DNA from: Rhodosorus marinus CCMP1338
Lineage: Eukaryota; Plantae; Rhodophyta
Assembly: GCA_029953675.1 (NCBI GenBank)
Contig: JAMWBK010000012.1
Coordinates: 682,001-746,000, forward strand
DNA: 64,000 nt
Reading direction: 5' to 3'
Shown here piece after piece: positions 1 through 64,000 of the stretch. The notes below the pieces were generated by a model, which saw nothing but the letters and a program-made list of their open reading frames with translations, made no database searches and was not told the origin of the DNA. A program made the translations under genes and the position numbers. Positions within the stretch are counted from its first letter, which is position 1. Every line of letters begins with the position of its first letter.

Positions 1-276
1 AGTGCGAGATTCTGGACAGGATTTCTCGTTTCGACGACTCTCACCGGATAAGTCGCTGACTCTGTCTATCGGATTGGACGCTTTCCTGGGAGATCGAGAT
101 TACGGTCAAGTTTCACCTTGCTCACGTGGTAGAATGCTGGGTATGCAGCTTTAACCTTTCCAGAAGGAGGTTGAAGCGATAAATCTTCCGATAGAACGAG
201 CAGCCCTGTTCTAAAGCTCAATTGTTTGTTGGAAAGTTCCACTCGAAAGCTAAGGTAGGGATGGTAATGCATAAGG

Positions 277-3200
277 ATCGAACGAATGGTTTAATCGGAG
301 GCTGAAAAAAAAAACCCGAGGGGAAAAAAAGACTAAGCGCGGCGAAGTACTCGCGCCTCCAACATCAAAGCGGCATTCATGCGCCACAGCAGGAAACTTA
401 AGCGGGTAAACCACGATTGAAGACGGTCAGGGCGTTCGCGGAACAACTCCCGAAGCCAGCGAGAACCAACAGAGTCCATGAACCCAAAGCACTCAATGAT
501 CAGGGGTACCAAGCGATGTGCTAGTGCCGAAGCACGAACACCAGGGGAAGACAAAGCCCCCGCGTATTTGATCTCTTTGCGGCGTCTCATGCTGGCGGCG
601 GCAGATCCACGGCGCTCCCCCGCAGCCGGGAGATAACGACTAGCTTGAGGGTTAGGAACAGCAAGATCAACGTATGTGGTACGGCGGCTGTCGTCACAGG
701 TGATCACCAGGTCGGCTACACGGCGTTCATCATTTTGAAAGTCCGCGACGGGTAAAGGTTTCTCACTTTCGATTTCCAGACCGGCTTGCCGGACTATAGG
801 CCGAAGTTCCCGGTATAACAGGTTCAAGATCCGTGTGTGGCGGCGGGTTCGAGCACCTTTCACCGCCGGGCAACTAGCGAGCAGGTGGGCGCCAAAATCT
901 GCGTTGTCTTCAGTCTGAGAGCAGAGAGGGCACGACGAACCCATCTCGTACGGCCAAGGGGGCTGATGTAAGCCGAGGTATAAGCGCAGTGAAGTACGCA
1001 CTTCGAAATCCGACAATGTGAGTGGCGGAAAGGCTGGTACGGTCATGAGCCACTGAGAGCTAATAACCCCTCCAAGACTACGTAGGCGGGCGCGAGCGCG
1101 AGAAGATGAGACCATCTGCGCGAGGAGTCGGCCATATGCAGCACGGTGCAAGTCCCAAGAAAGGATATTTTGCAGCGCATCCGTGCGTGCTTGAGCTCGG
1201 CTCCCAGCGCGCTGGGAATCATCGTGAGGATCAACTGGAACTTCTTCTTCTGCGGCAACCACTAGGTCAATCTCCCCTAGAACAGGTTCAGGCGCAGGAC
1301 GAATCCCGGGGCGGAGCCTCGAGAGCGGTCAAATACAGCTCGCCAGTCAGGAAGACGGGGTTGAACGGTTTCGGGGAGACTAGTACAGGAATTCAGGGCG
1401 GTTTGGAGCTCCAGAAACAAGTCTTGGGCGCTTTCCGGTACGCTGGGAAGCAAGACACCCCGCGAGAGGCTCGCCATCAAATTGCGGAACTTCGAGATAC
1501 CCAAGCTGCTCAAAGTGGGAAGTGCGGTTCCCCAGGCCCCTACTGCGGCTGCAGGTTGGACCACAACACGATTGCAGAGGCCCAGTCCCCCCAATCTCAA
1601 TGGGAGGCCTACCTGGGCGCGCACAACATCACAGGTGGGTCGCGGCAGAGCGCTCAGCTCTTCATCGAGAAAATACCCAAGGTCACGGAAGATTTCAGCA
1701 TCCGCACGAGTGGCCAACCACCGGCCCCAATGAGTTGGAAGTGAGCGGAGCCAATAGGTTAACCGCTGACTGCAACAATACCGAAACAGCAACAACGAGC
1801 ACTGGAGAAAGCCCGGAGGGAGCCGTCGAAGCTCTGCAACCAGCTGTCTGTGCTTACCGAGGATCTGCAGCAACTCGCCTTCAACGAAGGACGGCGACCC
1901 GTAGGGGATGCCTAAGTGGACAAAACCATCCGGTCTCCAAATATCCTGGAACGACGCAGGTACTTGCTGCTCTTGTGCAGCTACACCTCCCCAGTAGAAC
2001 GATTTGTGATGATTAACCTCCAAGTCAACCCGCGAAGCCAAGGAGCGGAGACGATCATAAGCGAGCGCTAGAGTATCAGGGGGCCCCAGGAGGCACACGT
2101 CGTCGTGGTATGCAACCGTACGAACCTGCGGGAATTCGGAGCGAAGACAAAGCAAGACGAGTTGTAGTCCACAGGCATGTAGGAAAGGGGACAAGGGATC
2201 ACCCTGTTGTACCCCTGTGCGCGCCGCAAACGTGTGTGAGGAAGCGCCAAGGGTGTCATAGGTAGCCCCACGACCAAGCGGAGAATGAAGTCTACTAACA
2301 AAGGGAAAGCCTACAGGGAAGACTTCGCGCACCACGTGCATGAGAGCCGGACGAGAGACGCGGTTGAACGCATTGGTAAAATCTACAGAGAGGAGCCCAG
2401 AATCTGGGGAGTACGCCATTTCCGAACGGAGCAAAACAGACAAAAACTCACAGCCACCACGATAGCCCACGCCTAACTGCACGTGCCCAAAGAAACGGCG
2501 GGATTCGGGAACCAGGATTTTCACTAACCATCGCGCCGCCAATTTGCGGACCACCTCAACCAGGCCAATAGGGCGAATAGCAGGGCTCGAGGCCGTGTGG
2601 CCGGGCTTCGAAAGCAGACACGACTGCGAACGCCCGACCAAGAACCACGCACACTCACACAGGGGATCACCATTCACAAGCGCTTCGACCACCCACGCAA
2701 ACGCCTTCAAACCTTCATCACTTAAGAAACGGAGATATTCCACCCGCAGCCCGAGGGCCCTGGGGAACGGCCCTTCGGAGCATCATGAACCAACTCACGC
2801 ACCGCCTCCAGATTGACCACTAACCGTGCACTGGGATGTGGCGCGGCGCGGTACTCTTCCAACACTGATTCAAACGCCACTCACACTGTCGGATTTCGAA
2901 GTGCGTACTTCACTGCGCTTATACCTCGGCTTACATCAGCCCCCTTGGCCGTACGAGATGGGTTCGTCGTGCCCTCTCTGCTCTCAGACTGAAGACAACG
3001 CAGATTTTGGCGCCCACCTGCTCGCTAGTTGCCCGGCGGTGAAAGGTGCTCGAACCCGCCGCCACACACGGATCTTGAACCTGTTATACCGGGAACTTCG
3101 GCCTATAGTCCGGCAAGCCGGTCTGGAAATCGAACGTGAGAAACCTTTACCCGTCGCGGACTTTCAAAATGATGAACGCCGTGTAGCCGACCTGGTGATC

Positions 3201-4182
3201 ACCTGTGACGACAGCCGCCGTACCACATACGTTGATCTTGCTGTTCCTAACCCTCAAGCTAGTCGTTATCTCCCGGCTGCGGGGGAGCGCCGTGGATCTG
3301 CCGCCGCCAGCATGAGACGCCGCAAAGAGATCAAATACGCGGGGGCTTTGTCTTCCCCTGGTGTTCGTGCTTCGGCACTAGCACATCGCTTGGTACCCCT
3401 GATCATTGAGTGCTTTGGGTTCATGGACTCTGTTGGTTCTCGCTGGCTTCGGGAGTTGTTCCGCGAACGCCCTGACCGTCTTCAATCGTGGTTTACCCGC
3501 TTAAGTTTCCTGCTGTGGCGCATGAATGCCGCTTTGATGTTGGAGGCGCGAGTACTTCGCCGCGCTTAGTCTTTTTTTCCCCTCGGGGTTTTTTTTTCAG
3601 CCTCCGATTAAACCATTCGTTCGATTCAAACGAGGAGTCCCAAGGGGAGCCTTCCGAGGGAAAGAGCAAACGGAGCGGTGAAGAAAGATCATCGGAGTAT
3701 GGAACCACAGGCTGCCGCTGCTGGAGGATCCCGGCTGCCCGCCGCAGATCACCGCCTGCCACCGCGTGACGCGCCCGATTCTGTCGAGAAGACCTAAAAG
3801 CTGAGGGAGCACTAGGAGAAAAGGAAGAGAGAGAAGCGAAATAAAGACGTTCGAGGTCCGCAAAGTCGCCGGAAAGGAACATTTGCAGTTTTCGGCGAGG
3901 GTGGACCCGGCGAGGATGTGGGTTGAGGGGGACGGTAGAGGAGGTGAGCACGAGGCGGGGAATAAAGAACAAGAGTTCCCAGCGAAGAGAGCAGTGAGGG
4001 TTCGCGGCGACCTGCTGCCAGAGAAAATCCAACACCAATCCTAGGGGCTTATGAAGTCGACGAGGGAGCCGTACGGCGGTGCTCTGACGACAAAGGGGAA
4101 GGGAACCGTCCGGGTAGGAGGCGACAAGGTGCGAAAACCACGAGAGAACACGCTCATGCCAGGCTGAGCGGTCACATAAGGA
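277..4182 (-). mobile_element. CRE-clade (CRE/Cnl1/MoTeR-like) non-LTR retrotransposon with RT, CCHC-type zinc finger and restriction-like endonuclease; interrupted by a nested insertion and two frameshifts
   Basis: N-terminal part 4182-3633 (LPRRLHKPLGLVLDFL...LLFFIPRLVL...RARHAVAGGDLRRAAGIL...LLFP). RT 2866-1277 (RSPGPSG/LRVEYL, IRPIGLVEVVRKLAAR, QLGVG, VDFTNAFN, GVQQGDPLSP, YHDD). C-terminal 1262-333 with CPLC...HLLASC and ADLVI...YVDLAV...KEIKY. A -1 G frameshift at ~2750 and a second frameshift at ~1280-1330. Confidence 0.9.
2867..3632 (+). mobile_element. 5'-truncated antisense copy (~750 bp) of the same CRE element, flanked by a 10-bp target-site duplication GATTCAAACG
   Basis: 2875-3625 is the reverse complement of 277-1027, with only three differences spotted by eye. 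GATTCAAACG occurs at 2867-2876 and 3623-3632. Removing 756 bp restores the host frame: ...WDSSFES|VLEEYRAAPHPSARLVVNLEAVRELVHDAPKGRSPGPSG. Confidence 0.92.
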
Positions 4183-4573
4183 TCAGGGGAACAATATCCT
4201 TTTTTGGAAAGTATTCGCAATTTCCAAGTCCTGCAATAACTTTTATTTTTCGTTTTGAAGGCAAGAGTACTATATTTGCTTAGGCAGACTAAGGTTGTAG
4301 CCACTTCTGTTCCACGCACACCTTGCGGATGAAAGAACCGGAGCAGCAAGCAGTTTGGAATGAAATAAATGAGGCCAGCTGCTCTGGCTCCTTAGACTGG
4401 ACTTTACTGGACTTTACTAGCATAGCCTGAAGCGCTACGCAAGGCGTGAAGATGAACTAATAACTAGGGAGGGAAGTATGCAACCCCAGGCGCCGATGGC
4501 GCGCCTCGGAAAGCATGTCGCTGACTTTACTAGCATAGCTCCTTAGACAGCTCGCATAGATTATTTTGAAAGG

Positions 4574-7045
4574 TTAGTTCTGTTTGACTTTGACATTATC
4601 GAACCAGCACGTGCTCTTATTATCTGCAGACGAGAGGCGGACTTCGACCGTTCCACGGGCATTTTTGAAAGACGCAGTTTTCTGATTCCATCCTGTTTTG
4701 TTCGAACTTTTCCTTCCGAGGAGCTTCCCGTTTTGCTTGAGCACAAGCTCGCAGTTGTCACTGGCGCGCTTTTTCTTAATATAAGCGGACACACTAACGT
4801 TCTTATTTGTGCTTACATTGAACGCCTGCTTTATCGTTCCGCCTGCGCTGACCTTTACAGAGCGCTTGCCTTTATAGCTCCTGCTGTTGTCGAGCTGTAC
4901 ATTCCCGCTCTTCGTCCATCCAGATAGGTTATTCGAAAAATCTCCATTCTTGAAGTTTCCAGATGACGGAGGTGCTACACCACCACCGTTGCCGCCATTA
5001 CCGGAGTTGCCAGAATCACCACCGCTGTTCCCATCGCCAGGTTCCACTGTTCCACCACCGCCGGACAGCTGCTCCGTGATTATCGTAACCGAACTAATCT
5101 TTGCATTGAACTTGTTGCACTTGCTGCAACTACACGTCACCGCGACTTCTGAGCTCTGTTTCAGGGAACTCAAGGACGCGTAGTATTCGAACATCATCCA
5201 CCGGGATTCGCTATTGTTTTCAGGTCCGAAAGAATTGGCTGGTCTCGAAAGGTTCACACCGTTCAGTTTTGCATCACATTTCACGTTCAGAACATCACTG
5301 TAGCCGCCCAGTGCCACTCGGACCTTCACGGTTCCTTTGCCGGTTGGCAAATTCTTGAAAGAGAACTTTTGCGTATTCGCGGTCGACTTCCCATAAGCCT
5401 GGCTTATCGGCACTACCTCACGGCCGCTGAAATGCCTTGTGACCTTTGAACTTCTCCTCGCCTTGGGTGAAACCCGCAGGGGAATCTTTATAATGACAAA
5501 CTCGTTCGGGCTCAAGGACAAGTTCCCAGCAAGCTTGACAAGAGCGGACGAGCTGCTAATTTTTTGTTTGGTAAGAGCCGGGACTCCAGACCAAGGCAAT
5601 TTGTGGCTCTTGGCACAACTCTGGGTGGACGAAGAACTCTTGAGTAGCAACCTCCGCAGTTCAGCTCCCTCCGAACTCAGAGTTGGGATTCCGTCGACGA
5701 ACTTCAGATTGGCAGTCTGCTTATTCTTTGAAAAATTCTTCAGCATCACCCAGAACGTGTTGCCGTCTTTCATTAGATGTGCCTGCACTTTCGTGCTCTG
5801 GGTGGATGCGCTGTAGTATTGACCTTTCACTCCTTCCAGAATCTCGTAGAGCTTTATGAGATGAGTCCACACTGTCTTTCCGTTTACCTTTCTCTGCAAG
5901 CTCCACGGCAAAGGATTTCCCTTGGAGTCATAGGTCCCTTCAAGAGCGAAAGGTACCGCTTTCAAAATCAAATCTGGGTGAGCCGAAAACTGCGATATCA
6001 TGGCGGTGATCGTGTTGAGAATAGCCCAATCTCGAGTTGCACAATATGGTCTTGCGGTTTTTGCAGCCGCGCCCTTTGTTCCGCTTGCTGACACGAACCA
6101 CACGTCGTTAGATCCCGCGGCGAACTCACTGACGATGATGGGCATCGGCTTTCCAAGCTGGTTTTTTGTATGAGCCCATACCAGGTCCATCATCCCCTCA
6201 ATATGCCCTCCTCGCATAAGCACTTCACCCGCACCCTGCTTGTAAGAATCGTACGTGTGGAAGGAGTAGAATTTCATGGATTTTCCAGCTTCCTTGGTAA
6301 ACGGTACCAGTCTGTTCTCATACGGCAAGAAGTCTTGTCTAACGAAATCGGACCAACCGGATGCCCAACCACCACACAAAGGCTGGCAGCTTCCGCTTTT
6401 CAGCTTGGAAGTCACAACGTCACAAACGGCCTTGTGGAATTTCCCGATTTTGGCGAACGCTGCTTTTCGCTGTTCGTTTGAAGCCTTGCTATTGGTTTTC
6501 CTCGGATCTACGTACACCATCCCCTCGTTGACGGGTTCCAGGTACTTTGGGCAGTTGATATTCTGCTCCTTGTCCTGCAGCATTGGGAGAAAGTTTGCCA
6601 CATATTCACCGTATTTCGCATTCGAGATATTGTTGTCTTTGATATAGTCGAGTAGCTCAAAACCATCGGTCATCACTATGTCTTCGGACCCTCCGAATTT
6701 CTTGCACTCGTTGGACCTCGAGCATATCTTGGTGTATGTGTTCGCTCTTTTTTTCAGCTCTGCATTATTGGGATTCTTTATGGCATCAGGTGCTCCTCTT
6801 CTAAAGGGTCCCCTCCCAGTTCTTCCTTCCGTCGCGCCGAGGTCGCCCATCAAGTACGATACACTTGAAGGGGACATCGACTGCCCTTGCACCGTGAAAT
6901 GCCCGGAAGCGAATTTGTCTCGCGTCCACTGGGTCTCACCCCCGATGGATCTCGGGCAATACAGATCAAGCTCGACTTGAACTGCCCATACTGAGATCAG
7001 CAAACTCACGAAGACAGCAACCGCCGACCCCTTCATCGCTCGCAT
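4574..7045 (-). CDS. Secreted GH86 beta-porphyranase/agarase-like glycoside hydrolase with Gly-rich linker and C-terminal carbohydrate-binding (galactose-binding-like) module, 823 aa, intronless
   Basis: Signal peptide MRAMKGSAVAVFVSLLISVWA. Clan GH-A motifs typical of BpGH86A-like enzymes: YLEPVNE (acid/base), FYSFHTYD, GGHIEGMMDLV, PIIVSEF (nucleophile), LILKAVPF, WTHLIKLYEILEGVKG. GGGG...GNSGG linker, then FKNGDFSNNLSGW...CWFDNVKV CBM-like domain. Confidence 0.8.
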   Translation of the reverse strand: MRAMKGSAVAVFVSLLISVWAVQVELDLYCPRSIGGETQWTRDKFASGHFTVQGQSMSPSSVSYLMGDLGATEGRTGRGPFRRGAPDAIKNPNNAELKKRANTYTKICSRSNECKKFGGSEDIVMTDGFELLDYIKDNNISNAKYGEYVANFLPMLQDKEQNINCPKYLEPVNEGMVYVDPRKTNSKASNEQRKAAFAKIGKFHKAVCDVVTSKLKSGSCQPLCGGWASGWSDFVRQDFLPYENRLVPFTKEAGKSMKFYSFHTYDSYKQGAGEVLMRGGHIEGMMDLVWAHTKNQLGKPMPIIVSEFAAGSNDVWFVSASGTKGAAAKTARPYCATRDWAILNTITAMISQFSAHPDLILKAVPFALEGTYDSKGNPLPWSLQRKVNGKTVWTHLIKLYEILEGVKGQYYSASTQSTKVQAHLMKDGNTFWVMLKNFSKNKQTANLKFVDGIPTLSSEGAELRRLLLKSSSSTQSCAKSHKLPWSGVPALTKQKISSSSALVKLAGNLSLSPNEFVIIKIPLRVSPKARRSSKVTRHFSGREVVPISQAYGKSTANTQKFSFKNLPTGKGTVKVRVALGGYSDVLNVKCDAKLNGVNLSRPANSFGPENNSESRWMMFEYYASLSSLKQSSEVAVTCSCSKCNKFNAKISSVTIITEQLSGGGGTVEPGDGNSGGDSGNSGNGGNGGGVAPPSSGNFKNGDFSNNLSGWTKSGNVQLDNSRSYKGKRSVKVSAGGTIKQAFNVSTNKNVSVSAYIKKKRASDNCELVLKQNGKLLGRKSSNKTGWNQKTASFKNARGTVEVRLSSADNKSTCWFDNVKVKQN

Positions 7046-10000
7046 GCGAGTTTCTCTTCACAACGAGGCCACAAAACGTGACTTTCCTACAGATTCACCA
7101 CTACTATATCGGTCCTCTACACACAATCCTTGGTACCACAGGTTTCACCAACCCTCTTATTGCTACCAAACTGCGAATTCACCTACACCAGTTCCCACCA
7201 AAAGAATATACTTGCTGATCTTAGAAGCAAGTCAGAGTCGATCAGAGAGCGATTCCTCTCCTTAAATAGGCAAGCACCGGATCACCAGAACGCATGCGCA
7301 CGTGATTTCTAGGTTTTCGGGATACTCACTCATAGTCGAGGCAGAAGGTTTCGCCCCTGGTCGCTACGTTCGGACTCCATTGAGAATTTAACTGGAATAA
7401 GCGGAAAAACAAGGGAAATACATTTCGACATGTCCGGTTCCCACGCCCGCACACAGTCCGTACTCGTTCAGCAGCTGAAACTCATTTCCGAATGTCTGAC
7501 CCGTTGACGAGAAAAGCAGCTTAAGCTCACTAGCCTTCCATCAGTTCGCCCTGACGATCTAACCACTAGACTCAACTCTGGCGAAAAGTGATTGTAGTAC
7601 TTTTCGCCTGAACCGACCCATGCTTCCCCCAAAAACAATGAAAGGAGAAAACACAAAGGCGCCGAAAAAGAAGAAAATACCGTTCGTTTCTATTCTGAGC
7701 AGAGCGCACCACAGATCGACTCGATCAATGGCAACCCGCTTCCAACTGCCACTGCCGCGATCGATTTGAATACTTGAAAAACCCTAGACTTTTACCCCTA
7801 TGCTTTGTAAAGCAAAAATTCCACTTTTCAAGAAATGCCGTTGGAACTCTCGCTGAGTTCATGTCAGTTAAAATAAATCAAATCAAATCGAGGTCTTCGG
7901 CCGTGGATTATGGACATTTTCTTCTATTTTATATGTTAATCTCAACCAATGGACATGTCCTTGAATTATGTTGTGGCAGAACGATGAATTTACTGGGTTT
8001 CGGGAGGGGGCCCCGGGAGGGGTTCGGGAGGGGGTGGGGGTACCAACTTGTTTTCCCATATTGTTTTGTGTTTTACCAACAGCATCAGGGAGGAAGACGG
8101 ACGGACGGGTCATGCGTTCGGGACGGTTCGTTGGCAAGCGAATATTTGAACGGACGATACACTTGGCGATGGAGGTTGAGCGTATGAATCGGGACGAAGG
8201 GAGAAGATTAAATTGTTCGTTAGTGCTTATGGGGGTGCGGGAGGGGGGCTCTGAAGAGTGTGAATTGCCTCCTTAGGGTTCCTAAGCTCTCTGTTCAGGT
8301 ACACTTTCGACGTCAACATCGACACATCGAACTAGGTTGTCGCCCTCTGGGAAATTTTATGAACGGTTCTGTAAACTGCGATAGAATTGGAAATCACGAT
8401 TCCGTGTCGCGATCGCTTTAGGGTTCCAATCCATTTCCACCAAAACGAGACTTCGTTTTAATGCCGCTCTTGTTTATTCTCCACCCTTTCTAAATCTATT
8501 GAATCGTGATGTGTTCGTAGGCCCTTCCGCTCTCCCCCCCCCCCGGCAACGTTTTCGCGAGCTGCAGCAGAACAGGTCTTCAAGGACCTGGACAAAAACA
8601 AAGATTTGCATGGCCCAGTTTATGGACACCCACCGGAGTATTTATTTCGCCACAGCACAACATCTGACCTACCCGCGAAGCATTCCGCTTTAGCCAAGTC
8701 TGATGTTTCCAAAAAACAAAAAAAGCCTACCCGAAAGAGAGAGAGGGGGGGGGGAAGGGATCATCATCACCTTATGCTCTTTAGTCACAAAAACCCACCT
8801 GCTCAGGATCTCTTTATGCCCTAGACAACACAGGCACCGGCCAGCCCTCCCCACCTCCCCCCAGCCACCTCCTTCAAAAATGATCCTCTTCAAAATCAAG
8901 TCATCTTTTCCCAAACGCGTTGTTTTGGGGTCCTAAACCAAAACAACTAGTCAGTAAAGAAAAGGAACTGAGCGATCCGAGCTTTCCATTGGACGACTGA
9001 AACGAAAAAACTTGAATTCAAAACTCCATCCATGTTCACCCAAAAAGCTTTTAAAATATTTTCAATTCAATAAGTTGGGATCGCTTTATTGGAAACTGTC
9101 ACGGCGACAACTAAATTTGTATCGACAATGATTGGCTGTAGAACTTAGTATGACGTAGTAATTTCGATATCGTCATGAATTTTGATTGAATCTGATCGTG
9201 CGATCGAAAAGGCTGGCTGGTCGCTGCTTAGAAAATCGTCCCATCGAGACTGTGGGAGGGAATGCTACACGAGGTAAGCGTCTCATTTGGCCATGGCCGT
9301 GAGAGTCCCTCTCTCAACCCAGTTTGAATACTAGAAGGTGGAAATGATCCCCTCCCCCTTCCACTGCGAGAAGTTTTTTTGGGGCTCCTCGGATGGTTTC
9401 AAGCCTGTTTATGATTGAAGTGAACGTGTCCAACTGAATGTGTTTAGGTGTGAGGCGGAGCAAAAAGAACGTGTGGGGGCGGGGGGAGGAGGCTACTGAA
9501 TAGAGAGAGATAATGCGCCTGGAAAAAAAAAGTAGCGTTCATACGCCACAATCGGAAACTCGAACGGGTAAACACGAGCCGTTGTTCACCACCGCCTCCT
9601 CCCCCGCCGGAGAGAGGAATTCTCGGAACACAACTGAAAATGGTTATCCAAACTGATGTAGCATTGAAATGAACGTGTCCAAACGAATCTGCTCACACAC
9701 GGACGGGCGGGCGTGTGAGCAGCGATTGCGTTCAGCTTGAAAGAATAAAAAAAAGAAAGACTTGGAAAATGCTTTCTCGGTGGATAACAACCACCATTTG
9801 CAGATCGTGTTATGGATGAATGGGATGATAACTGCAAGTGAATGTCAAGGCTCGAAATCGAAATATCTCTTTTTGCAGTTTTTCAACCTTTTCAGCGGGA
9901 CATATGAATCACACAAAAAAAGGCAAACCCAGTTGAAAGCTCCTATCGCCTGCGGGAACGGAAGACTCAGTCCACACCAAAGCGAGGAGCCTTTCCTACC

Positions 10001-12999
10001 GCTCTCCTTAACTTCCCCTCCCACATACAAGAACAAGCAATCGAGTAAAACCTTCAGTTGAATACGCTTCGACCCACACTGTCAAGCATGTGAACAACCA
10101 GAGTTCAATACCCAGCACGAATATCCGTAAACTTCATCAACCACCCATTCCTGAGCACAAACACATGGAACTGAGACTAATCCGGATAGCCGTCCGAGCT
10201 GAAGATGTTCTGCCCATAGTTTTTTCGGGGGAAAGTTGCGGTTGACCCTCCACTTACGTTTTCCTATTTTTCTTTCACACTCGCTCCTTTGCATGAACAG
10301 ACACTAAACACAATCGTATGCCACAAAGCGCCTTTTTTGTCGCGACTCCGTTCAAAAGGAAATAAACCTGACTTCAAAATGACCTGAAAGCTGGAGACTC
10401 TGCGGAAGCGCCGATTGCATAGAACGGGAAGGTTTTTTTCCAATCAAACCTAATCAAACAATGCAACGAACTTTTTCCTGACCGCATATCATCTTGGAAG
10501 CTGGTAGCCTGGAGACCATCAAGAACACGTAAGTGGCAGAGTCACAGAGCTAGATGACTACGGCAAGGGAATCTCGTCATCTTGTCCAGGGCGGTATTTA
10601 TTCCTGTATTTATGCGCGATGCACTTTTTGAACTTGCCGCCGTGAGTCCTAGAGCTTTCTCAACGATCTTTCGAGCAATTTTTAGGACGGAGGAGGGTCG
10701 TACGACCATCAGGAGCAAGTATCAAACCGCTAGCATCAGGCCTTTTTCTCGGATTGATCTATTTACTGGTGGTCCATCTGCTCCGCTCCAAACCACCTAT
10801 GCGCAAAACAATTTTCTTAGGAACGACATCTTGCCCACTTTTACGCCAATTCGATTTCAGAGAACGACCCTACAAAAGGAACCTGACGTCGTCGGAGCCC
10901 TTGGAACGTCAGACCGTGTCTTGGTACCGTTCTCCGTTTCTACTGAAGCGACTGTACGTGGTATAGAGAAGTTGCGACTATAGCAGTAAAACAAATTCTG
11001 GGAACGAGGCCTACATATTTTTCGGCTTTCTTCAGCGTTCCTGGACCCACCCTGGTCGCCTTGTTTTTGTCACGATGCTCATAACTAGCTCTACATTCAC
11101 GGATGCGACGACCTAAAAGCTGGATAGTTTTTCGCGATACACGCCCATTGGAAGGCCATACAACCTTCGTAACTATTTTTGATCCCTTCCAAGGATATGA
11201 ATTCAACAGCTCTGGTAACTTGTAAAGCTTAACTAATCCCTGATGGGAATTTGAACTCGACCAATAGTTTTCAACTGCATAACTCGCGGGATGGACGCCG
11301 ATTGTTATCCCCGCATTCTTGACCGGAAGGGTTTCTTACTATCATTGATTGATGATTCAATAAACGCCAGGGAAGCTGCAAACAAAAATGGTAGTGCGTA
11401 GAAAGGCATAGGTATATACCTACGCCTGATCCCAATCTTGGAATAAAATGAAGAACAAACTCCGCAATAAAAAAAAAAAAAACGCTTTATGCTCTAACTA
11501 AACCCGTAGTCCCGGCGAGGTTGAGCAGTTCGGGCAGTCATTGATCTCGTCTGAGTTGACATCGCCATCCTCTTCACAGAGCTGACGTCCGGACATGTCC
11601 TAGTTCAGAACAGCACCACGGATCTACCTGCGTTTGTTTCAGGCCACTTCGCAATCTAATCGTCCCGCCTTTTTGTCAAGCGCGTGAGAATCGGATCGCA
11701 ACGGTTGTGGCTACTGTTTCTTGCCTTGCGTGTGCGCTCCTCCGAGGCCTAAGGACGAGATGCCACAAACGTATGAAATATTTCATGAGGGAGTGTTGGA
11801 CCTTAATAGTCTCCACTGTTGAATTCGAATCGGAGCCTCCATCGATCGGCTTCGACAGAAGGGACTTGTAGACCTGGGACTCGCAACCCGAAGATCTGCC
11901 GCGTGTGGCAGTTCCTCGATCGGCATGATAGCCGAGGCTAGCTGCTGTCGCCTTAGCTTGCACGCTCTAGTTCCTCGTAGCTAGTTCACGTTACTCTTTC
12001 TGTAGCGCCCGTCCTTCCGTTTTCAAGGTTGTGAGAGCTGGATCGACTTTTTCAGCAACCATCTTCTGGGCTCATGTGAGCTCAATTCATTTTGAAAGGC
12101 TTACGGATGAGACTTCATACGCGTATGAACGAGATCCTGAACGAAGAATTGACCCGAGTTGGCTACAGTGTCGCATCGAATCGGAACTGCATCGATCGGT
12201 CTCGGCTGAGGAGGCACCTCGCTGCATCACAGATCTCCTGTCTTGGATGCTCTAGCCAGACTTTCGGAAAACTGTGAAACTACCAGTCCCTTTTCCTGTG
12301 CCAAGTCCCATCCGCTGCCCAACTCCCGGGTGGACTGCCGCTAGGAAGGAAAGGTCTAAAGGGTTCTAGCCTTTCATTGTGTAAATTTTTTGGCTGCCTC
12401 GGCATGTATTTTTGGAATGTGGTCACAAATGTTCTACTGACCATCCCGCACGGGTCCTAGTACTTTGTACTCAAACGCCGTTTCAATTTCGCCTTGTCAC
12501 GATGCTTGTGCTGGATCGTGGCCAAGGCTCGCCCCATCTCGTGTTGAACGTTTTAGGTCTGGGGTACCTAGATCGCACTACGCCCTGAGTAGGGCCTAAG
12601 CCTACGTGTGTAAAACTACCGCCTCCCCGAATGCTTGCACATTCTAAGTTCAGTATTTTACCCGCGAGCTTGTCAATATTTTAAAGTGGGAATTCGACTG
12701 TTGTAAAAGCGGTGATTTGATCCGACCTCTATATCAGACCAAAGCTGCAAGAAATACTAGGAGCTTAAACGGAATCCTAAGGCAAGATCTCATTGAGCTA
12801 CGCCGTTCCATAATCGCCGGAGAAAGAGGGTTCGGCAAGAACAATGCCGTTCTCGTGAAAGTCCTTCTCGCCAACCATGCTATGCGATTCGATGGCGAGC
12901 TCACACCAATGCGCAATAGACACAATCCACTCATGAACTTTCACCGTTCCTAGAAATATTATCCCTTTTTGTTTTCTACTTCCCACTATCACAGCCGGG

Positions 13000-13960
13000 T
13001 GAGCATCTTATACTCTTCGCCGATAGAAGGAACGATCGTACGCCGAGAGCATGGCCAGCCTCCCCTTCAGTGAGTTCGAGCCGCAAAGGTTTCAGCCTTT
13101 GATTGTGGAAAGTTCTGGTCACCTTGAAAATACAAGCTTTGGAGTGGCTTCGCGAAGGTTTTACCGACCATCCTGCCGAGTATCTTGTACTTCTACGCCG
13201 GTTCAGTGTCGTATGGCGATATTCTAGCAGGGTACTAGCTGAGTCTCGCTACCGCCGCCTTGGCTTGCAGGCTTCTGCTGCTCGTAAAGAATCCGCTTGG
13301 GCGCAGGATCTGGTTCTGGCGTGCGAATTCATGTTGGACGCGCGTCATCAGTGTCTCCCTTTACGCTCCTCATGGCAGATAGGCTCTGAACAAGCGCAGA
13401 TAGTGATGCTGCCGGTCTGGAATGTACCTGAATATCGGAAAATTGCTGAGTTCCCCAATTCCGGGACTGCGAACGTAGACATCGACAAGACTGTAGCAAC
13501 GACAGCACAAGGCGATCGATCTGTACTGAGCTAGCCAGGCGACGCAGCCGACGACGATTTCCTGAATAAAACAGGACATCACGCTCACTTCGAGACCCAC
13601 GACCTTAGCCCAGACCTGGTGGCCATCTACCCCAGGACCTGGCAACATTCCCTGAGTCATTCTGAATGATGGGACCGGATGAATGCGATGACCGATAAGA
13701 GCCTCCGCACGCAGAGGCGATGGCTCATCCAACCTTTCGGGATTCGGCGCTGTCTCAGCGGTTTGTACCGCTCGTGCTTTCGTCGTTTATACAGTGATGC
13801 TTCTCGCCGGCTTCGTCCTGACTTTCGCAGTGCCCGTGGGACATCTTGACAGCCTCCTCACGGACTGTCTTTGACACCCTTCCGCTCCACCGCTGCTCTG
13901 TTGGTGGACGGGCGTCATCAGCGTCTCCCTTCGTTAAGCTCCTACAGCGCTAGCTCGCTT
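13000..13960 (+). mobile_element. Possible degenerate DIRS-like retroelement remnant (RNase H/methyltransferase-like region)
   Basis: Broken motifs LFADRRNDRTP and SRY...W...QIGSEQAQIVMLPVW resemble the DIRS MT-like domain. An imperfect ~36-bp repeat lies at 13335-13371 and 13905-13944. Many stops. Confidence 0.3.
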
Positions 13961-14397
13961 CAGATAGATGACCGGGTATCTCTGACGGCTTTCATTTCAC
14001 CATGATCATTCGCTCGCAGCTATAAGAGAAGACCTAACACCCCTACGAGCCAAGAAGTCTTAAGTCCATCCGGTCAGTCTATCTAGTAGGGGACAAGACT
14101 ACGGGCGAAAGTAGAAGAGAATACTGAGGGATTTTCGATACGACATTAAGAATAGTGATGTCCTCAAAAAGCGAACCGCTGTGCCAGCCGTCGCTCCAAG
14201 ACCCCCATGACAATCAAAACCCTCATTTTGGATCGGAATCAATGATTTTCTGTTGGGATGATGACGTCGATTGAAAGCTTTTTTCCGGGGAAGAAGACGG
14301 TGCGTGGGGGGGAAGATCGATTCTCATCTTTTCTGAATCTTCGATAAGGATTTCTAGGGCCTTCTTTGTTCCTTTTGTTGAGAATTTGAGAAATAAA

Positions 14398-15292
14398 ATG
14401 GAGAGCTTGGGAGAGTATTGGAAGAGATTTAAGACTTCCTCGAACCAGTCGGTGCGTTTTAAGGATTTGACTTGGACCCAGCTGAGGATGTTTTGTTTAC
14501 GATTTTTTGACCGGATTTGAACCAATTCTTTCCGTTCGTGATTGGATTCTACAGGTTGTTCTGCAGGTAGTCAACCTTGGTCTGCTTCTCTCCGGAGCTC
14601 TTGTGGCGTACAAGATCCTGAGCTTTATCACGCAGGCTGAGAGCCCTATTGTGGTCGTCTTAAGGTGTGTGGGAGTAGACCCTCCTTTTTGCCCGGGTTT
14701 TTGCAGGATTTGATGTGACTCTGAAAACTTGATAATCGTGCCATCATCGACCGCAACAGTGAAAGCATGGAACCGACTATACGAAGAGGTGATCTTCTCT
14801 TCTTATCAAACTACAAAGAGCCCTATACCACCGGAGATATCGTGGTATACCTCATACCAGGAAGAGAAGTACCGATTGTGCATCGGGTTGTAAAGGTTTG
14901 CTCGCAACGTGCTCACCAAAGACCTGAAAACCCCCTGTTCAGGCCTGTCATCTGACATCCATCTTCTCCCACAGGTCCACGACAACGAGACGGATTCAGA
15001 CCCTCAAATCTTAACCAAAGGGGACAACAACTTCGCAGATGATATCCAACTTTACGAAGGTAGACGTTGGCTAACTCGAGATCTGATCATTGGAAAGGCG
15101 TATCTTATTGTCCCTTATGCGGGAATGGTGCGTTAAAGAACCAACTCTAGCCGCGCTCCGCTTTATCCCCAAGAATCTAACCGTTGACCCGTTCTGCTTC
15201 ACCCTTAGTTGACCATATGGTTGAACGACTACCCACCCTTGAAGTTCGCGCTACTCGGATCGATGTCTCTGTTCGCTTTGTTAACAGACTAG
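14398..15292 (+). CDS. SEC11: Signal peptidase complex catalytic subunit SEC11 (5 exons)
   Basis: Spliced product [18 protein letters not shown]|VVLQVVNLG...ESPIVVVLS|[15 protein letters not shown]...IPIVHRVVK-type motif|...LTKGDNN...PYAGM|[13 protein letters not shown] introns at 14452-14554, 14665-14759, 14896-14974, 15128-15208. Confidence 0.95.
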
Positions 15293-15620
15293 TCCTTCCC
15301 GCAGTTTCAACCAGCTCGACGAGGGAAGACTATCGTGAAACGAGTGCTGATGTGCTCATCTCGCCACCTCCGCTCGCCCACTGCCGTTCCCGTCAATGAC
15401 GCAAAGGAACAGGCGAAGGCACGAATTGTCTCTCAACTGAATGTGCATTGTGAACTCGCCGTCGTCAACAACAATTTTCTAATAAAAAGCTTCGGAACGG
15501 AAGAGGTGGTTGTAGAGAAGCCAAAGAGCGCCCGAACGCGTAATATACTTTCTCGTTGCCGTTGAATAGAAACTCTTCGCCTACAAAAGGGTTTGTGGCT
15601 TTGCTCAACCTACTCCGGAA

Positions 15621-15892
15621 AAACCAGTTCGCTGGTTTCACGGGTTCCGAGTTCCTCCATGGATAGTCTGGTGGAAACACCAGACTCCCTCTACAGACAG
15701 GCTGGTGGCAACTCCAGAGATCCTCTACAGAAAATTTGGTGGCAACTCCAGACTCTCTCTACCGACAGTCTGGTGGCAACTCCTCAATCTTTCTACAGAC
15801 AAGTCTGGTGGAAACACTAGACACCCTCTGCAGACTTTCGGTAGAGACGGTCTGGTGGAAACACCGGTCCTCCCTCTATAGACAGTCTGGTT
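15621..15892 (+). repeat. Non-coding 34-bp minisatellite (~6 units) of GNRA-tetraloop hairpins, preceded by a UUCG hairpin
   Basis: Units start at 15666, 15700, 15734, 15768, 15803 and 15850, with consensus GTCTGGTG-G(A/C)AA-C(A/T)CCAGAC plus a ~14-nt linker. AAACCAG-TTCG-CTGGTTT at 15621-15638. Confidence 0.85.
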
Positions 15893-16089
15893 CCTTCTCA
15901 ATTCTCGTCCGCTAAGTACTCTCGATCCTACATGACAACGACGATATCGAAGGAAGGTGATCTCATAGCGAATATCTTCAGCTGCCTGGAAGGCTGCGGA
16001 GAATTGAAGGCAGAAGCTGGGACTGAGTTTAGCCAAGGTGAAGTTGATTCTGAGACAGATAAAGGAGCTTTGAACTGAGCAGAACAAGA

Positions 16090-17412
16090 ATGGACAGTCT
16101 TGGAAACTACCGTGTCTATCGGTTTGGTTTGTGCCTGTTGCCCCCGTCTTGGAAACCCATCGCATGGAGTCGGGTGATATCCTTCACAGCGATTGCGATG
16201 TGCTGGTGGATCTTGTTCGTTACTAAAGCTTGACTTCATAGCCAGCCTTCACGTTCGTGTTCTGATCCTTAGTCTCGTTCTTCGACTGCTAAACACTAGA
16301 CTTCCATTCATTGTCGGTGGAAAGGGGAGTAGGTTGCTACGGCTGTGCTTTCTGTTTGTTCATCTGGACATCGCAGCGTGTGAACATCTTCTTCTAAGAA
16401 CGGCGTGTACAGACCCTGGAATTGTGCTTCGTTCGAGTTCTCCTCCAGCAGACGCTGAGAAATTCCGGCTTAAGAACGGTCGATATCCACGCTCAAAGCC
16501 AGCAACGGTGAACGGCGTTAGCACCCACACTTGGTTTTGCGGTAAGCTTTCTCTCAGATGAAGAAGTCGTGCGGCCGAGCGCGATTTGATTCTGTCTAAA
16601 TCAAGCATTGTGTTTTTGATGATCTTTAGGTACCTGTCTGATATGGATTCCTCAGAGAGGATTCCACTGCAAGACTTGTGACGTCTGCGTTCAACACTTT
16701 GACCACCACTGCGAGTTCACAGGAAGCTGTATTGGTGAGCAAACGGAATCTGTTTGTCGTTTTCTTCATGAACGAGCAAGAAAAGAATCTGTGGTCCTCA
16801 CCAGAGAGCTTTTTTGTCATCTCCAGGCGAACGCAACTACGGTCTGTTCTTTGGGGCCGCGTTAACGGCATCGCTTGCAGGATTGCTGAGCACTGTCTGG
16901 ATCGTCCTGTTCGTTGTTGAGCTTACTTCGATATCGAGCGAACAGAAATCCGTTCTCCTGAAGCTAACCGAAGGCCTCGGCTCGAGAGCGACACTGAAGC
17001 TGGTGGTAAGCTTCGTCTACCTGTCGCTATAGACAGGCCTAACCCAGTTCTGATGGATCGGGTTTTCCAGGTTCTTGCTTTCGTCATGGTGCTTGGAATG
17101 GTCTTCTTCTTCAGCTTTGCGGGGCTTCTTCTTCATCACCTTCAGCTTCTTCGGGAGAACATTACACACCACGAGATGGTACGATCCGGACCACTCTGCG
17201 GCCAAGCAGCGGTATCTCCATAGCTGACTGGTGGAGTCCTTTTGCTTTCAAAGTTGAGAGGTACTTGGGAACAAAGTTCTGGACCTCCGAAGAGTGCGTA
17301 TCCAAAGCGGAGTCTGGTTGAGGTGCTGAAGACGCTAGTCACAGACCGGCGGCCGGAGAGTGAGTTGTGGAGTCACATTCAGACACCGGGAGGAGGGTCC
17401 GGACAGGTTTAG
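16090..17412 (+). CDS. DHHC-type protein S-acyltransferase (multi-exon; start and some exon borders uncertain)
   Basis: TACTDPGIV; TWFC|GTCLIWIPQRGFHCKTCDVCVQHFDHHCEFTGSCIG|ERNYGLFF; HHLQLLRENITHHEM; TM segments. Intron 16542-16629 and further GT-AG introns. Confidence 0.88.
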
Positions 17413-17925
17413 CGCCGTGAGAGATATTTCTTGTTGTACTGAGCGCGTCTGGAGTCATTTTTGGTACCCAAAACCCCATCACTCTTGCCTTGGAAACTGT
17501 TATCCGAGTTTTCTTGTTTTTGGTGGCGTGCCTTGCACGCTCCTCTTTTGGTTTGTCCCGAAAAGTTTGTTGGGCATCCCCCGGCAGGACTTGTTTCGAA
17601 TCATATTGAAGAGAAGAAGGGAAAGCTGCTCTATCGCCCCTTGAGCGCGTTGAGAAGAGGATGAGCTTCGCTAGTACAAGAGGCCCCAGGCAAGGAACCT
17701 GACAATTCTTGGCGTCGAGACTGCGTTTTGGCAGAGACAAGAACTGTCCCAAGCCGCAGAGAAGATATTACAACAACGCGTCATCTTCCCACTAAATCTG
17801 CACTTGTAACTGGACGTGGCGATGTGCGCACCGTCCAGTGAACCGAAAGGTTTTTTCAACGCTCCCGTGCAGCAAGCTCTTTGCGGGACCGTCTGAGCAA
17901 ATTTTACGCCTCCGATATCTTGCAA
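17400..17925 (-). pseudogene. Degenerate PIF/Harbinger (DDE_Tnp_4)-like transposase remnant
   Basis: SLDGAHIA resembles (A/I)IDGTHIP, followed by a YxxR..G..N-like segment and a downstream LPGDA resembling LLGDSGY. Frameshifted and stop-interrupted. Confidence 0.4.
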
Positions 17926-19657
17926 CCTACGTCACGTCCCGGCCAGGAAAGGCCGTACGAAAAATCCAAGTCCGCGAACTTTGAAGCAGAATTCCAAGTC
18001 TGTCGCGGATGGCGTGGGTGCTCCTTCAATCAATTGCACACACACAAGCGTGTTCCCAGCCTGTCAACCCCCCACGTTGCTTCGAGACAAGTGCGGCTAT
18101 CACGGTGTCGATAAATGTAGCCAAAATCCTCCCGAAAACAAGCCGGGACGAACGTGGGACAAATTTGAGCTCAGGTCTTTCCTATGCCTCTAAAAACCAG
18201 CATTTGAATAACAAAAACTAAACAAAGAGTCAACAGACAGGGCTCCCTGCTCTCTTCTCCACGAACCGTATACAAAGATTATCTACCTCAGTCAGAAACG
18301 TAGCCAAGGCCCTCCCAAAAAGCGAAGGGGAGATTAACGTGGGATGAGCAGAGCTGAAGTCCGTCCCTACGTGTCTCAAAACCAGTGTTGACAAAAGGAA
18401 AAAAAAAAAAAAAAAGCTTTCTAAGCAGACAGACAAACTACATGTCCCGTCCCTTCTCCAAGGCAATCCCTTCATCGCTCTGCTGAGCAAATTTGCACCA
18501 ACGAGAAGTCCACCAAATCCCACAATATAAGTGTCACTAACTATGAACCAAAAATATACAAAACAAAATACAAATAATTAAGTAATAGTGGTATATCAAT
18601 CCATATTAACAATATATTTTTAAATCTATTCCAAAAAGATCTTATAGAAATATATTTATAACTATTCAGTCACTATATGGTACTGATAGACATGACACTT
18701 ATAGTCATCCTAAATCTCAGAGACGCATCATCGGCCACCGTGGCCGGAATCCAGGGCGGCAGCCTACCATGTACCGTATCTGGCTCAATATATCACTATG
18801 AAAATAATCTTAATGAAAATATTGTATTGTATATACGATATAAAATATAGCTTAGATTGGTACATATTTTTATTTATGTATAATGTTTTTGAAATAATTG
18901 CACATCATTTTGTCGGAGAAAAAATGAAGACAGGAGGCGCCTGCTGCTTGACGACTAGAAAAGAGAAAACCAAGACGTTCTTAAACTTTTCAATTTTTTT
19001 TCTCCCTTTTTTCACGCAGCAGAGCTTACAACTCCGAATCACTCGATCCCGTTCACCAACCCCCCTAATATTTCTGCCCACATTGACGAAAACAATGAAT
19101 ATAATAATAAAATACGAAATGGGTAAATCGAAACCCAACGGGTTTCAACATTCCGATCGAAGATAGCAATCATAAATGTCACTCTAGTTGAAACTAATAA
19201 TGACTGAATGTGAATATTTAAAATTAGTTTATATTTTAAATATACAGTTATGAGGATTGATTGATTGAATACTCAATTAGTTTACAATTTTAAAATATAA
19301 TTTATTGATATTGATTGTATGAATGATGACGCTTATAATATTATTTTGTTTTTTCTTGGTCTGGTGGTGAAAATGGGGTTTGATTTATGTGGTCAAAATG
19401 GATGAAGACGAGGTTTATAAGGCAACTTTGGAGGAGGATTGGATGGGGCGGGAGGATCGGGGTTTGGGGCAGGGGAAGGGGGGCTGGTCGTCTGGGCGGG
19501 ATGATGTGAAGCTGTTGGGGGTATATTTTATTGGACAGGTGAAGAGAAGAAGGGAGGTGGGCTAGCTGCGCTTGCTGGGGTTCTTCTTCTTGTCTGAATG
19601 AGAAGTGTTCTTCTGTGGGGAGGGCACCGGGGCGGGGGTGGGGGGTGAGTTTCGAAG

Positions 19658-21385
19658 ATGAGTAAGGCGGGAAGCAGGGATCCGTTCAGAATGAGGAAGA
19701 GTCCAGGGAGCTGGTTGACGCACAGGATTGTGATTTTTAGTGGTGTGGTGACAGTTTTGTTTGGGTTCTACGGGCTGACGTCGTTGAGGCAGGATTTGGA
19801 ATCGAGTTCGCTTGGTCAGGATGAGCAGTTTTTGGGCAAAAAATTGGTCGAAGTTCCGGAGGTTCCAGGTTCTGGACAGGGACCTACTGTATCAGCTGGT
19901 AGTGCAAGTGAGGAAGAGCTGATGGAGTCTCTGATGGACAAATACGCAATCAGTACTGAAGGTGGGCAAAAGCAGCCTGGGGCAGGTCCTCCGCTGCAGC
20001 CGCCTCAACAGGCACCTGTACCGCCGCCACCAGCGGTACCTCTATCAGCACCGGATACCCAGGTCCCTGCACCACCAGCCGTGCCCGTACCAACAGCGGA
20101 TGGACAGGTCCCTGCGCCACCAGCGCAGCAGCAAGTCCCACAGCCGCCAGCACAAGGCGATCCCGCAAACCCGTACTTCCGCTCCGTTGAAGTACCACCA
20201 GCGGGTGCGGCTGGTGGTCAACCTCCGCCACCACCTGCGGTACCAGCTGCTGTTGAACAGAATCCGCCCTCAGATCCGAATCCGCTCTCAGATCTAGACC
20301 TGTACATTCCAGAGGGCCCCAACGAGATGTTCGGAAAGACCATCTCCTTCAGCCCAATGGAGAAGTGGGACGCCATTCCGATCAACGTTGCGGATTACGA
20401 CCTGAGCAAACTGTCACAACAGCTGCCGGAGTGTGCGACCACTGTCTCACCGCCCAAGACGTTCATTTTTATCATGTCTTCTCATACTGGAAGTGCGTAT
20501 TCTCTCGGAGTCAGCGGATGCCAAGGTCATGTGAACTAAGAGCCGTGCTTTTGTGTAGGTACCGCAATGATGTCCCAGCTATTGCGACACCCAGATCTTC
20601 ACTGGCTTCACGGGGGTGGTACGATGGAACTCTTGAATCGGCCGGGCATTCTTGGCGACGATGAAGCCGAGGTAAGGTTCACAAGAGGGTTTATGTCCGA
20701 CTGCGTGAAAGTGGGTAAGGTCGGTGGGTTCAAAATGAATCCGACTCCGATCAAGCGCAACCCGGAACCATGGAAGCAGATTGCGGCCGACTTTGAGACT
20801 GGAGTCATCTGGAACTATCGAGAGAACATGTTAAAGAGGAGTGTTGGTCGATTCCCTCCATGTTTTCTCGACGATGACGTTTCTGTTGCCGGGGTCCAAG
20901 CAGGAATGAGCCGGGAGGAGCGATGTAAGCAAGGAGTCGGGTGCACGTTCAAGGTCGACGCGGAGAAGCTGCACTCTTTGATGGTGCGCTCGAAGATTCT
21001 CTATGATGATATGCATCAGGCGGTTAAGGAATTAACGGTGAATGCTGGTCGTCCGGCGTGCGTTCTGAATGTCCCGTACGAGGATTACCTCTACCACCCC
21101 ACGGAAACGATCCTTCAGATGGAAAAGTTCCTTGGGCTCAAGCCCTACATCACGGAGACGTGGAGGGCCAAAGCCACCAGCGACAACATGTGCGAGGTCG
21201 TAGAGAACTTTGCGGAGGTGTGCGCCGCATTCAGAGAGTGCAGCCTGTGGGGACAAATGTTAGAGGACCCGAAGAACAACTGCAGCTGCTCGAACTACCA
21301 GTACGAGTCTTTGGGGGGCGACGGTGTAAACCCGCTTTGCAAGGGATACTACCTACCAAATGCAGAGTACACCTGTCCGTACTAG
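19658..21385 (+). CDS. Type II membrane sulfotransferase-fold protein, paralog 1 (Stf0/P-loop sulfotransferase-like), ~553 aa, aperiodic Pro/Ala/Gln stem
   Basis: Short basic N-tail and TM (IVIFSGVVTVLFGFYGL). Intron 20493-20558 joins FIFIMSSHTGS|TAMMSQLLRHP. Further motifs GFKM, IWNYRENMLKRSVGR, YEDYL..P.E....[20 protein letters not shown]. Spliced length 1662 nt, in frame. Confidence 0.8.
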
Positions 21386-22419
21386 GGACTCAGAAAACGC
21401 CTCACTTAACCTATGTATTATAGTGGAGTCTTCAGTTGTTTCATAATGTGCTCAAAGAGTGACTGGCAGCAAGCACGGGACATGAGGTCTGAAGACCCGA
21501 GCAGAAGGCGCGGCGGCTTGCTAGGGTACTACACCACTTTCCAGGTTTGTTCCGATGCCTGTTTAGGCAGAGCGGCAGGACTCGATTTAACCACAGCAGA
21601 TCACGCAGTTCGCTGCGACTTAGTTGAGGTTTCCGGTTGTACCAGACGTTGGGAAACACTAGAGCAGAACCATTATTAGGTAGCTATAAAGCATGCTTTT
21701 TCGTATCCGTGGGTGAGCAAACGATAGCGCACAAGTTGTTGTTCAAGACACATCAATCCCCACCTTGTTTCTGGTTTCCGGTCCAAAACTGTCCCGGTAA
21801 TCAAAGTCAGGTGGGCAATCCGCAGCGGGAGCAAGCTCTTTGGCACGTGCTCGTGAGGGAAGTTGCTCAATGACGAGCGTTTAAAGAACTCATCATTGAA
21901 CTCTTCACCTAGGCGCAAAACCATCGGGATGCTCGTCCAGAGAGAGAGAGAGAGAGAAGAGGGATGGAGCAGGAGATAACCAGATTGCCGAGACAACCAA
22001 AGTCGGGTTGGTATCCACCATGGGTAGGTCTTTTCTAGCTCTTGGATCTCTTTCCAAAGACACCAGAACTGAAGACTATGGTTGGCTGGACATAACCTTA
22101 ACATAATAAATATTAAGTTCACCCTTGTAATGGTTGAAACGTTATGAGCTGGGGCATGTATCCCTGACGCGCTCGAGTCTAGCACATTTTCAACCCGCCG
22201 CCGAGGAACTTGGCCTCTCTCAACCTTTGATGTCGGCTCGTCTTCAACCACATCGTCTTGGTCATCCTCTGTCGTCTTAGGATCTCTGAAAGCCCTTCCG
22301 ACTGAACTCTACCCTGATCCACGTCTTCTTCTTGCTGCGCACCTTGTTTAAAATCATTATCATTGCTACCGTACCATTCCGGTAGCTGGTCGGGGAGAGA
22401 GAGAGAGAGGGAGAGAGAA

Positions 22420-22845
22420 CCCAAGGGCAGGAAACAGGAATCGAAAGAGAATGGAAAAGCAGACCACGTTTGCCTGCTCAAGAGAAGCCTGTACGGACTG
22501 AAGCAGGCATGGCGCGAGACGCGGACAACGGACCTAGAGAACGAAGGTTTCAGTGCACTACGTACGGAAAGCTGCGTATTCAGACAAGGCTACTGCCTGA
22601 TAGCAATCTACGTCGATGATATGCTAATGATCGGCAGCCAGGGGACCGTAGATGAGACAAAGACCGCGTTGTCCAGTCGCTACAAAAACAAGCCCCTCGG
22701 CACCGCAAAGCGACCACCTACGGGGTCAGAATCGCAAGAGTTAGGAAAAGGGTTGGATACTCTCGACGCAGGAGGGCTGCATTGAAAAGCTAGTCAAAAC
22801 TTACGGTTTGAGGGGATGCCATCCCCTATCCGCGCCCATCTCCAT
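22420..22845 (+). mobile_element. Ty1/copia reverse-transcriptase remnant, frameshifted
   Basis: GKADHVCLLKRSLYGLKQA and IAIYVDDMLMIG; after frameshifts GVRIAR and IEKLVKTYGLRGCHPLSAP. Confidence 0.88.
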
Positions 22846-23603
22846 TGAATCATCTTCACCATTCCCAAAGTCACAACCAAAAAAGTCGTACCAACACTTT
22901 TCCCGCGAAAAAATGACAATCCAAAAAAGGAATTTTGACTGGATACAATCATTATATTTTCGTCCACGAAATATCGTTGGATGCACAATTGTTTCGTCTC
23001 AAAAATGTGGACGTCGTTAAGGAGAATTTCGTATCTGTAGACTTTAAAGAGGTTGGAGCTTGTGGATGGGATGGGGAGAATGGGCAGGGGTTCGGGAGGG
23101 GTTTGGGAGAGGTTTAACTGGTTGCGGAGGAGAAGGATATTAAATCAGAGAGCTGGTTAATTCTACACTGTTTTAAATTCTTTGAGGGTGAATTTGGAGA
23201 GACGTGCCGCGCTGGGTATCTGTTTTGTGCGGAGAGGTTGGTGGTTTGGGTTCAGGTTGGTTTAAGGTTTTGGGTTGGTTGTTTGAAGAGATAGTGATGG
23301 TGAAGAGGGATTGTTAAAGTGGACGCCTGGTAGTGCTGTAATGGTGAATTGGAGAGACGCTTTGGTTTGGGGGTTGGATATCTGTTTTTTTATAGGCTTG
23401 GGAACGTGGTGTTCGGTTTGGATTTCGTCGGCGTGGGGGGTGAAAAGTTGGCTTGGGGAGTGTGAGTGACGGTCTTGAGCTGATGGGAAGCGATTGGAGG
23501 TGAGCTATCTATCCGTTGGGAGGACGCGCATTTTTTGGAAGGGCTGTTTGTGTTAGGAAATTGGTGTTGTTTAGTGGAAGGGTCGGGTATTTTTTGAGGA
23601 ATC

Positions 23604-24406
23604 ATGATGTGCGAGATGAAGAGGGTTTTGAAGAGGTACGATTCGCCTGACAAGAGGTGGAAGGAGACCATGTTTGTGAACTGTATGCAGCGGTTGAAGG
23701 ACAGGAGGCGACATAGGTTTGATGCTCATCGCCGGGTAGACGAGACGGATGTAGCGGAGGTGATGATGGAGGAGGTCAAAGTTCTCGCTCGTGAGAGCGA
23801 GGAGTCTGGGACGTCGAACGTGATGGAGACGGTGGACATGGACGAACTGGAGTTTGAGATTCTAAACGCGATAGAAGCAGAGGAGTTCCAAGATTTAGAG
23901 CACATCGTTAATGAGGAAATCCAGGAGCTGGAAGTTGAGGCAGATCAGAGGGAGGAGATTGAGCTGGACTTGCAAGGCCTGGAGCTCTCCGAGCTCGAGC
24001 AAAAGCAGATTTTCGTGCTCTGTCCGGTTTGCTTGAAGGATAGCTTGCGGGAAACCGGTGGAGGTTTGATGTGTTCATGCGGGACACTCCTGGCACCGTC
24101 CAAAACCGACGGACCAAATATTTCAGCGGTAAGGGGAACTACCTCGCAGAGGCCAGAGTAAAGCTTTTCCTCCGATGGCGAGGCACTAACTCCGTTCGTT
24201 TACAGGCTAAATGGGAACTAGAACAGGTTTATGCTGAGCACGCGTCAAACCTGTGTGCGGGTAAAATGGTTTGCACCAGACTGGATGCCGAAGCAGGGGG
24301 TCATATGCTGCGCTTCACCTGCGAAGAGTGCCCGCTGAACGCGATCGTACCTGACTCAAAAGACCCAAACACGCGATCAAAATATCTCCTCACGGCAATT
24401 CGATGA
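23604..24406 (+). CDS. RPAIN: RPA-interacting protein (RPAIN/RIP)-like, 2 exons
   Basis: N-terminal YDSP..WKETMFVNCMQRLKDRR, acidic middle, C-terminal CPVC..CSCG|..EH...C...CEEC zinc motif. Intron 24129-24205 with CACTAAC branch. Confidence 0.75.
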
Positions 24407-25170
24407 CCAAAGGCGACGGCGAACTGGATCGCAGCATTGAAACCAGGAGTGCAAGACTCAGGTCAACGGAAGGTTCCAGTGCGATTTCGCAGCCCCCGCT
24501 CCCTCCATCACACCTCCATCGCCTCCCTTTTTTTAGCCCCTTTGTTTTTCTAATCTACAGCAACTTTCGACGAGAACTAACTAAATATCCTAAAAAACCT
24601 CAATACAAAACCGAAAAAACCTCAAAATGCTAATCCATAATCTAAAACCAACCACCGACTATCCTTAATAAACTCTATGGCGAACAATAAATATACACCA
24701 CACCCTCCTCAATATTTCTCAAAACATAAAATACTTTCTTAATCTAGAAACTACTACCTAGTACTGATCCATAATATTGCAACCGGGTGACGCGGGTTGG
24801 TCCTTTCAGCCCTTTGCTGACAGGAAACTCCCTCCTCACATAAAACGAACAAAGGATGATTTAATGAAATATATATATTTTCAAGAGGAATTGGGTCAAA
24901 GGTTGAGATTTTCTTGGGAAAAAAAACGAAAACAGATCTTAAAAGGAAGTTCGGGCTGGTGGATTTGAGTTGGTAGGGAGACGGAGAGAGAGAGGGAGGG
25001 AGAGAGTGGGGGATGGAGAGGGAGAAGGGAGAGAGGGCTTGTAGGATTCTATTTAGAGGAGGATGTTTTTAAGGGGAGTGATGTGTTTTTATTGTTTTTT
25101 GAGCGGGTGATATTTTTGTTTGGAATTTTGGTTCTGTGCTTTTTGTCGTTGTTTTTTGGGTTTGAGAACG

Positions 25171-27460
25171 ATGGGAGAGGGTTTGGGTGAGATGAGGGTG
25201 AGGGGTGGCGGGGGTGAGAAGAGTACGGATGTGCGTGTGGAGGAGGGTGGGAGAGGGGGGAGTCGGGGTGTGAAGATGAGTATTGTGAAACCGCGGCAGA
25301 GGGTGAACAAGAGCGTGATGCTGATCGTGATTTTTCTGATGGTCACGGCTATTGGGATCTATGTGAGTTCGTCTGAGCCGATTTTTGGTGTGCCTGTGGG
25401 TCCTGTGGATAGAGCCCAGGGCGGGCAGAAGCCGTCTTCGGGAACACCAGGAACTCCAGGAACTCCAGGAACTTCTGGAACCTCTGGAAACCCTGAAACA
25501 CCTGGAACGCCAGGAACGCCAGGAACGCCAGGAACGCCAGGAACGCCAGGAACGCCAGGAACGCCAGGAACGCCAGGAACGCCAGGAACGCCAGGAACGC
25601 CAGGAACGCCAGGAACGCCAGGAACGCCAGGAACGCCTGGAACGCCTGGATCCCCTGGATCCCCTGGAACGCATGGATCCCCTGGAACGCATGGAACGCC
25701 CGGAGCACCCGGTACGCCTGGAACGCCTGGAAAACCTGAAACACCGGGAACGCCTGGAAAACCTGAAACACCGGGAACGCCTGGAAAACCTGAAACACCG
25801 GGAACGCCTGGAAAACCTGAAACACCGGGAACGCCTGGAACGCCTGGAACGCCTGGAACGCCTGGAACGCCTGGAACGCCTGGAACCCCCGGTACACCTG
25901 CAACGCCCGGTACACCTGCAACGCCTGGAACCCCCGGTACACCTGCAACGCCCGGTACACCTGCAACGCCTGGAACGCCTGGAACGCCCGGAACGCCTGG
26001 AACGCCTGGAATGCCTGGAACGACTGGAACGCCTGGAACGCCTGGAACGCCTGGAACCCCCGGTACACCTGCAACGCCCGGTACACCTGCAACGCCTGGA
26101 ACCCCCGGTACACCTGCAACGCCCGGTACACCTGCAACGCCTGGAACGCCTGGAACGCCCGGAACGCCTGGAACGCCTGGAATGCCTGGAACGACTGGAA
26201 TGCCTGGAACGCCTGGAATGCCTGGAACGCCTGGAATGCCCGGTACGCCTGGAACGCCTGGAACACCAGGAACACCTGCAACACCAGGAACACCTGCAAC
26301 ACCAGGAACACCTGCAACACCAGGAACACCTGCAACACCAGGAACACCTGCAACAGGCGGGCCTCCCGCAAGAGAAGACAAGTTCGTCAAGGCGACCAAC
26401 ACTGTCCCTGGATTTGATCCCACGACCATCCAGGACTTTTCGATGCTCAACAACCAGATTCCCTCGTGCTCGAAAGCTCGCAAGCCGAAGACATTCCTCA
26501 TGGTCATGTCCTCCCACACAGGAAGTAAGAACTGCTCCGTCCCTATTCATGGCATATCGCGCCTGCAGGGAGACCCGTTACAAGCTCTCATTCATACCAA
26601 CTGCTGTCTGCTTCTCTCTTTTTGAATTAGGTACCGCGCTCATGTCTATCCTAAAGCAGCATCCTGGAACAAGCATCGATGATCTACGAATTTTGGAACC
26701 GCTCAACACGAAGGAACGTACAGAGAACATTACAGCGGCAGTGGAATGGACGCGAGAGTACTTCCGCAAGGCTAGGGATGAAGGACGCTTTGTTGGTTTC
26801 AAGCTTAGCGGATTCCCGGTGATGCGGGCTAAGGAGGAATTTGCTCAGATTGTGGAGGAGTTTGAAACTGCAGTGATTTGGAACTTCCGCCTCGACTTTT
26901 TCAAGAGGTCTGTTGGCCGCTACCCGTTTCAGTGGCTTGGAGATGATACTGCCGTTTCCGGGATATCGAAGAAGGAGCTGGAGGAGCGGTGCAACATGGG
27001 GGTAGGGTGTAATTTCGAGGTTGACAATGTCGAGGATTTGCACTGTCAAATGACGAGGTCGTGGCGAGTTCACTGGGGAATGGAAGAGACTGTGGACTTT
27101 TTGACTGCTCGCTCGGTATTTGGGAAGTCTTGTGCGCTACATGTGGACTATCACGATTTCTTGAAGCATCCTGATCACGTGTCAATGCAGATGCAGGACT
27201 TTCTGGGTCTCCCTAGAAAGGGTATCGAGGCGACCCGGGTGAAGGCAACATCGGATAATATGTGCGAGGTCGTCAGTAACTATGCCGACTTGTGTGCTGC
27301 GTTTGGCGAATGCTCGGAATGGAAGGACATGTTGAACGACGAAGAAAACGGCTGTTCGTGCGATAACTATCAGTTCGAGTCCCTCGGAGGAGACGGAAAA
27401 AATAAGCTTTGCTCAAAGGATGCGGATCCGAGGGGACGTCGTTGGTGCGGAACTTGGTAA
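25171..27460 (+). CDS. Type II membrane sulfotransferase-fold protein, paralog 2, ~727 aa, (GTP)n stem (start codon uncertain)
   Basis: [20 protein letters not shown]. Intron 26525-26630 joins [11 protein letters not shown]|[11 protein letters not shown]. Further motifs [35 protein letters not shown]. Spliced length 2184 nt, in frame. Confidence 0.8.
25441..26355 (+). repeat. Coding 9-bp tandem repeat (GGAACGCCW; Gly-Thr-Pro) with 27-bp (GTPGKPETP x4) and 171-bp higher-order units
   Basis: Directly visible. Landmark sequences recur at 25881/26052 and 26011/26182, giving a period of 171 bp. Confidence 0.95.
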
Positions 27461-30263
27461 GATCACCCTCGAATCGATCATCAGCCTGGCGACTTGCGCT
27501 TACTAACCATGCTCCGATTTTCACCAACTGTTCGTACGCAGGGAGAGCGGAACGTAAATTCCGGAGAACTGATTGAAGCTAGTGCGTACTGAAGTGCTCA
27601 GTATGCTGCCTTTTGCTAGCTTACGGAGCTGATACCCGAGCGTAGTGACCAAGCGTGTGGCTTATATTCGATTTGGTGACTCCAGCAATTATTTCGTTTT
27701 TTTTGATTGGCGTATTCATCGTCGTATTGGGTGGCCACATCGCCGATGAGGCTGCAGCAGGCACATTGGGAAGAGTTTGGCCTCAACACGGACATTGGCC
27801 GCTCGTAGCACATCTGAAGATGTTGAATAGGCATTGCTTAACTTGCAGGCTTCCGATTCAAGGAGGCCGTGCGGTTCGGGTTGGGGGAGCTAGATCCTCA
27901 CTTCTAGTCAATCTCCTGACTGACACACTTGGATTTGATAACTCACGTTGGACGCTGATCATGCGACTGCCGATGAGTCTTGCACGGCGATTGTAACTAG
28001 TAGCTTCGAGAATGCTCCCTGTCGCTGGTTTTCTTGATGGTGGCTATCAGAACATGCACTTATCTACGTGTGGAAGCGCCTCGAGGTCATTGTCGTCAAT
28101 CAGCGTGGGCTTCGCTTTGGTTCCTTGTTGTTTTTGTTGTTGTTGTTATTGTTGTAGACCGGTTGATACAGGCCTGTGCTCCCAAAGGACACTGATTGGG
28201 GACAGCCAATGTAAAGATAAGCTCATATTTTCAATCGAACCGAGTCCCGGCAAGAGGTCCACCGCCCGTGGCCATCTCGCCGCTATAACAGAAGAGAAAA
28301 AAAAAAAGAACACCCCCGAACAACAGGCAGAGATGAGGCAAAAATTATCCGCATAGAAATAACGTCTACTTCAACGAGAAAACCAGCTCAAGGACTAAAA
28401 AGCTCCTACTACCCTTAGCCCCGCTTCCTCACCCCAGCTGTCCCCAAAAAAACCAAGTGGACAGCGGGACAAGGTATCTCGAAGAAATGATTGAACTTCT
28501 ATCAATATATAACCGTTGGAAATCCTTGACATAAATATAAAACTAAACGTGTCCAATTCTGAGCCTCTTTTTTTTCAGCATCGGATAGGCTCTAAAGTTT
28601 TTAATTTTTTCAATACAAATCACGTCATGACGACCATTTTTTGCTGCCTAATATTTCCAAAATAATTTGCCAATATTATTGAATACGAAATAAAAATAAG
28701 TTGCAATGGATATTGCTGTCCGCAGGGACCTTAAAATTGGGAGGAATACGTCTTGTCCCAGGCCAAAAAACAGTGATTTTACTTATTTTGGGCATTGTTC
28801 CTACGGGGTTTGTTTCCACTCATCATCGAGGGCCTTGGTTGATTTGATAGGGTTAGGTTCTCGTTGGCTTTTGGGCGCTCTTTCGGAACAGGCTAGGGCG
28901 TCTTGATAGCCTCCTCACGGAGCTGTTCTTGCTTGACTTGCTCTGGGTCTGGCCCTCCAACGCTTGCTTTATTATCAATGAGTTGGTACGAGAGCGCGTC
29001 AGCAGCGTTTTTTTTCTCTCTTCTCCAGGTAGTTTAGGCTCTGAATAAACGGGATGACGATGATGACAATTCCCTATTCCCAAAACGAAAGATTTGGCCA
29101 AAACGGGAGTTTCTGTAGTTCTGGTCGTCCATGAGCGTAGATTAGATGTCTTCTCCTTGCCCAAAAAAGTAACCTGAAAACCTCTTTTTTCGTCCAAAAC
29201 ACCCATTTTAGGGTGAAAACCTTCCCCTTCTCGCTATCCTCCGTAGATAAAAATTATTTTCTGGTAAGTTTTCTGCAGTCCCCTGACTTTAGGTTTTACT
29301 CACCCCCCAAAAAACATAAAACCTGTTCTTTTTATAGGACCCTGCAGACCCTGACAAACCCCCCCCCCCCTCCCCAAAACCATCCACCAAAACCTTCCAA
29401 ATCCGCAAAAGTTTGTTGTCAATCGAAGAAAAAGCAAAAGGATCGATCCTGAGAACAGACTATACCCCATTTTCGACGTAACTTTTATTTAATATTCAAT
29501 TATCTCGTGACCACAATTCTTATGTACAAGATAAGGGGGGTAAAAACACACCTCATATTTTCAAAAAGAGCAAACAATATTACTAAAAGATAATATAAAT
29601 ATACTTTACTACAGGGGACTGAAAATATGTTTATTAATTTTATGTTTTTTTGTAATTATTAATTAGATGTCATCGACACCGTAGGAAAATAAGTTTCCTT
29701 TTTTTTATTATTAATAATGAAAAGTGGGGGGGGTCAAAAAAAGAGGTGTCATCCGTCATGGATGGATGTGGGGTTCGTGACTTGTAATGGCAAAACTTTT
29801 TGGAGAGGAATTTGGGAGAGCGATTTGAGATGATTTGATGTGGTGGCTTTTTCCTTTTGACTATTGTTTGCCCAAGTTTCAGTGGGGACTTTGGGGAGGG
29901 AGGTTGGTAAGAGGAAGGGAACAGAGGGGGAGAGACAGAGAGAGAGAGAGAGAGAGTTGGTTTAGGAGTTTAGCCTTAGCTACAGGTTTAGGCTTTTGGG
30001 GGGGATGTTGGGGAGAGGGTTTGCTTCCGGCGTGTTTTTTTTTTTGGTTTTGGGGGGTTGGAGCATGAGGGCGTGGGAGCGTTCTGGTGTGTATGGAATT
30101 GCTTTTTGACCGGGGGCCTCGGGGGGGGGGGGGTTGGTTTTCGTGAATAGCTGGTTTGGGCCTCCGGAATAGGCCCGTTGTTGTTCAGCTGAGAGTTTTG
30201 GATGCGCTGAGAAGCCGTTGGGAAGATTTTGTCTTTTGCTTTATTTTGGATAAGTTTTGACAG

Positions 30264-32687
30264 ATGAAGTCCGCGGGTGGTCGGAGGGGGAAGTTGTTTG
30301 GTGGAAAGGGTACCACCGGTCGAACTGGATTTGAGCGAGGGGCGGGTCCAGAGGGGAGAAGATGGAGCAAGCTGTTAAGGTATATGGCGTTCCCGGTCTT
30401 TATGGCGGTTATTTTCCTCGGGATGCTTGCGAATACCGGGGATATGGGGAGTGGCAGCTCTTTCCGCATTGAGCAACTGACCCCGGGGGGTGAAGAAGAA
30501 GGACAAGCGGGACAACCGGTGGGTATTCCACCTGCGGCAGTTCAACCACCGACAACAGAACAACCACCCTCGCGTCAGCCGGGAACGGTACAACCACCTG
30601 TAGGAGCACCACCTGTAGGAGCACCACCGGCGGGAGCACCACCGGCGGGAGCACCACCTGTAGGGGCACCACCTGCGGGAGCACCACCTGTAGTAGCACC
30701 ACCCGTAGTAGCACCGCCTCCGGGAGCACCGCCTCCGGGAGCACCGCCTCCGGGAGCACCGCCTCCGGGAGCACCGCCTCCGGGAGCACCGCCTCCGGGA
30801 GCACCGCCTCCGGGAGCACCGCCTCCGGGAGCACCGCCTCCGGGAGCACCGCCTCCGGGAGCACCGCCTCCGGGAGCACCGCCTCCGGGAGCACCGCCTC
30901 CGGGAGCACCGCCTCCGGGAGCACCGCCTCCGGGAGCACCGCCTCCGGGAGCACCGCCTCCGGGAGCACCGCCTCCGGGAGCACCGCCTCCGGGAGCACC
31001 GCCTCCGGGAGCACCGCCTCCGGGAGCACCGCCTCCGGGAGCACCGCCTCCGGGAGCACCGCCTCCGGGAGCACCGCCTCCGGGAGCACCGCCTCCGGGA
31101 GCACCGCCTCCGGGAGCACCGCCTCCGGGAGCACCACCTCCGGGAGCACCACCTCCGGGAGCACCGCCTCCGGGAGCACCGCCTCCGGGAGCACCGCCTC
31201 CGGGAGCACCACCTCCGGGAGCACCACCCTTAGGAGCACCACCCTTAGGAGCACCACCTGTAGGGTCACCACCTGCGGGGGCACCACCCGTAGTAGCACC
31301 GCCTGCGGGGGCACCACCTGCGGGAGCACCACCTGTGAGTCAGGCGCAGGTGCCTCCACCAGCCGCGGTTGGAGGAGTTTTACCCGGACAATCTCCCGAG
31401 AATCCTTCAGGTACCTACCAGCGAAAACGGTGGGCACCCGTTTTCCTTGCGCTGACCTCCGTTCGATTCCACGAACCCGATTAGGTGATGATGTTCTCAG
31501 AAAGGTTGTGCCGCAATGCACAAAAGATCTGGATCCGCCCAAGGGCTATATCATGGTCATGTCCGCCCATACCGGAAGTACGTATTAGAAACAGGCGATT
31601 GCGCCATGCAAGGACTGCGATAACCTAGTTTCTCGTACAAGCCCTCGACTTCTCGCTCTAACAACCTTTTGGTATTCTTCTGTTAGGCACGGCGATGATG
31701 TCCCAGCTTACTCAGCACCCGGGTGTAGTGTGGGACATGAACAACTACGAGCCATTGAACCAGTTCGACTATGAGGAGCTGAATCCCTGGGGAGCAGCGG
31801 AGTGGGCCCGTGAGTACTTTGAACACTGGAACAATCCTGTGAATAACCCGGAAGGGAAGCTGCCCGGCTTCAAGATGAGCGCGGTGACGATCGTCAAGGC
31901 GCCGGAGGTGTTCAGACAGCTTGCGCGAGATTTCAAGCTGCGTATACTTTGGAACTTTCGCGAAGACGCTTTGAAGAGGGCGGCTGGTCGGTATCCGTAC
32001 TACTACCTAAAAGACGACACTTCCATTGGTGGACTCAACCTAGGAGAAGACGCGTCCTCACGTTGTGATATGGGTGTGGGCTGCTCTTTCAAGATCGACC
32101 GGATGGGACACCTACACTGCGTCATGATCAGAAATGCAAAGGTCGATGAGTACATGAAGAAGGCGGTGGACATCCTATCCACGGACCACGGGTGCTATCT
32201 GGAGCTGCTCTATGAGGATTACCTGCAGTATCCTGATGAGCAGATGGAAGAGATTTACAAATTTTTGGGACTTGAGAATTTAGAAGTCGAGTCCAAGAGG
32301 GGAAAGGCGACGTCGGACAACATGTGCAAAGTCATTGAAAACTATGACGAGGTCTGCGCAGCCTTCAACGAGTGCTCAGCATGGAAACAGTGGCTGAATG
32401 ACCCGAAGAACGGCTGCTCCTGTGAAAACTACACTTTTACAAGTTTGGGAGGAGACGGTGTGAACGAACTTTGTTCGACCCAGAAACCTCCAGACTATGC
32501 CCGTTGGTGCGGCGGGTTCAACTACGAGGAGGACGTGAAGCGAATCTTGAGGCTTCGCGAGGAAGGCCCGCAGGCAATGAAAGATTTCAAAGAAGCCAAG
32601 CTCGGATCTTCCAGCGAAGAACACAGGGAACCGACAGTCATTCATCTAAACAAGGGAGAAGTGACGAACTGGGGAAACCCAGAATAG
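30264..32687 (+). CDS. Type II membrane sulfotransferase-fold protein, paralog 3, ~746 aa, (GAPPP)n stem, 3 exons
   Basis: TM LLRYMAFPVFMAVIFLGML. Introns 31411-31484 and 31578-31686 give ENPSG|DDVLRKVVPQC...GYIMVMSAHTGS|TAMMSQLTQHP. Further motifs [40 protein letters not shown]. Spliced length 2241 nt, in frame. Confidence 0.8.
30591..31335 (+). repeat. Coding 15-bp tandem repeat; 33 GAPPP units (GGAGCACCGCCTCCG) flanked by GAPPV/GAPPA/VAPP variants
   Basis: Directly visible; the core 30722-31216 is nearly homogeneous. Confidence 0.95.
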
Positions 32688-33392
32688 GCCACCAGATTCG
32701 CGGTTTTAATCCGTCACCCTCTCGTCACCACGCTGGGTCTGCTGCTTCGATCAGCAATCTTTGTACAGCCTTCAATATGCTAATTCCTTATGATTGTAAT
32801 CTAGAAATGGAAAGACCATCCAATAACAACAATCTTTCAAAATTCCAAAATGTTTTTTCTTTAAGCCTTCACGTCTTGACACCAAAGCCTGTCGGATCGC
32901 GCTGTTCACAAGTTGCCGTCCTGCTTACGTCTCCACCGAGCAGGATCCGGAGTCGCCGTCCACCCAGCTGCAGCGAGTGCTTCCGAAAAAGTCACCTGTC
33001 CGAAGCAAGAATCCGAGAAAACTCAAACTGTGATCACACGCTATCGCTCCCGAAGTCAGCGCATAACACAATCACACCCGCGGGCTGGATGAAAACAGTC
33101 ACGATGCTCTGAAAGCACAGGGTCGCCTGTACCACAGGAAGGATTGTGGACACCTGCTGCGGGTGGGCCTTGGGGAGGGGGGAGGTCGTTCGGATTGATC
33201 ACTGCTTCTCGAGTCTCGGCTGCTGAGAGAAAAACTCTGCAGTTACTCAAACCCTGCAATGCGAGTTGCAGGTATCTCCTTTCTCACACCCTCAAAGCTG
33301 CAGCTGTTTGCTGAGGGACGCTGGTAATTGGGGCGGGTTCGGTATGTTCAGTGGTGCCGCATTGTGGTGTATTTCGGATTTCGTGGTAGGCT

Positions 33393-34337
33393 TCAATTTT
33401 CATCGGTGCCGGTGCTGGGATCAACTACTGGTCCACGGACCAAGCGGTCTTTGCTTGGGCCAGTCTCTGGCTTACTCGCACTGCCTCCTCCTCCTCGGTG
33501 GTGTCCGCTCACGTTGTTCGTCCCTGTCGACGGATGGTGCTGTTGGTCGGAAACTGCGGTGTCACCATGTTGACGCTTTGTGATAGAAAGGTGTGTGTGG
33601 GTAGGTTGCCTGGTTCTCGCTACGCTGTCATCGTAGACGGTGACCTGGTCGAGTTCATGGTGCTTCTCGAGGCCGTGTAGGATTGCTGCTTCCTCCTCGG
33701 TGGGCAATCGGAGTTCATCGTAGAAGGCGAAGAAGACAACGAGAACGCAGATTCCGACCACGTACATCAGCGATAGAACGTGGAGCTTCTCAAGTAGGAA
33801 CGGGAACACCGTGCGGCCGATAACAGCACCGAAGCCGTACGTCGCTACAGAGAGGAGCGCGGGAATCCACTTTGAATCAGGGATCCATGTGAGCAGGAGC
33901 TTTACCCCAGTAGAATACAGGCTTCCCATCCCAGCTCCCAGCATCGCACTTCCAAAGTAGACGACGGAGAAATGAGAAGACTGAACTCCAAACGCGGTGA
34001 CCAAATGCCCGGCCTCCAGACAACATCCGATCAAGCCAACAGAACGTACCCTCTGAGGATATCTAAGCAGGAACAGTGAGCTAAGAACCAACGACAGCAG
34101 CATTGTCCGAACCCTGAAGTCGTGAGCCACCCGGAACGGACCGGTCATCCCATCGTCGAACTCACTCAGCCGCTCAGAAATCAAGACGTATTCACCAGCA
34201 AAACCCCCGCTCAGAATACAAAACATCGCACACGGAACTTTAGTCGTCCATCGAAAGTCCAGTCCGCTTGAGAGGTACCCAACCTCCTCACCCCCATCCT
34301 CCTCAACCTGTTCAATCTCCATCACATCCAAAAACAC
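33393..34337 (-). CDS. MFS (oxalate:formate antiporter/YhjX-like) N-terminal half-transporter with polar C-tail
   Basis: About 6 hydrophobic helices. Motif LGAGMGSLYSTGVKLLLTWIPDSK..ALLSVATYGFGAVIG resembles the OFA-family G.G.G..Y......WFPD..G.A.G motif. No second 6-TM half found. Confidence 0.6.
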   Translation of the reverse strand: MFLDVMEIEQVEEDGGEEVGYLSSGLDFRWTTKVPCAMFCILSGGFAGEYVLISERLSEFDDGMTGPFRVAHDFRVRTMLLSLVLSSLFLLRYPQRVRSVGLIGCCLEAGHLVTAFGVQSSHFSVVYFGSAMLGAGMGSLYSTGVKLLLTWIPDSKWIPALLSVATYGFGAVIGRTVFPFLLEKLHVLSLMYVVGICVLVVFFAFYDELRLPTEEEAAILHGLEKHHELDQVTVYDDSVARTRQPTHTHLSITKRQHGDTAVSDQQHHPSTGTNNVSGHHRGGGGSASKPETGPSKDRLVRGPVVDPSTGTDEN

Positions 34338-36362
34338 CCACTCCCTCTCACCCGACGTTAACCCCTTTCCTTAGACGCTCCCAAACTCAACCTTCATCTC
34401 CTCCAAAACCAGCTTTCGCATCGAGAAATGCTTTGGTCAGAGAAAAAAGAACAATACTCAAGTCGACCTTCTTCCCCAGCAGTCGTGGTCTTGCCATCAT
34501 CGTTTACTGTGTTTTAAGTGCACCCACCCGGAGAGGGTTTGGGGTGGATGCTTGGTTGTGTGAGTGTTAGCGTAGCCGCCCTGATGTTCTTTCTCGACTG
34601 TATGCTCCTTTGAGTCTGAAATCTCTGATGCTGTAACGCTGCGTTAGTTCTGGAGGCGCGCTCTCTGCGCACTTTCGAGCCTACCTCATTCAGGTACCTT
34701 GCCTCCACTCTCACCAGACCGATGTATCGGTCTCCACAGTCTGAGGGAAACCGGAAAGCCGAGGAACGCCCGTAGGGAGCACGTTCGGGGGTGCCGCTGC
34801 GGAATACCATGCGGAGTCATGAGGCACCAGTGTATACGTAGGTGCTTTACCAACGCTGAGGCTTTGCAGTCTGCCCTGGCTCATCGACTTTGTCCCCTTT
34901 CGAGGTCTCCGAATTCTTAGGTAGCGCTTTGTCGGGAGTTTAGAGCGAAGATAAGAGTAGTGGTATTTCGCTGCGGTAGGTAGCTGCCGAATCAAGGCTA
35001 AAGGGTACGTGGTCGGGTAAGCGTTACCGTGACCGCCTTGATGCTCTACCTCGACTGTATGATTCTTGGATTCTGACCTCTCCGGCGCTAATTACTGTGC
35101 TAAAGTCATGGAAACGCGCCTTCTTTCCGCTAGCGGCCCCAAGGTTGTCATAAAACGTCTGACATAAAAGGAAACTCCCCAGCATATCAAATAAAAAAGA
35201 AAAATCGGTTCCCGATAGATCAAAATATTTGAAATTACATGTCTGAAAATAGTTGTGGTTTATCAGACACCTTTTTTAAAAGATTTTCCATAAGAACAAA
35301 CCGAATTTTCTTCGTTTATTCCATACTATTTATACTAATTTTCTGTATTAATCCCTTTATCAGACGAAACATGACAACAATGCTCCCCTACTTCCGAATC
35401 TTCTTCAGGGTTTGGTGAGATATCCACGTCGCTGCACCTGCACCAACTTCCTGCTAATGGTAATCGGATACTGACTATACTGAGAGAACTGAACTACTGA
35501 AACCGCATGCGAAACGTTCCGAACAACAATTCGGCGTTCACTCGTGAATGAAAACCGCTAGGGTTCGCCAGGGTACGGACAGAAGTTTGTGAAGTGTGTG
35601 GACACTTCAGAGATGTCGAAGCGCATTGTGCGATAAGAAATCAACGCTACAAAAAAAACGAACGTAAAGGCTTACAAAGACAGCTGAAAACTGACAGATT
35701 GGTTTTAATCGGCATAGCAAAGGTCCCGGATCGAGGTAAGCTAGGAGGGGCGCAGAGATTGCACTTCCAGAACTGAGGCAGCGTTACAGCAAAAGTCTGC
35801 CGCTCTAGGCGACTGAGCTACACCAGCTTAGGGTATGTACCCCTTCTGGGGTGTGGAGTGATCTATTCGCTGCCTGAAGGATCACAGCGCTAAATTCGAT
35901 GTAAAGCATTTCAAACGTGGAGATTGCTCTAGAACTTGGTAATCTCGCGATCACCCTGGTTGGTAGCTGCGCATGCCGTTGACTGCGAACGAGGCGTACT
36001 CCTGCCTTGTCGAGGGAACGCCAACTATCATTGTAGAGGATATCCACTGTAGGATGTGGTCACGTCCAATTCACGCTTGGGATCCTTCCGTCCCCAACAA
36101 CCCGTCTCCACGTCTCGACCTCGCGTAAGCCTCATGCATGCTGCAGCTGCAGCCCCCAAGTGCTTAAATCTATCTCCGCAACCCAAAGGGAATATATAAC
36201 CCTACCCCTTCCACCTGCGTCATGTTCTCGCTGCTGAAGGGAAGGGTGAGTGGGACAGGCATCCACAGGGACTTTTCCGTTATCAAGGCAAATCCGGATG
36301 GAAAAATAATAAGAATTTTCTTTTTTAATCTTCATCTCTCCGCGCAAACGCTTCTGGCGGTC

Positions 36363-39300
36363 TCATACATTCCTCGGCCTTGGAATCCTTGACTGTGCCA
36401 GTCTGGGCCTGACGCTGCTCTTCACTGTCTTGACGGGTTCTATAATCGGTTTTGAGAAGACCATCGATGAGACCAATTCGTTCTCTTTCTCAGTGTCGTC
36501 CTCAATAAGCTGCTGTTCGTCCTTTTCGTCGTCCTCCTCTTGCTCATTCTGCTGCTTCTTCGCGCTATGGAAAGCTTCCAAGAGGTCGGCATGGGGTCCA
36601 GTCTTCTCCAGATCCCTCGGAATCGACCATTTTCTGCAAAAAAAAAAAAACAACGCAAACGGCAGGCTCTTAGGCGCTTTTCCCAAGAGGTCGACGGGCT
36701 TCTTTCCTCGCTTACCTTCTTCTTGGCGTCAAGGACGTTGGTTGATAAGACTTATAAGTCTCCTGCAAAGCGCCCTCCGCGTTCACGATGTTATTCGAGC
36801 AATCCATCAGCGCGGTAGTGGACTCAGAGCAGTTTCTCCTCATCTCCTCCGTCAGGTTGGTCAGACCCTGTCGATTCTGGTGACTCTCCATCGTCTCCTT
36901 TGAGCTCGCCTGAATCGTGTCACGAAAGATGGACATCTTGCTGGCTATCGACGACATATGCTTGTTGGTGTGGCTTCTAACAGATCCTAAGAGATCCCCA
37001 GTCTCCTTCCGGTCAGTTCCGACAAGATCCAGAGCTTTCCAGGTCTCAGATTCGACTTCTCCCAGGTTTCTTCCTGTCTTTGTGCACAGCGAGAAAACGT
37101 CTCCAATGGCGGCCTCCAGGCCTGTGGACATCGACGTGTGGATGGCCCGAGTCTGTTCATTCTGCTCATCGATTGATTTGAGCGTTGTCTGTACGCTCTT
37201 GGCCGTGCTCTGATCCAGTTCCCCGAGATTGGTTCTGGCAGCAGAGATCTCAGCCCCCATGCTGGAACCGATCTCTTCAAGAACCTGTTCCATCCGCTCG
37301 GCGCTCATTGTTGTGCTCTGCTGAACGGAAGATGCGATCATGGACAAAGCAGTCTTGAGCTTGCTGGTCACAGTCTCCTTGAGCAGCTCCGCTTGCTTGC
37401 TCTTCGTGGAGATGGTCTCCTCAAGTTCCGACTCAAGCAGACCGAGAATGTTCTGCTGCTTTTCCATCTCGCTTCGCACAACTGTACAAGCCAAGAGAGC
37501 AAAGGTTAGCGGCGAAAACTATTCGCACAACCCAGTCATCATCGAACCCGGGCTCTTACCAGTCTCAAGCGAGTTCAACTGGCCCACAGCTCTACTCAAT
37601 GACGTGCTCAAAGCCAACATCTCCGAGTCTCTCCTGGATTCAGAAGCGTTCCTAAAGTTTACAACCTAATACCCATCAAACAGTCGGCAGTTAGAAGCCA
37701 AATCGATGCTTAAGGACCTTTTTATTGAGCCCTTACCGAGTCCGTTGATCCTTGAAACAGATCGCCCAGCCTTAACAGCGTCGCGCCTACGTCTTCAACG
37801 AACTTGTTCATCCCATTCTCTGCTTCTAATCGATTCAATCCGACCTGAGGAGGAGTTCAACAAACCCATCGCTCAGCAAAACGTTATGTGTGCAGGCCCA
37901 GTCCATTCTAGAATCGATTCACTTACCTGTTTCTGAACAGTCAATCTCTTCGCTTCAGTGTCATCTGCGAACGACTTCATCTGAAGCTTTGAGCCCTCAA
38001 TGCACTCAGCAACAGAGTCCCACAAGCCGTTCAGTTCACTGGACATGCTTTGTACTCCTTTGGTATGAGCTGTTGTGAATCGATCCATCTCTTCCGCAGC
38101 CTGAGGTTCGTAGGCAATTTCAAGTATACTTCGTCCTTAGTTTGAGGCCGCTTTCGGCCTGAGAGAGGGCCCAGGAAACCTACCTTCACGCTGTCCCCTG
38201 CCTGCTTCTCAGCGATGGCCTTGACCTCCATTTTCAGTTTACCCAGGTGAGTGTACGTATCGCCCTCGAGGGTCTTCGTCAGCACACAGTTTTCAGTCTC
38301 TATCGACGATTTGTGGTTCACTGTGTCACAGAGGCTGTTGTAATCGGTCGTGGTTTTCTCAAGCTTGTCCTTGAGAGAATCTATATAGCCCCGGAGAACC
38401 TCCTCTTGTCTTCTTCTCTCTGTAGCTATCGTCCGCTGTTGGTTTGCTTCTTCTCTGATTCCATCAACTAGTTGCTGGAGATCATCAAACTGTTTCTAAA
38501 GGGGTAAAAGCAAGTGACCTTCGTTCAGCCGCAGACGTAGCTGAAACTGACTTGATCGCCGCCAGGGACAGCTACTCGCATAGTGACTGGAGCTCTATCA
38601 CGTACTTTGGCGTCTTCAGATCGCTCTTCTGCGAGGATCTTGTCCTCTTCAGCCTTCTCCAATGATGTGAGCGCCTTTTCGTACATTTCGTTGGTCTCGT
38701 TGACGAGGTTCTCGAGGTAGAGTTGCTTCTGCTCACGAGAGGCGAGAATGTTGTACTGATCAGCTGGTAGATACACCCCTTCCTTGGTTCTCATGGACTC
38801 GAGCTCCTTCCTAAGCCGGCTGTTCTCCTTCACCAGCTCCAGAATTTTATCCTTCTTCGATACCATGAGGTTCACTTGCGGACGGTTTCTGATCTTCTTC
38901 GCTCTGTTTTTAACGAACAGCCAGAGGAAATCATACGCTTCAGGATGACAGAGCTTGATCTTGACCAAAACGCCTCTCAAACAGAAGCACAAGTGCCCAT
39001 CTTGCCGCGACGGAAAAAAAACATACCGATAAGCATACTCAATAGTTGAGTTAGTCTCTTCAAGATCAGCTCCAGCTGGAGAACAGGTAGCGATAACAAG
39101 GGTCTTGTTCCTGCCTCCAAGTGACTCCTGGAGAATCCTGGTAAGCTTGGAATCTCTGTACGGAATATGCGGGTGATTGGCAACGAGTGCAGAGATCACC
39201 CGTCCCAGGGTCAACAGACTCTGGTTGATGTTCCCTGCCTCTCTTGAACGAACCCCAACCGCTCCTACGAGGGTAAACAAAATATTGAGGAGTGCTGAGC

Positions 39301-40396
39301 TGTCTGTATCGCCATAACAGAAGTCGGAAAGCGATCTGAACTTGGTTCCTCCGAATCTCACCGCTTCTAGAGATATTCTCAGCTCCAGCGAGATCGACGA
39401 GGTTCAGCTTGCCCACGCGCAGCATACCCTCGCCGCCTTCGCTGGTTTTGTCGTGAAGGTGGATAGTTATGGTGAAGATGGAGTGAGATCTGGATGATGT
39501 CTTGTTCATTAGAGTCTCTGCAGTCTTCCTCTTCTTGCTCGACATCTCGAGGATCTTAAAAATAGACGCAGAGAAACAGGACGAGGGTTTTAGACGCGCA
39601 GAAGGCCGGTTTTTGTCCCGCTCGAAGCACATCGTGGAGAGCGCTGAGATGTGCGCAATCCTGTTACGTCTAAGACTGCCTCTTTACATACCGAAAAGAT
39701 ATCTTCTTCCTTCTCAACGATGACATCAGTCAGTGATGATACATATGTTCCTTTCGACGTTTCTTCATAGATCTTGAGGTTCTGGTCCTTGTCGTTCGGA
39801 CTCAGAAGATCAGAGAGCGCCTCGTTGTACAGTTCCAGGTGTGAAACTTGGACGGTATAGTCGTCCGAGTTCTTGTTTAAATACTCAAAAATAGCTTTGA
39901 TCGATCTAGGAATGACGCCTGGAGCAAAAAAAGGAGTTTGGAGATTTAGGAGAAAAGCATCTTGAACTCTAGCGTTCATCTATCTTCACATACCGGCATT
40001 GAAATGGATGGCTTTCTTGGACTTTGACAGTCCCTCCATAGTGAAAGTCTTTCCGGTTCCTGTCTGACCATATGCGAAGATCGTGCAGTTGTATCCCTGA
40101 AGGACTTCGTCGACCACGGGCCGGCATACGGTCTCGAAAAGGTGCTGCTGAGTTGTCGTCGGGCCGAAAACGTTATCAAACGGGTAAGATTTGCACTGAG
40201 AAGCGCGCTTCGCTGACGTGGAGACGTTCAACTCGTTTCGGTTCTCGTCAGCCTCCACAACAGGAGTTTCGAGCGCCTCCAGCTCTTTTTGGGTGATCGG
40301 CCTCACCCGAACGACAACCTTTACCTTCCCATTCTCAGAACCTTCCTTTCCCCTCTCGGACCCTTCCTTCCCCTTCTCATACCCTTCCTTCCCCAT
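36363..40396 (-). CDS. Kinesin-5 (BimC/Eg5) motor protein, multi-exon
   Basis: [77 protein letters not shown], kinesin-5 neck RTKEGVYLP, long coiled coil, BimC-box-like [10 protein letters not shown]. Confidence 0.95.
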
Positions 40397-41940
40397 CCTT
40401 TCGAAGCAGAGATCAGAGAGCCCTCCGGATCAATTTCCAGACAAGAACCTCAGATGCTTCTAGTCAGCCAGCCACCGCTCTCCCCCACCTGCAAACTTCC
40501 CCTTCCTTACAGCTCTAAACCCATCTTCGCTTCCTCCAAAACCCATAAACTCTTGACTAAACATCCACCAAGAGCATCAAAAAAACCTCAAGGCTTCCTG
40601 TAGTAATTACAGGACCTTTGTTATCCTAAGCACAGCCTGTCTTCCCCAGCCACCCCGCCAAACATCCATACGAAACAACAAAGGCCCCCAAATGATCCAT
40701 TCCCATCGATCAGCTGCCGTTACACCGATCTTAGCCGTTCGAATAATTCAAAATTTGAATTATGTCAAACTTGATTGAAAACAATCATTTATGTAATGAT
40801 TGATTTTAAATGATTGAACTGGAACTTATGCTCGGTTCTCTTTTTTCGTTCGGAGTAGTGAGGAAGCTTGTCATGGTCATTCTGGTGAGTGGCGTGGAAC
40901 TAATTAGAGCCTGTACTGTGCGACAAGATGTTGCCCTTGATGACCTCTCTCTTTCATATACGTAAATATCAGGGCGTTCCGAAAATGTGATATATGACCA
41001 TTATTCTTTCGGAAGTGGTTTGAGAACCAGCGAATACTTTAGAGCTTGTAAAGCTGTTCCACACAAACCTCAGCCAGCTTGATGCTTTCAGCTTTCATTT
41101 GATTTGTGCCCTGGCCGAAATTCCCCGAGGTCCAGCACTGTTCGCCCTCGCCCAGATCCTCCCTCCGGGTCCCAACTCCCTTTGCACTACCGCCGTGAAG
41201 TTTTATGACGTTGTAAGGATTTCTTTCGTGCATGAGAGAAGCTTCTGCACGTGATTTGGTAGAACCAGTCACCAATTGGCCTTGAGTACGCTTCTTCGCC
41301 AGCTCGAAGCTCGTAGTGCACCTCCACCATGACAGCTACGAGAACAAACAGATATGCAGCAAGAAAAACGGACTTCGAGAGCGCTTCATTCACACTGGCA
41401 AAACTAAAAACTTGGAGCCTGTGGATCGGGAACCTGTATTCTTCGTTCTCATTGACAGCTCTGGAAAACCCTCTCGGAGCTTCGCTCATCAACCACCCAG
41501 AAAGGGGTCATCTTACGAGTGCGTCTTCCTGCATTGTTCTCTCCAGTGAGATTTCAATGGGTCCATATTCAGAACTTTCTCAGCAACACCAATCAAAGCA
41601 AATCCTACAACCAGTCCAGTTCACATCGGCGGCCGCTCATTGTAATCTTCGAAAACCTCCTATTCAGCAACTCCACTCGTACAGGCACATCTCTATGCGA
41701 AAATCAAATTATTTCCTAAATATTAACTATCTATTTTATATAAGAAAATTATTTTAGGTCAATTACTTATTTTATTTATTAGTCAAAAACTATTATGTAT
41801 AATATAGAATATATTTACGTTAATGTGATATGGAGCAAATGAATTTTGTGGATGTTGCCACCCTCGTCAGTGAGGAAACTCGCGGATGGATGGTGCTTGA
41901 GAGGGAGAACTTAAGAGTCACGAGTGAGATTTCTTCGGAG

Positions 41941-43082
41941 ATGGAAGCGGTAAAGGACATCTTAGCTGGCACTATAGCTGGCGCATTTGGTATATTGGTT
42001 GGTCAGCCGCTTGACGTCATGAGGATTCGAGCGCAGACGACTTGGGCTGGTCAGAGCCTCCCTCTGCAGGCTCGGATTTTCAGGATGGTGAGGCAGGAGG
42101 GACTCCTCGCCTTCTATAAAGGCGTTTTGCCCCCGATGGTTGGTGCTGGAGCGCAGCACGCCGCCCTATTTCTTGCGTACGGTAGTGTCACGAGATTTCT
42201 GAACAGCAATTCTGGTAGGGACCCGAGTGTCGCTCACCGCCTGGAAGAGTGGGACGGATTGTTTTCTTTTATGCTCAAGTTACGACGCCGTTTTGATTCT
42301 TGGAACAGGAGAAGACCAGCTCCCCTCATTATACGTTGTTGCGGCAGCCGGGGCGGCTGGTGGAGCGTTCAGCAGTTTCGTAACAGCGCCGGTTGAGTTG
42401 CTGAAGGTGAGGCAGCAGGTACTGGAGGCCAGAGGTGGTTCGGGAATGCTGGCACTGATACGCGACGTAGTAGCGTCTGAAGGTGTGGGGGTGCTCATGT
42501 CCAAAGGGCTCACTGCTACCATAGGCCGAGAAGTTATTGCGTATGGGTGTTTCTTCGTCTGCTATGAGTACATTCAGCGAAAGTGGGCCACGATCTTCAG
42601 CAAAGATCCACACAAAATCCCACTGCATGTAGTCTATATCGCCGGCGGTGTATCAGGTGTTCTATGCTGGCTCCCTTCATGTACGCAAAGCAAAACGACG
42701 ACTCTCGGAGATACTTTCGAGTTGCGACGGCAGAAACTCCATCTGAAACTGCTCTTCTCATCTGTTTCTGACCGAAAATTCTTTCTCAGACCCATTCGAC
42801 GTCGTGAAAAGCAAACTTCAAGTGGAAAGCAAGTCCAAGGAAACGATGATAAGCTGTGCAAAACGGTTGTTCGCCAACGAAGGTCCGCAGGTAAACGACA
42901 TCTCCTCGGTTCCCACCGATAAGGGGGTTCGCTCTGAACTGAAATAATTCATCCGCTTGCAGGGATTCTTTCGTGGGTTTATGATAACCGCAGTCAGATC
43001 GCTTCCTCTCGACGGACTGATCCTGGTCACGTACACGTTCACCCTCCGCCAACTCAACTCAATCAATGCCTTAACGAACTGA
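41941..43082 (+). CDS. Mitochondrial carrier (SLC25; carnitine/basic-amino-acid carrier-like), paralog A, 4 exons
   Basis: Three PxD/ExxK/R repeats (QPLDVMRIRAQT, APVELLKVRQQ, YPFDVVKSKLQ). Introns at 42215-42308, after LPS-Y and after EGPQ. Confidence 0.92.
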
Positions 43083-43998
43083 CTCACAATATAGTAAAAT
43101 TCAATGAACTTCATACAAAATCATTGGTTCTATATTTTCAAGTATCCACTCATATATTATAATTTGTAACAGAACATCAATTTGATCTATTAAGCGATCA
43201 TATTTCCAAAAACATATAATTATTATTTAATCACCTAATAATAATAAATATCTACTTTAATCGTGTGTAATTGAATTAAATACAACCAATAGTATATGAA
43301 TTTTCTTTTTATCTTCAATATAATAAAATAAAACTCTAAAATTAAACTTTTGTATGCACATTTATTTTTATTATTTGATACGATGCTAATGAGTGTTGGT
43401 GATTGGTTCGCTCGTGAAATTTATTAATATTGTTTAATTTAGGTTTTCGATGTGAGCGAGCTATATAGCGCGATGGAGCCAAAGCTTCGCTTCTGGAGTC
43501 GACTGGAAGAACTAGGAGATCGCGTAGAGATAATATGGGACATCAACATAGAATTTTATCAATAAGAGGGGAGAACCCTCCCCCCCACCTCCCTCCCATC
43601 CCCACATCGTGCATTGTGAGGGAGAGTTCATATTCGATACATTTTGAGCTGATGAGAACAATAAGGACGAGAGTTGATATTTGATAGCTTTGGATCCGAG
43701 GATGAACGGCTTGAATGCACCGACAGATCAAAGGCTGGTAAAAAGATAAAGGTCACAATGAATCCAACATAATGCGCAGCATCCTTCTGCCACCAACCAG
43801 TGGACAGCCTGGGACATTTGATCAGTCTCTAAGTAGAAGTCAGAACTACTCAGCGATGTCTTCAATGATGGTGTTGCGTCTGCCACTTTGCGTCAGGACT
43901 CGAAGAGGTTGTGAACCTTTTTGAGAGATGTTAACATCGCAAAAAAAGGGCTATTCCAGACCTATTGCAGAACTTCCGCTGATATCTTTGGAGCAGAT

Positions 43999-45062
43999 AT
44001 GGATGCTGCGAAGGATTTTGTCGGTGGGACAGTTGCAGGGATAACTGGAGTTCTGGTGGGTCAGCCGTTTGACGTTATGAGGATTCGTGCTCAGACGTTA
44101 TGGGTACAGAGGCAAGGCACGGTTTTGTTGCATGCCATGCAGATGTTGAGGACGGAGGGAGTGTTTTCTTTGTTCAAGGGGGTAGTCCCCCCGATGGCGG
44201 GAGTAGGGTTTCAAAACGCGGTGCTCTTCTTCGCGTACGGAACTGCCGTAAGGGCGATAACACCTGGCGGAAAGGTCGATGAGGCCAGCCTCGCGATGGT
44301 CACCATCGCTGGATCGATCGGTGGATTTGCTTGTGCTTTCGTAACAGGTCCAGTCGAGTTGTTCAAAGTCAGGCAGCAGGTGAACGAGAAGAAGATAGGG
44401 CTCAGGACGGTGTCCCTCGTTAAAAACATGGTGGCTGTGGATGGATTTTCTGGACTCTACAGAGGCCTCACCGCTACTCTGGTCAGAGATGTCCCATCCT
44501 ACGGTTCCTACTTCTGGTCCTATGAGCTAATCCGCAGGTTGTACGCCGACCGCTTCGGCTGCTCGCTTGCGGAAGTACCTGGCTTTGTGGACTTCCTCGC
44601 CGGTGGCGTCGCAGGTTGCTTGTCATGGACCATAATTTGTACGATAGAAATCTTACCTCTTCTGATTTCCAGACCCGCTTGAGAACTGATTATTGTGTTC
44701 TACGTTGGTCAGATCCTATTGACGTCGTTAAGAGCCGGCTACAGATGCAGGGAGAAGGATCTGTTCGGGAAGGTTTCTTCCACTGTGCAAAGAGAATCTA
44801 CAGCACACAAGGATGGAGGGTGAGACAAGCTGACCTCGGTCCTGTCTTGGCTTTTCTGAGCAGACCGCGGAATCGCTTTTCTGATCTCTCATGTGTTTCA
44901 TTGTTGCTTTCGGCTTGCAAGGTGTTTGGGAAAGGTCTTGGGCTTACGGTGGCGAGAGCGTTTCCAGTAAACGCGACGATTTTCTACTTTCATGGTAGCA
45001 CTGTGAAGATCCTCAGCTTACTGCAGGAGAGCTATCTATCTCTCAAAGTCGGGACTGGATGA
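43999..45062 (+). CDS. Mitochondrial carrier, tandem paralog B, 3 exons
   Basis: QPFDVMRIRAQT, GPVELFKVRQQ, YPIDVVKSRLQ, GLTVARAFPVNA. Two introns lie at the same positions as in paralog A. Confidence 0.93.
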
Positions 45063-45480
45063 CCGATGACTGCGCCAGGATGAGAACCCTACAAGCACGT
45101 GAAGTACGACTGGTTGGGCTGAGACGAGGCACCGTTTGGAGTGAGGCTACGAAACCAGCCCCCTTCGAAAGAGCTCCGGATTGGGTATCAACGGTACTTG
45201 GCCGTATGGCTTCAGAGTTGTCAAGAACGAAAGCTCACTTGAGGTCTCCGTCCAATCTCCACCTTCTAATCTTGGAAAGCAGCAATTCTTTATTTAGTGG
45301 TTTCCAGGGTGAGCGAACTACGCCCGTTAGCTGAAAGTTTGTTATAGTAGACTCGGAATCAGTTCAGTCGCCGAATAGTTCTTGCATGAGACTTTGCTAG
45401 TTCGGTTACGAGACTGGATTCGGTTGGTGCGGCTGGCAAATTGTCATCCAGACGATGAGCTGGAGACGTGCAAATAGCGC

Positions 45481-45918
45481 TCAGTATGAATTCTGGTCCT
45501 CAGATATCTCTGGCTGGAGAGCATCGGGCATGAGTAGCCCGGCTGGCACAGCCTCGGTATGTTGCGGAGTTGCTTGCTGTTCGCTCCAGTGAGTTTCATC
45601 CAGGATACCATCCTCTAACAGCGCATCTCGTCTGTCACGATCTCGTATCAGAAAGGACTCCCGGCGCTTCTCTCTCAGCAGCTTCTGAACGTGCCTCGAT
45701 CTCGAGCAGTTCTCCGCGCGAACGACGATCTCCCCGTAAAAATCCGAATCCGGAAACTCCTCAGCCGCCCAGGCGCGGAGGATCTTCACCATCCGTTTAA
45801 ACGATGTCCGCGGATGCTCTTCGTCAACCTTCAAGGCTCCGACCTTCCTGTACAGAGATGGTAAACTCTGCTCAAGGTTCTTTGGGTTCACCGTTGGAGG
45901 CCGTTTGGACCGAACCAT
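45481..45918 (-). CDS. Replication fork protection protein TIPIN/Csm3/Swi3-like
   Basis: LPSLYRKV..LK...H...F...++...WA...FP...F..+V.+.E......VQ..L matches the Swi3 domain pattern. Confidence 0.7.
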   Translation of the reverse strand: MVRSKRPPTVNPKNLEQSLPSLYRKVGALKVDEEHPRTSFKRMVKILRAWAAEEFPDSDFYGEIVVRAENCSRSRHVQKLLREKRRESFLIRDRDRRDALLEDGILDETHWSEQQATPQHTEAVPAGLLMPDALQPEISEDQNSY

Positions 45919-46683
45919 CTCGGATCTGCTTCAAAACCCTCCGAAAAATCCTAAATTTCGATCGGTTTTTTGGTTTCCTAGAAGTTCGGATTGAGAGTCC
46001 AAATCTCACATAAACTAAAGCTTCATCCCTAGTCTTCTAGCATTTCTCACGTAGCTCCGTTCACAACACCCGACATTCCCCCTCCTCAAGCGTCTGGAAG
46101 CTCCCATTGACCTCTGTCCCCTTGAGAATATTACATGCACATCTGTTCCCTTTTCAGTTTTCCCGGGAAAATATACAATACTATATATAAAATAATTTTG
46201 GCTACCCTTTTCTAAAGTTTCGGCAAACTATTTTTCAAAATAGAATTGTAGTTTAAAAACAAATATATTGACACGCGGTGCTTATTCATTCGATAAGATG
46301 AACCTCCGAAGAACATAATTGGATACATCTGAGAAATTGAACTACGGTTTGGGGGTATTGGTTTTTCGTGGATTTGGTTGATTGGTATTTTAAATATAAA
46401 AACACGGTTTCTCCCTGATATCGCACCCCCCTTCGGAGATAGGGTTTCAAGAATTGTTGTTTTTGGACTGTTGTGTTTGAGGTATCAAAGGCCTGTTTGG
46501 CTTGGCCAGGTTTTTTAAGGTGTTTTCGAAGGTCTCGCGTCGTGAGGTTTGATTCAATTGCTCTGTGTTGATCGGCATTGGATTTGGTGGGGACGGGGAG
46601 TTTGGAAGAGGACTTGGACGTGTCGAAGTTGAGGGGTTGGATGTTTACATTTTGAGATTTAGACGCTGTTGAAGATCATAGAA

Positions 46684-47042
46684 ATGACGCGAGGATCGAT
46701 AGGAAGATTGGCGAGGGGGATCGCTGGGAAGTCGGCCAATGTAAATAGTATCGGACGACAAGCTTTTGGGTAAGAAGATCACGGAGGATCTGGATATGTT
46801 TTGATTCAGTGCAAGGCGCTGAATGGAAGGGAAAATTTTCTTGGTAAACTTGAAGATCTAATAGGCCTTCGCTCTTACGGAGAGCGCCGTCGAGTGTCGG
46901 GCCGTCGACCAGCTCCATGAGATCCCTCGCCATGTGTTCGAGCGTTTTGGGTTCCATTCGGTTGAGTCGCGGAGTAGGGATGTTTGATATCTACAGCGAA
47001 GTGCTGGGAGAAGCTGATGACGACGGTACTGGTTGCACCTAA
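46684..47042 (+). CDS. Small (~87 aa) Arg/Ser-rich, probably mitochondrion-targeted protein; weakly NFD6-like
   Basis: ATG 46684 and a GT-AG intron at 46770-46864 keep the frame: MTRGSIGRLARGIAGK...|PSLLRRAPSS...SMRSLAMCSSVLGSIRL...EADDDGTGCT*. Lies after a G/T-rich leader, divergent from TIPIN. Confidence 0.4.
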
Positions 47043-48771
47043 AAGTGAGCAATGGTCGTGTTTTGTTTTTGTTTTGTTTCTTGGACGCACGACTTGTTCT
47101 CTACTCATGAAGGCACATAGACTACCATAGATCATCTGTTTCTCATGAAATCTCCCGGTTTCGAAGAGTGCAGAGCTCTCCATTCACTTGATTGATCATA
47201 CCTGCAACCTCTAGTACGGCTCTTCCTGTTGATATTTGCTTCTAGCACTGCCAGAATATTTACAGATCTGACTAGGGTGGATATCCCACGACCACGCCAT
47301 CTTTAGAATCGCTAATGTTTCATCCTTGCGTGTTCAGTGTAGATCATTGATTGACTGGAGTGAGTGGTTTGTGGAGAGTATCGCCAAGAAACTGATGAAC
47401 CACATTTGCGAGTTGGCTCATCTGTTGCTTGTTATGCTGCTCACGTTAGAATTGGGTCAAATGCTTCTCTAAGGTTGGTTCTTACCCCTACTGTCTTCAT
47501 TTTCAGATATGTGATAATCAGAATAGGGAACATCCTAGGATTGCGTGCAGGAATCTTGCATGTGCTTTGCTTATTTGCATCAGAATCGCAAGGATCTCCG
47601 GAAATGCGGCGAGGTATGCATGTTCACGTGGTTGGTTCTGCGTAGATTGGCATTCTCTTCCGATTGTATTCCCCCCCCTCCCCCCACCCCCCCAAACCCC
47701 ACCGTTCTAATTTACTTGCTTTGGTGATCCAAGCACTTGTTTTCCATTACTATGCTTTTGAGTCTTCGCCTTGGAGAAGAAACGAATTCCCGTTTTGCCT
47801 GAGCCGTCACTGCTTCTTAAAATTGTAGATTTCTGATTTGTGGTGGTGAAAAGGCTTGTAGGCAGATGAGTCAATTGATTACCTGGCACGGTTGAGTTTG
47901 GTTGATTGTTCCCTCATCGGAGATGATTCAAATTGTGTGGTCATGCCTCCCGTGAGGGCGCGGTCAGCACGAATGCACAAAGCTCAGGAGCGACTTTCGG
48001 AGGCAAACGTAAGTGAACAATGCCCTTGTCAATGTACTCCCGGAGCACGGCGTGCCCCTATCAACTTGTGCGGGATTGGCTCAGGTAGATCCAGTCGTGT
48101 TGTGTGCTCATTGCCACCTCTTCGTACGGATGCCTGTATCGCTCGCTTGGTAAAAACCGTTGCCTGCGTGTTTTTGCCGTCTGGCAGCCGACGAAACAAT
48201 TCAGTTTCCTTTGTCGCTTGGTCTAGACGCCTGATATTTAAGTCAATTCTCCCCCGTTATCGAGGCATTTGGCCCCTCCCCATGTTGTTCCTGGCTAGCT
48301 TTTGCCTTGAGTACTGAGTTTGGTGTCCTCTTGTTGATTGTTTCCTGTTGAACAGCGCAAGCTGCTTACGTGCGGATGGTTTTTCCTTTTGACTGTGACT
48401 TGCTTTTTGCCTTCATCAGCTTTGCTTTTGTATCCGCAAACTTCTGATCTTTTTATTCTCTTTTGCTCTCATGCTTAGGCATCTGAGTCGGCTACCACAC
48501 GATAATTTGAGAGAAAGAACCTGAAACAGGTATAGTGCCGATTTGAAGTGTTGATCCTCCCGAAGTTAGCGAAATATTAAACGAGTAGCACCCGTAAATT
48601 AGGCATGTGTTGGGTTGGGCACACAGCAGCGAATACAGGTACACCGTTCCAAGCCTTCGCCCGCTAGCAGCGGTAAGTCTACTGGCTGGCTGCCTGGGTT
48701 TGATTACGTGAGCCGCCGCAAGTTGTTTCGAAGTTTGAAATCCTCGTTAACTCTACAACCGCCGTACACCC

Positions 48772-49428
48772 TCAAAGTTTTGGGTTCCAATTTTTTCGAG
48801 CAAAGACAACTTCACTCTCGCTTTGAAGCACATCGTTCTCATCAAACAGCTGAGTCTTCAGTGCTACTCGCTTCGGTTGTACGTCAGTTACTATGGAGTC
48901 AAACAGTAGCAGAGAATTGACTCTGGCCGGCCTGAAGTACTTAATATTCAAGGATACTAAAAGGCACATGCGGGAAATGCTGTTAGCAGAAGGGCTCGCA
49001 CGGTTGATGATTGCGAGGGGAGGGGCTTCAGTCATATGCTCACGTGTTGCAAAGTTGAGAGACTTTTTAGTGGTGGGCAAAGCCTTTTCTCCATACTCTT
49101 TCGCAAAATAGCCCGTTCTCAACAGCAGAAAAAGCAAGTTTCCCATCGACTGATCCATCAGTGTTGCAATGATGCCCCCATGGATAAAACCCTTAAACCC
49201 TTGAAGATTATCTCCCACCCTGACACCCCACAGCAAACGTTCGGAAGTTAACATTGCAAAACCAACCGTTTCCACCGCATCGAAGAGAAAGTTATCCTTC
49301 GCCGCGTCCATCCCTTCGATTAAGGCGATCACCTCTGGCGCCTCAGTTCCGTCACGGGCAGAAACCGCCCTTGAAAACCATTCGGAATCTTCCTCTTTCA
49401 TCTTGATACCAGAATATACTTCTTTCAT
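48772..49428 (-). CDS. Hotdog-fold acyl-CoA thioesterase (THEM4/PaaI-like); an in-frame intron is probably included in the ORF
   Basis: LQGFKGFIHGGIIATLMDQSMG and VSLNIKYFRP motifs. Confidence 0.85.
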   Translation of the reverse strand: MKEVYSGIKMKEEDSEWFSRAVSARDGTEAPEVIALIEGMDAAKDNFLFDAVETVGFAMLTSERLLWGVRVGDNLQGFKGFIHGGIIATLMDQSMGNLLFLLLRTGYFAKEYGEKALPTTKKSLNFATREHMTEAPPLAIINRASPSANSISRMCLLVSLNIKYFRPARVNSLLLFDSIVTDVQPKRVALKTQLFDENDVLQSESEVVFARKNWNPKL

Positions 49429-50192
49429 ATACTTTATTTCACTGTTAAAGCATCGATATATGCTCTCAATTCATTCCGACTAGCTCTCTGAAACCTCCAC
49501 TCCCACAGTCCACTCTCCCAGCACCAGCCCAAAACCTTGAGCCAGAAATATCTCAACTTCCACATCGGTTTTTGAACAAATGGATACAAAGAAAATTAAT
49601 TAAAATAACCGGTCTCGAAATTTTTTTTGCATACTTTCAACCCCCCCTTAATCCTAGTTCATCTTTTCTAGAATATCATTATTGCCCTTGATGGACCCTT
49701 TTCGTAGTCTTTCGGTTCTGCTCGTTAACCCCTAAGACCATTTGGTTAAAATATTTATGTTTTTTATAGTACATATATTGAATTATTTATAATTTATCAA
49801 ATGATTGTTTTTTGTTAAGCAATTCGTGTTGAGCTCTGAATCCTTCAGTTTGAGGCATTTGGGTAGTCGTCAAGGACCAGTGAGAGTTCAAAACATGAGG
49901 TGGGCGTTAAGAAGCGATGTGCAATCTGACTAGAACTGAATTTTTCCCGAGGGAATACCTCCCAGTATCTGAGAACACTCCCTTCGAAGAGGATCGCAGT
50001 TTCTGACGGCGAACGGGCGATTCACCGTTTCTGTGGATTTGGTGAAGTTCACATGTCTGGTGCCGAGGACGAGCCGCACGGCCCAACAAGGCAATCCAAG
50101 AGAATTCAAGAGGCGACTTCGGAATCCTTTGGGGCTTCACGAGGCTCCACAGCGCCGCTTTCCTATGGTTTTGAGATATTTACGTGCGCTAG

Positions 50193-50735
50193 TTAACTTT
50201 TCACTTGGAGCTTCGCTTGCGCGCGAATCATTTCTTGTATCGTTTTCTGCATATCGTCGAGCAACTGGTCTTCCGAATCAAGACTACGTTCGAGGTTGAG
50301 TTGTCCTTTTCTCAGGAGTCGGATGTTCGCTTGAGTAGCCTCAGACTTCAAAAGGTTCGACTCGCAGAGGCTTAAGAGTTTGGTAAATTTCGCTTGATCC
50401 TTCTTGAGGAGGAATGTTGCGGAAGAAATACCCTCGTCTTCCTCGATCTTCGCCTCAATCGTGTCCTGCCCCTTTAGGACACTCTTGAAATAGGAATCCA
50501 TCTCGCATAGAGTATTTCGGAGCTCTCCAAGCGCCTCATCGGAGACACTACTCCATTTTTCATCGAAGACCTGACTTCGCTCCCGAGTCTCATTCTCCAC
50601 GAGCTGCCTATGAAGCTTATCAGTCTCCTCCAGACTAGCAATCAGAGCCGTCGATTCCGACCCATCAACCAGTACACCAACAGACTCAGCACTAACGCCT
50701 AAACTTTTCAACAGATCATCCATCCTTGCTATCAT
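50193..50735 (-). CDS. Coiled-coil protein resembling augmin subunit HAUS2/AUG2 (a last short exon may follow)
   Basis: YFKSVLKGQDTIEAKI...LLKKDQAKFTKLL resembles the HAUS2 pattern L..++..KD.++ARL...+EA.YQ..F..LL (recalled, not searched). Confidence 0.45.
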   Translation of the reverse strand: MIARMDDLLKSLGVSAESVGVLVDGSESTALIASLEETDKLHRQLVENETRERSQVFDEKWSSVSDEALGELRNTLCEMDSYFKSVLKGQDTIEAKIEEDEGISSATFLLKKDQAKFTKLLSLCESNLLKSEATQANIRLLRKGQLNLERSLDSEDQLLDDMQKTIQEMIRAQAKLQVKS

Positions 50736-51936
50736 CCAGGTACCCGCCTGCCAAGTCCCGAGCAAGCGCAGACCCTCCCTCCCCGCTCACCAAAACCTGG
50801 ACGGCAGCTAAATCTCCAACGGCACAAGAAAAATTCAAAATTCAAATAGTATAGTTTATACAATACTTATACATATATAAACTTATTATGTAAAGTTTAT
50901 ACCATGTTCGGGAGCCAAGCACCAGTGGGAAGCTGGCGCCGTCCGGAACAGGATTGACATCTTGGGAAACCCAATGGGACCATTCTAGGCCCTCCCAATC
51001 CCACTCTCGAGCTCTCGAGGTGTAGTCTTTACCCTAGAACTGCTCCTGCGGGCGACAACGACGACCAAAGTCTACTCCGTCCTTCAGAGCTATTCCGTTC
51101 TCACTCCTTGGGACGTTTCTTCCAGGACCAAAAGTCCACCTTTCCAGAACGAATAGATTTCTTAGAGGTCGTCAATGTGCGTGTCAAGGAGAATTCCGAT
51201 TGTAAACCTGTCGAAGCTCGCTACGACGGACCCTGGTGCCCTAAACTGAACCGACGATAGGAGTTGGCTTGCTCAGATTCATTTGACTCCACTCCAATCT
51301 TAAATCAGTTTGTTCTATGTCAACAGAGATCTCATTCGGCCAGCTGACTGGTCATCATCACATTGTCTAAGAGAAACTTCAAGGCAATCAGATACAACCG
51401 TTACAGCCTGTCCTTGACATCCTTTCAAAAATACCGACGAGGCCGTTCAATTGGGGGGCGGACGACTGAACAGTCTCTATCAAGTCACTGCAGGTCTTTC
51501 CCAATAACCCCTTGGTAGCCGCAACTGAAAAGCTAAGATACACCGAGACCACGACGCCGTCGTTGAGCATCGTACTGGCGACCTGGTCAGGTCTCATCAC
51601 TAAAAAGTTGTTGAGGGATGCACTAGGCGCCACCCCCCCAAATGCTGAAGCTATCTCTCAACCTCGATATTCAAATTGCATTAGAGACTTTGCAAGTTCA
51701 TGGTCAGTGTCCGCGGCATTGTGGATGCCAAAGACGCTCAGGACGACGAAAGCGTCGTGAGGCCCTCTCCAAGCGGTTTGGCGAAGAAGAAACCCGCTCG
51801 CGGAAAAGTGGATTGTTTTCTGGTATCGGAAAAAAGAAGACGAAGGGAGCGTGAAAACGGTATTGTTTTTGAAGGGCGAGAGAAAAGGTTTTTTGGGTCG
51901 TCGTTGTCAAATTGGAGGAGCAGTTTTTAGGCGAGG

Positions 51937-53864
51937 ATGACGACGACGACTACAACTAGAGACTGGGAGACGATTGTGGAAGGGCTTGCAAAGGTTCAGT
52001 TCAGGAAGGGGGAGGTGTTTTATAACCCCGTTCAGGCGGTTAACCGCGACTTGTCGGTACTTGTTTTACAAGATTTCGTGCAGACTCGTCGTGCTGAGCT
52101 TGAGGAAGCTCGGAGGAAACGTGAGCTCGCTGCTGCAGCTGGTAAGGAACCAAAAAAACCATCGTCGCTGATAAGAAGATTCCATCGCTAAGCGAACTCC
52201 ATGGTGTCGATTTTTGAGCAGAGAAGAGAGAGCTCAGTGGACGTGAAAAGGCATTCAACTCCATCGCGAATGAAGGATTCACAGTTCTGGAAGGGCTGTC
52301 CGCGACGGGGTTGCGGTCGATACGGTACAAGAAGGAAATAGAGGGTTTAGGCAAGGTGATCGCGAACGACATCGACGATACGGCGTACGAGGCCATCCGG
52401 AGAAACATCGCATTGAACGATGGGGTTGAGGTGGATGCATCCATGATGGATGCAGTTGAAATCATGATGAAGCATCGCACGAAGCAGACCCAATTCCACA
52501 TCGTTGACTTGGATCCTTATGGATCAGCCTCCGTCCTCTTGGACAGCGCAGTTCAGGCCGTTGCAGACGGCGGTATGCTTTGCGTAACATGCACAGATGG
52601 ACCAGTGCTCGGTGGAAATAGCCCTGAAGTTTGTATGTACAGGTAAAACTTCAGTCTTATCTCCAGCTCAATGCGTCTGTCCCCGGCTTCGAACGGGTTT
52701 GGAATGTCAATCCCAGCCTGAAAGACTTTAACTCTCCGCATTCGCAAGGTATGGAGCGATGTCAATGAAGGGCTCTAGCTTTGTACATGAATTGGCGCTG
52801 AGGATCATCATGGCGTCGATACAACGCGACGCGAATCGATACCAGCGAGTGGTCGAGCCCGTTCTCTGCGTCTTTATCGATTTCTACTTCCGTCTGTTCA
52901 TTCGAGTTCATGACAAAAAGGTAGAGCTAAAGACGTCCCCGCTCAGAGTTGGAATGTTGTACCAGTGCTTGGGATGCTACTCGTACGAAGTACAGCCGCT
53001 GGGCGCGAAGGGGAGCAAGGTAGGAGCACACATCGATCATCGATCAGCGAGGAATGAGCTTTGGCTGAAGAGGGTTGATCCTTTTTGGGGTTGCTGCAGG
53101 GCTCCGTACGAGCTGCGAGAGTTTGCGTGGGCTCTTCCTGTCAGCATTGTGGAAAGCCATACACGATGACCGGTCCGGTTTGGATCGATCGGCTGTACGA
53201 TCCGGAGGTAGTAAAGCGATTGCACACGTCGCTTGAGGATGAGGAGGCCACCAAGTCTCTGAAGATGAAAGATCGAGTCAAGGCGCTGCTTGGAGTCGTT
53301 CTGGAGGAGCTACCGGATGTACCATTCTATTACAACATGCCAAGCATGATCCATGTATGTTGTCTGTCGTCTTAAACAACTTGTCTGAGGGAAGGGTGTC
53401 ATTCTAACCTTACTCTTCCCCGCTAGGCGCTGAATGCCAACTCGATCCCTCTTTCTGCAATGTTCGCCGCTCTGGCTTCACACGGATATCGTGTCTCCCA
53501 AGCTCACACAAACCCGAATGCGTGCAAGACGAACGCGCCGCTGGAGCTGGTATGGGATATCCTTCGCTGCTGGGTGAAGCGGCATCCGGTTCGGACTCCG
53601 CAAGTAAACTCCTCTGCGGAGGCGATCCTTAGCAAGGAGCCGACGCTTGTCCAAGTCGACCAGATCAACTTCAATGCAAAGTACTTTCCACCAGGCCGAA
53701 ACAAGGATGCGAAAGTCGCTCGGTATCCACAAAACCCTACCAAAGGATGGGGTCCAGGTACCCGAGCGACCGGGAAGAGACAGGCTGAGGATGTGAGTGG
53801 TGAGGTGGGAGAAGAGCACAAGAGAGCGAAGACCGATGATGATGCTAGAGAAGAGGCTGAGTAA
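51937..53864 (+). CDS. TRM1: tRNA (guanine-26 N2,N2)-dimethyltransferase, multi-exon
   Basis: VFYNPVQAVNRDLS, LEGLSATGLRSIRY, VIANDID, DLDPYGS, GGMLCVTCTD, HELALRI, DFYFRLFIRV, GPVW, VSQAHTNPNACKTNAP. Confidence 0.96.
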
Positions 53865-54496
53865 TGACTTCAGGACCGAGGCATCGGAGCGACCGGGGAG
53901 AGACACCCTGGGCATGTTAACGACGACAGAAGAGAGCTGGGAATGATTAAAATGGTGGACAAGAGGATGAATAATATCTCCGCGACAGGAGCACCAGCTT
54001 GGCTGGTGCTGGATTCGTAAGCGCTGAGGGGCGGTGGAAGTGATCATAGGCGGGTTGTGCGAAGTGGGTCAGGTTTTTCGCTGTTTACCCCTCTAAACCC
54101 CCCTGTTTTCGCGGGTTGTTAACCACTTCTGGATCGTAAACAGCAAAAAACCCGACCCACTTGGCACAACCCTAATCATAGTACAAGCTCCCGTAGCTCG
54201 TGCTTCTCGTGCTTGTCTGAGGACCCTTCCCCAACGTTCATCTGCTCGAGAGGAGTCAGATTGGAGCGGTTTTTAGGGGGGGGGGGCGGAGGTTTGCGTG
54301 TGTTGCTAACAAGCTTTTAATAGATATTGGATGTGAAGGTCGGGATGGCCAAAAAAGTACAAGAATTTTTTTCTTTCGTTTGTATTCTTTAATAGGCGAT
54401 CGTTTGCGTCTCCCGCAGCCGCTGCATCGATCAGGAGCGGCGTTCGCGCCATGTGATCCTCGCGATATTTACATTTTTAGATAGTACTTGTTCAAT

Positions 54497-54892
54497 CTAG
54501 CGCTTTGGGCGCGAGTCTGTGAACATCCCCGAGCATTGGGGGCAGACGATGAGGGTAGAGCCTCCACATCGACGACAAATCTCCGACCTCGGTTTACCGC
54601 GCATTACATACTGAAACTTTGAAAGCGAGCAGAGTGATAGTGCTGTTGGATTATCACCATCGACCTTTCGCCTACAGCTCGTACAGGGCACCACCCCAGA
54701 CCCGTTGCAAGTCGGACACCTCGTAGAGTTCGCCGTACAGGTCCTCACCCTGGGACGTCTAAAATACTCCGCCTTACAAGTCCGTGCATTATGCCCACTC
54801 TCACCACACCGCGAACACTTCCTCTGCAAGCTACACCTCGTCACCTCAGCCGTCCTCACAACCAACCCAACACCCACAAACCCAACCTCCAT
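54497..54892 (-). CDS. Small zinc-finger protein: CCHC knuckle plus DnaJ-type CxxCxGxG fingers; putative plastid transit peptide
   Basis: MEVGFVGVG start; CSRCGESGHNARTC; CPTCNGSGVVPCTSC; CRRCGGSTLIVCPQCSG. Confidence 0.7.
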   Translation of the reverse strand: MEVGFVGVGLVVRTAEVTRCSLQRKCSRCGESGHNARTCKAEYFRRPRVRTCTANSTRCPTCNGSGVVPCTSCRRKVDGDNPTALSLCSLSKFQYVMRGKPRSEICRRCGGSTLIVCPQCSGMFTDSRPKR

Positions 54893-57412
54893 CCCTTCAC
54901 CTCGCAAAGCGTCCAAACCAAACACCCTCCTCCTCGGCCCTCCAACGGAAACCGCTCATCATTCAAATTACTAACACACTTCACGGGACAGACTCCAAAT
55001 AACGCCCTCTCAAAAAACCAAAAAAAAACCACAGAAACTATCTCAAACCTCAAGATTCCTCTCCTATCACGGAAACCTCCCAGCGTAATTCTCTCCCCGC
55101 TCACAAACCACCCCGGAGAAACTTCCTCAGCTCCCCCACACAATGAATTGCGCTCCGGTTTCCTCTTACCCTCTCCGGAAACAAGAATGACTAGCAGTAA
55201 ACAAGTTGTACCTCAGTGCCGTTTTCACGACACACCAAAACGACTCTTCACCAGCACTTAAAAAATGAGGTACTCTTGTTGAAACGTTCTGGCTTCATGG
55301 GGATCAACCAAATCTATGTTCGGGCGGGGGGGGGGGGATGTCTTCACCTTCCCCAGGACAGTGAACAAGTGTTCAACTTCCTACGATGTCTTCCCGACGG
55401 AGATGGATGGAGTATGGATTGTCGTCAGGGTCACCTTTCCCGATTCCACCATCTCGAATACGTTGCGTCTCTTCTCGATTTCAACGTTCGTCTCTGTTCA
55501 TTCGTGCTCTTGTCAGCGTGGTATTGGCCAAAGCGGTGACCGATATAGAGGTGGGGGTGTGGGTGGCAGTGTTTGGGATGCTGCTACCCGTACCAAGTTC
55601 ACTGGCGGCCGGAGGGATGGCTGCCGATCCCCGTACCTAGAACTAGCAATGTCATAAAATGTCCGATAACGGTTTTAGGCGTGTCCGAAAATATTGATGG
55701 CATAGTCTCAAATAGAAAAAGAAAATTCACCTATATTTAGATCAAACTATTTAAGAACATGTTGAACTAGTACGTTGTAGTACAATACAAATACGTGATA
55801 TTTATTCTTTTGTTAAATATTACATATACCAATATTGGTACTAAACGTTTTTATCGGACAAAACATGACAAACCATTTCTTTTTATGCGAGAAAGGCTCA
55901 GTCAATATTAAAACTAGGTTCCAAATATTTAAATACTTCTAGTAATATTGATTGACGTTTACGGAAACGGCTTGGCATGAGAATTGAAAGGATGAAGTTT
56001 TTTTTGTTGATATGCTGATTTTTCTTCGTTGAGATGAGGAAAAATTTGTTGGTGTGTGTGGTTGGTAAATCTTGATATGAAAACGGGACAGTATCCAATC
56101 AGAACCTCCACTTCTGATGTTCAACAGCTATTTGTGGCTGATTGGAAGTTTGTTTATTAAAATATAATTCCAATATGCTGGGCGCCAGTATAAAATAAAT
56201 TTAAATAGGACTGTATATATTGGATTCGTACAAATATTATTCTTAATATTATTAATGTTTGTATTTATAGAATTAGATATATTACCATCTATTAATGAAT
56301 ACAAAAAATGGGGTCATGCGGAAAACGTTTATTCATGAAAATACGAATGCATTGCATATGTCCATGGTAAAAAGATTTCGGAAATTTATTATCAATCAAA
56401 GGTGGGATACAATATGTAGACATTTTTATTCCTTTATTGGTTATATTTATCTTATTATGAAATAAATTAATCGCTTCCCCCGTGTTAGCGAATGATATGT
56501 AATGTTGTAGAATTATTGGTTTTTTGGACTCCGCTTCTAGATTGATATGGCGATTGACTATCGGTATATGGCAGAGAGGCGGAGAGTTGGGGGGCAGAGA
56601 GGAGGCAAAGGCTCCTGCGCCTGCGGGGATGCTTTACGATCAACTTGATTGTTGGTCGCTATGCTTCCAATCTCAACCTGTTTTTAGTGCTGTTGGTGGA
56701 TTTCAGTAGCCCTTCTTCTTGATACTCGCCCGTGTTCCTTGTAGGTTGCTGGCTAGTAAAGTCCAGGTTGCTGGCCCTCGAATACGGCAGCAGACAGGAG
56801 ACGAATATGGGCTTGCCTTGCCTTGTTAGTTGGGTCATCATCGTCAATTTGATCGGAGGCTAAGGTCCCCGAATGAGGTACATAAGGATAAGCGTAGAGA
56901 CGCGGGCCTCCAAAACTAGGGTAGCATTACAGCGCCAGTAAACCAGAGAGTCAGACTCAAAGAAAGATACAGTCCGGAAAGAGCATCTCGGTGTTCCTAC
57001 TCGATCTGGTAGGTCGGGTTTTTATTACCCACAAGTAAATCAACCCACGAAAACAGGGGGTTTTAAGGGTTGGACTGGGGAATAAGTGGGCAATATAAGT
57101 GGGCAATAGGCGATTGCAGTGCGTCAGTAGGACATTTGGGAGGTGAACAATCAAATTTTGATGACTACCGAGGGTTTTTAATGTGGGCAACCGAGCAAGG
57201 TTTCAGTGGTTCATGTGGATTTTTGATTTTTGTCGGAAGTCACTTTGATGGAGCGCGGTGGGGCGCGAATTGCCCGGGTGAAGGTTTGGGCGATTGGTAA
57301 ACGGTCCGTTGACAGGCTGGGGAAGCAGTTCTGTGGAGGTCGTGATACAGAGGACAAGGTATGAGCACTAGAAACATTTTATGCACGTCAAGGTGGTCTC
57401 GTTCACCTCCTC

Positions 57413-57818
57413 GCTCCACGTGGAGCTTGCGCCAGAACTAAGTAATCTGGCGACCATGTTGATAGGTACATGCGCGCCAATGTTGCCGACTGCGTAACGT
57501 TTGTGGAAATCAGCCTCCCGCACACATACAGCAATCAGGAACAGCTTTGAAGCTGACAAATTTTTAAGATTGAAACGCTGAAATGGGGAACTAAGAAAGC
57601 TTCTTGTCAGTCGGGAGTTGCGAAGGCTGAGGATATTGTTCAAAGCAGCTTTACTGGTTCCCCACCGTTTCAATCAAAATTTGCGCTGCTTGCAATCTGT
57701 TCGTGATTGCTGTATGAGTGTGGGCCTCTAATTTCCACTCAAACCTTGCAGTTGGCAACATTGGCGCATCTACGCGGCCGCCAGATTACTTAGCTCTGGC
57801 GCAATCTCCACGTGGAGC
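57413..57818. repeat. Long imperfect inverted repeat (foldback), arms ~175-190 bp, 45-nt loop
   Basis: 57413-57601 pairs with 57647-57818. The outer 38 bp match at 36/38. Both ends carry the palindrome GCTCCACGTGGAGC. Confidence 0.9.
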
Positions 57819-58269
57819 TCCAAGAACCCGATCGCCTGGCAGGTGACATCCACTCGCCAAAACGTAGCTTGTCCAAGGCATCCGTCTGCTCGTATTATTC
57901 TGCGTGCTGATTCCGCAGTCTTCTAATCTCCTCCCTTTGCCTTTCAGGCAGACGCACACTAACAGGCGGATCAGTGTAATTCATGGCTAAGGGCCCCGAA
58001 TGATATACGCGAGGACGAGGGACTTCACCATTGATGTCAATTGTATCATTCTGGAAAACGCAATGATAGAGTTTTTCCGCCAAGTACTTCACTCTATGTT
58101 TGTCACGCTTTGTCGTTCCCTCTCAGCGCCGTCGAGGCCGAGAAGCCACGTCACATATGCCCCATCCCAAAAGGCTATAGCAATCCGATGGTTGAAGGTT
58201 CCCTATCAAACTTCCTTTCTCTTTCGGGGTTAAGGTCTCGGCTAGGGATGCCCCAGTCAGCGCGAAGGG

Positions 58270-58620
58270 CTACCCACGACCCCCCGCGCGGAAGGTAGCT
58301 GCCGCAGAAAATAGTTCAGGCGCTGGCACGCGCTGAATCTGAGCAAAGCTTTCTGGAGGTACCCCTCGGGGAGGCTGCACAGCTCATTCAGCAGCTCATC
58401 ATGTCGACTCAGGAGCGCGCGAAGGGCGCGCTCCACAAAACTCGCGGTGCCCACGGGGACACCAAATAGAATGAAACCCTCGGGACGCCAAATGTCCCGA
58501 AACCGAGAGGGAACCTGGGCCGCAGTCCACACGGGCCTCCCCAAAAGTCACACGTGGCGTGGTTTATCGACCTAGAAGAGACGCCATCTCATCCGGGGAC
58601 CTTAGCCTCTGATTAAGATG
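58270..58620 (-). mobile_element. Fragment of a second, diverged CRE-type RT (post-YxDD/thumb region)
   Basis: INHATCDFWGG...AAQVPSRFRDIWRPEGFILFGVPVGTASFVE...LPEGYLQ..LLRFSACQRLNYFLRQLP aligns with VNHHKSFYWGG...VPASFQDIWRPDGFVHLGIPYGSPSFVE...LPPGFLQ..LFRYCCSQRLTYWLRSLP of the element at 277-4182. Frameshifted. Confidence 0.85.
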
Positions 58621-59500
58621 GTGATGAATTCCGCCACCATGTGCCGGGAACTTCTTGCCGTCGATGCGAAAGGTGGACATACTTAAATAGTAACTGGCGA
58701 GCGCAGTGAGGCTGGCTTCGACTTGCAAGGAAGAGCGTAGTCGAGATCTTATCTTGCTGAGTGTTTGAAAGTGTCCAGCGTCACTTCAGGTGGTCTTGTG
58801 TTGAGACTACAACCTTTCCGCGACGTGGTTATTCTCCGTCAAAAGCCGGACTGACAAACCCCGCGTCTTTCAGAATCTTGAGTCGGTCCGCTTGCGTTGG
58901 ATTCCTCAAATTTCCTGGAGTCGATACTCCTGGGAGGTGGAGGTGGCACCAGAGAAATCTAAAGGCGGACCGATTCAAGACTCGGAAAAGACGCGTGGTT
59001 GGAGTACGGCATCGAGGTACGCCACCAAGTCTCTGGTACAGAGGTGCTCGTAGAGTGCCGAGAGATGCTCTATCACCTGGTGCGTGTCTGCCAACGCGTC
59101 GTTTCAATTCTCCCGTTAAACCCAAACCCGCGGGGCTCCGGCTACCGTCAGTCTTCAGAGGAGAGAAGGAGTCCTACCTCTCTCTTAGACCGAGAGGTGG
59201 ACGTTTCCCAATCTGACAAACTGGAAGGAAGTAATCGATGTTCTCACCGAGGCCACAGCCGCCGAGAGGCGATATGTCTCAGCAGTATTCTCGAGAGTGC
59301 GGATCCGGGTTGTCTCTCGTATCTCCGAGAATGTCCGTCTCAAGCCAGTTGATCAGTGAGCGTGGTGACTCCAACTGATGTACCTTTCGCCTGTAGACTC
59401 GAACCCGCATATAGTCAGCCGTCTCGTGGCTCCGCGGGTGATATCTATCTCTAAGCGCTCTCCTCGTCAAAGGAAGGAGCAAATGGGGTTATAAAAAGCC
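58620..59500 (-). mobile_element. Probable degenerate DIRS-like RNase H / MT-region remnant
   Basis: In order on the minus strand: INWLET (HINxLEL-like), HLPG...N..AD.L, LFLASRSQPHC (DLFASxxN-like). Many disruptions. Confidence 0.4.
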
Positions 59501-60651
59501 TTGCCGAACGACTGAGCCACCATGTCCCGAGCCGAGATCGGAAATCTTCGTCCCGATGTTTTGCACCAAGGACTTACGAGGGATCACTATGACCGGAATC
59601 CGAACGGATCGAGATGCATAGCTTTGGATACCTAGTAGTTTGAGCACGCGAGCGTTGAATCCTTCATTATGCTTTAGTTGAGCTCGAAGAAGTCCCTCTA
59701 TGCCCGGCTGATGGATCCGCCTTTTAACCGGCTGACCAACTTTGGTACTATTGCAAACGAAGTCTTCTAAGAGCGTCGTTACGAGAGGATGCCCGTGTTG
59801 ACAAGTCTATCTATGTCAACGGGGTGCATAGAGGGGCCCCTCTCGCATGCAGTCGATAAGCACGAGTCGTCACTACGGACGAGTTCCGCCGAAAGAAATG
59901 CTCAACACTTTCGCCGTAAATGCTGGTTTCCAGCCTGGGGGGTTTTCAAAATCATCGAGGCGTCGTGATCCCATACAATGCTAATAGTACTCTAATACGA
60001 TTTTGTGCTCATTGGTCCATTGACACCGTCCTTCAAAACCCAGACAGGGTCAACCGCACTCTCCTCATCGAAACGCCACTCGCAGTCGGGCATTGGACCC
60101 CAAAACTATTGAATGACAAAAACTATTACACCATTCTTACTGACCTCATCACAATTTATAAAAAAAATACAAACCAAAACACGATCCATTTTAATCCAAT
60201 ATTCAAATATAAGATCTCATCTAAAAACTATATTTATTCTTTAATATAACATTGAATATATAATTAAAGAAGATATATCTTATTATATTCAATTAAATCC
60301 TCACACGTGTCCATAAAACATCCAATCAATAGCGCAGTTGACAACTTCTGATGTTTACGAAAATGGCAAAGGTGCTGTTTTGGTCGTGTGAAGAAGACCG
60401 GACGAGTGGTGGGGGGAAAGTGCTGAGCTGGTTGGATACGGATGAATGCTGTTTGAACGGTGTTTTGGAGAGGACACTGCTGGTATCGATGTAGAGAGAA
60501 GGAAATGTAATTCTGTTTGATGTAAAGAGTATTTGTGCTAAGGAAGCGATCAAATTCGCAAGAAGGGTTTCTTGGGTGCGTGTGGGCTGTGGGGTTGGGG
60601 AGAAGTGATGTGGATGAAGATATTGGTTTGTTAACCATTTTAGATGGAAAG

Positions 60652-61937
60652 ATGTGTGGCAGATTTGGAAAATTTGTGTGGGTTTTGGTGATTTTAATTG
60701 GGTTTCGGCCAGGAAGTTCGAGGTGGGAGGAGGTGGTGAACTATCATCTGGTTGATTTGAAGAGTCTGTTGGGATTTGTAAGCGATAGTGTGCCTGCGGT
60801 ATCGTCGGACGACTGCGCGACGAGTTTGCAGGTGGAATTTAGCGGTAGGGATGATATCTACATCGATCCTGCGGCAATTGGAGTGGAGCCTGCGTGCGAG
60901 GAGAATCCGGAAAACCATCGGAAGCTTCTCAGGTTCGATGCTCTGTGCGAGGATCTGAAGAAGAATCTGGATTTTTATTGCGAGATGATGGAATGCGAGC
61001 AGCTGCGAAACTACATCAGGTTCAACAAACCATTTGCCAACGTCGGCTCGAGGTTTTTCGTCCTATCCGAGTCGAATTACACGCATAATAGGTCGCTAAG
61101 CGTGTTCCTCATCGAGGATACGCCTCCTGGAAACTGTGAAGGGTTCCTCAAGACGATCCAAGGGGGTGAACTACCGAGGCCGACCAACCTCACAAAGTCA
61201 AGGACACTGCTCTCAGGAGATTTGATGGTCGTCAAGGTGATGAAGGAGGATACATCTGATCGTGAGTGTCTTTACGTTGCCGAAGATCGCCGACGAAACG
61301 ACCGCTATACGGTCAGCCACCGCGTTCGGATCGAGGATTCTGAGAAGGGCGAGGTTTTGGGAACGGAGCTCAAGTTCAAAGAAATGTGGGCAGCAAAGCT
61401 TGGACTTTGGGCGGATACGATTGTCGCGGAATTTTCGGAGGATGCCAACGCTAGGAAGACTTTCCTCGAGCTGAGAGTTAGGAAAGTTAGCTACCAGAAA
61501 GCACATATGATCGCGACGACGGTAACCCGATCGGATATCATAGGTGAGAGACGCTGACCAAAAACCTCTGGATGAAGAAGAAGAGAAGAGAAGAATCGTT
61601 ACTGAGGAAGCTAAGAGAAAAGTCTATACGTTTTTCATTTGTGGGTGTTTTCTTAGGAGTGGTGCTAAAAGTTCGACCATCGTTTGCTCAAAGTTTCAGC
61701 CCTGATTGCGTAGTTTGGTATCGAGTCGACGGTGGAGGAATCGTGTCGGTTGCGTTCGGAGGATGGAAGAAGATAGGAAGCTTCGATCCGACGCGAGTGG
61801 CGATCCCAGGAGCTCTCGCGGTGTTGATTGTCGGGGTCGTCATCGCCCTTATCTTATCAAGACGGAAACGAAGGAGAACGGTCGGGTACGAGACCGCTCC
61901 TACCGAAGATCCTTCCGAAGCAGGCTCAGACACGTAA
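60652..61937 (+). CDS. Uncharacterised type I membrane protein (signal peptide, ~330-aa ectodomain, TM, basic stop-transfer, short tail)
   Basis: MCGRFGKFVWVLVILIGFRP signal. Intron 61544-61656 joins ...SDIIG|VVLKVRP in frame. TM IPGALAVLIVGVVIALILS followed by RRKRRR. Confidence 0.7.
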
Positions 61938-62643
61938 ACGTGTCAGTCTGTCTCGTCGACTTGTTCATATTTCAATGACGTACAACTGTGGGAGATCTTT
62001 GCTGAAAGCGAAGAGCACCAGAAGAAGACACCGCTATGTAAAAGAAAAACGTTCATCCAGCTGTCTTGGTTTTCAAAGTCGCGCAGTGCTCCCTTGTCAA
62101 AAAGTCTTCAGCTCGATTGATTCTCTGAGATCTTGTTCAAACTGTCATTCATCTTCATCAGTCGATCAAGACTCAGGTGTATAGGAACTTTGCTCATCAC
62201 AGACGAGATATTCCCGTGCGTCAGATCTACTAGATATTCAGAATGCCCGGGGTCTTGATGGCCTTGGTTTGATGATGTGCTTCCTCACAAGCCGCGCCTC
62301 CGGTCAAGACTGTTCGGATAAGCGTATCGTATTTCCCTTGGCTGAGAGGTAGATTGACTCAATGATTCTGTCGCAGCTTGTTCCTTCATCATCTTCTATG
62401 GAACGACGATCTGTTTTCTCTGAAGGTGGTCGAAAACGTCCTTCTCTGTTTCACGGCCTTGACAGAACAGCACGACGATTTTCTGTTTCCAAATGCGCGT
62501 GTAGTTCTTCCCCAACCCGTTGATAGAATCATTCGAACCCCTATCGGCAGATTGTTCCTTGTCCGCTTCATCACTGCGCGACGATCTGCTGCTGCTGCTG
62601 AAGCTTTCCCAACGATCTCGGTTCCCAACTTTCGTAGAAAGGC

Positions 62644-63328
62644 TCAGCCGAATCCGGGTGCAGCCTCCTTCTCTGGATGCTGCGGTACATCGACTTCCGC
62701 TCGTCCTTGTCGGTGCAACATGTAGTCATCTCGACGGGTGAGGGAACGTACGCAGTCATGTTGAGCTTGTGATTTTGGGAGGACGATGGCGATGAAGCCT
62801 TGATCAAAGTTCTGTGTTTTGAAGATTTACGGGGTCAGGTGAATGCGTTTTGCGCAGTCTATAAGATGAAAATGAAATCCGTACCTCGGTTTTGATCAAC
62901 GCTGGGTTCGTAGTTAGGTTCTCGTTGAGCTCGAGAAGAACACCGCGAATCCTTGCTCTTATCTTGTAGCTCTTCGACTTTGTGTGGACCGTGCAGAGGG
63001 TCGACTCTTCCTGAACAAAAGTTCCCTGTCGCTTGCGTTTACCCTTGGGCTCTTGAAATCCCTCTCTCAGCTCGACTTTTGTGACGTCCTCATCGCCCGC
63101 AACGACGGCATGCTCCTCTGACAGCGTCACCACGCAGATGCCGTTGGAGTGCCTCATCACGCATAGGTCCTCATCGCCATTCTCGCTCACCCAGTACCAC
63201 CTGGTGTAGTACCGCTCAAGAACACTCCAAACTCGAGTACCGTCCTCCTCCTTGTCTTCAATATCGTTGTCGAGTAGCTTCACCCTTGATCCATCGTCAC
63301 TGATTACGTACTCGTCTTCTACCGCCAT
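62644..63328 (-). CDS. Abitram/FAM206A (Simiate)-like protein, glycine-cleavage-H-like fold, 2 exons
   Basis: LERYYTRWY, LCVMRHSNGICVVTL, KGKRKRQG, IRARIRGVLLELNENL..NP, intron, then NFDQGFIAIVLPK...DDYMLHR, stop at 62644. Confidence 0.85.
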
Positions 63329-64000
63329 CTTTCTCCCACACAAACAACGCTTGCAAAATTTTCGAGTCTTAGGCCTTCTTGTTAGCTGCCTACTTCATCG
63401 TCGCTTGTGATGGAAGCCTCCTCAACAGATCCCCTGGTGACATCGACTGGAGAGTCTTGTACCAACTTGAGCGTCTTCTACGTGGTGATATTGGTGACCA
63501 CGGGGTGTCCAGAAGCGCCAGCAAAACAAGTTTTACAAAAGGCCATACATCATCTTCTTCCACCTAACCGATCTGGATCTATTGCTAAACGGCGCTGATT
63601 GACCTTCCAGAGCCAAGAGCTTCCTCCTCAAAGGGCTCAGGTTGCATCCATTCGGAGGTAGCGTCAAGAGACGAGATCTTTAACGAATGTAACCTGCCTC
63701 CTCAGATCCGAGTTGTGGCTGTCGTTCACTAAGTCTTCAGACCCGACTAGTTTGCATACCGGCGCTGAATGACCTTCAAAGCGCCAACGCTAAAAACCAA
63801 TACAGAGTCACTCCTCAAAGAGCTCCGGATGACATCTATTCGGAGGTGCCCATCGCTCACGGACGTTACCTTCCTCCCAGCTCCGAGCTTGTGACTATCG
63901 CTTTAAACGGAGGTGAGGTATTGCCTCCCTCGGAGGCATTTGTTAAATCCTATCGCTCGCCAGTCGAGGAACGTCAACAGAGTCTTCTTCATCTAGTTTC

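What the first reader, a model, noticed from the sequence alone, without database searches (positions are those of the whole stretch)
4574..7045. Intronless bacterial-type GH86 porphyranase-like gene in a eukaryotic chromosome
Seen in sequence: an 823-aa uninterrupted ORF in a genome where most neighbours have introns, with signal peptide, intact EPVNE and SEF catalytic motifs and an appended CBM. It ends ~400 bp from a retrotransposon, in the same contiguous sequence as spliced genes. Established knowledge: characterised GH86 porphyranases/agarases come from marine and gut bacteria that degrade red-algal galactans. Inference: a horizontally acquired (or retro-processed) enzyme used by the alga to remodel its own wall or mucilage. 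Its GC content looks host-like, suggesting an old acquisition.
Basis: partly seen in the sequence, partly recalled or inferred. Interest (0 to 1): 0.75.

Follow-up and report, generated by a model that had tools for sequence, protein, structure and literature searches.

The report
Red alga's own bacterial-type galactanase gene
A unicellular red alga (Rhodosorus marinus) carries in its own chromosome an intact, expressed, intron-free gene for a secreted GH86 enzyme of the kind bacteria use to digest red-algal wall sugars; it is one of a whole family of such genes that early red algae apparently took from bacteria long ago, probably to remodel their own slime coat.

Summary
Window 4574-7045 (-) is an uninterrupted 823-aa ORF. 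It has a signal peptide, EPVNE (170-174), SEF (306-308) and a C-terminal CBM.

It is a true GH86. PDB sequence hits reach E=2e-19, and an AlphaFold model (pLDDT 89) matches BuGH86, Aga86A and BpGH86A at TM 0.82-0.84. E174 and E307 align with the catalytic acid/base and nucleophile.

The window is Rhodosorus marinus CCMP1338, on a 1.16-Mb nuclear contig from a long-read assembly. Contamination is effectively excluded:
- the flanks hold a retroelement and spliced eukaryotic genes;
- GC and codon usage match the host;
- a second strain's transcriptome holds a colinear orthologue with a conserved 3'UTR;
- dN/dS is 0.18.

The gene is not a singleton. R. marinus has at least five GH86 genes on three contigs. 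The four complete ones are all intronless.

These genes, a Bangiopsis sequence and four from one unidentified sample form a clade with 99% NJ bootstrap among bacterial sequences. The clade also shares an invariant Cys208 that none of 117 bacterial representatives has.

The best reading is one ancient bacterium-to-alga transfer, followed by duplication, yielding secreted endo-beta-galactanases. Action on the alga's own sulfated-galactan mucilage is inferred, not shown.

Verdict: new (eukaryotic) member of a known enzyme family; moderately interesting.

The parts
4574..7045 (-). Complete intronless CDS (823 aa plus stop) of a secreted modular GH86 glycoside hydrolase of Rhodosorus marinus (protein P0001)
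   Evidence: ORF list. GH86 hits in the PDB: 5TA1 E=2e-19, 8H97 2e-17, 4AW7 7e-10. Foldseek TM 0.82-0.84 to the three solved GH86 structures. Called as one gene with span = 3 x (aa+1) on JAMWBK010000012.1.
6983..7045 (-). Signal peptide (aa 1-21, MRAMKGSAVAVFVSLLISVWA)
   Evidence: Hydrophobicity profile. Low-confidence N-terminal helix ahead of the folded domain, which begins at residue 22. All 13 algal homologues have comparable hydrophobic N-termini. No SignalP was run.
5831..6982 (-). (beta/alpha)8 catalytic barrel, about aa 22-405. Contains the acid/base E174 (codon 6524-6526, motif EPVNE) and the nucleophile E307 (codon 6125-6127, motif SEF)
   Evidence: E307 aligns with E322 of BuGH86. 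The 5TA0 E322Q mutant shows Q at that column. EPVNE aligns with the EPLNEP motif of BpGH86A. E170, N173, E174, H263, Y265, D287 and E307 are 98-100% conserved in 13 algal and 117 bacterial sequences, and S306 in 100% and 88%. Codons verified.
5060..5830 (-). Two beta-sandwich (Ig-like) accessory domains typical of GH86, about aa 406-662
   Evidence: All-beta secondary structure at pLDDT mostly above 90. The Foldseek alignments span about 690 columns of BuGH86, Aga86A and BpGH86A. Pfam hits are weak and below threshold: Porphyrn_cat_1 (420-473) and BPA_C (561-641).
4955..5059 (-). Disordered Gly/Ser/Asn-rich linker (aa 663-697)
   Evidence: pLDDT below 50 for residues 664-695. Sequence GGGTVEPGDGNSGGDSGNSGNGGNGGGVAPPSSGN. 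Length varies between paralogues.
4577..4954 (-). C-terminal carbohydrate-binding module (aa 698-823), of the CBM_4_9 / CBM16-like beta-sandwich type
   Evidence: Pfam CBM_4_9 at 32.2 bits, above the 25.9-bit gathering score. The best structural match for this domain is 8XMZ, 'novel porphyran-binding CBM' (TMt 0.82, rmsd 1.8 A, 24% identity). Sequence E=0.0011 to the same chain.
4190..4573 (-). 3' untranslated region, conserved with the transcript of strain CCMP769. It is interrupted by a roughly 150-nt dispersed-repeat insertion at 4395-4543
   Evidence: Transcript L003 aligns colinearly with window 6415->4544, then 4394->4190, skipping 4395-4543. The repeat at 4396-4523 recurs several times (six BLAST matches) just beyond the window start.
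277..3625 (.). Flanking retroelement: an RT ORF at 1277-2743 (-) between 751-nt inverted arms (277-1027 and 2875-3625). It is context for the gene, not part of it
   Evidence: Pfam RVT_1 E=6.7e-11. Inverted repeat at 100% or 99.6%. A further copy of the arm lies downstream of the window.

Best explanation
The ORF is a functional nuclear gene of the unicellular red alga Rhodosorus marinus (class Stylonematophyceae). It encodes a secreted, modular, retaining endo-beta-galactanase of glycoside hydrolase family GH86.

Domain order: signal peptide, (beta/alpha)8 barrel with acid/base E174 and nucleophile E307, two beta-sandwich domains, a flexible Gly/Ser/Asn linker, and a C-terminal CBM whose nearest solved relative binds porphyran.

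It belongs to a red-algal GH86 multigene family, with at least five genes on three contigs of this genome. More appear in a second strain's transcriptome, in Bangiopsis, and in one unidentified sample.

The family descends from a single ancient transfer of a bacterial GH86 gene, and the nearest named bacteria are marine Bacteroidota. After the transfer the gene duplicated into at least two well-supported subfamilies. It stayed intronless, took on host GC content and codon usage, and acquired eukaryotic UTRs and signal peptides.

Shown: gene integrity, GH86 membership by sequence, fold and catalytic residues, chromosomal location, transcription in a sister strain, purifying selection, and algal monophyly (by NJ only).

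Inferred: the enzyme is exported and cleaves beta-1,4 galactosidic bonds in the alga's own agar- or porphyran-like sulfated galactan of the wall or mucilage. That would loosen or turn over the sheath during growth and division. The CBM would tether it to the polymer.
For: GH86 identity:
- phmmer against the PDB gives 5TA1 at 2e-19, 8H97 at 2e-17 and 4AW7 at 7e-10, and the profile search agrees.
- The AF2 model has pLDDT 89.4 and pTM 0.80.
- Foldseek's top seven hits are all GH86, with E from 1e-47 to 7e-41 and TMt 0.82-0.84. The next families, GH30 and GH39, come only at about 1e-15.
- The nucleophile E322 of BuGH86 (PMC5849685) aligns with E307. Eight active-site positions including E174 and E307 are 98-100% conserved in 130 sequences.

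Eukaryotic residence:
- The window is JAMWBK010000012.1, a 1,155,867-bp contig of the ONT assembly of R. marinus CCMP1338.
- It is flanked by a retroelement and by intron-bearing S26 peptidase and DHHC genes.
- ORF GC is 49.9% against 49.6% for the window.
- GC3 is 0.585 against 0.63 for host genes, with RSCU r=0.67. Bacterial homologues have GC3 of 0.18-0.36 and r of 0 or below.

Expression and constraint:
- The MMETSP0011 (strain CCMP769) transcript L003 is colinear with the ORF and its 3'UTR.
- dN/dS is 0.18, and 0.16 for the paralogue pair.

Gene family:
- P0003 (contig 1), P0009 plus a 1266-aa gene, and P0128 (contig 6) all lie among eukaryotic genes such as Vps35, GT47, XPG, Cpn10 and cyclin.
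- The four complete copies are all intronless. By contrast 11 of 14 complete neighbouring genes have introns.

Monophyly:
- The 13-sequence algal clade has 98.5-99% NJ bootstrap, and 97% on the slowest 60% of columns.
- Cys208 is present in 13 of 13 algal and 0 of 117 bacterial sequences.
- Every named clade member is Rhodosorus or Bangiopsis.

Substrate plausibility:
- Bound polysaccharides of Stylonematophyceae are galactose-rich: 78% galactose in Bangiopsis and 87% in Rhodaphanes.
- A sulfated galactan 'close to red seaweeds' was reported from the Chroodactylon sheath (PMC9031348).
- The CBM is nearest to a porphyran-binding CBM.
- GH86 paralogues sit beside sulfotransferase and GT47 genes.
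- There is a precedent in red-algal GH16 beta-porphyranase, attributed to bacterial HGT plus duplication (PMC9771727).
Against: - No enzymatic or localisation data exist, and the polysaccharide of R. marinus itself was not found in the literature searched.
- Specificity-determining residues of the -2 subsite (F77 and S326 of BpGH86A) could not be mapped at 16-20% identity.
- The phylogeny is distance-based NJ on saturated distances (about 1.7-2.1). The bacterial sister group is unresolved, with support below 35%, and the tree is unrooted.
- Only 150 of 362 hits were visible and only about 30 were named. Absence from other eukaryotes is therefore not demonstrated.
- Four clade members come from an unidentified SRA run.
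- Pfam's GH86 accessory-domain models hit this particular protein only below threshold.
- Expression was shown for the orthologue in another strain, not for this allele.
Confidence: 0.75

Rival explanations
1. Same enzyme and origin, but a different biological role. The secreted GH86s attack foreign red-algal galactans: the walls of macroalgal hosts or substrata, competitors, or dissolved agar/porphyran. The purpose would be attachment, niche competition, defence or carbon scavenging, not remodelling of the alga's own matrix.
For: The only characterised red-algal galactanase of bacterial ancestry, Chondrus CcGH16-3, degrades porphyran. That polymer is not known in its own matrix, and its authors propose defence or niche competition (PMC9771727). 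Many Stylonematophyceae are filamentous forms with mucilaginous sheaths, and that many grow as epiphytes on seaweeds is my own background knowledge. A secreted enzyme carrying a CBM, in a family of at least three divergent groups, resembles the diversified repertoires of bacterial degraders.
Against: R. marinus is a free-living unicell, and Stylonematophyceae make galactose-rich bound polysaccharides themselves. Paralogues lie next to biosynthetic-type genes, a sulfotransferase and a GT47. No downstream catabolic genes such as GH117, GH2 or sulfatases were seen near any copy, though only 20-kb neighbourhoods were inspected.
Confidence: 0.2
2. Vertical inheritance: GH86 was present in an early eukaryotic or archaeplastid ancestor and survives only in Stylonematophyceae. 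Alternatively the transfer ran from alga to bacteria.
For: The tree is unrooted and the bacterial sister group is unresolved. The family is old and diversified within the algae, with paralogues down to 20-25% identity.
Against: Among the hits that could be named, the only eukaryotes are Rhodosorus and Bangiopsis. The other named hits span Bacteroidota, Verrucomicrobiota and Planctomycetota. All checked algal copies lack introns in a genome averaging about 3 introns per gene. The algal sequences form one tight clade among 117 diverse bacterial representatives.
Confidence: 0.04
3. Artefact: a bacterial contaminant read or contig chimerically joined into the algal assembly.
For: The gene is intronless and its relatives outside this clade are all bacterial. 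The neighbouring retroelement has suspiciously perfect 751-nt inverted arms, which could hint at local long-read assembly problems.
Against: GC and codon usage match the host, unlike the bacterial homologues. The gene lies within 1.16 Mb of eukaryotic sequence. An independent strain's transcriptome has the orthologue at 86.5% nucleotide identity, including a conserved 3'UTR. Four further paralogues are embedded among eukaryotic genes on two other Mb-scale contigs. No bacterial sequence is closer than about 25% identity.
Confidence: 0.01
4. A retro-processed (retroposed) copy of an intron-bearing host gene, which would explain the lack of introns and the adjacent retrotransposon.
For: The gene is intronless, lies within 0.5-1 kb of a reverse-transcriptase-bearing element, and has a dispersed repeat in its 3'UTR.
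Against: All four complete paralogues on three contigs are intronless. The transcript of paralogue P0003's orthologue is colinear with the genome through both UTRs. No intron-containing parent was found. No poly(A) tract or target-site duplication is evident at the 3' end. The paralogues are far too diverged (dS 2.4) for a recent retroposition.
Confidence: 0.02

Closest known systems
BuGH86 (Bacteroides uniformis NP1 beta-agarase; PDB 5TA0/5TA1/5TA5) and Aga86A_Wa (PDB 8H97)
   Same: Best sequence hits (E=2e-19 and 2e-17) and best fold hits (TMt 0.82-0.83 over about 690 columns). Same (beta/alpha)8 barrel plus two Ig-like domains. The nucleophile (E322 in BuGH86) and the NE(P) acid/base motif are conserved.
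   Different: Only 18-20% identity over the structural alignment. The algal protein is encoded in a eukaryotic nucleus. It has a eukaryotic-type signal peptide, a Gly/Ser/Asn linker and a C-terminal CBM. It also carries the algal-clade-specific residues Cys208 and Asp127. Its substrate is unknown.
BpGH86A (Bacteroides plebeius beta-porphyranase; PDB 4AW7)
   Same: GH86 fold (TMt 0.84). The EPLNEP and SEF catalytic motifs align with EPVNEG and SEF. Weak matches to the Pfam domains defined on this protein, Porphyrn_cat_1 and BPA_C.
   Different: 16% identity. The L-galactose-6-sulfate pocket residues (F77, S326) could not be aligned, so porphyranase specificity is not established.
Red-algal GH16 galactanases, e.g. 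Chondrus crispus CcGH16-3 beta-porphyranase (Manat et al. 2022, PMC9771727)
   Same: Same evolutionary scenario and the same kind of substrate. A bacterial marine-galactan hydrolase was transferred to a red-algal ancestor, then duplicated, and is encoded and expressed by the alga itself.
   Different: An unrelated fold and family: the GH16 beta-jelly-roll against the GH86 clan GH-A barrel. The GH16 genes were described in Florideophyceae and Bangiophyceae, not Stylonematophyceae. That paper does not mention GH86. The GH86 acquisition is therefore an independent, parallel event.
Porphyran-binding CBM, PDB 8XMZ (probably the CBM16 of Mei et al. 2024, Int J Biol Macromol 265:131041)
   Same: Nearest solved structure to the C-terminal module (TMt 0.82, rmsd 1.8 A, 24% identity; sequence E=0.0011). 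The shared N-terminal motif is NGDF..NLSGWT.
   Different: The sequence match is marginal. Pfam files the algal module under the broad CBM_4_9 family. Ligand-binding residues were not compared and binding was not tested. The link between the PDB entry and the paper rests on matching titles only.

Membership tests
GH86 (CAZy glycoside hydrolase family 86; beta-agarase / beta-porphyranase) | Significant sequence similarity of the catalytic module to characterised GH86 enzymes | tested here: met
   phmmer against the PDB: 5TA1 2.3e-19, 8H97 1.6e-17, 4AW7 7e-10, with no other family below E=0.04. Profile search: 9e-19, 2e-18 and 7e-10. 198 homologues at E<=1e-10 among 1.84 billion representatives.
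GH86 (CAZy glycoside hydrolase family 86; beta-agarase / beta-porphyranase) | Clan GH-A (beta/alpha)8 barrel followed by two Ig-like beta-sandwich domains | tested here: met
   AF2 model with pLDDT 89.4. The seven best Foldseek hits are the three solved GH86 proteins, TMt 0.82-0.84 over 671-691 columns, 30 orders of magnitude ahead of GH30 and GH39.
GH86 (CAZy glycoside hydrolase family 86; beta-agarase / beta-porphyranase) | Two catalytic glutamates: the acid/base in the N-E-P-type motif at the end of strand 4, and the nucleophile (E322 in BuGH86) at the end of strand 7 | tested here: met
   E174 (EPVNE) aligns to EPLNEP of BpGH86A. E307 (SEF) aligns to the E/Q322 column of 5TA1/5TA0. Both are 100% conserved in 130 family members.
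GH86 (CAZy glycoside hydrolase family 86; beta-agarase / beta-porphyranase) | Curated-model assignment (dbCAN/CAZy HMM, or Pfam Porphyrn_cat_1 / BPA_C accessory domains) | tested here: inconclusive
   No dbCAN library was available. Pfam Porphyrn_cat_1 scores 18.9 bits (cut-off 27) and BPA_C 16.9 bits (cut-off 26.2), so both are below threshold for this protein. Paralogues P0009 and P0128 and the 1266-aa gene carry unmarked BPA_C hits.
GH86 (CAZy glycoside hydrolase family 86; beta-agarase / beta-porphyranase) | Endo-hydrolysis of beta-1,4 linkages in agarose or porphyran | not testable with these tools
   This needs recombinant enzyme assays. The -2 subsite determinants could not be mapped by sequence.
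CBM_4_9 / CBM16-like carbohydrate-binding module | Beta-sandwich module matching the family model | tested here: met
   Pfam PF02018 at 32.2 bits, above the 25.9-bit cut-off, for aa 698-802. Structural match to 8XMZ at TMt 0.82. Ligand specificity was not tested.
Horizontally transferred gene (bacterium to eukaryote), fixed and functional | Physically integrated in a eukaryotic chromosome, next to bona fide eukaryotic genes | tested here: met
   1.16-Mb ONT contig. Retroelement and intron-bearing genes in the flanks. The same holds for the paralogues. Raw reads were not inspected.
Horizontally transferred gene (bacterium to eukaryote), fixed and functional | The recipient-lineage sequences form a clade whose relatives are otherwise all from the donor domain, and the family is absent from other eukaryotes | tested here: inconclusive
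   Algal clade at 99% NJ bootstrap, with Cys208 as a shared derived residue. Every other named hit is bacterial. However, most of the 362 hits are unnamed or unseen, only NJ was possible, the tree is unrooted, and the donor clade is unresolved.
Horizontally transferred gene (bacterium to eukaryote), fixed and functional | Transcribed and under purifying selection in the recipient | tested here: met
   Orthologous MMETSP0011 transcripts for two paralogues. dN/dS is 0.18 and 0.16. The catalytic residues are invariant in all 13 algal sequences.

The most novel reading that the evidence does not exclude
Stylonematophyceae, an early-branching class of mesophilic red algae, independently domesticated a bacterial GH86 agarase/porphyranase. 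They expanded it into several ancient subfamilies that serve as the endogenous machinery for cutting and remodelling an agar-like sulfated-galactan sheath. To my knowledge these would be the first eukaryote-encoded GH86 enzymes. They would be a second recruitment of a bacterial galactanase for wall remodelling in red algae, convergent with GH16 in Florideophyceae and Bangiophyceae. That would imply that agaran-type matrix polysaccharides and their enzymatic turnover are older and more widespread in Rhodophyta than the seaweed lineages.
Probability: 0.4. Interest if true: 0.7.

Novelty: new member of a known kind. Interest (0 to 1): 0.55.

Why it matters
GH86 is treated in the literature searched here as a bacterial family used to eat red-algal walls. 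No open paper combining GH86 with Rhodosorus, or GH86 with Rhodophyta, describes an alga-encoded member.

Showing that red algae encode, express and have diversified GH86 enzymes would matter in four ways.
1. It gives a handle on how red algae loosen and recycle their own sulfated galactans. For that process almost no enzymes are known besides the GH16s of Chondrus.
2. It provides a clean, datable example of bacterium-to-alga transfer followed by subfunctionalisation.
3. It offers new, possibly differently specific galactanases and a CBM for making defined oligosaccharides from agars, porphyrans and microalgal exopolysaccharides.
4. It warns metagenomic studies that GH86 reads in marine samples need not be bacterial.

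Tried and rejected
1. Word-indexed homologue searches with algal profiles returned almost nothing. They did not even return the query's own alignment members. Low-complexity linkers or first-sequence words probably dominated the candidate list.
The single-protein scan found no viral relative, so there is no support for virus-mediated transfer.
3. I could not identify the organism behind SRA runs SRR22824282 and SRR22824290, which supply four clade members. The one paper matching the accession prefix is unrelated.
4. I looked for a CAZyme census of red algae that mentions GH86. The Porphyra genome paper, under the PMC id I recalled for it, is not held, and the Bostrychia preprint does not mention GH86 or GH16.
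5. NCBIfam gave no meaningful hit.
6. Rfam and tRNA scans of the window were empty.
7. I did not attempt to map the porphyran versus agarose determinants (F77 and S326 of BpGH86A). HMMER alignments to 4AW7 do not cover those residues.
8. Contaminant, retroposed-copy and vertical-inheritance readings were considered and rejected, for the reasons given under the rival explanations.
9. Foldseek and phmmer hits of the CBM to C-terminal domains of Bacillus pesticidal crystal proteins reflect the generic CBM-like beta-sandwich fold. TM-scores are 0.1-0.14 overall. I did not pursue them.


Full report
1. THE OBSERVATION

Window 4574..7045 on the minus strand is a single ATG-to-stop ORF of 823 codons.

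- EPVNE is at residues 170-174 and SEF at 306-308.
- The N-terminus is hydrophobic (MRAMK-GSAVAVFVSLLISVWA), with a Kyte-Doolittle maximum of 2.9. It precedes the first structured residue, 22.
- A C-terminal module scores above Pfam's gathering threshold for CBM_4_9: aa 698-802, 32.2 bits against 25.9.

Downstream lies a reverse-transcriptase ORF at 1277-2743 (-), with RVT_1 at E=6.7e-11. It sits between 751-nt inverted arms at 277-1027 and 2875-3625. The nearest provable edge of that element is about 950 bp from the stop codon, and an unassigned ORF ends about 540 bp away.

ORF GC is 49.9% against 49.6% for the window.

2. WHERE THE WINDOW COMES FROM

The exact protein is encoded on NCBI assembly GCA_029953675.1, contig JAMWBK010000012.1 (1,155,867 bp). 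Window position x corresponds to record position x + 682,000.

This is the Oxford Nanopore-based nuclear assembly of Rhodosorus marinus CCMP1338, a unicellular red alga of the class Stylonematophyceae. The assembly has 13 contigs above 1 Mb, 31.2 Mb in total, 8,392 genes and 24,821 introns (Lee et al. 2023, PMC10250338). That paper does not discuss this gene.

Upstream in the same contig are an S26 peptidase gene (window 14398-15292, 895 bp for 178 aa, so spliced) and a DHHC gene.

3. WHAT THE PROTEIN IS

Sequence. The only significant PDB matches are the three solved GH86 enzymes:
- the beta-agarase BuGH86 (5TA1, E=2.3e-19);
- the beta-agarase Aga86A_Wa (8H97, 1.6e-17);
- the beta-porphyranase BpGH86A (4AW7, 7e-10).

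Catalytic residues. In the alignments, E307 falls on the column that is E in 5TA1 and Q in 5TA0, the E322Q nucleophile mutant (PMC5849685). EPVNEG aligns with EPLNEP of BpGH86A, which makes E174 the acid/base.

Structure. An AlphaFold2 model built on a 60-sequence alignment is confident, with mean pLDDT 89.4 and pTM 0.80. Only residues 1-4 and the 664-695 linker are disordered. Foldseek ranks the GH86 structures first, with E from 1e-47 to 7e-41 and TM 0.82-0.84 normalised to the target, over about 690 columns. The next families, GH30 and GH39, appear only at about 1e-15.

Architecture:
- signal peptide, residues 1-21;
- (beta/alpha)8 barrel, about 22-405;
- two beta-sandwich domains, about 406-662;
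- Gly/Ser/Asn linker, 663-697;
- CBM, 698-823.

The CBM's closest solved relative is 8XMZ, 'a novel porphyran-binding carbohydrate binding module'. The fold match is TMt 0.82, rmsd 1.8 A and 24% identity. The sequence match is E=0.0011. By title, this is probably the CBM16 of Mei et al. 2024.

No bacterial export tag was detected: Pfam reports no T9SS sorting domain in this protein, whereas some bacterial homologues do carry one.

4. IT IS A GENE FAMILY, NOT A SINGLETON

An exhaustive HMMER search of 1.84 billion cluster representatives, using a profile of the four closest sequences, found 362 homologues at E<=1e-3.

Look-ups showed further members in the same R. marinus genome.
- P0003: 839 aa, 60% identical, on contig 1 (3.8 Mb), next to a Sulfotransfer_1 gene.
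- P0009: 872 aa, on contig 6 (2.47 Mb). It lies about 6.7 kb from a further 1266-aa GH86 gene and about 0.8 kb from a GT47 gene.
- P0128: 838 aa, also on contig 6, among XPG, Cpn10, HAD and cyclin genes.

All four complete copies have a gene span equal to 3 x (aa+1), so they are intronless. By contrast, 11 of the 14 complete neighbouring genes in those loci have spans longer than their coding length.

The transcriptome of a different strain (MMETSP0011, CCMP769) contains orthologues of at least two of these genes, P0002 and P0004. Both are contigs of JGI 3300017118. It also contains several other family members: P0025 and its cluster mates, P0069 and P0160.

Bangiopsis sp. CCMP1999, another stylonematophycean, has P0007.

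Four further members (P0006, P0008, P0018, P0039) all come from one SRA run, SRR22824290. I could not identify its organism.

5. NOT A CONTAMINANT, AND EXPRESSED UNDER CONSTRAINT

Transcript L003 from CCMP769 aligns colinearly with window 6415->4544 at 86.5% nucleotide identity. It continues into the 3'UTR (4394->4190) and skips only a roughly 150-nt repeat insertion at 4395-4543. Transcript L004 is colinear with the genomic paralogue through both UTRs.

dN/dS between strains is 0.18 for this gene and 0.16 for the paralogue. Between the two paralogues dS is saturated at 2.4.

Codon usage tracks host genes: GC3 is 0.585 against 0.63, with RSCU r=0.67. The Bacteroidota homologues have GC3 of 0.18-0.36 and zero or negative correlation.

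No bacterial protein is more than about 25% identical.

6. PHYLOGENY

I aligned 130 near-full-length catalytic modules to an HMM (490 columns) and built NJ trees with Kimura-corrected distances.

The 13 red-algal or presumed algal sequences form one clade. Support is 98.5% (200 replicates), 99% (300 replicates), and 97% when only the slowest 60% of columns are used.

Within the clade:
- subfamily A holds this gene, P0003, P0004 and P0006 (96%);
- subfamily B holds P0025, P0128, P0069, P0103 and P0039 (100%);
- P0007, P0008, P0009 and P0018 are unresolved.

A character-based check agrees with the tree. Cys208 is present in 13 of 13 algal sequences and 0 of 117 bacterial ones, which have Ala or Gly there. 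Asp127 is 13 of 13 against 13%.

The unidentified SRA sample has members in subfamilies A and B and in the unresolved set. On this NJ tree, the duplications therefore appear to predate its split from Rhodosorus.

The bacterial sister group is unresolved, with support below 35%. Most of the nearest named bacteria are marine or gut Bacteroidota: Saccharicrinis, Marinoscillum, Sediminitomix, Marinifilum, Aquimarina and Rikenellaceae. Lentimonas (Verrucomicrobiota) and Aporhodopirellula (Planctomycetota) also appear.

Caveats: the method is NJ only, distances are saturated, the tree is unrooted, and most hits are unnamed.

7. HOW IT MOST LIKELY WORKS

Shown: this is an intact GH86 with the full catalytic constellation. 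R75, E170, N173, E174, H263, Y265, D287 and E307 are 98-100% conserved across 130 sequences, and S306 in 100% of the algal and 88% of the bacterial ones. A secretion signal and a CBM are also present.

From established knowledge of clan GH-A and GH86: the mechanism is retaining double displacement. E307 attacks C1 of a beta-D-galactose at subsite -1, and E174 protonates the leaving O4 of the alpha-L-galactose-type residue at +1.

Inferred: the substrate is the alga's own galactan.
- Bound polysaccharides of Stylonematophyceae are galactose-rich: 58-87% galactose in Chroothece, Bangiopsis and Rhodaphanes.
[quoted passage not shown] 2014).
- The porphyran-binding-like CBM, the sulfotransferase and GT47 neighbours of paralogues, and a tandem triplet of sulfotransferase-like ORFs 13-25 kb away in this window are consistent with this. 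None of them is proof.

The main rival for the role is action on foreign red-algal polymers, as proposed for the Chondrus GH16 beta-porphyranase (PMC9771727).

8. COMPARISON WITH WHAT IS KNOWN, AND NOVELTY

Membership in GH86 is met on sequence, fold and catalytic residues. It is untested on activity, and inconclusive on curated-model assignment. There was no dbCAN library, and the Pfam accessory-domain hits are below threshold for this copy.

The evolutionary scenario closely parallels the red-algal GH16 story of bacterial transfer followed by duplication. It involves an unrelated family and a different algal class.

In the paper library available, no article combines GH86 with Rhodosorus. 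None of the 18 papers combining GH86 with Rhodophyta concerns, by its title and abstract (16 were listed), an alga-encoded GH86. UniProt's automatic names ('Beta-porphyranase A C-terminal domain-containing protein') show that database pipelines have already seen the similarity.

I therefore rate it a new (eukaryotic, algal) member of a known enzyme family. It is well supported, of moderate interest, and worth biochemical follow-up.

9. VERDICT

- Observation: confirmed.
- Interest: 0.55.

Noticed in passing
window 277-3625: A retroelement with an unusual structure. A reverse-transcriptase ORF (1277-2743, minus strand) is flanked by two 751-nt arms that are perfect inverted copies (277-1027 and 2875-3625). 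The arms themselves carry ORFs (333-1262 minus; 2826-3569 plus). Another 1-kb copy of the arm lies 2-3 kb beyond the window start (L002 18930-19956). It could be a DIRS-like element with inverted terminal repeats, or a long-read palindrome artefact.
   Followed up: partly
window 4395-4543 (3'UTR of the GH86 gene); L002 17098-21101: A roughly 110-150-nt dispersed repeat is inserted in the 3'UTR of the CCMP1338 allele. It is absent from the CCMP769 transcript. It recurs several times (six BLAST matches) within the 4 kb just outside the window start, so it is MITE-like or a short satellite.
   Followed up: partly
window 20567-21385, 26639-27451, 31695-32687 (all + strand): A tandem triplet of paralogous ORFs, 43-45% identical to each other. 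Each has weak, sub-threshold Pfam hits to Sulfotransfer_1 or Sulfotransfer_3. Each is preceded by a GC-rich, low-complexity ORF (19658-20539, 25385-26638, 30264-31484). The profile finds no PDB match. They are possibly carbohydrate sulfotransferases, 13-25 kb from the GH86 gene.
   Followed up: partly
L001 13920-14946; L005 1-3322 and 13382-15392: Other GH86 paralogues sit beside polysaccharide-related genes. P0003 is 1.4 kb from a Sulfotransfer_1 gene. P0009 is 0.8 kb from a GT47 (exostosin) gene and about 6.7 kb from a second, 1266-aa GH86 gene. This may be a loose clustering of matrix-polysaccharide genes, or it may be coincidence.
   Followed up: no
L006, L007, L008, L017, L018 (Logan assemblies of SRR22824282 and SRR22824290): Four divergent GH86 genes from a single unidentified sequencing run fall into each part of the algal clade. 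All are uninterrupted ORFs on contigs of 48-50% GC. The organism is presumably another stylonematophycean or related red alga, but it could not be named with the tools available.
   Followed up: partly
window 7046-14397: A 7.3-kb stretch upstream of the GH86 gene has no called gene and only three ORFs of 110 aa or more. That is unusually gene-poor for a 31-Mb genome with 8,392 genes.
   Followed up: no
window 25069-27460 and 30264-31542: Long overlapping ORFs lie on both strands, and GC peaks locally at 62.5% (30001-32000). This is the signature of GC-rich low-complexity coding or repeat sequence, not of several real genes.
   Followed up: no

Follow-up and report, generated by a model that had tools for sequence, protein, structure and literature searches.

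Three Rhodosorus marinus genes from a rhodophyte-wide family of predicted type II PAPS-dependent sulfotransferases that probably act on sugars

Do the three neighbouring genes described here encode sulfotransferases, on what would these act, and how did the genes arise? The window, i.e. the whole 64-kb stretch of DNA that was analysed, is nuclear DNA of Rhodosorus marinus, and the original prediction had rightly guessed a red alga as its source. The three co-oriented genes that it described (g1, g2 and g3) were all found on the + strand where they had been placed (Table 1). The trio is interrupted, with a copia-type RT remnant and an RPA-interacting-protein gene splitting g1 from g2, and no further copies or pseudogenes of the trio were found in the 64-kb window.

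Table 1. Features of the g1-g3 region. Positions are nucleotides of the window; exon ranges joined by + are spliced together.
Feature	Position	Strand	Description
g1 model	19658-20492 + 20559-21385	+	553 aa; identical to NCBI protein NDN08_004913
g1 exon 1	19658-20492	+	basic tail, anchor, Pro-rich stem, catalytic start
g1 anchor	19727-19783	+	aa 24-42
g1 stem repeat	20027-20124	+	45-nt unit, 2.2 copies, Pro-rich
g1 intron	20493-20558	+	66 nt, GT..AG, phase 1, within predicted 5'-phosphosulfate-binding loop
g1 exon 2	20559-21385	+	remaining catalytic domain and Cys-rich C-tail
copia-type RT remnant	22363-22785		between g1 and g2
RPA-interacting-protein gene	23604-24406		between g1 and g2
g2 model	25276-26524 + 26631-27456 + 27542-27557	+	696 aa
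g2 exon 1	25276-26524	+	tail, anchor, (GTP)n stem, catalytic start; start base identical in NCBI model
g2 anchor	25315-25371	+	aa 14-32
g2 stem tandem repeat	25441-26354	+	9-nt unit, 101.6 copies, Gly-Thr-Pro triplets
g2 intron 1	26525-26630	+	106 nt, GT..AG, phase 1, homologous HTGS-T position
g2 exon 2	26631-27456	+	catalytic domain
g2 intron 2	27457-27541	+	85 nt, GTAAGA..CAG, TACTAAC branch-site motif
g2 exon 3	27542-27557	+	one base, last 4 codons and stop codon
g3 model	30264-31410 + 31485-31577 + 31687-32687	+	746 aa, equal to NCBI length
g3 exon 1	30264-31410	+	tail, anchor, (GAPPP)n stem
g3 anchor	30372-30428	+	aa 37-55
g3 stem tandem repeat	30603-31334	+	15-nt unit, 48.8 copies, Gly-Ala-Pro-Pro-Pro
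g3 intron 1	31411-31484	+	74 nt, GT..AG, phase 1
g3 exon 2	31485-31577	+	conserved P.C motif to HTG and first base of Ser
g3 intron 2	31578-31686	+	109 nt, GT..AG, phase 1, homologous HTGS-T position
g3 exon 3	31687-32687	+	catalytic domain and ~60-aa C-terminal extension

A phase-1 intron inside the HTGS-T loop had been predicted for each gene and was observed in all three, starting exactly at 20493, 26525 and 31578; in g1, the intron splits the Ser codon of HTGS after its first base. The g1 junction was confirmed at the transcript level, since an intron-less transcript contig of a related strain (L003) skips exactly 20493-20558, indicating that the g1 ortholog is expressed and spliced as predicted. 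Two introns, the first of g3 and the 3' intron of g2, are additions to the original prediction. The former is required because it joins the frame of the stem to that of the catalytic domain. Removal of the latter gives g2 a C-terminus ending in CGTWESGT, the homologue P0007 ending in CGTWSKGT, and the spliced model agrees with the 696-aa NCBI model and its end at 27557. It had also been claimed that ORF callers would miss the family. This did not hold for the gene models: public annotation already contains full spliced versions of g1, g2 and g3 (553, 696 and 746 aa), named "hypothetical protein", and only the naming was missed. In the genomes checked, family members carried the label "hypothetical", and the family is absent from three published red-algal sulfotransferase inventories (PMC4659905, PMC7359372, PMC10311240). 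Red-algal candidate galactan sulfotransferases have so far been listed via PF03567, PF06990 and PF00685.

The predicted architecture of a basic tail, one TM segment, a Pro-rich stem and a Cys-rich catalytic domain is shared by all three proteins. The N-tails of g1, g2 and g3 contain 6, 4 and 10 Lys and Arg residues, respectively, and the anchor is a single 19-aa hydrophobic segment with a Kyte-Doolittle value of 1.9-2.5, compared to at most 1.6 for any other segment. Such a basic N-tail followed by a single hydrophobic segment, as predicted from the sequence, agrees with the proposed type II topology. The stems measure 203, 351 and 325 aa and consist of 22%, 29% and 46% Pro in g1, g2 and g3. 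Usual Golgi enzymes have stems far shorter than these 200 to 350 residues, which counts against reading g1-g3 as Golgi enzymes. The catalytic domains comprise about 290 aa with 11 to 12 Cys each, 10 of which are conserved in the family. The two regions evolve differently: dN/dS relative to the related-strain ortholog was 0.059 for the catalytic domain and 0.51 for the stem.

The fold of the g1 catalytic domain was predicted using AF2, which gave a model with a pLDDT of 93.7 and a pTM of 0.91. In a Foldseek comparison with the PDB, ranks 1 to 14 were all PAPS sulfotransferases, with E-values of 8e-5 to 1.5e-2, probabilities of 0.75 to 1.00 and TM-scores of only 0.24 to 0.49. Stf0 ranked first (8e-5), and 3rnl, HS 3-OST-3 and -1, OLS ST, CurM ST and TPST2 were among the other matches. 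The model and these 14 matches uphold the Stf0/NodH-like sulfotransferase fold that had been proposed, and the modelled domain would belong to the PAPS sulfotransferase superfamily. At the sequence level, g1, g2 and g3 score 15.1, 26.2 and 26.4 bits against PF13469 (Sulfotransfer_3), all below the gathering cut-off of 27, and precomputed PF13469 matches exist for some family members, including P0096, P0098 and P0100. No matches to PF03567 or PF06990 were found in g1-g3, nor any to PF09037 (the Stf0 family) even at an E-value of up to 1, and scores against PF00685 (18.0, 12.9 and 15.4 bits for g1, g2 and g3) stayed below its cut-off of 22.

The nearest relatives outside the algae turned out to be prokaryotic Sulfotransfer_3 proteins of about 240 aa, which hhalign aligned to the family over 232 columns (99.9%, E = 1.4e-34). 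All 10 of the prokaryotic relatives scanned pass PF13469, with 29.6 to 48.8 bits, so that the family is homologous to proteins above the cut-off. The profile of these relatives matches the solved NodH LPS sulfotransferase 9vki over almost the whole domain (E = 4e-11). Direct alignment of the red-algal family to part of the 9vki sequence matched the phosphosulfate-binding (PSB) loop, GFK and R.N regions (E = 9e-5, probability 59%). Of the motifs that had been listed as sulfotransferase hallmarks, the xGST loop, GFK, R.N..K and YED are present and common to prokaryotic PF13469 proteins, as is K.TSDN...N(Y/F/W).E, but the basic residue of (R/K)xGST is not, being replaced by His.

Stf0 sulfates trehalose for sulfolipid-1, and NodH sulfates lipo-chitooligosaccharide. 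g1-g3 might thus sulfate glycolipids or small secreted metabolites and not matrix polymers, a reading that we consider rather unlikely. Stf0 with its acceptor trehalose is indeed the best fold match, NodH is the best solved sequence-level relative of the prokaryotic clade, and the prokaryotic relatives also show weak NCBIfam matches to Stf0 and NoeE. However, the lumenal, disulfide-rich and stalked type II build is typical of secretory-pathway glycan enzymes, and the prokaryotic contexts found were polysaccharide clusters or exporters. The relative P0201 is surrounded by five glycosyltransferase genes and a DegT aminotransferase gene, in a cluster that also includes genes for a polysaccharide deacetylase and for two further sulfotransferases, and P0221 is a Wzt ABC-exporter/sulfotransferase fusion adjoining an ABC2_membrane gene. 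Moreover, we know of no sulfated glycolipid of the Stf0/NodH kind in Rhodosorus, which weighs slightly in the same direction.

Another possibility is that g1-g3 are tyrosylprotein sulfotransferases (TPSTs), Golgi type II enzymes acting on Tyr of secreted proteins or peptides and not on sugars. TPSTs share the type II Golgi build, and the topology of animal TPSTs is that of g1-g3, which counts against a carbohydrate acceptor, as does the UniRef name of g1, "Protein-tyrosine sulfotransferase". TPST2 and a tick TPST occupy Foldseek ranks 8 and 9 (E = 1e-3), and the prokaryotic-relative profile matches TPST1/2 at 1e-5 to 1e-4. These matches nevertheless fall behind those to Stf0, 3-OST and NodH, and at the sequence level they are confined to the C-terminal YED/FLG stretch. 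The glycan biosynthesis and export contexts of P0201 and P0221 also argue against Tyr as the acceptor. Finally, the family is multi-copy and diverse, R. marinus having at least 4 members and Gracilariopsis at least 3 named ones, whereas TPSTs were low in copy number in a plant survey (PMC12506393). Taken together, we regard a TPST function as unlikely.

We then compared the putative active-site residues across the family. In domain numbering, E67, G100, K102, R131, K136, Y217, K248 and N260 are invariant in 84 sequences; exon 2 of g1 carries E302, K337 (GFK), R366/K371, Y452 (YED) and K483 (KATSDN). The PSB element of the AF2 model is formed by a strand (33-37), a loop and a helix (42-51), and it has the expected G-S/T-S/T signature, with G43 in 81/81 sequences, S44 in 80/81 and T/S45 in 81/81. 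This loop was aligned by hhalign with GRtGST of the prokaryotic relatives. Its first position, canonically Lys or Arg, is His (H41) in 78/81 sequences, including g1, g2 and g3, and Arg in only three (P0096, P0098 and P0100). At the putative 3'-phosphate-binding (3'-PB) site, R131 follows strand 124-130, and position 138, where Ser is canonical, carries Ser in 33 of the 84 sequences and Ala in 46. His at position 41 and the frequent Ala at position 138, together with the modest TM-scores and the Pfam scores below the cut-offs, weigh against the explanation favoured below. E67 lies 26 residues past the PSB loop; the Glu base of HS 3-OST and TPST has a similar spacing, 26 residues after the loop.

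The His could mean that g1-g3 are no ordinary PAPS sulfotransferases, functioning instead as pseudoenzymes or glycan-binding proteins or with another donor. Indeed, all 21 prokaryotic relatives have Arg at the basic position of the loop, and the 3'-PB Ser is not conserved. Yet E67, K102, R131, K136, Y217 and K248 do not vary at all, and the low dN/dS of the catalytic domain also speaks against loss of function. Furthermore, the loops of P0096, P0098 and P0100 are otherwise identical, and the His/Arg position is therefore interchangeable; the acidic Golgi lumen may in addition give His a positive charge. We thus judge a departure from PAPS-dependent catalysis to be very improbable.

Local duplication had been proposed from the shared intron position. 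This argument failed, since the HTGS-T intron is also present in P0013, a fourth and unlinked R. marinus paralogue, and is therefore a family trait without evidential value for local duplication. Pairwise identity among g1, g2 and g3 is only 45 to 47%, and in the comparison that included P0013, g3 is nearer to P0013 (58%) than to g1 or g2 (47 to 49%); P0013 also has the ~60-aa C-terminal extension of g3. Thus, although the three genes are co-oriented within 13 kb, they do not qualify as tandem duplicates: an unrelated gene lies between g1 and g2, and the closest paralogue of g3 is unlinked. The duplications behind g1-g3 are old. Named family members were found in Rhodosorus, Purpureofilum, Gracilariopsis, Agarophyton, Gracilaria, Pyropia and Porphyra, and more distant ones in Porphyridium. 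These algae are known to make sulfated matrix polysaccharides.

The explanation that we favour, with modest confidence, is that g1-g3 are anciently diverged paralogues within a rhodophyte-wide family of type II PAPS-dependent sulfotransferases that probably act on sugars. The basic cytosolic tail and signal anchor would direct the proteins into the secretory pathway, and it is their topology that suggests Golgi residence. The long, fast-evolving Pro/Thr/Gly/Ala repeat stem, probably O-glycosylated and extended, would position the disulfide-rich catalytic domain in the lumen. There, the strand-loop-helix element SS-H-T-G-S-T is predicted to bind the 5'-phosphosulfate of PAPS, with His276 (g1 numbering) replacing the usual Arg or Lys, and the invariant pair R366/K371, located where the next strand ends, to bind the 3'-phosphate. 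The invariant E302 may act as general base on the acceptor hydroxyl, while the invariant K337 of GFK may stabilize the leaving group; we infer these roles from the alignment and from what is known of catalysis by Stf0, HS 3-OST and TPST. As acceptors, the sulfated heteropolysaccharide of the Rhodosorus matrix or the glycans of glycoproteins would be most likely, and each paralogue probably has its own acceptor or sulfates a different position. The original prediction had put forward cell-wall galactans as acceptors; the sulfated heteropolysaccharide reported for Rhodosorus contains Glc, Gal, Xyl and GalA (PMC12073197), and we found no galactan of the agar or carrageenan type described for Rhodosorus. 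This red-alga-wide family offers new candidate enzymes for the sulfation of algal matrix sugars.

How does the family compare with known systems? Its motif order is like that of the prokaryotic relatives, GR(S/T)GS(T/S)...GFK...R(R)N.VK..(V)S...YEDLL...KNTSDDLR.V..NFDEL, down to the unusual K.TSDN...V.N(Y/F/W).E motif near the C-terminus. Unlike the red-algal proteins, which carry an extra RC..G.GC loop and a Cys-rich C-tail, these relatives are soluble and lack conserved Cys, anchor and stem. The NodH-type PF13469 enzyme 9vki is carbohydrate-directed and PAPS-dependent, but it is a distant, cytosolic bacterial protein that lacks a Cys-rich tail and whose loop carries Arg. Stf0, the Mycobacterium trehalose 2-sulfotransferase (1tex), heads the Foldseek matches (E = 8e-5, probability 1.00) and has the overall fold and motif order in common with the family, with a TM-score of only 0.37 to 0.49; it is cytosolic and uses a disaccharide. 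In Synechocystis, genetic evidence supports a role of the xss cluster with XssA/XssE in sulfated exopolysaccharide (PMC8205485). Cyanobacterial clusters of this kind have embedded sulfotransferases of Pfam types including PF13469, like locus L011 found in this analysis, but they use prokaryotic Wzx/Wzy or ABC pathways and not the Golgi. The animal-type CHST/HS-ST enzymes form a distinct sequence family, the nearest non-algal relatives of the red-algal proteins being prokaryotic and not metazoan. Nevertheless, the Golgi enzymes HS 3-OST-1 and -3 rank high among the fold matches, and the animal-type enzymes combine type II topology, a lumenal catalytic domain and a PAPS-dependent fold, as predicted for the red-algal family, with the very role in matrix-glycan sulfation that we propose for it.

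Our analysis predicts that g1, g2 and g3, three co-oriented genes of the window, almost certainly encode sulfotransferases of the secretory pathway that belong to a divergent NodH/Stf0-like clade. Six-frame ORFs, together with a reading of each junction sequence, placed all of them on the plus strand. In each gene the junction reads CA(T/C) AC(T/A/C) GGA A^GT..(intron)..AG^G(T/C) AC(C/G) GC(A/G), where ^ marks the splice site, and the intron lies after base 1 of the Ser codon of H-T-G-S (phase 1). The starts in the original prediction for these HTGS^T introns were exact. Once spliced, the genes yielded uninterrupted proteins of 553 aa (g1), 696 aa (g2) and 746 aa (g3). For g2, the additional 3' intron changes the C-terminal CGTW to CGTWESGT, similar to the CGTWSKGT end of its homologue P0007. 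A g2 model ending at 27460 was dropped, since the 3'-intron model agreed with both the NCBI length and this homologue.

The public annotation of GCA_029953675.1 (JAMWBK010000012.1) already has calls of these three lengths at identical positions, and it places an RPA_interact_C gene in the interval from g1 to g2. The original concern that gene callers would overlook the family is therefore inapplicable there, and the family name alone is absent. No Pfam hit is on record for the three calls. The g1 catalytic domain was 100 % identical to NDN08_004913, a "hypothetical protein" of Rhodosorus marinus at NCBI that is named "Protein-tyrosine sulfotransferase" in UniRef. A search of the window found no extra copies or pseudogenes.

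Coordinates of features in the window (nt)
Feature	Position	Strand	Details
RVT_1 ORF, retroelement remnant	1277-2743	-	near window start
Signal-peptidase-like Peptidase_S24/S26 gene	14398-15292		Pfam
DHHC palmitoyltransferase gene	16090-17412		Pfam
HTGS^T intron, g1	start 20493	+	66 nt
Copia-type RVT_2 fragment, retroelement remnant	22363-22785	+	between g1 and RPA-interacting-protein gene
Stem tandem repeat, g2	25441-26354		9 nt x 102 copies, near-perfect; (Gly-Thr-Pro)n
HTGS^T intron, g2	start 26525	+	106 nt
3' intron, g2	27457-27541	+	small, with TACTAAC motif
Stem tandem repeat, g3	30603-31334		15 nt x 49 copies, near-perfect; (Gly-Ala-Pro-Pro-Pro)n
Extra intron, g3	31411-31484	+	phase 1; required for joining stem frame to catalytic frame
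HTGS^T intron, g3	start 31578	+	109 nt
MFS_1 transporter ORF	33393-34337	-	directly downstream of g3
Kinesin motor gene	38525-39361		Pfam
Mitochondrial carrier gene	43921-44682		Pfam
4HBT thioesterase gene	48772-49428		Pfam

Splicing of g1 was confirmed by L003, a 1662-nt transcriptome contig of a related strain that carries an uninterrupted 514-aa ORF. In a nucleotide alignment with the window, the blocks on either side of the splice site showed 92 % and 93.5 % identity and met at 20492/20559; the contig therefore skips exactly the predicted intron. A third block, over the 5' part of the stem, showed 83 % identity. Comparison with this ortholog gave a dN/dS of 0.059 for the catalytic domain versus 0.51 for the stem, where 39 columns were gapped. 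These values indicate strong purifying selection on the catalytic domain, whereas the stem changes freely through repeat gain and loss.

Pfam scores were by themselves equivocal as to the identity of the proteins: for g1, g2 and g3, PF13469 gave 15.1, 26.2 and 26.4 bits (cut-off, 27) and PF00685 gave 18.0, 12.9 and 15.4 bits (cut-off, 22). No NCBIfam match was found for g1, and neither single-sequence nor family-profile searches of the PDB returned a significant match for the red-algal family. The link was therefore made through a fold search and prokaryotic intermediates. AlphaFold2, supplied with an alignment of 84 sequences, produced a very confident model (pLDDT, 93.7; pTM, 0.91). With this model, the first 14 Foldseek matches in the PDB were exclusively PAPS-dependent sulfotransferases, namely Stf0 with trehalose (E 8e-5), 3rnl, heparan sulfate 3-OST-3 and -1, the OLS and CurM sulfotransferase domains, TPST2, tick TPST, SULT7A1 and SULT1B1. 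A TPST-like function of g1-g3 is a less likely alternative. TM-scores across the 14 matches were modest (0.24 to 0.49), so this is a divergent member of the sulfotransferase fold.

An exhaustive search with the profile, over 1.84 billion representatives, recovered 989 relatives, 94 of them below 1e-30. The second tier consisted of soluble proteins of ~240 aa with the motifs GR(S/T)GS(T/S), GFK, R(R)N.VK..(V)S, YEDLL and KNTSDDLR.V..NFDEL; all 10 that were scanned passed the PF13469 cut-off. Profile-profile comparison aligned the red-algal family with 21 of these relatives over 232 columns (99.9 % probability, E 1.4e-34). The best match of the second-tier profile among solved structures was the NodH LPS sulfotransferase 9vki (E 4e-11), followed by the CurM sulfotransferase, TPSTs and Stf0. 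The red-algal profile itself matched the printed part of 9vki (E 9e-5), with the loop, GFK and R.N regions aligned. The original reading of the motifs as Stf0-like was thus substantially right. In sequence, the family is closer to NodH/PF13469 proteins than to Stf0 itself, because PF09037 (Stf0) gave no match for g1-g3.

We then considered the active site, using domain numbering (positions in the g1 protein are higher by 235). Eleven residues were invariant in the 84 sequences: E67, G100, K102, R131, K136, D149, G155, Y217, F234, K248 and N260. In the AlphaFold2 model, the HTGST loop lies between strand 33-37 and helix 42-51, GFK lies within strand 98-103, R131 ends strand 124-130 before helix 134-146, and YED follows strand 212-216. 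By analogy with Stf0, HS 3-OST and TPST, the HTGST loop would bind the 5'-phosphosulfate and R131 and K136 the 3'-phosphate, while E67 would act as general base and K102 would assist transfer. At the basic position of the loop, 78/81 members have His, the deeply diverging Porphyridium-type branch included, and 21/21 prokaryotic relatives have Arg. It is partly because of this His that Pfam misses the family. Three members of the red-algal family retain Arg (SRSGST) and belong to the small number for which a PF13469 match is precomputed; the position is thus interchangeable. The canonical Ser of the 3'-phosphate-binding motif is Ala in 46/84 members. An altered function of g1-g3 is an unlikely alternative.

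The three proteins share a basic N-terminal tail (6, 4 and 10 Lys+Arg in g1, g2 and g3, respectively), exactly one strongly hydrophobic 19-residue segment, a stem of 203, 351 and 325 residues (22, 29 and 46 % Pro) and a catalytic region of ~290 residues with 11 to 12 Cys. Their stems are unrelated to each other; in the related strain, the g1 ortholog has a stem shorter by 39 residues. The g2 and g3 stems resemble mucin- or HRGP-type modules; stalks of 325 to 351 residues would, if extended, far exceed the usual stem length of Golgi enzymes. Ten Cys positions were kept in 73 to 83 of the 84 family members, a pattern that fits a disulfide-bonded lumenal or extracellular domain, likely with five disulfides. 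In one family member of 627 aa (P0123), a single polypeptide includes two complete tandem catalytic domains, both with an HTGS-type loop.

The family was present in Stylonematophyceae, Bangiophyceae and Florideophyceae and, more distantly, in Porphyridium. A third homologue search with the 84-sequence profile brought no newly named taxa among the best 8000 candidates. Catalytic domains of g1, g2 and g3 were only 45 to 47 % identical pairwise, and a neighbour-joining tree placed them in three old sub-clades: g1 with P0004 and P0008, g2 with P0007 (70 %) and g3 with the unlinked R. marinus paralogue P0013 (58 %). This fourth paralogue (NDN08_007663), on a different contig, has an 81-nt phase 1 intron at the same HTGS^T position; florideophyte members have no intron. 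The intron is therefore ancestral to the Rhodosorus paralogues and uninformative on where the duplications took place, and we rejected its use as proof of local duplication because P0013 shares it. Three copies within 13 kb are most simply explained by an old local duplication, as judged from position alone. In another red alga, a 114.6-kb contig (L005) was the longest contig for both P0087 and P0040, with the genes concerned at 2040-2813 (-) and 10001-11248 (+); a 257-aa gene called ~7 kb away from P0040, in the reverse orientation to it, is probably P0087, by its matching length. The gene order "family member, 461/500-aa unknown protein, Pho88", noted for L005 and L007, is conserved with Gracilariopsis chorda.

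Elsewhere in the window, an 823-aa ORF at 4574-7045 (-), ~12 kb upstream of the sulfotransferase genes, matched the carbohydrate-binding modules CBM_4_9 and DUF642 at its C-terminus and may encode a wall or matrix carbohydrate-binding protein. An MFS_1 gene was also present on L005, a contig with florideophyte-like synteny, at 20033-20800 (-), ~9 kb from a family member; the presence of MFS_1 near family members in both places may be a coincidence. Scans of the whole window for tRNAs and Rfam families gave zero matches.

Several indirect lines favour a glycan acceptor. The cluster around the prokaryotic relative P0201 contains five glycosyltransferase genes, a DegT aminotransferase, a polysaccharide deacetylase and two further sulfotransferase genes. 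Another prokaryotic relative, P0221, combines a Wzt-type ABC exporter ATPase with a sulfotransferase domain at its C-terminus and is encoded next to an ABC2_membrane gene; the surroundings of P0191 consist of transposase genes and were uninformative on function. The closest relatives by structure and sequence, Stf0, NodH and 3-OST, are all sugar-directed, and cyanobacterial clusters for sulfated EPS hold sulfotransferases of these Pfam types (PMC8205485). Together with the red-algal distribution, these analogies make a carbohydrate the most likely candidate target; a glycolipid or small-molecule acceptor is less likely. A sulfated heteropolysaccharide made up of glucose, galactose, xylose and galacturonic acid has been reported for Rhodosorus (PMC12073197), and we found no report in the literature of an agar- or carrageenan-type galactan in it. 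The original label "sulfated-galactan sulfotransferase" is thus too specific for Rhodosorus. Recognition of the family enlarges the candidate set for sulfation of agar, porphyran, carrageenan and microalgal EPS, and it provides defined soluble domains and the residues H276, E302, K337 and R366 of g1 as testable material. The family is a concrete, apparently overlooked candidate for a long-standing question and leaves the concept itself unchanged.

The sulfation pattern of these industrial polymers sets their gelling and bioactive properties. Published red-algal inventories of carbohydrate sulfotransferases rest on PF00685, PF03567 and PF06990, and their candidates, seven in Chondrus and one in Porphyra, are described there as homologues of animal GAG sulfotransferases (PMC4659905, PMC7359372, PMC10311240, PMC11625862). 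According to a 2023 review, Chondrus crispus extracts were the source of the only carrageenan-related red-algal enzymes to have been characterised biochemically, and recombinant work on carbohydrate sulfotransferases is still difficult, with protein-production problems cited (PMC10311240). We found no description of the g1-g3 family in red algae in the open-access literature. The entries examined from Rhodosorus, Gracilariopsis chorda, Gracilaria domingensis, Pyropia vietnamensis, Porphyra umbilicalis and Porphyridium purpureum are "hypothetical"; the P. umbilicalis member BU14_0165s0015 and the P. purpureum relative FVE85_9062 carry only that annotation. Databases already contain the general assignment of the fold, as the automatic UniProt names "Sulfotransferase domain-containing protein" and "Protein-tyrosine sulfotransferase" show. 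The family has some variant features, namely the His in the phosphosulfate loop, the Cys-rich tail and the hyper-extended repeat stalks.

A broader scenario, which we consider rather unlikely, is that this His-loop NodH/Stf0-like family is a main family of red-algal matrix-polysaccharide sulfotransferases, instead of or beside the listed animal-like CHST homologues. Its ancestors would have been exopolysaccharide sulfotransferases of prokaryotes, and its adaptation to the Golgi lumen would have come about by an Arg-to-His loop switch, added disulfides and hyper-extended glycoprotein-like stalks, with paralogues of different regiospecificities. The scenario could explain why Porphyra, credited with one carbohydrate sulfotransferase (PMC7359372), nevertheless has further candidates such as BU14_0165s0015.
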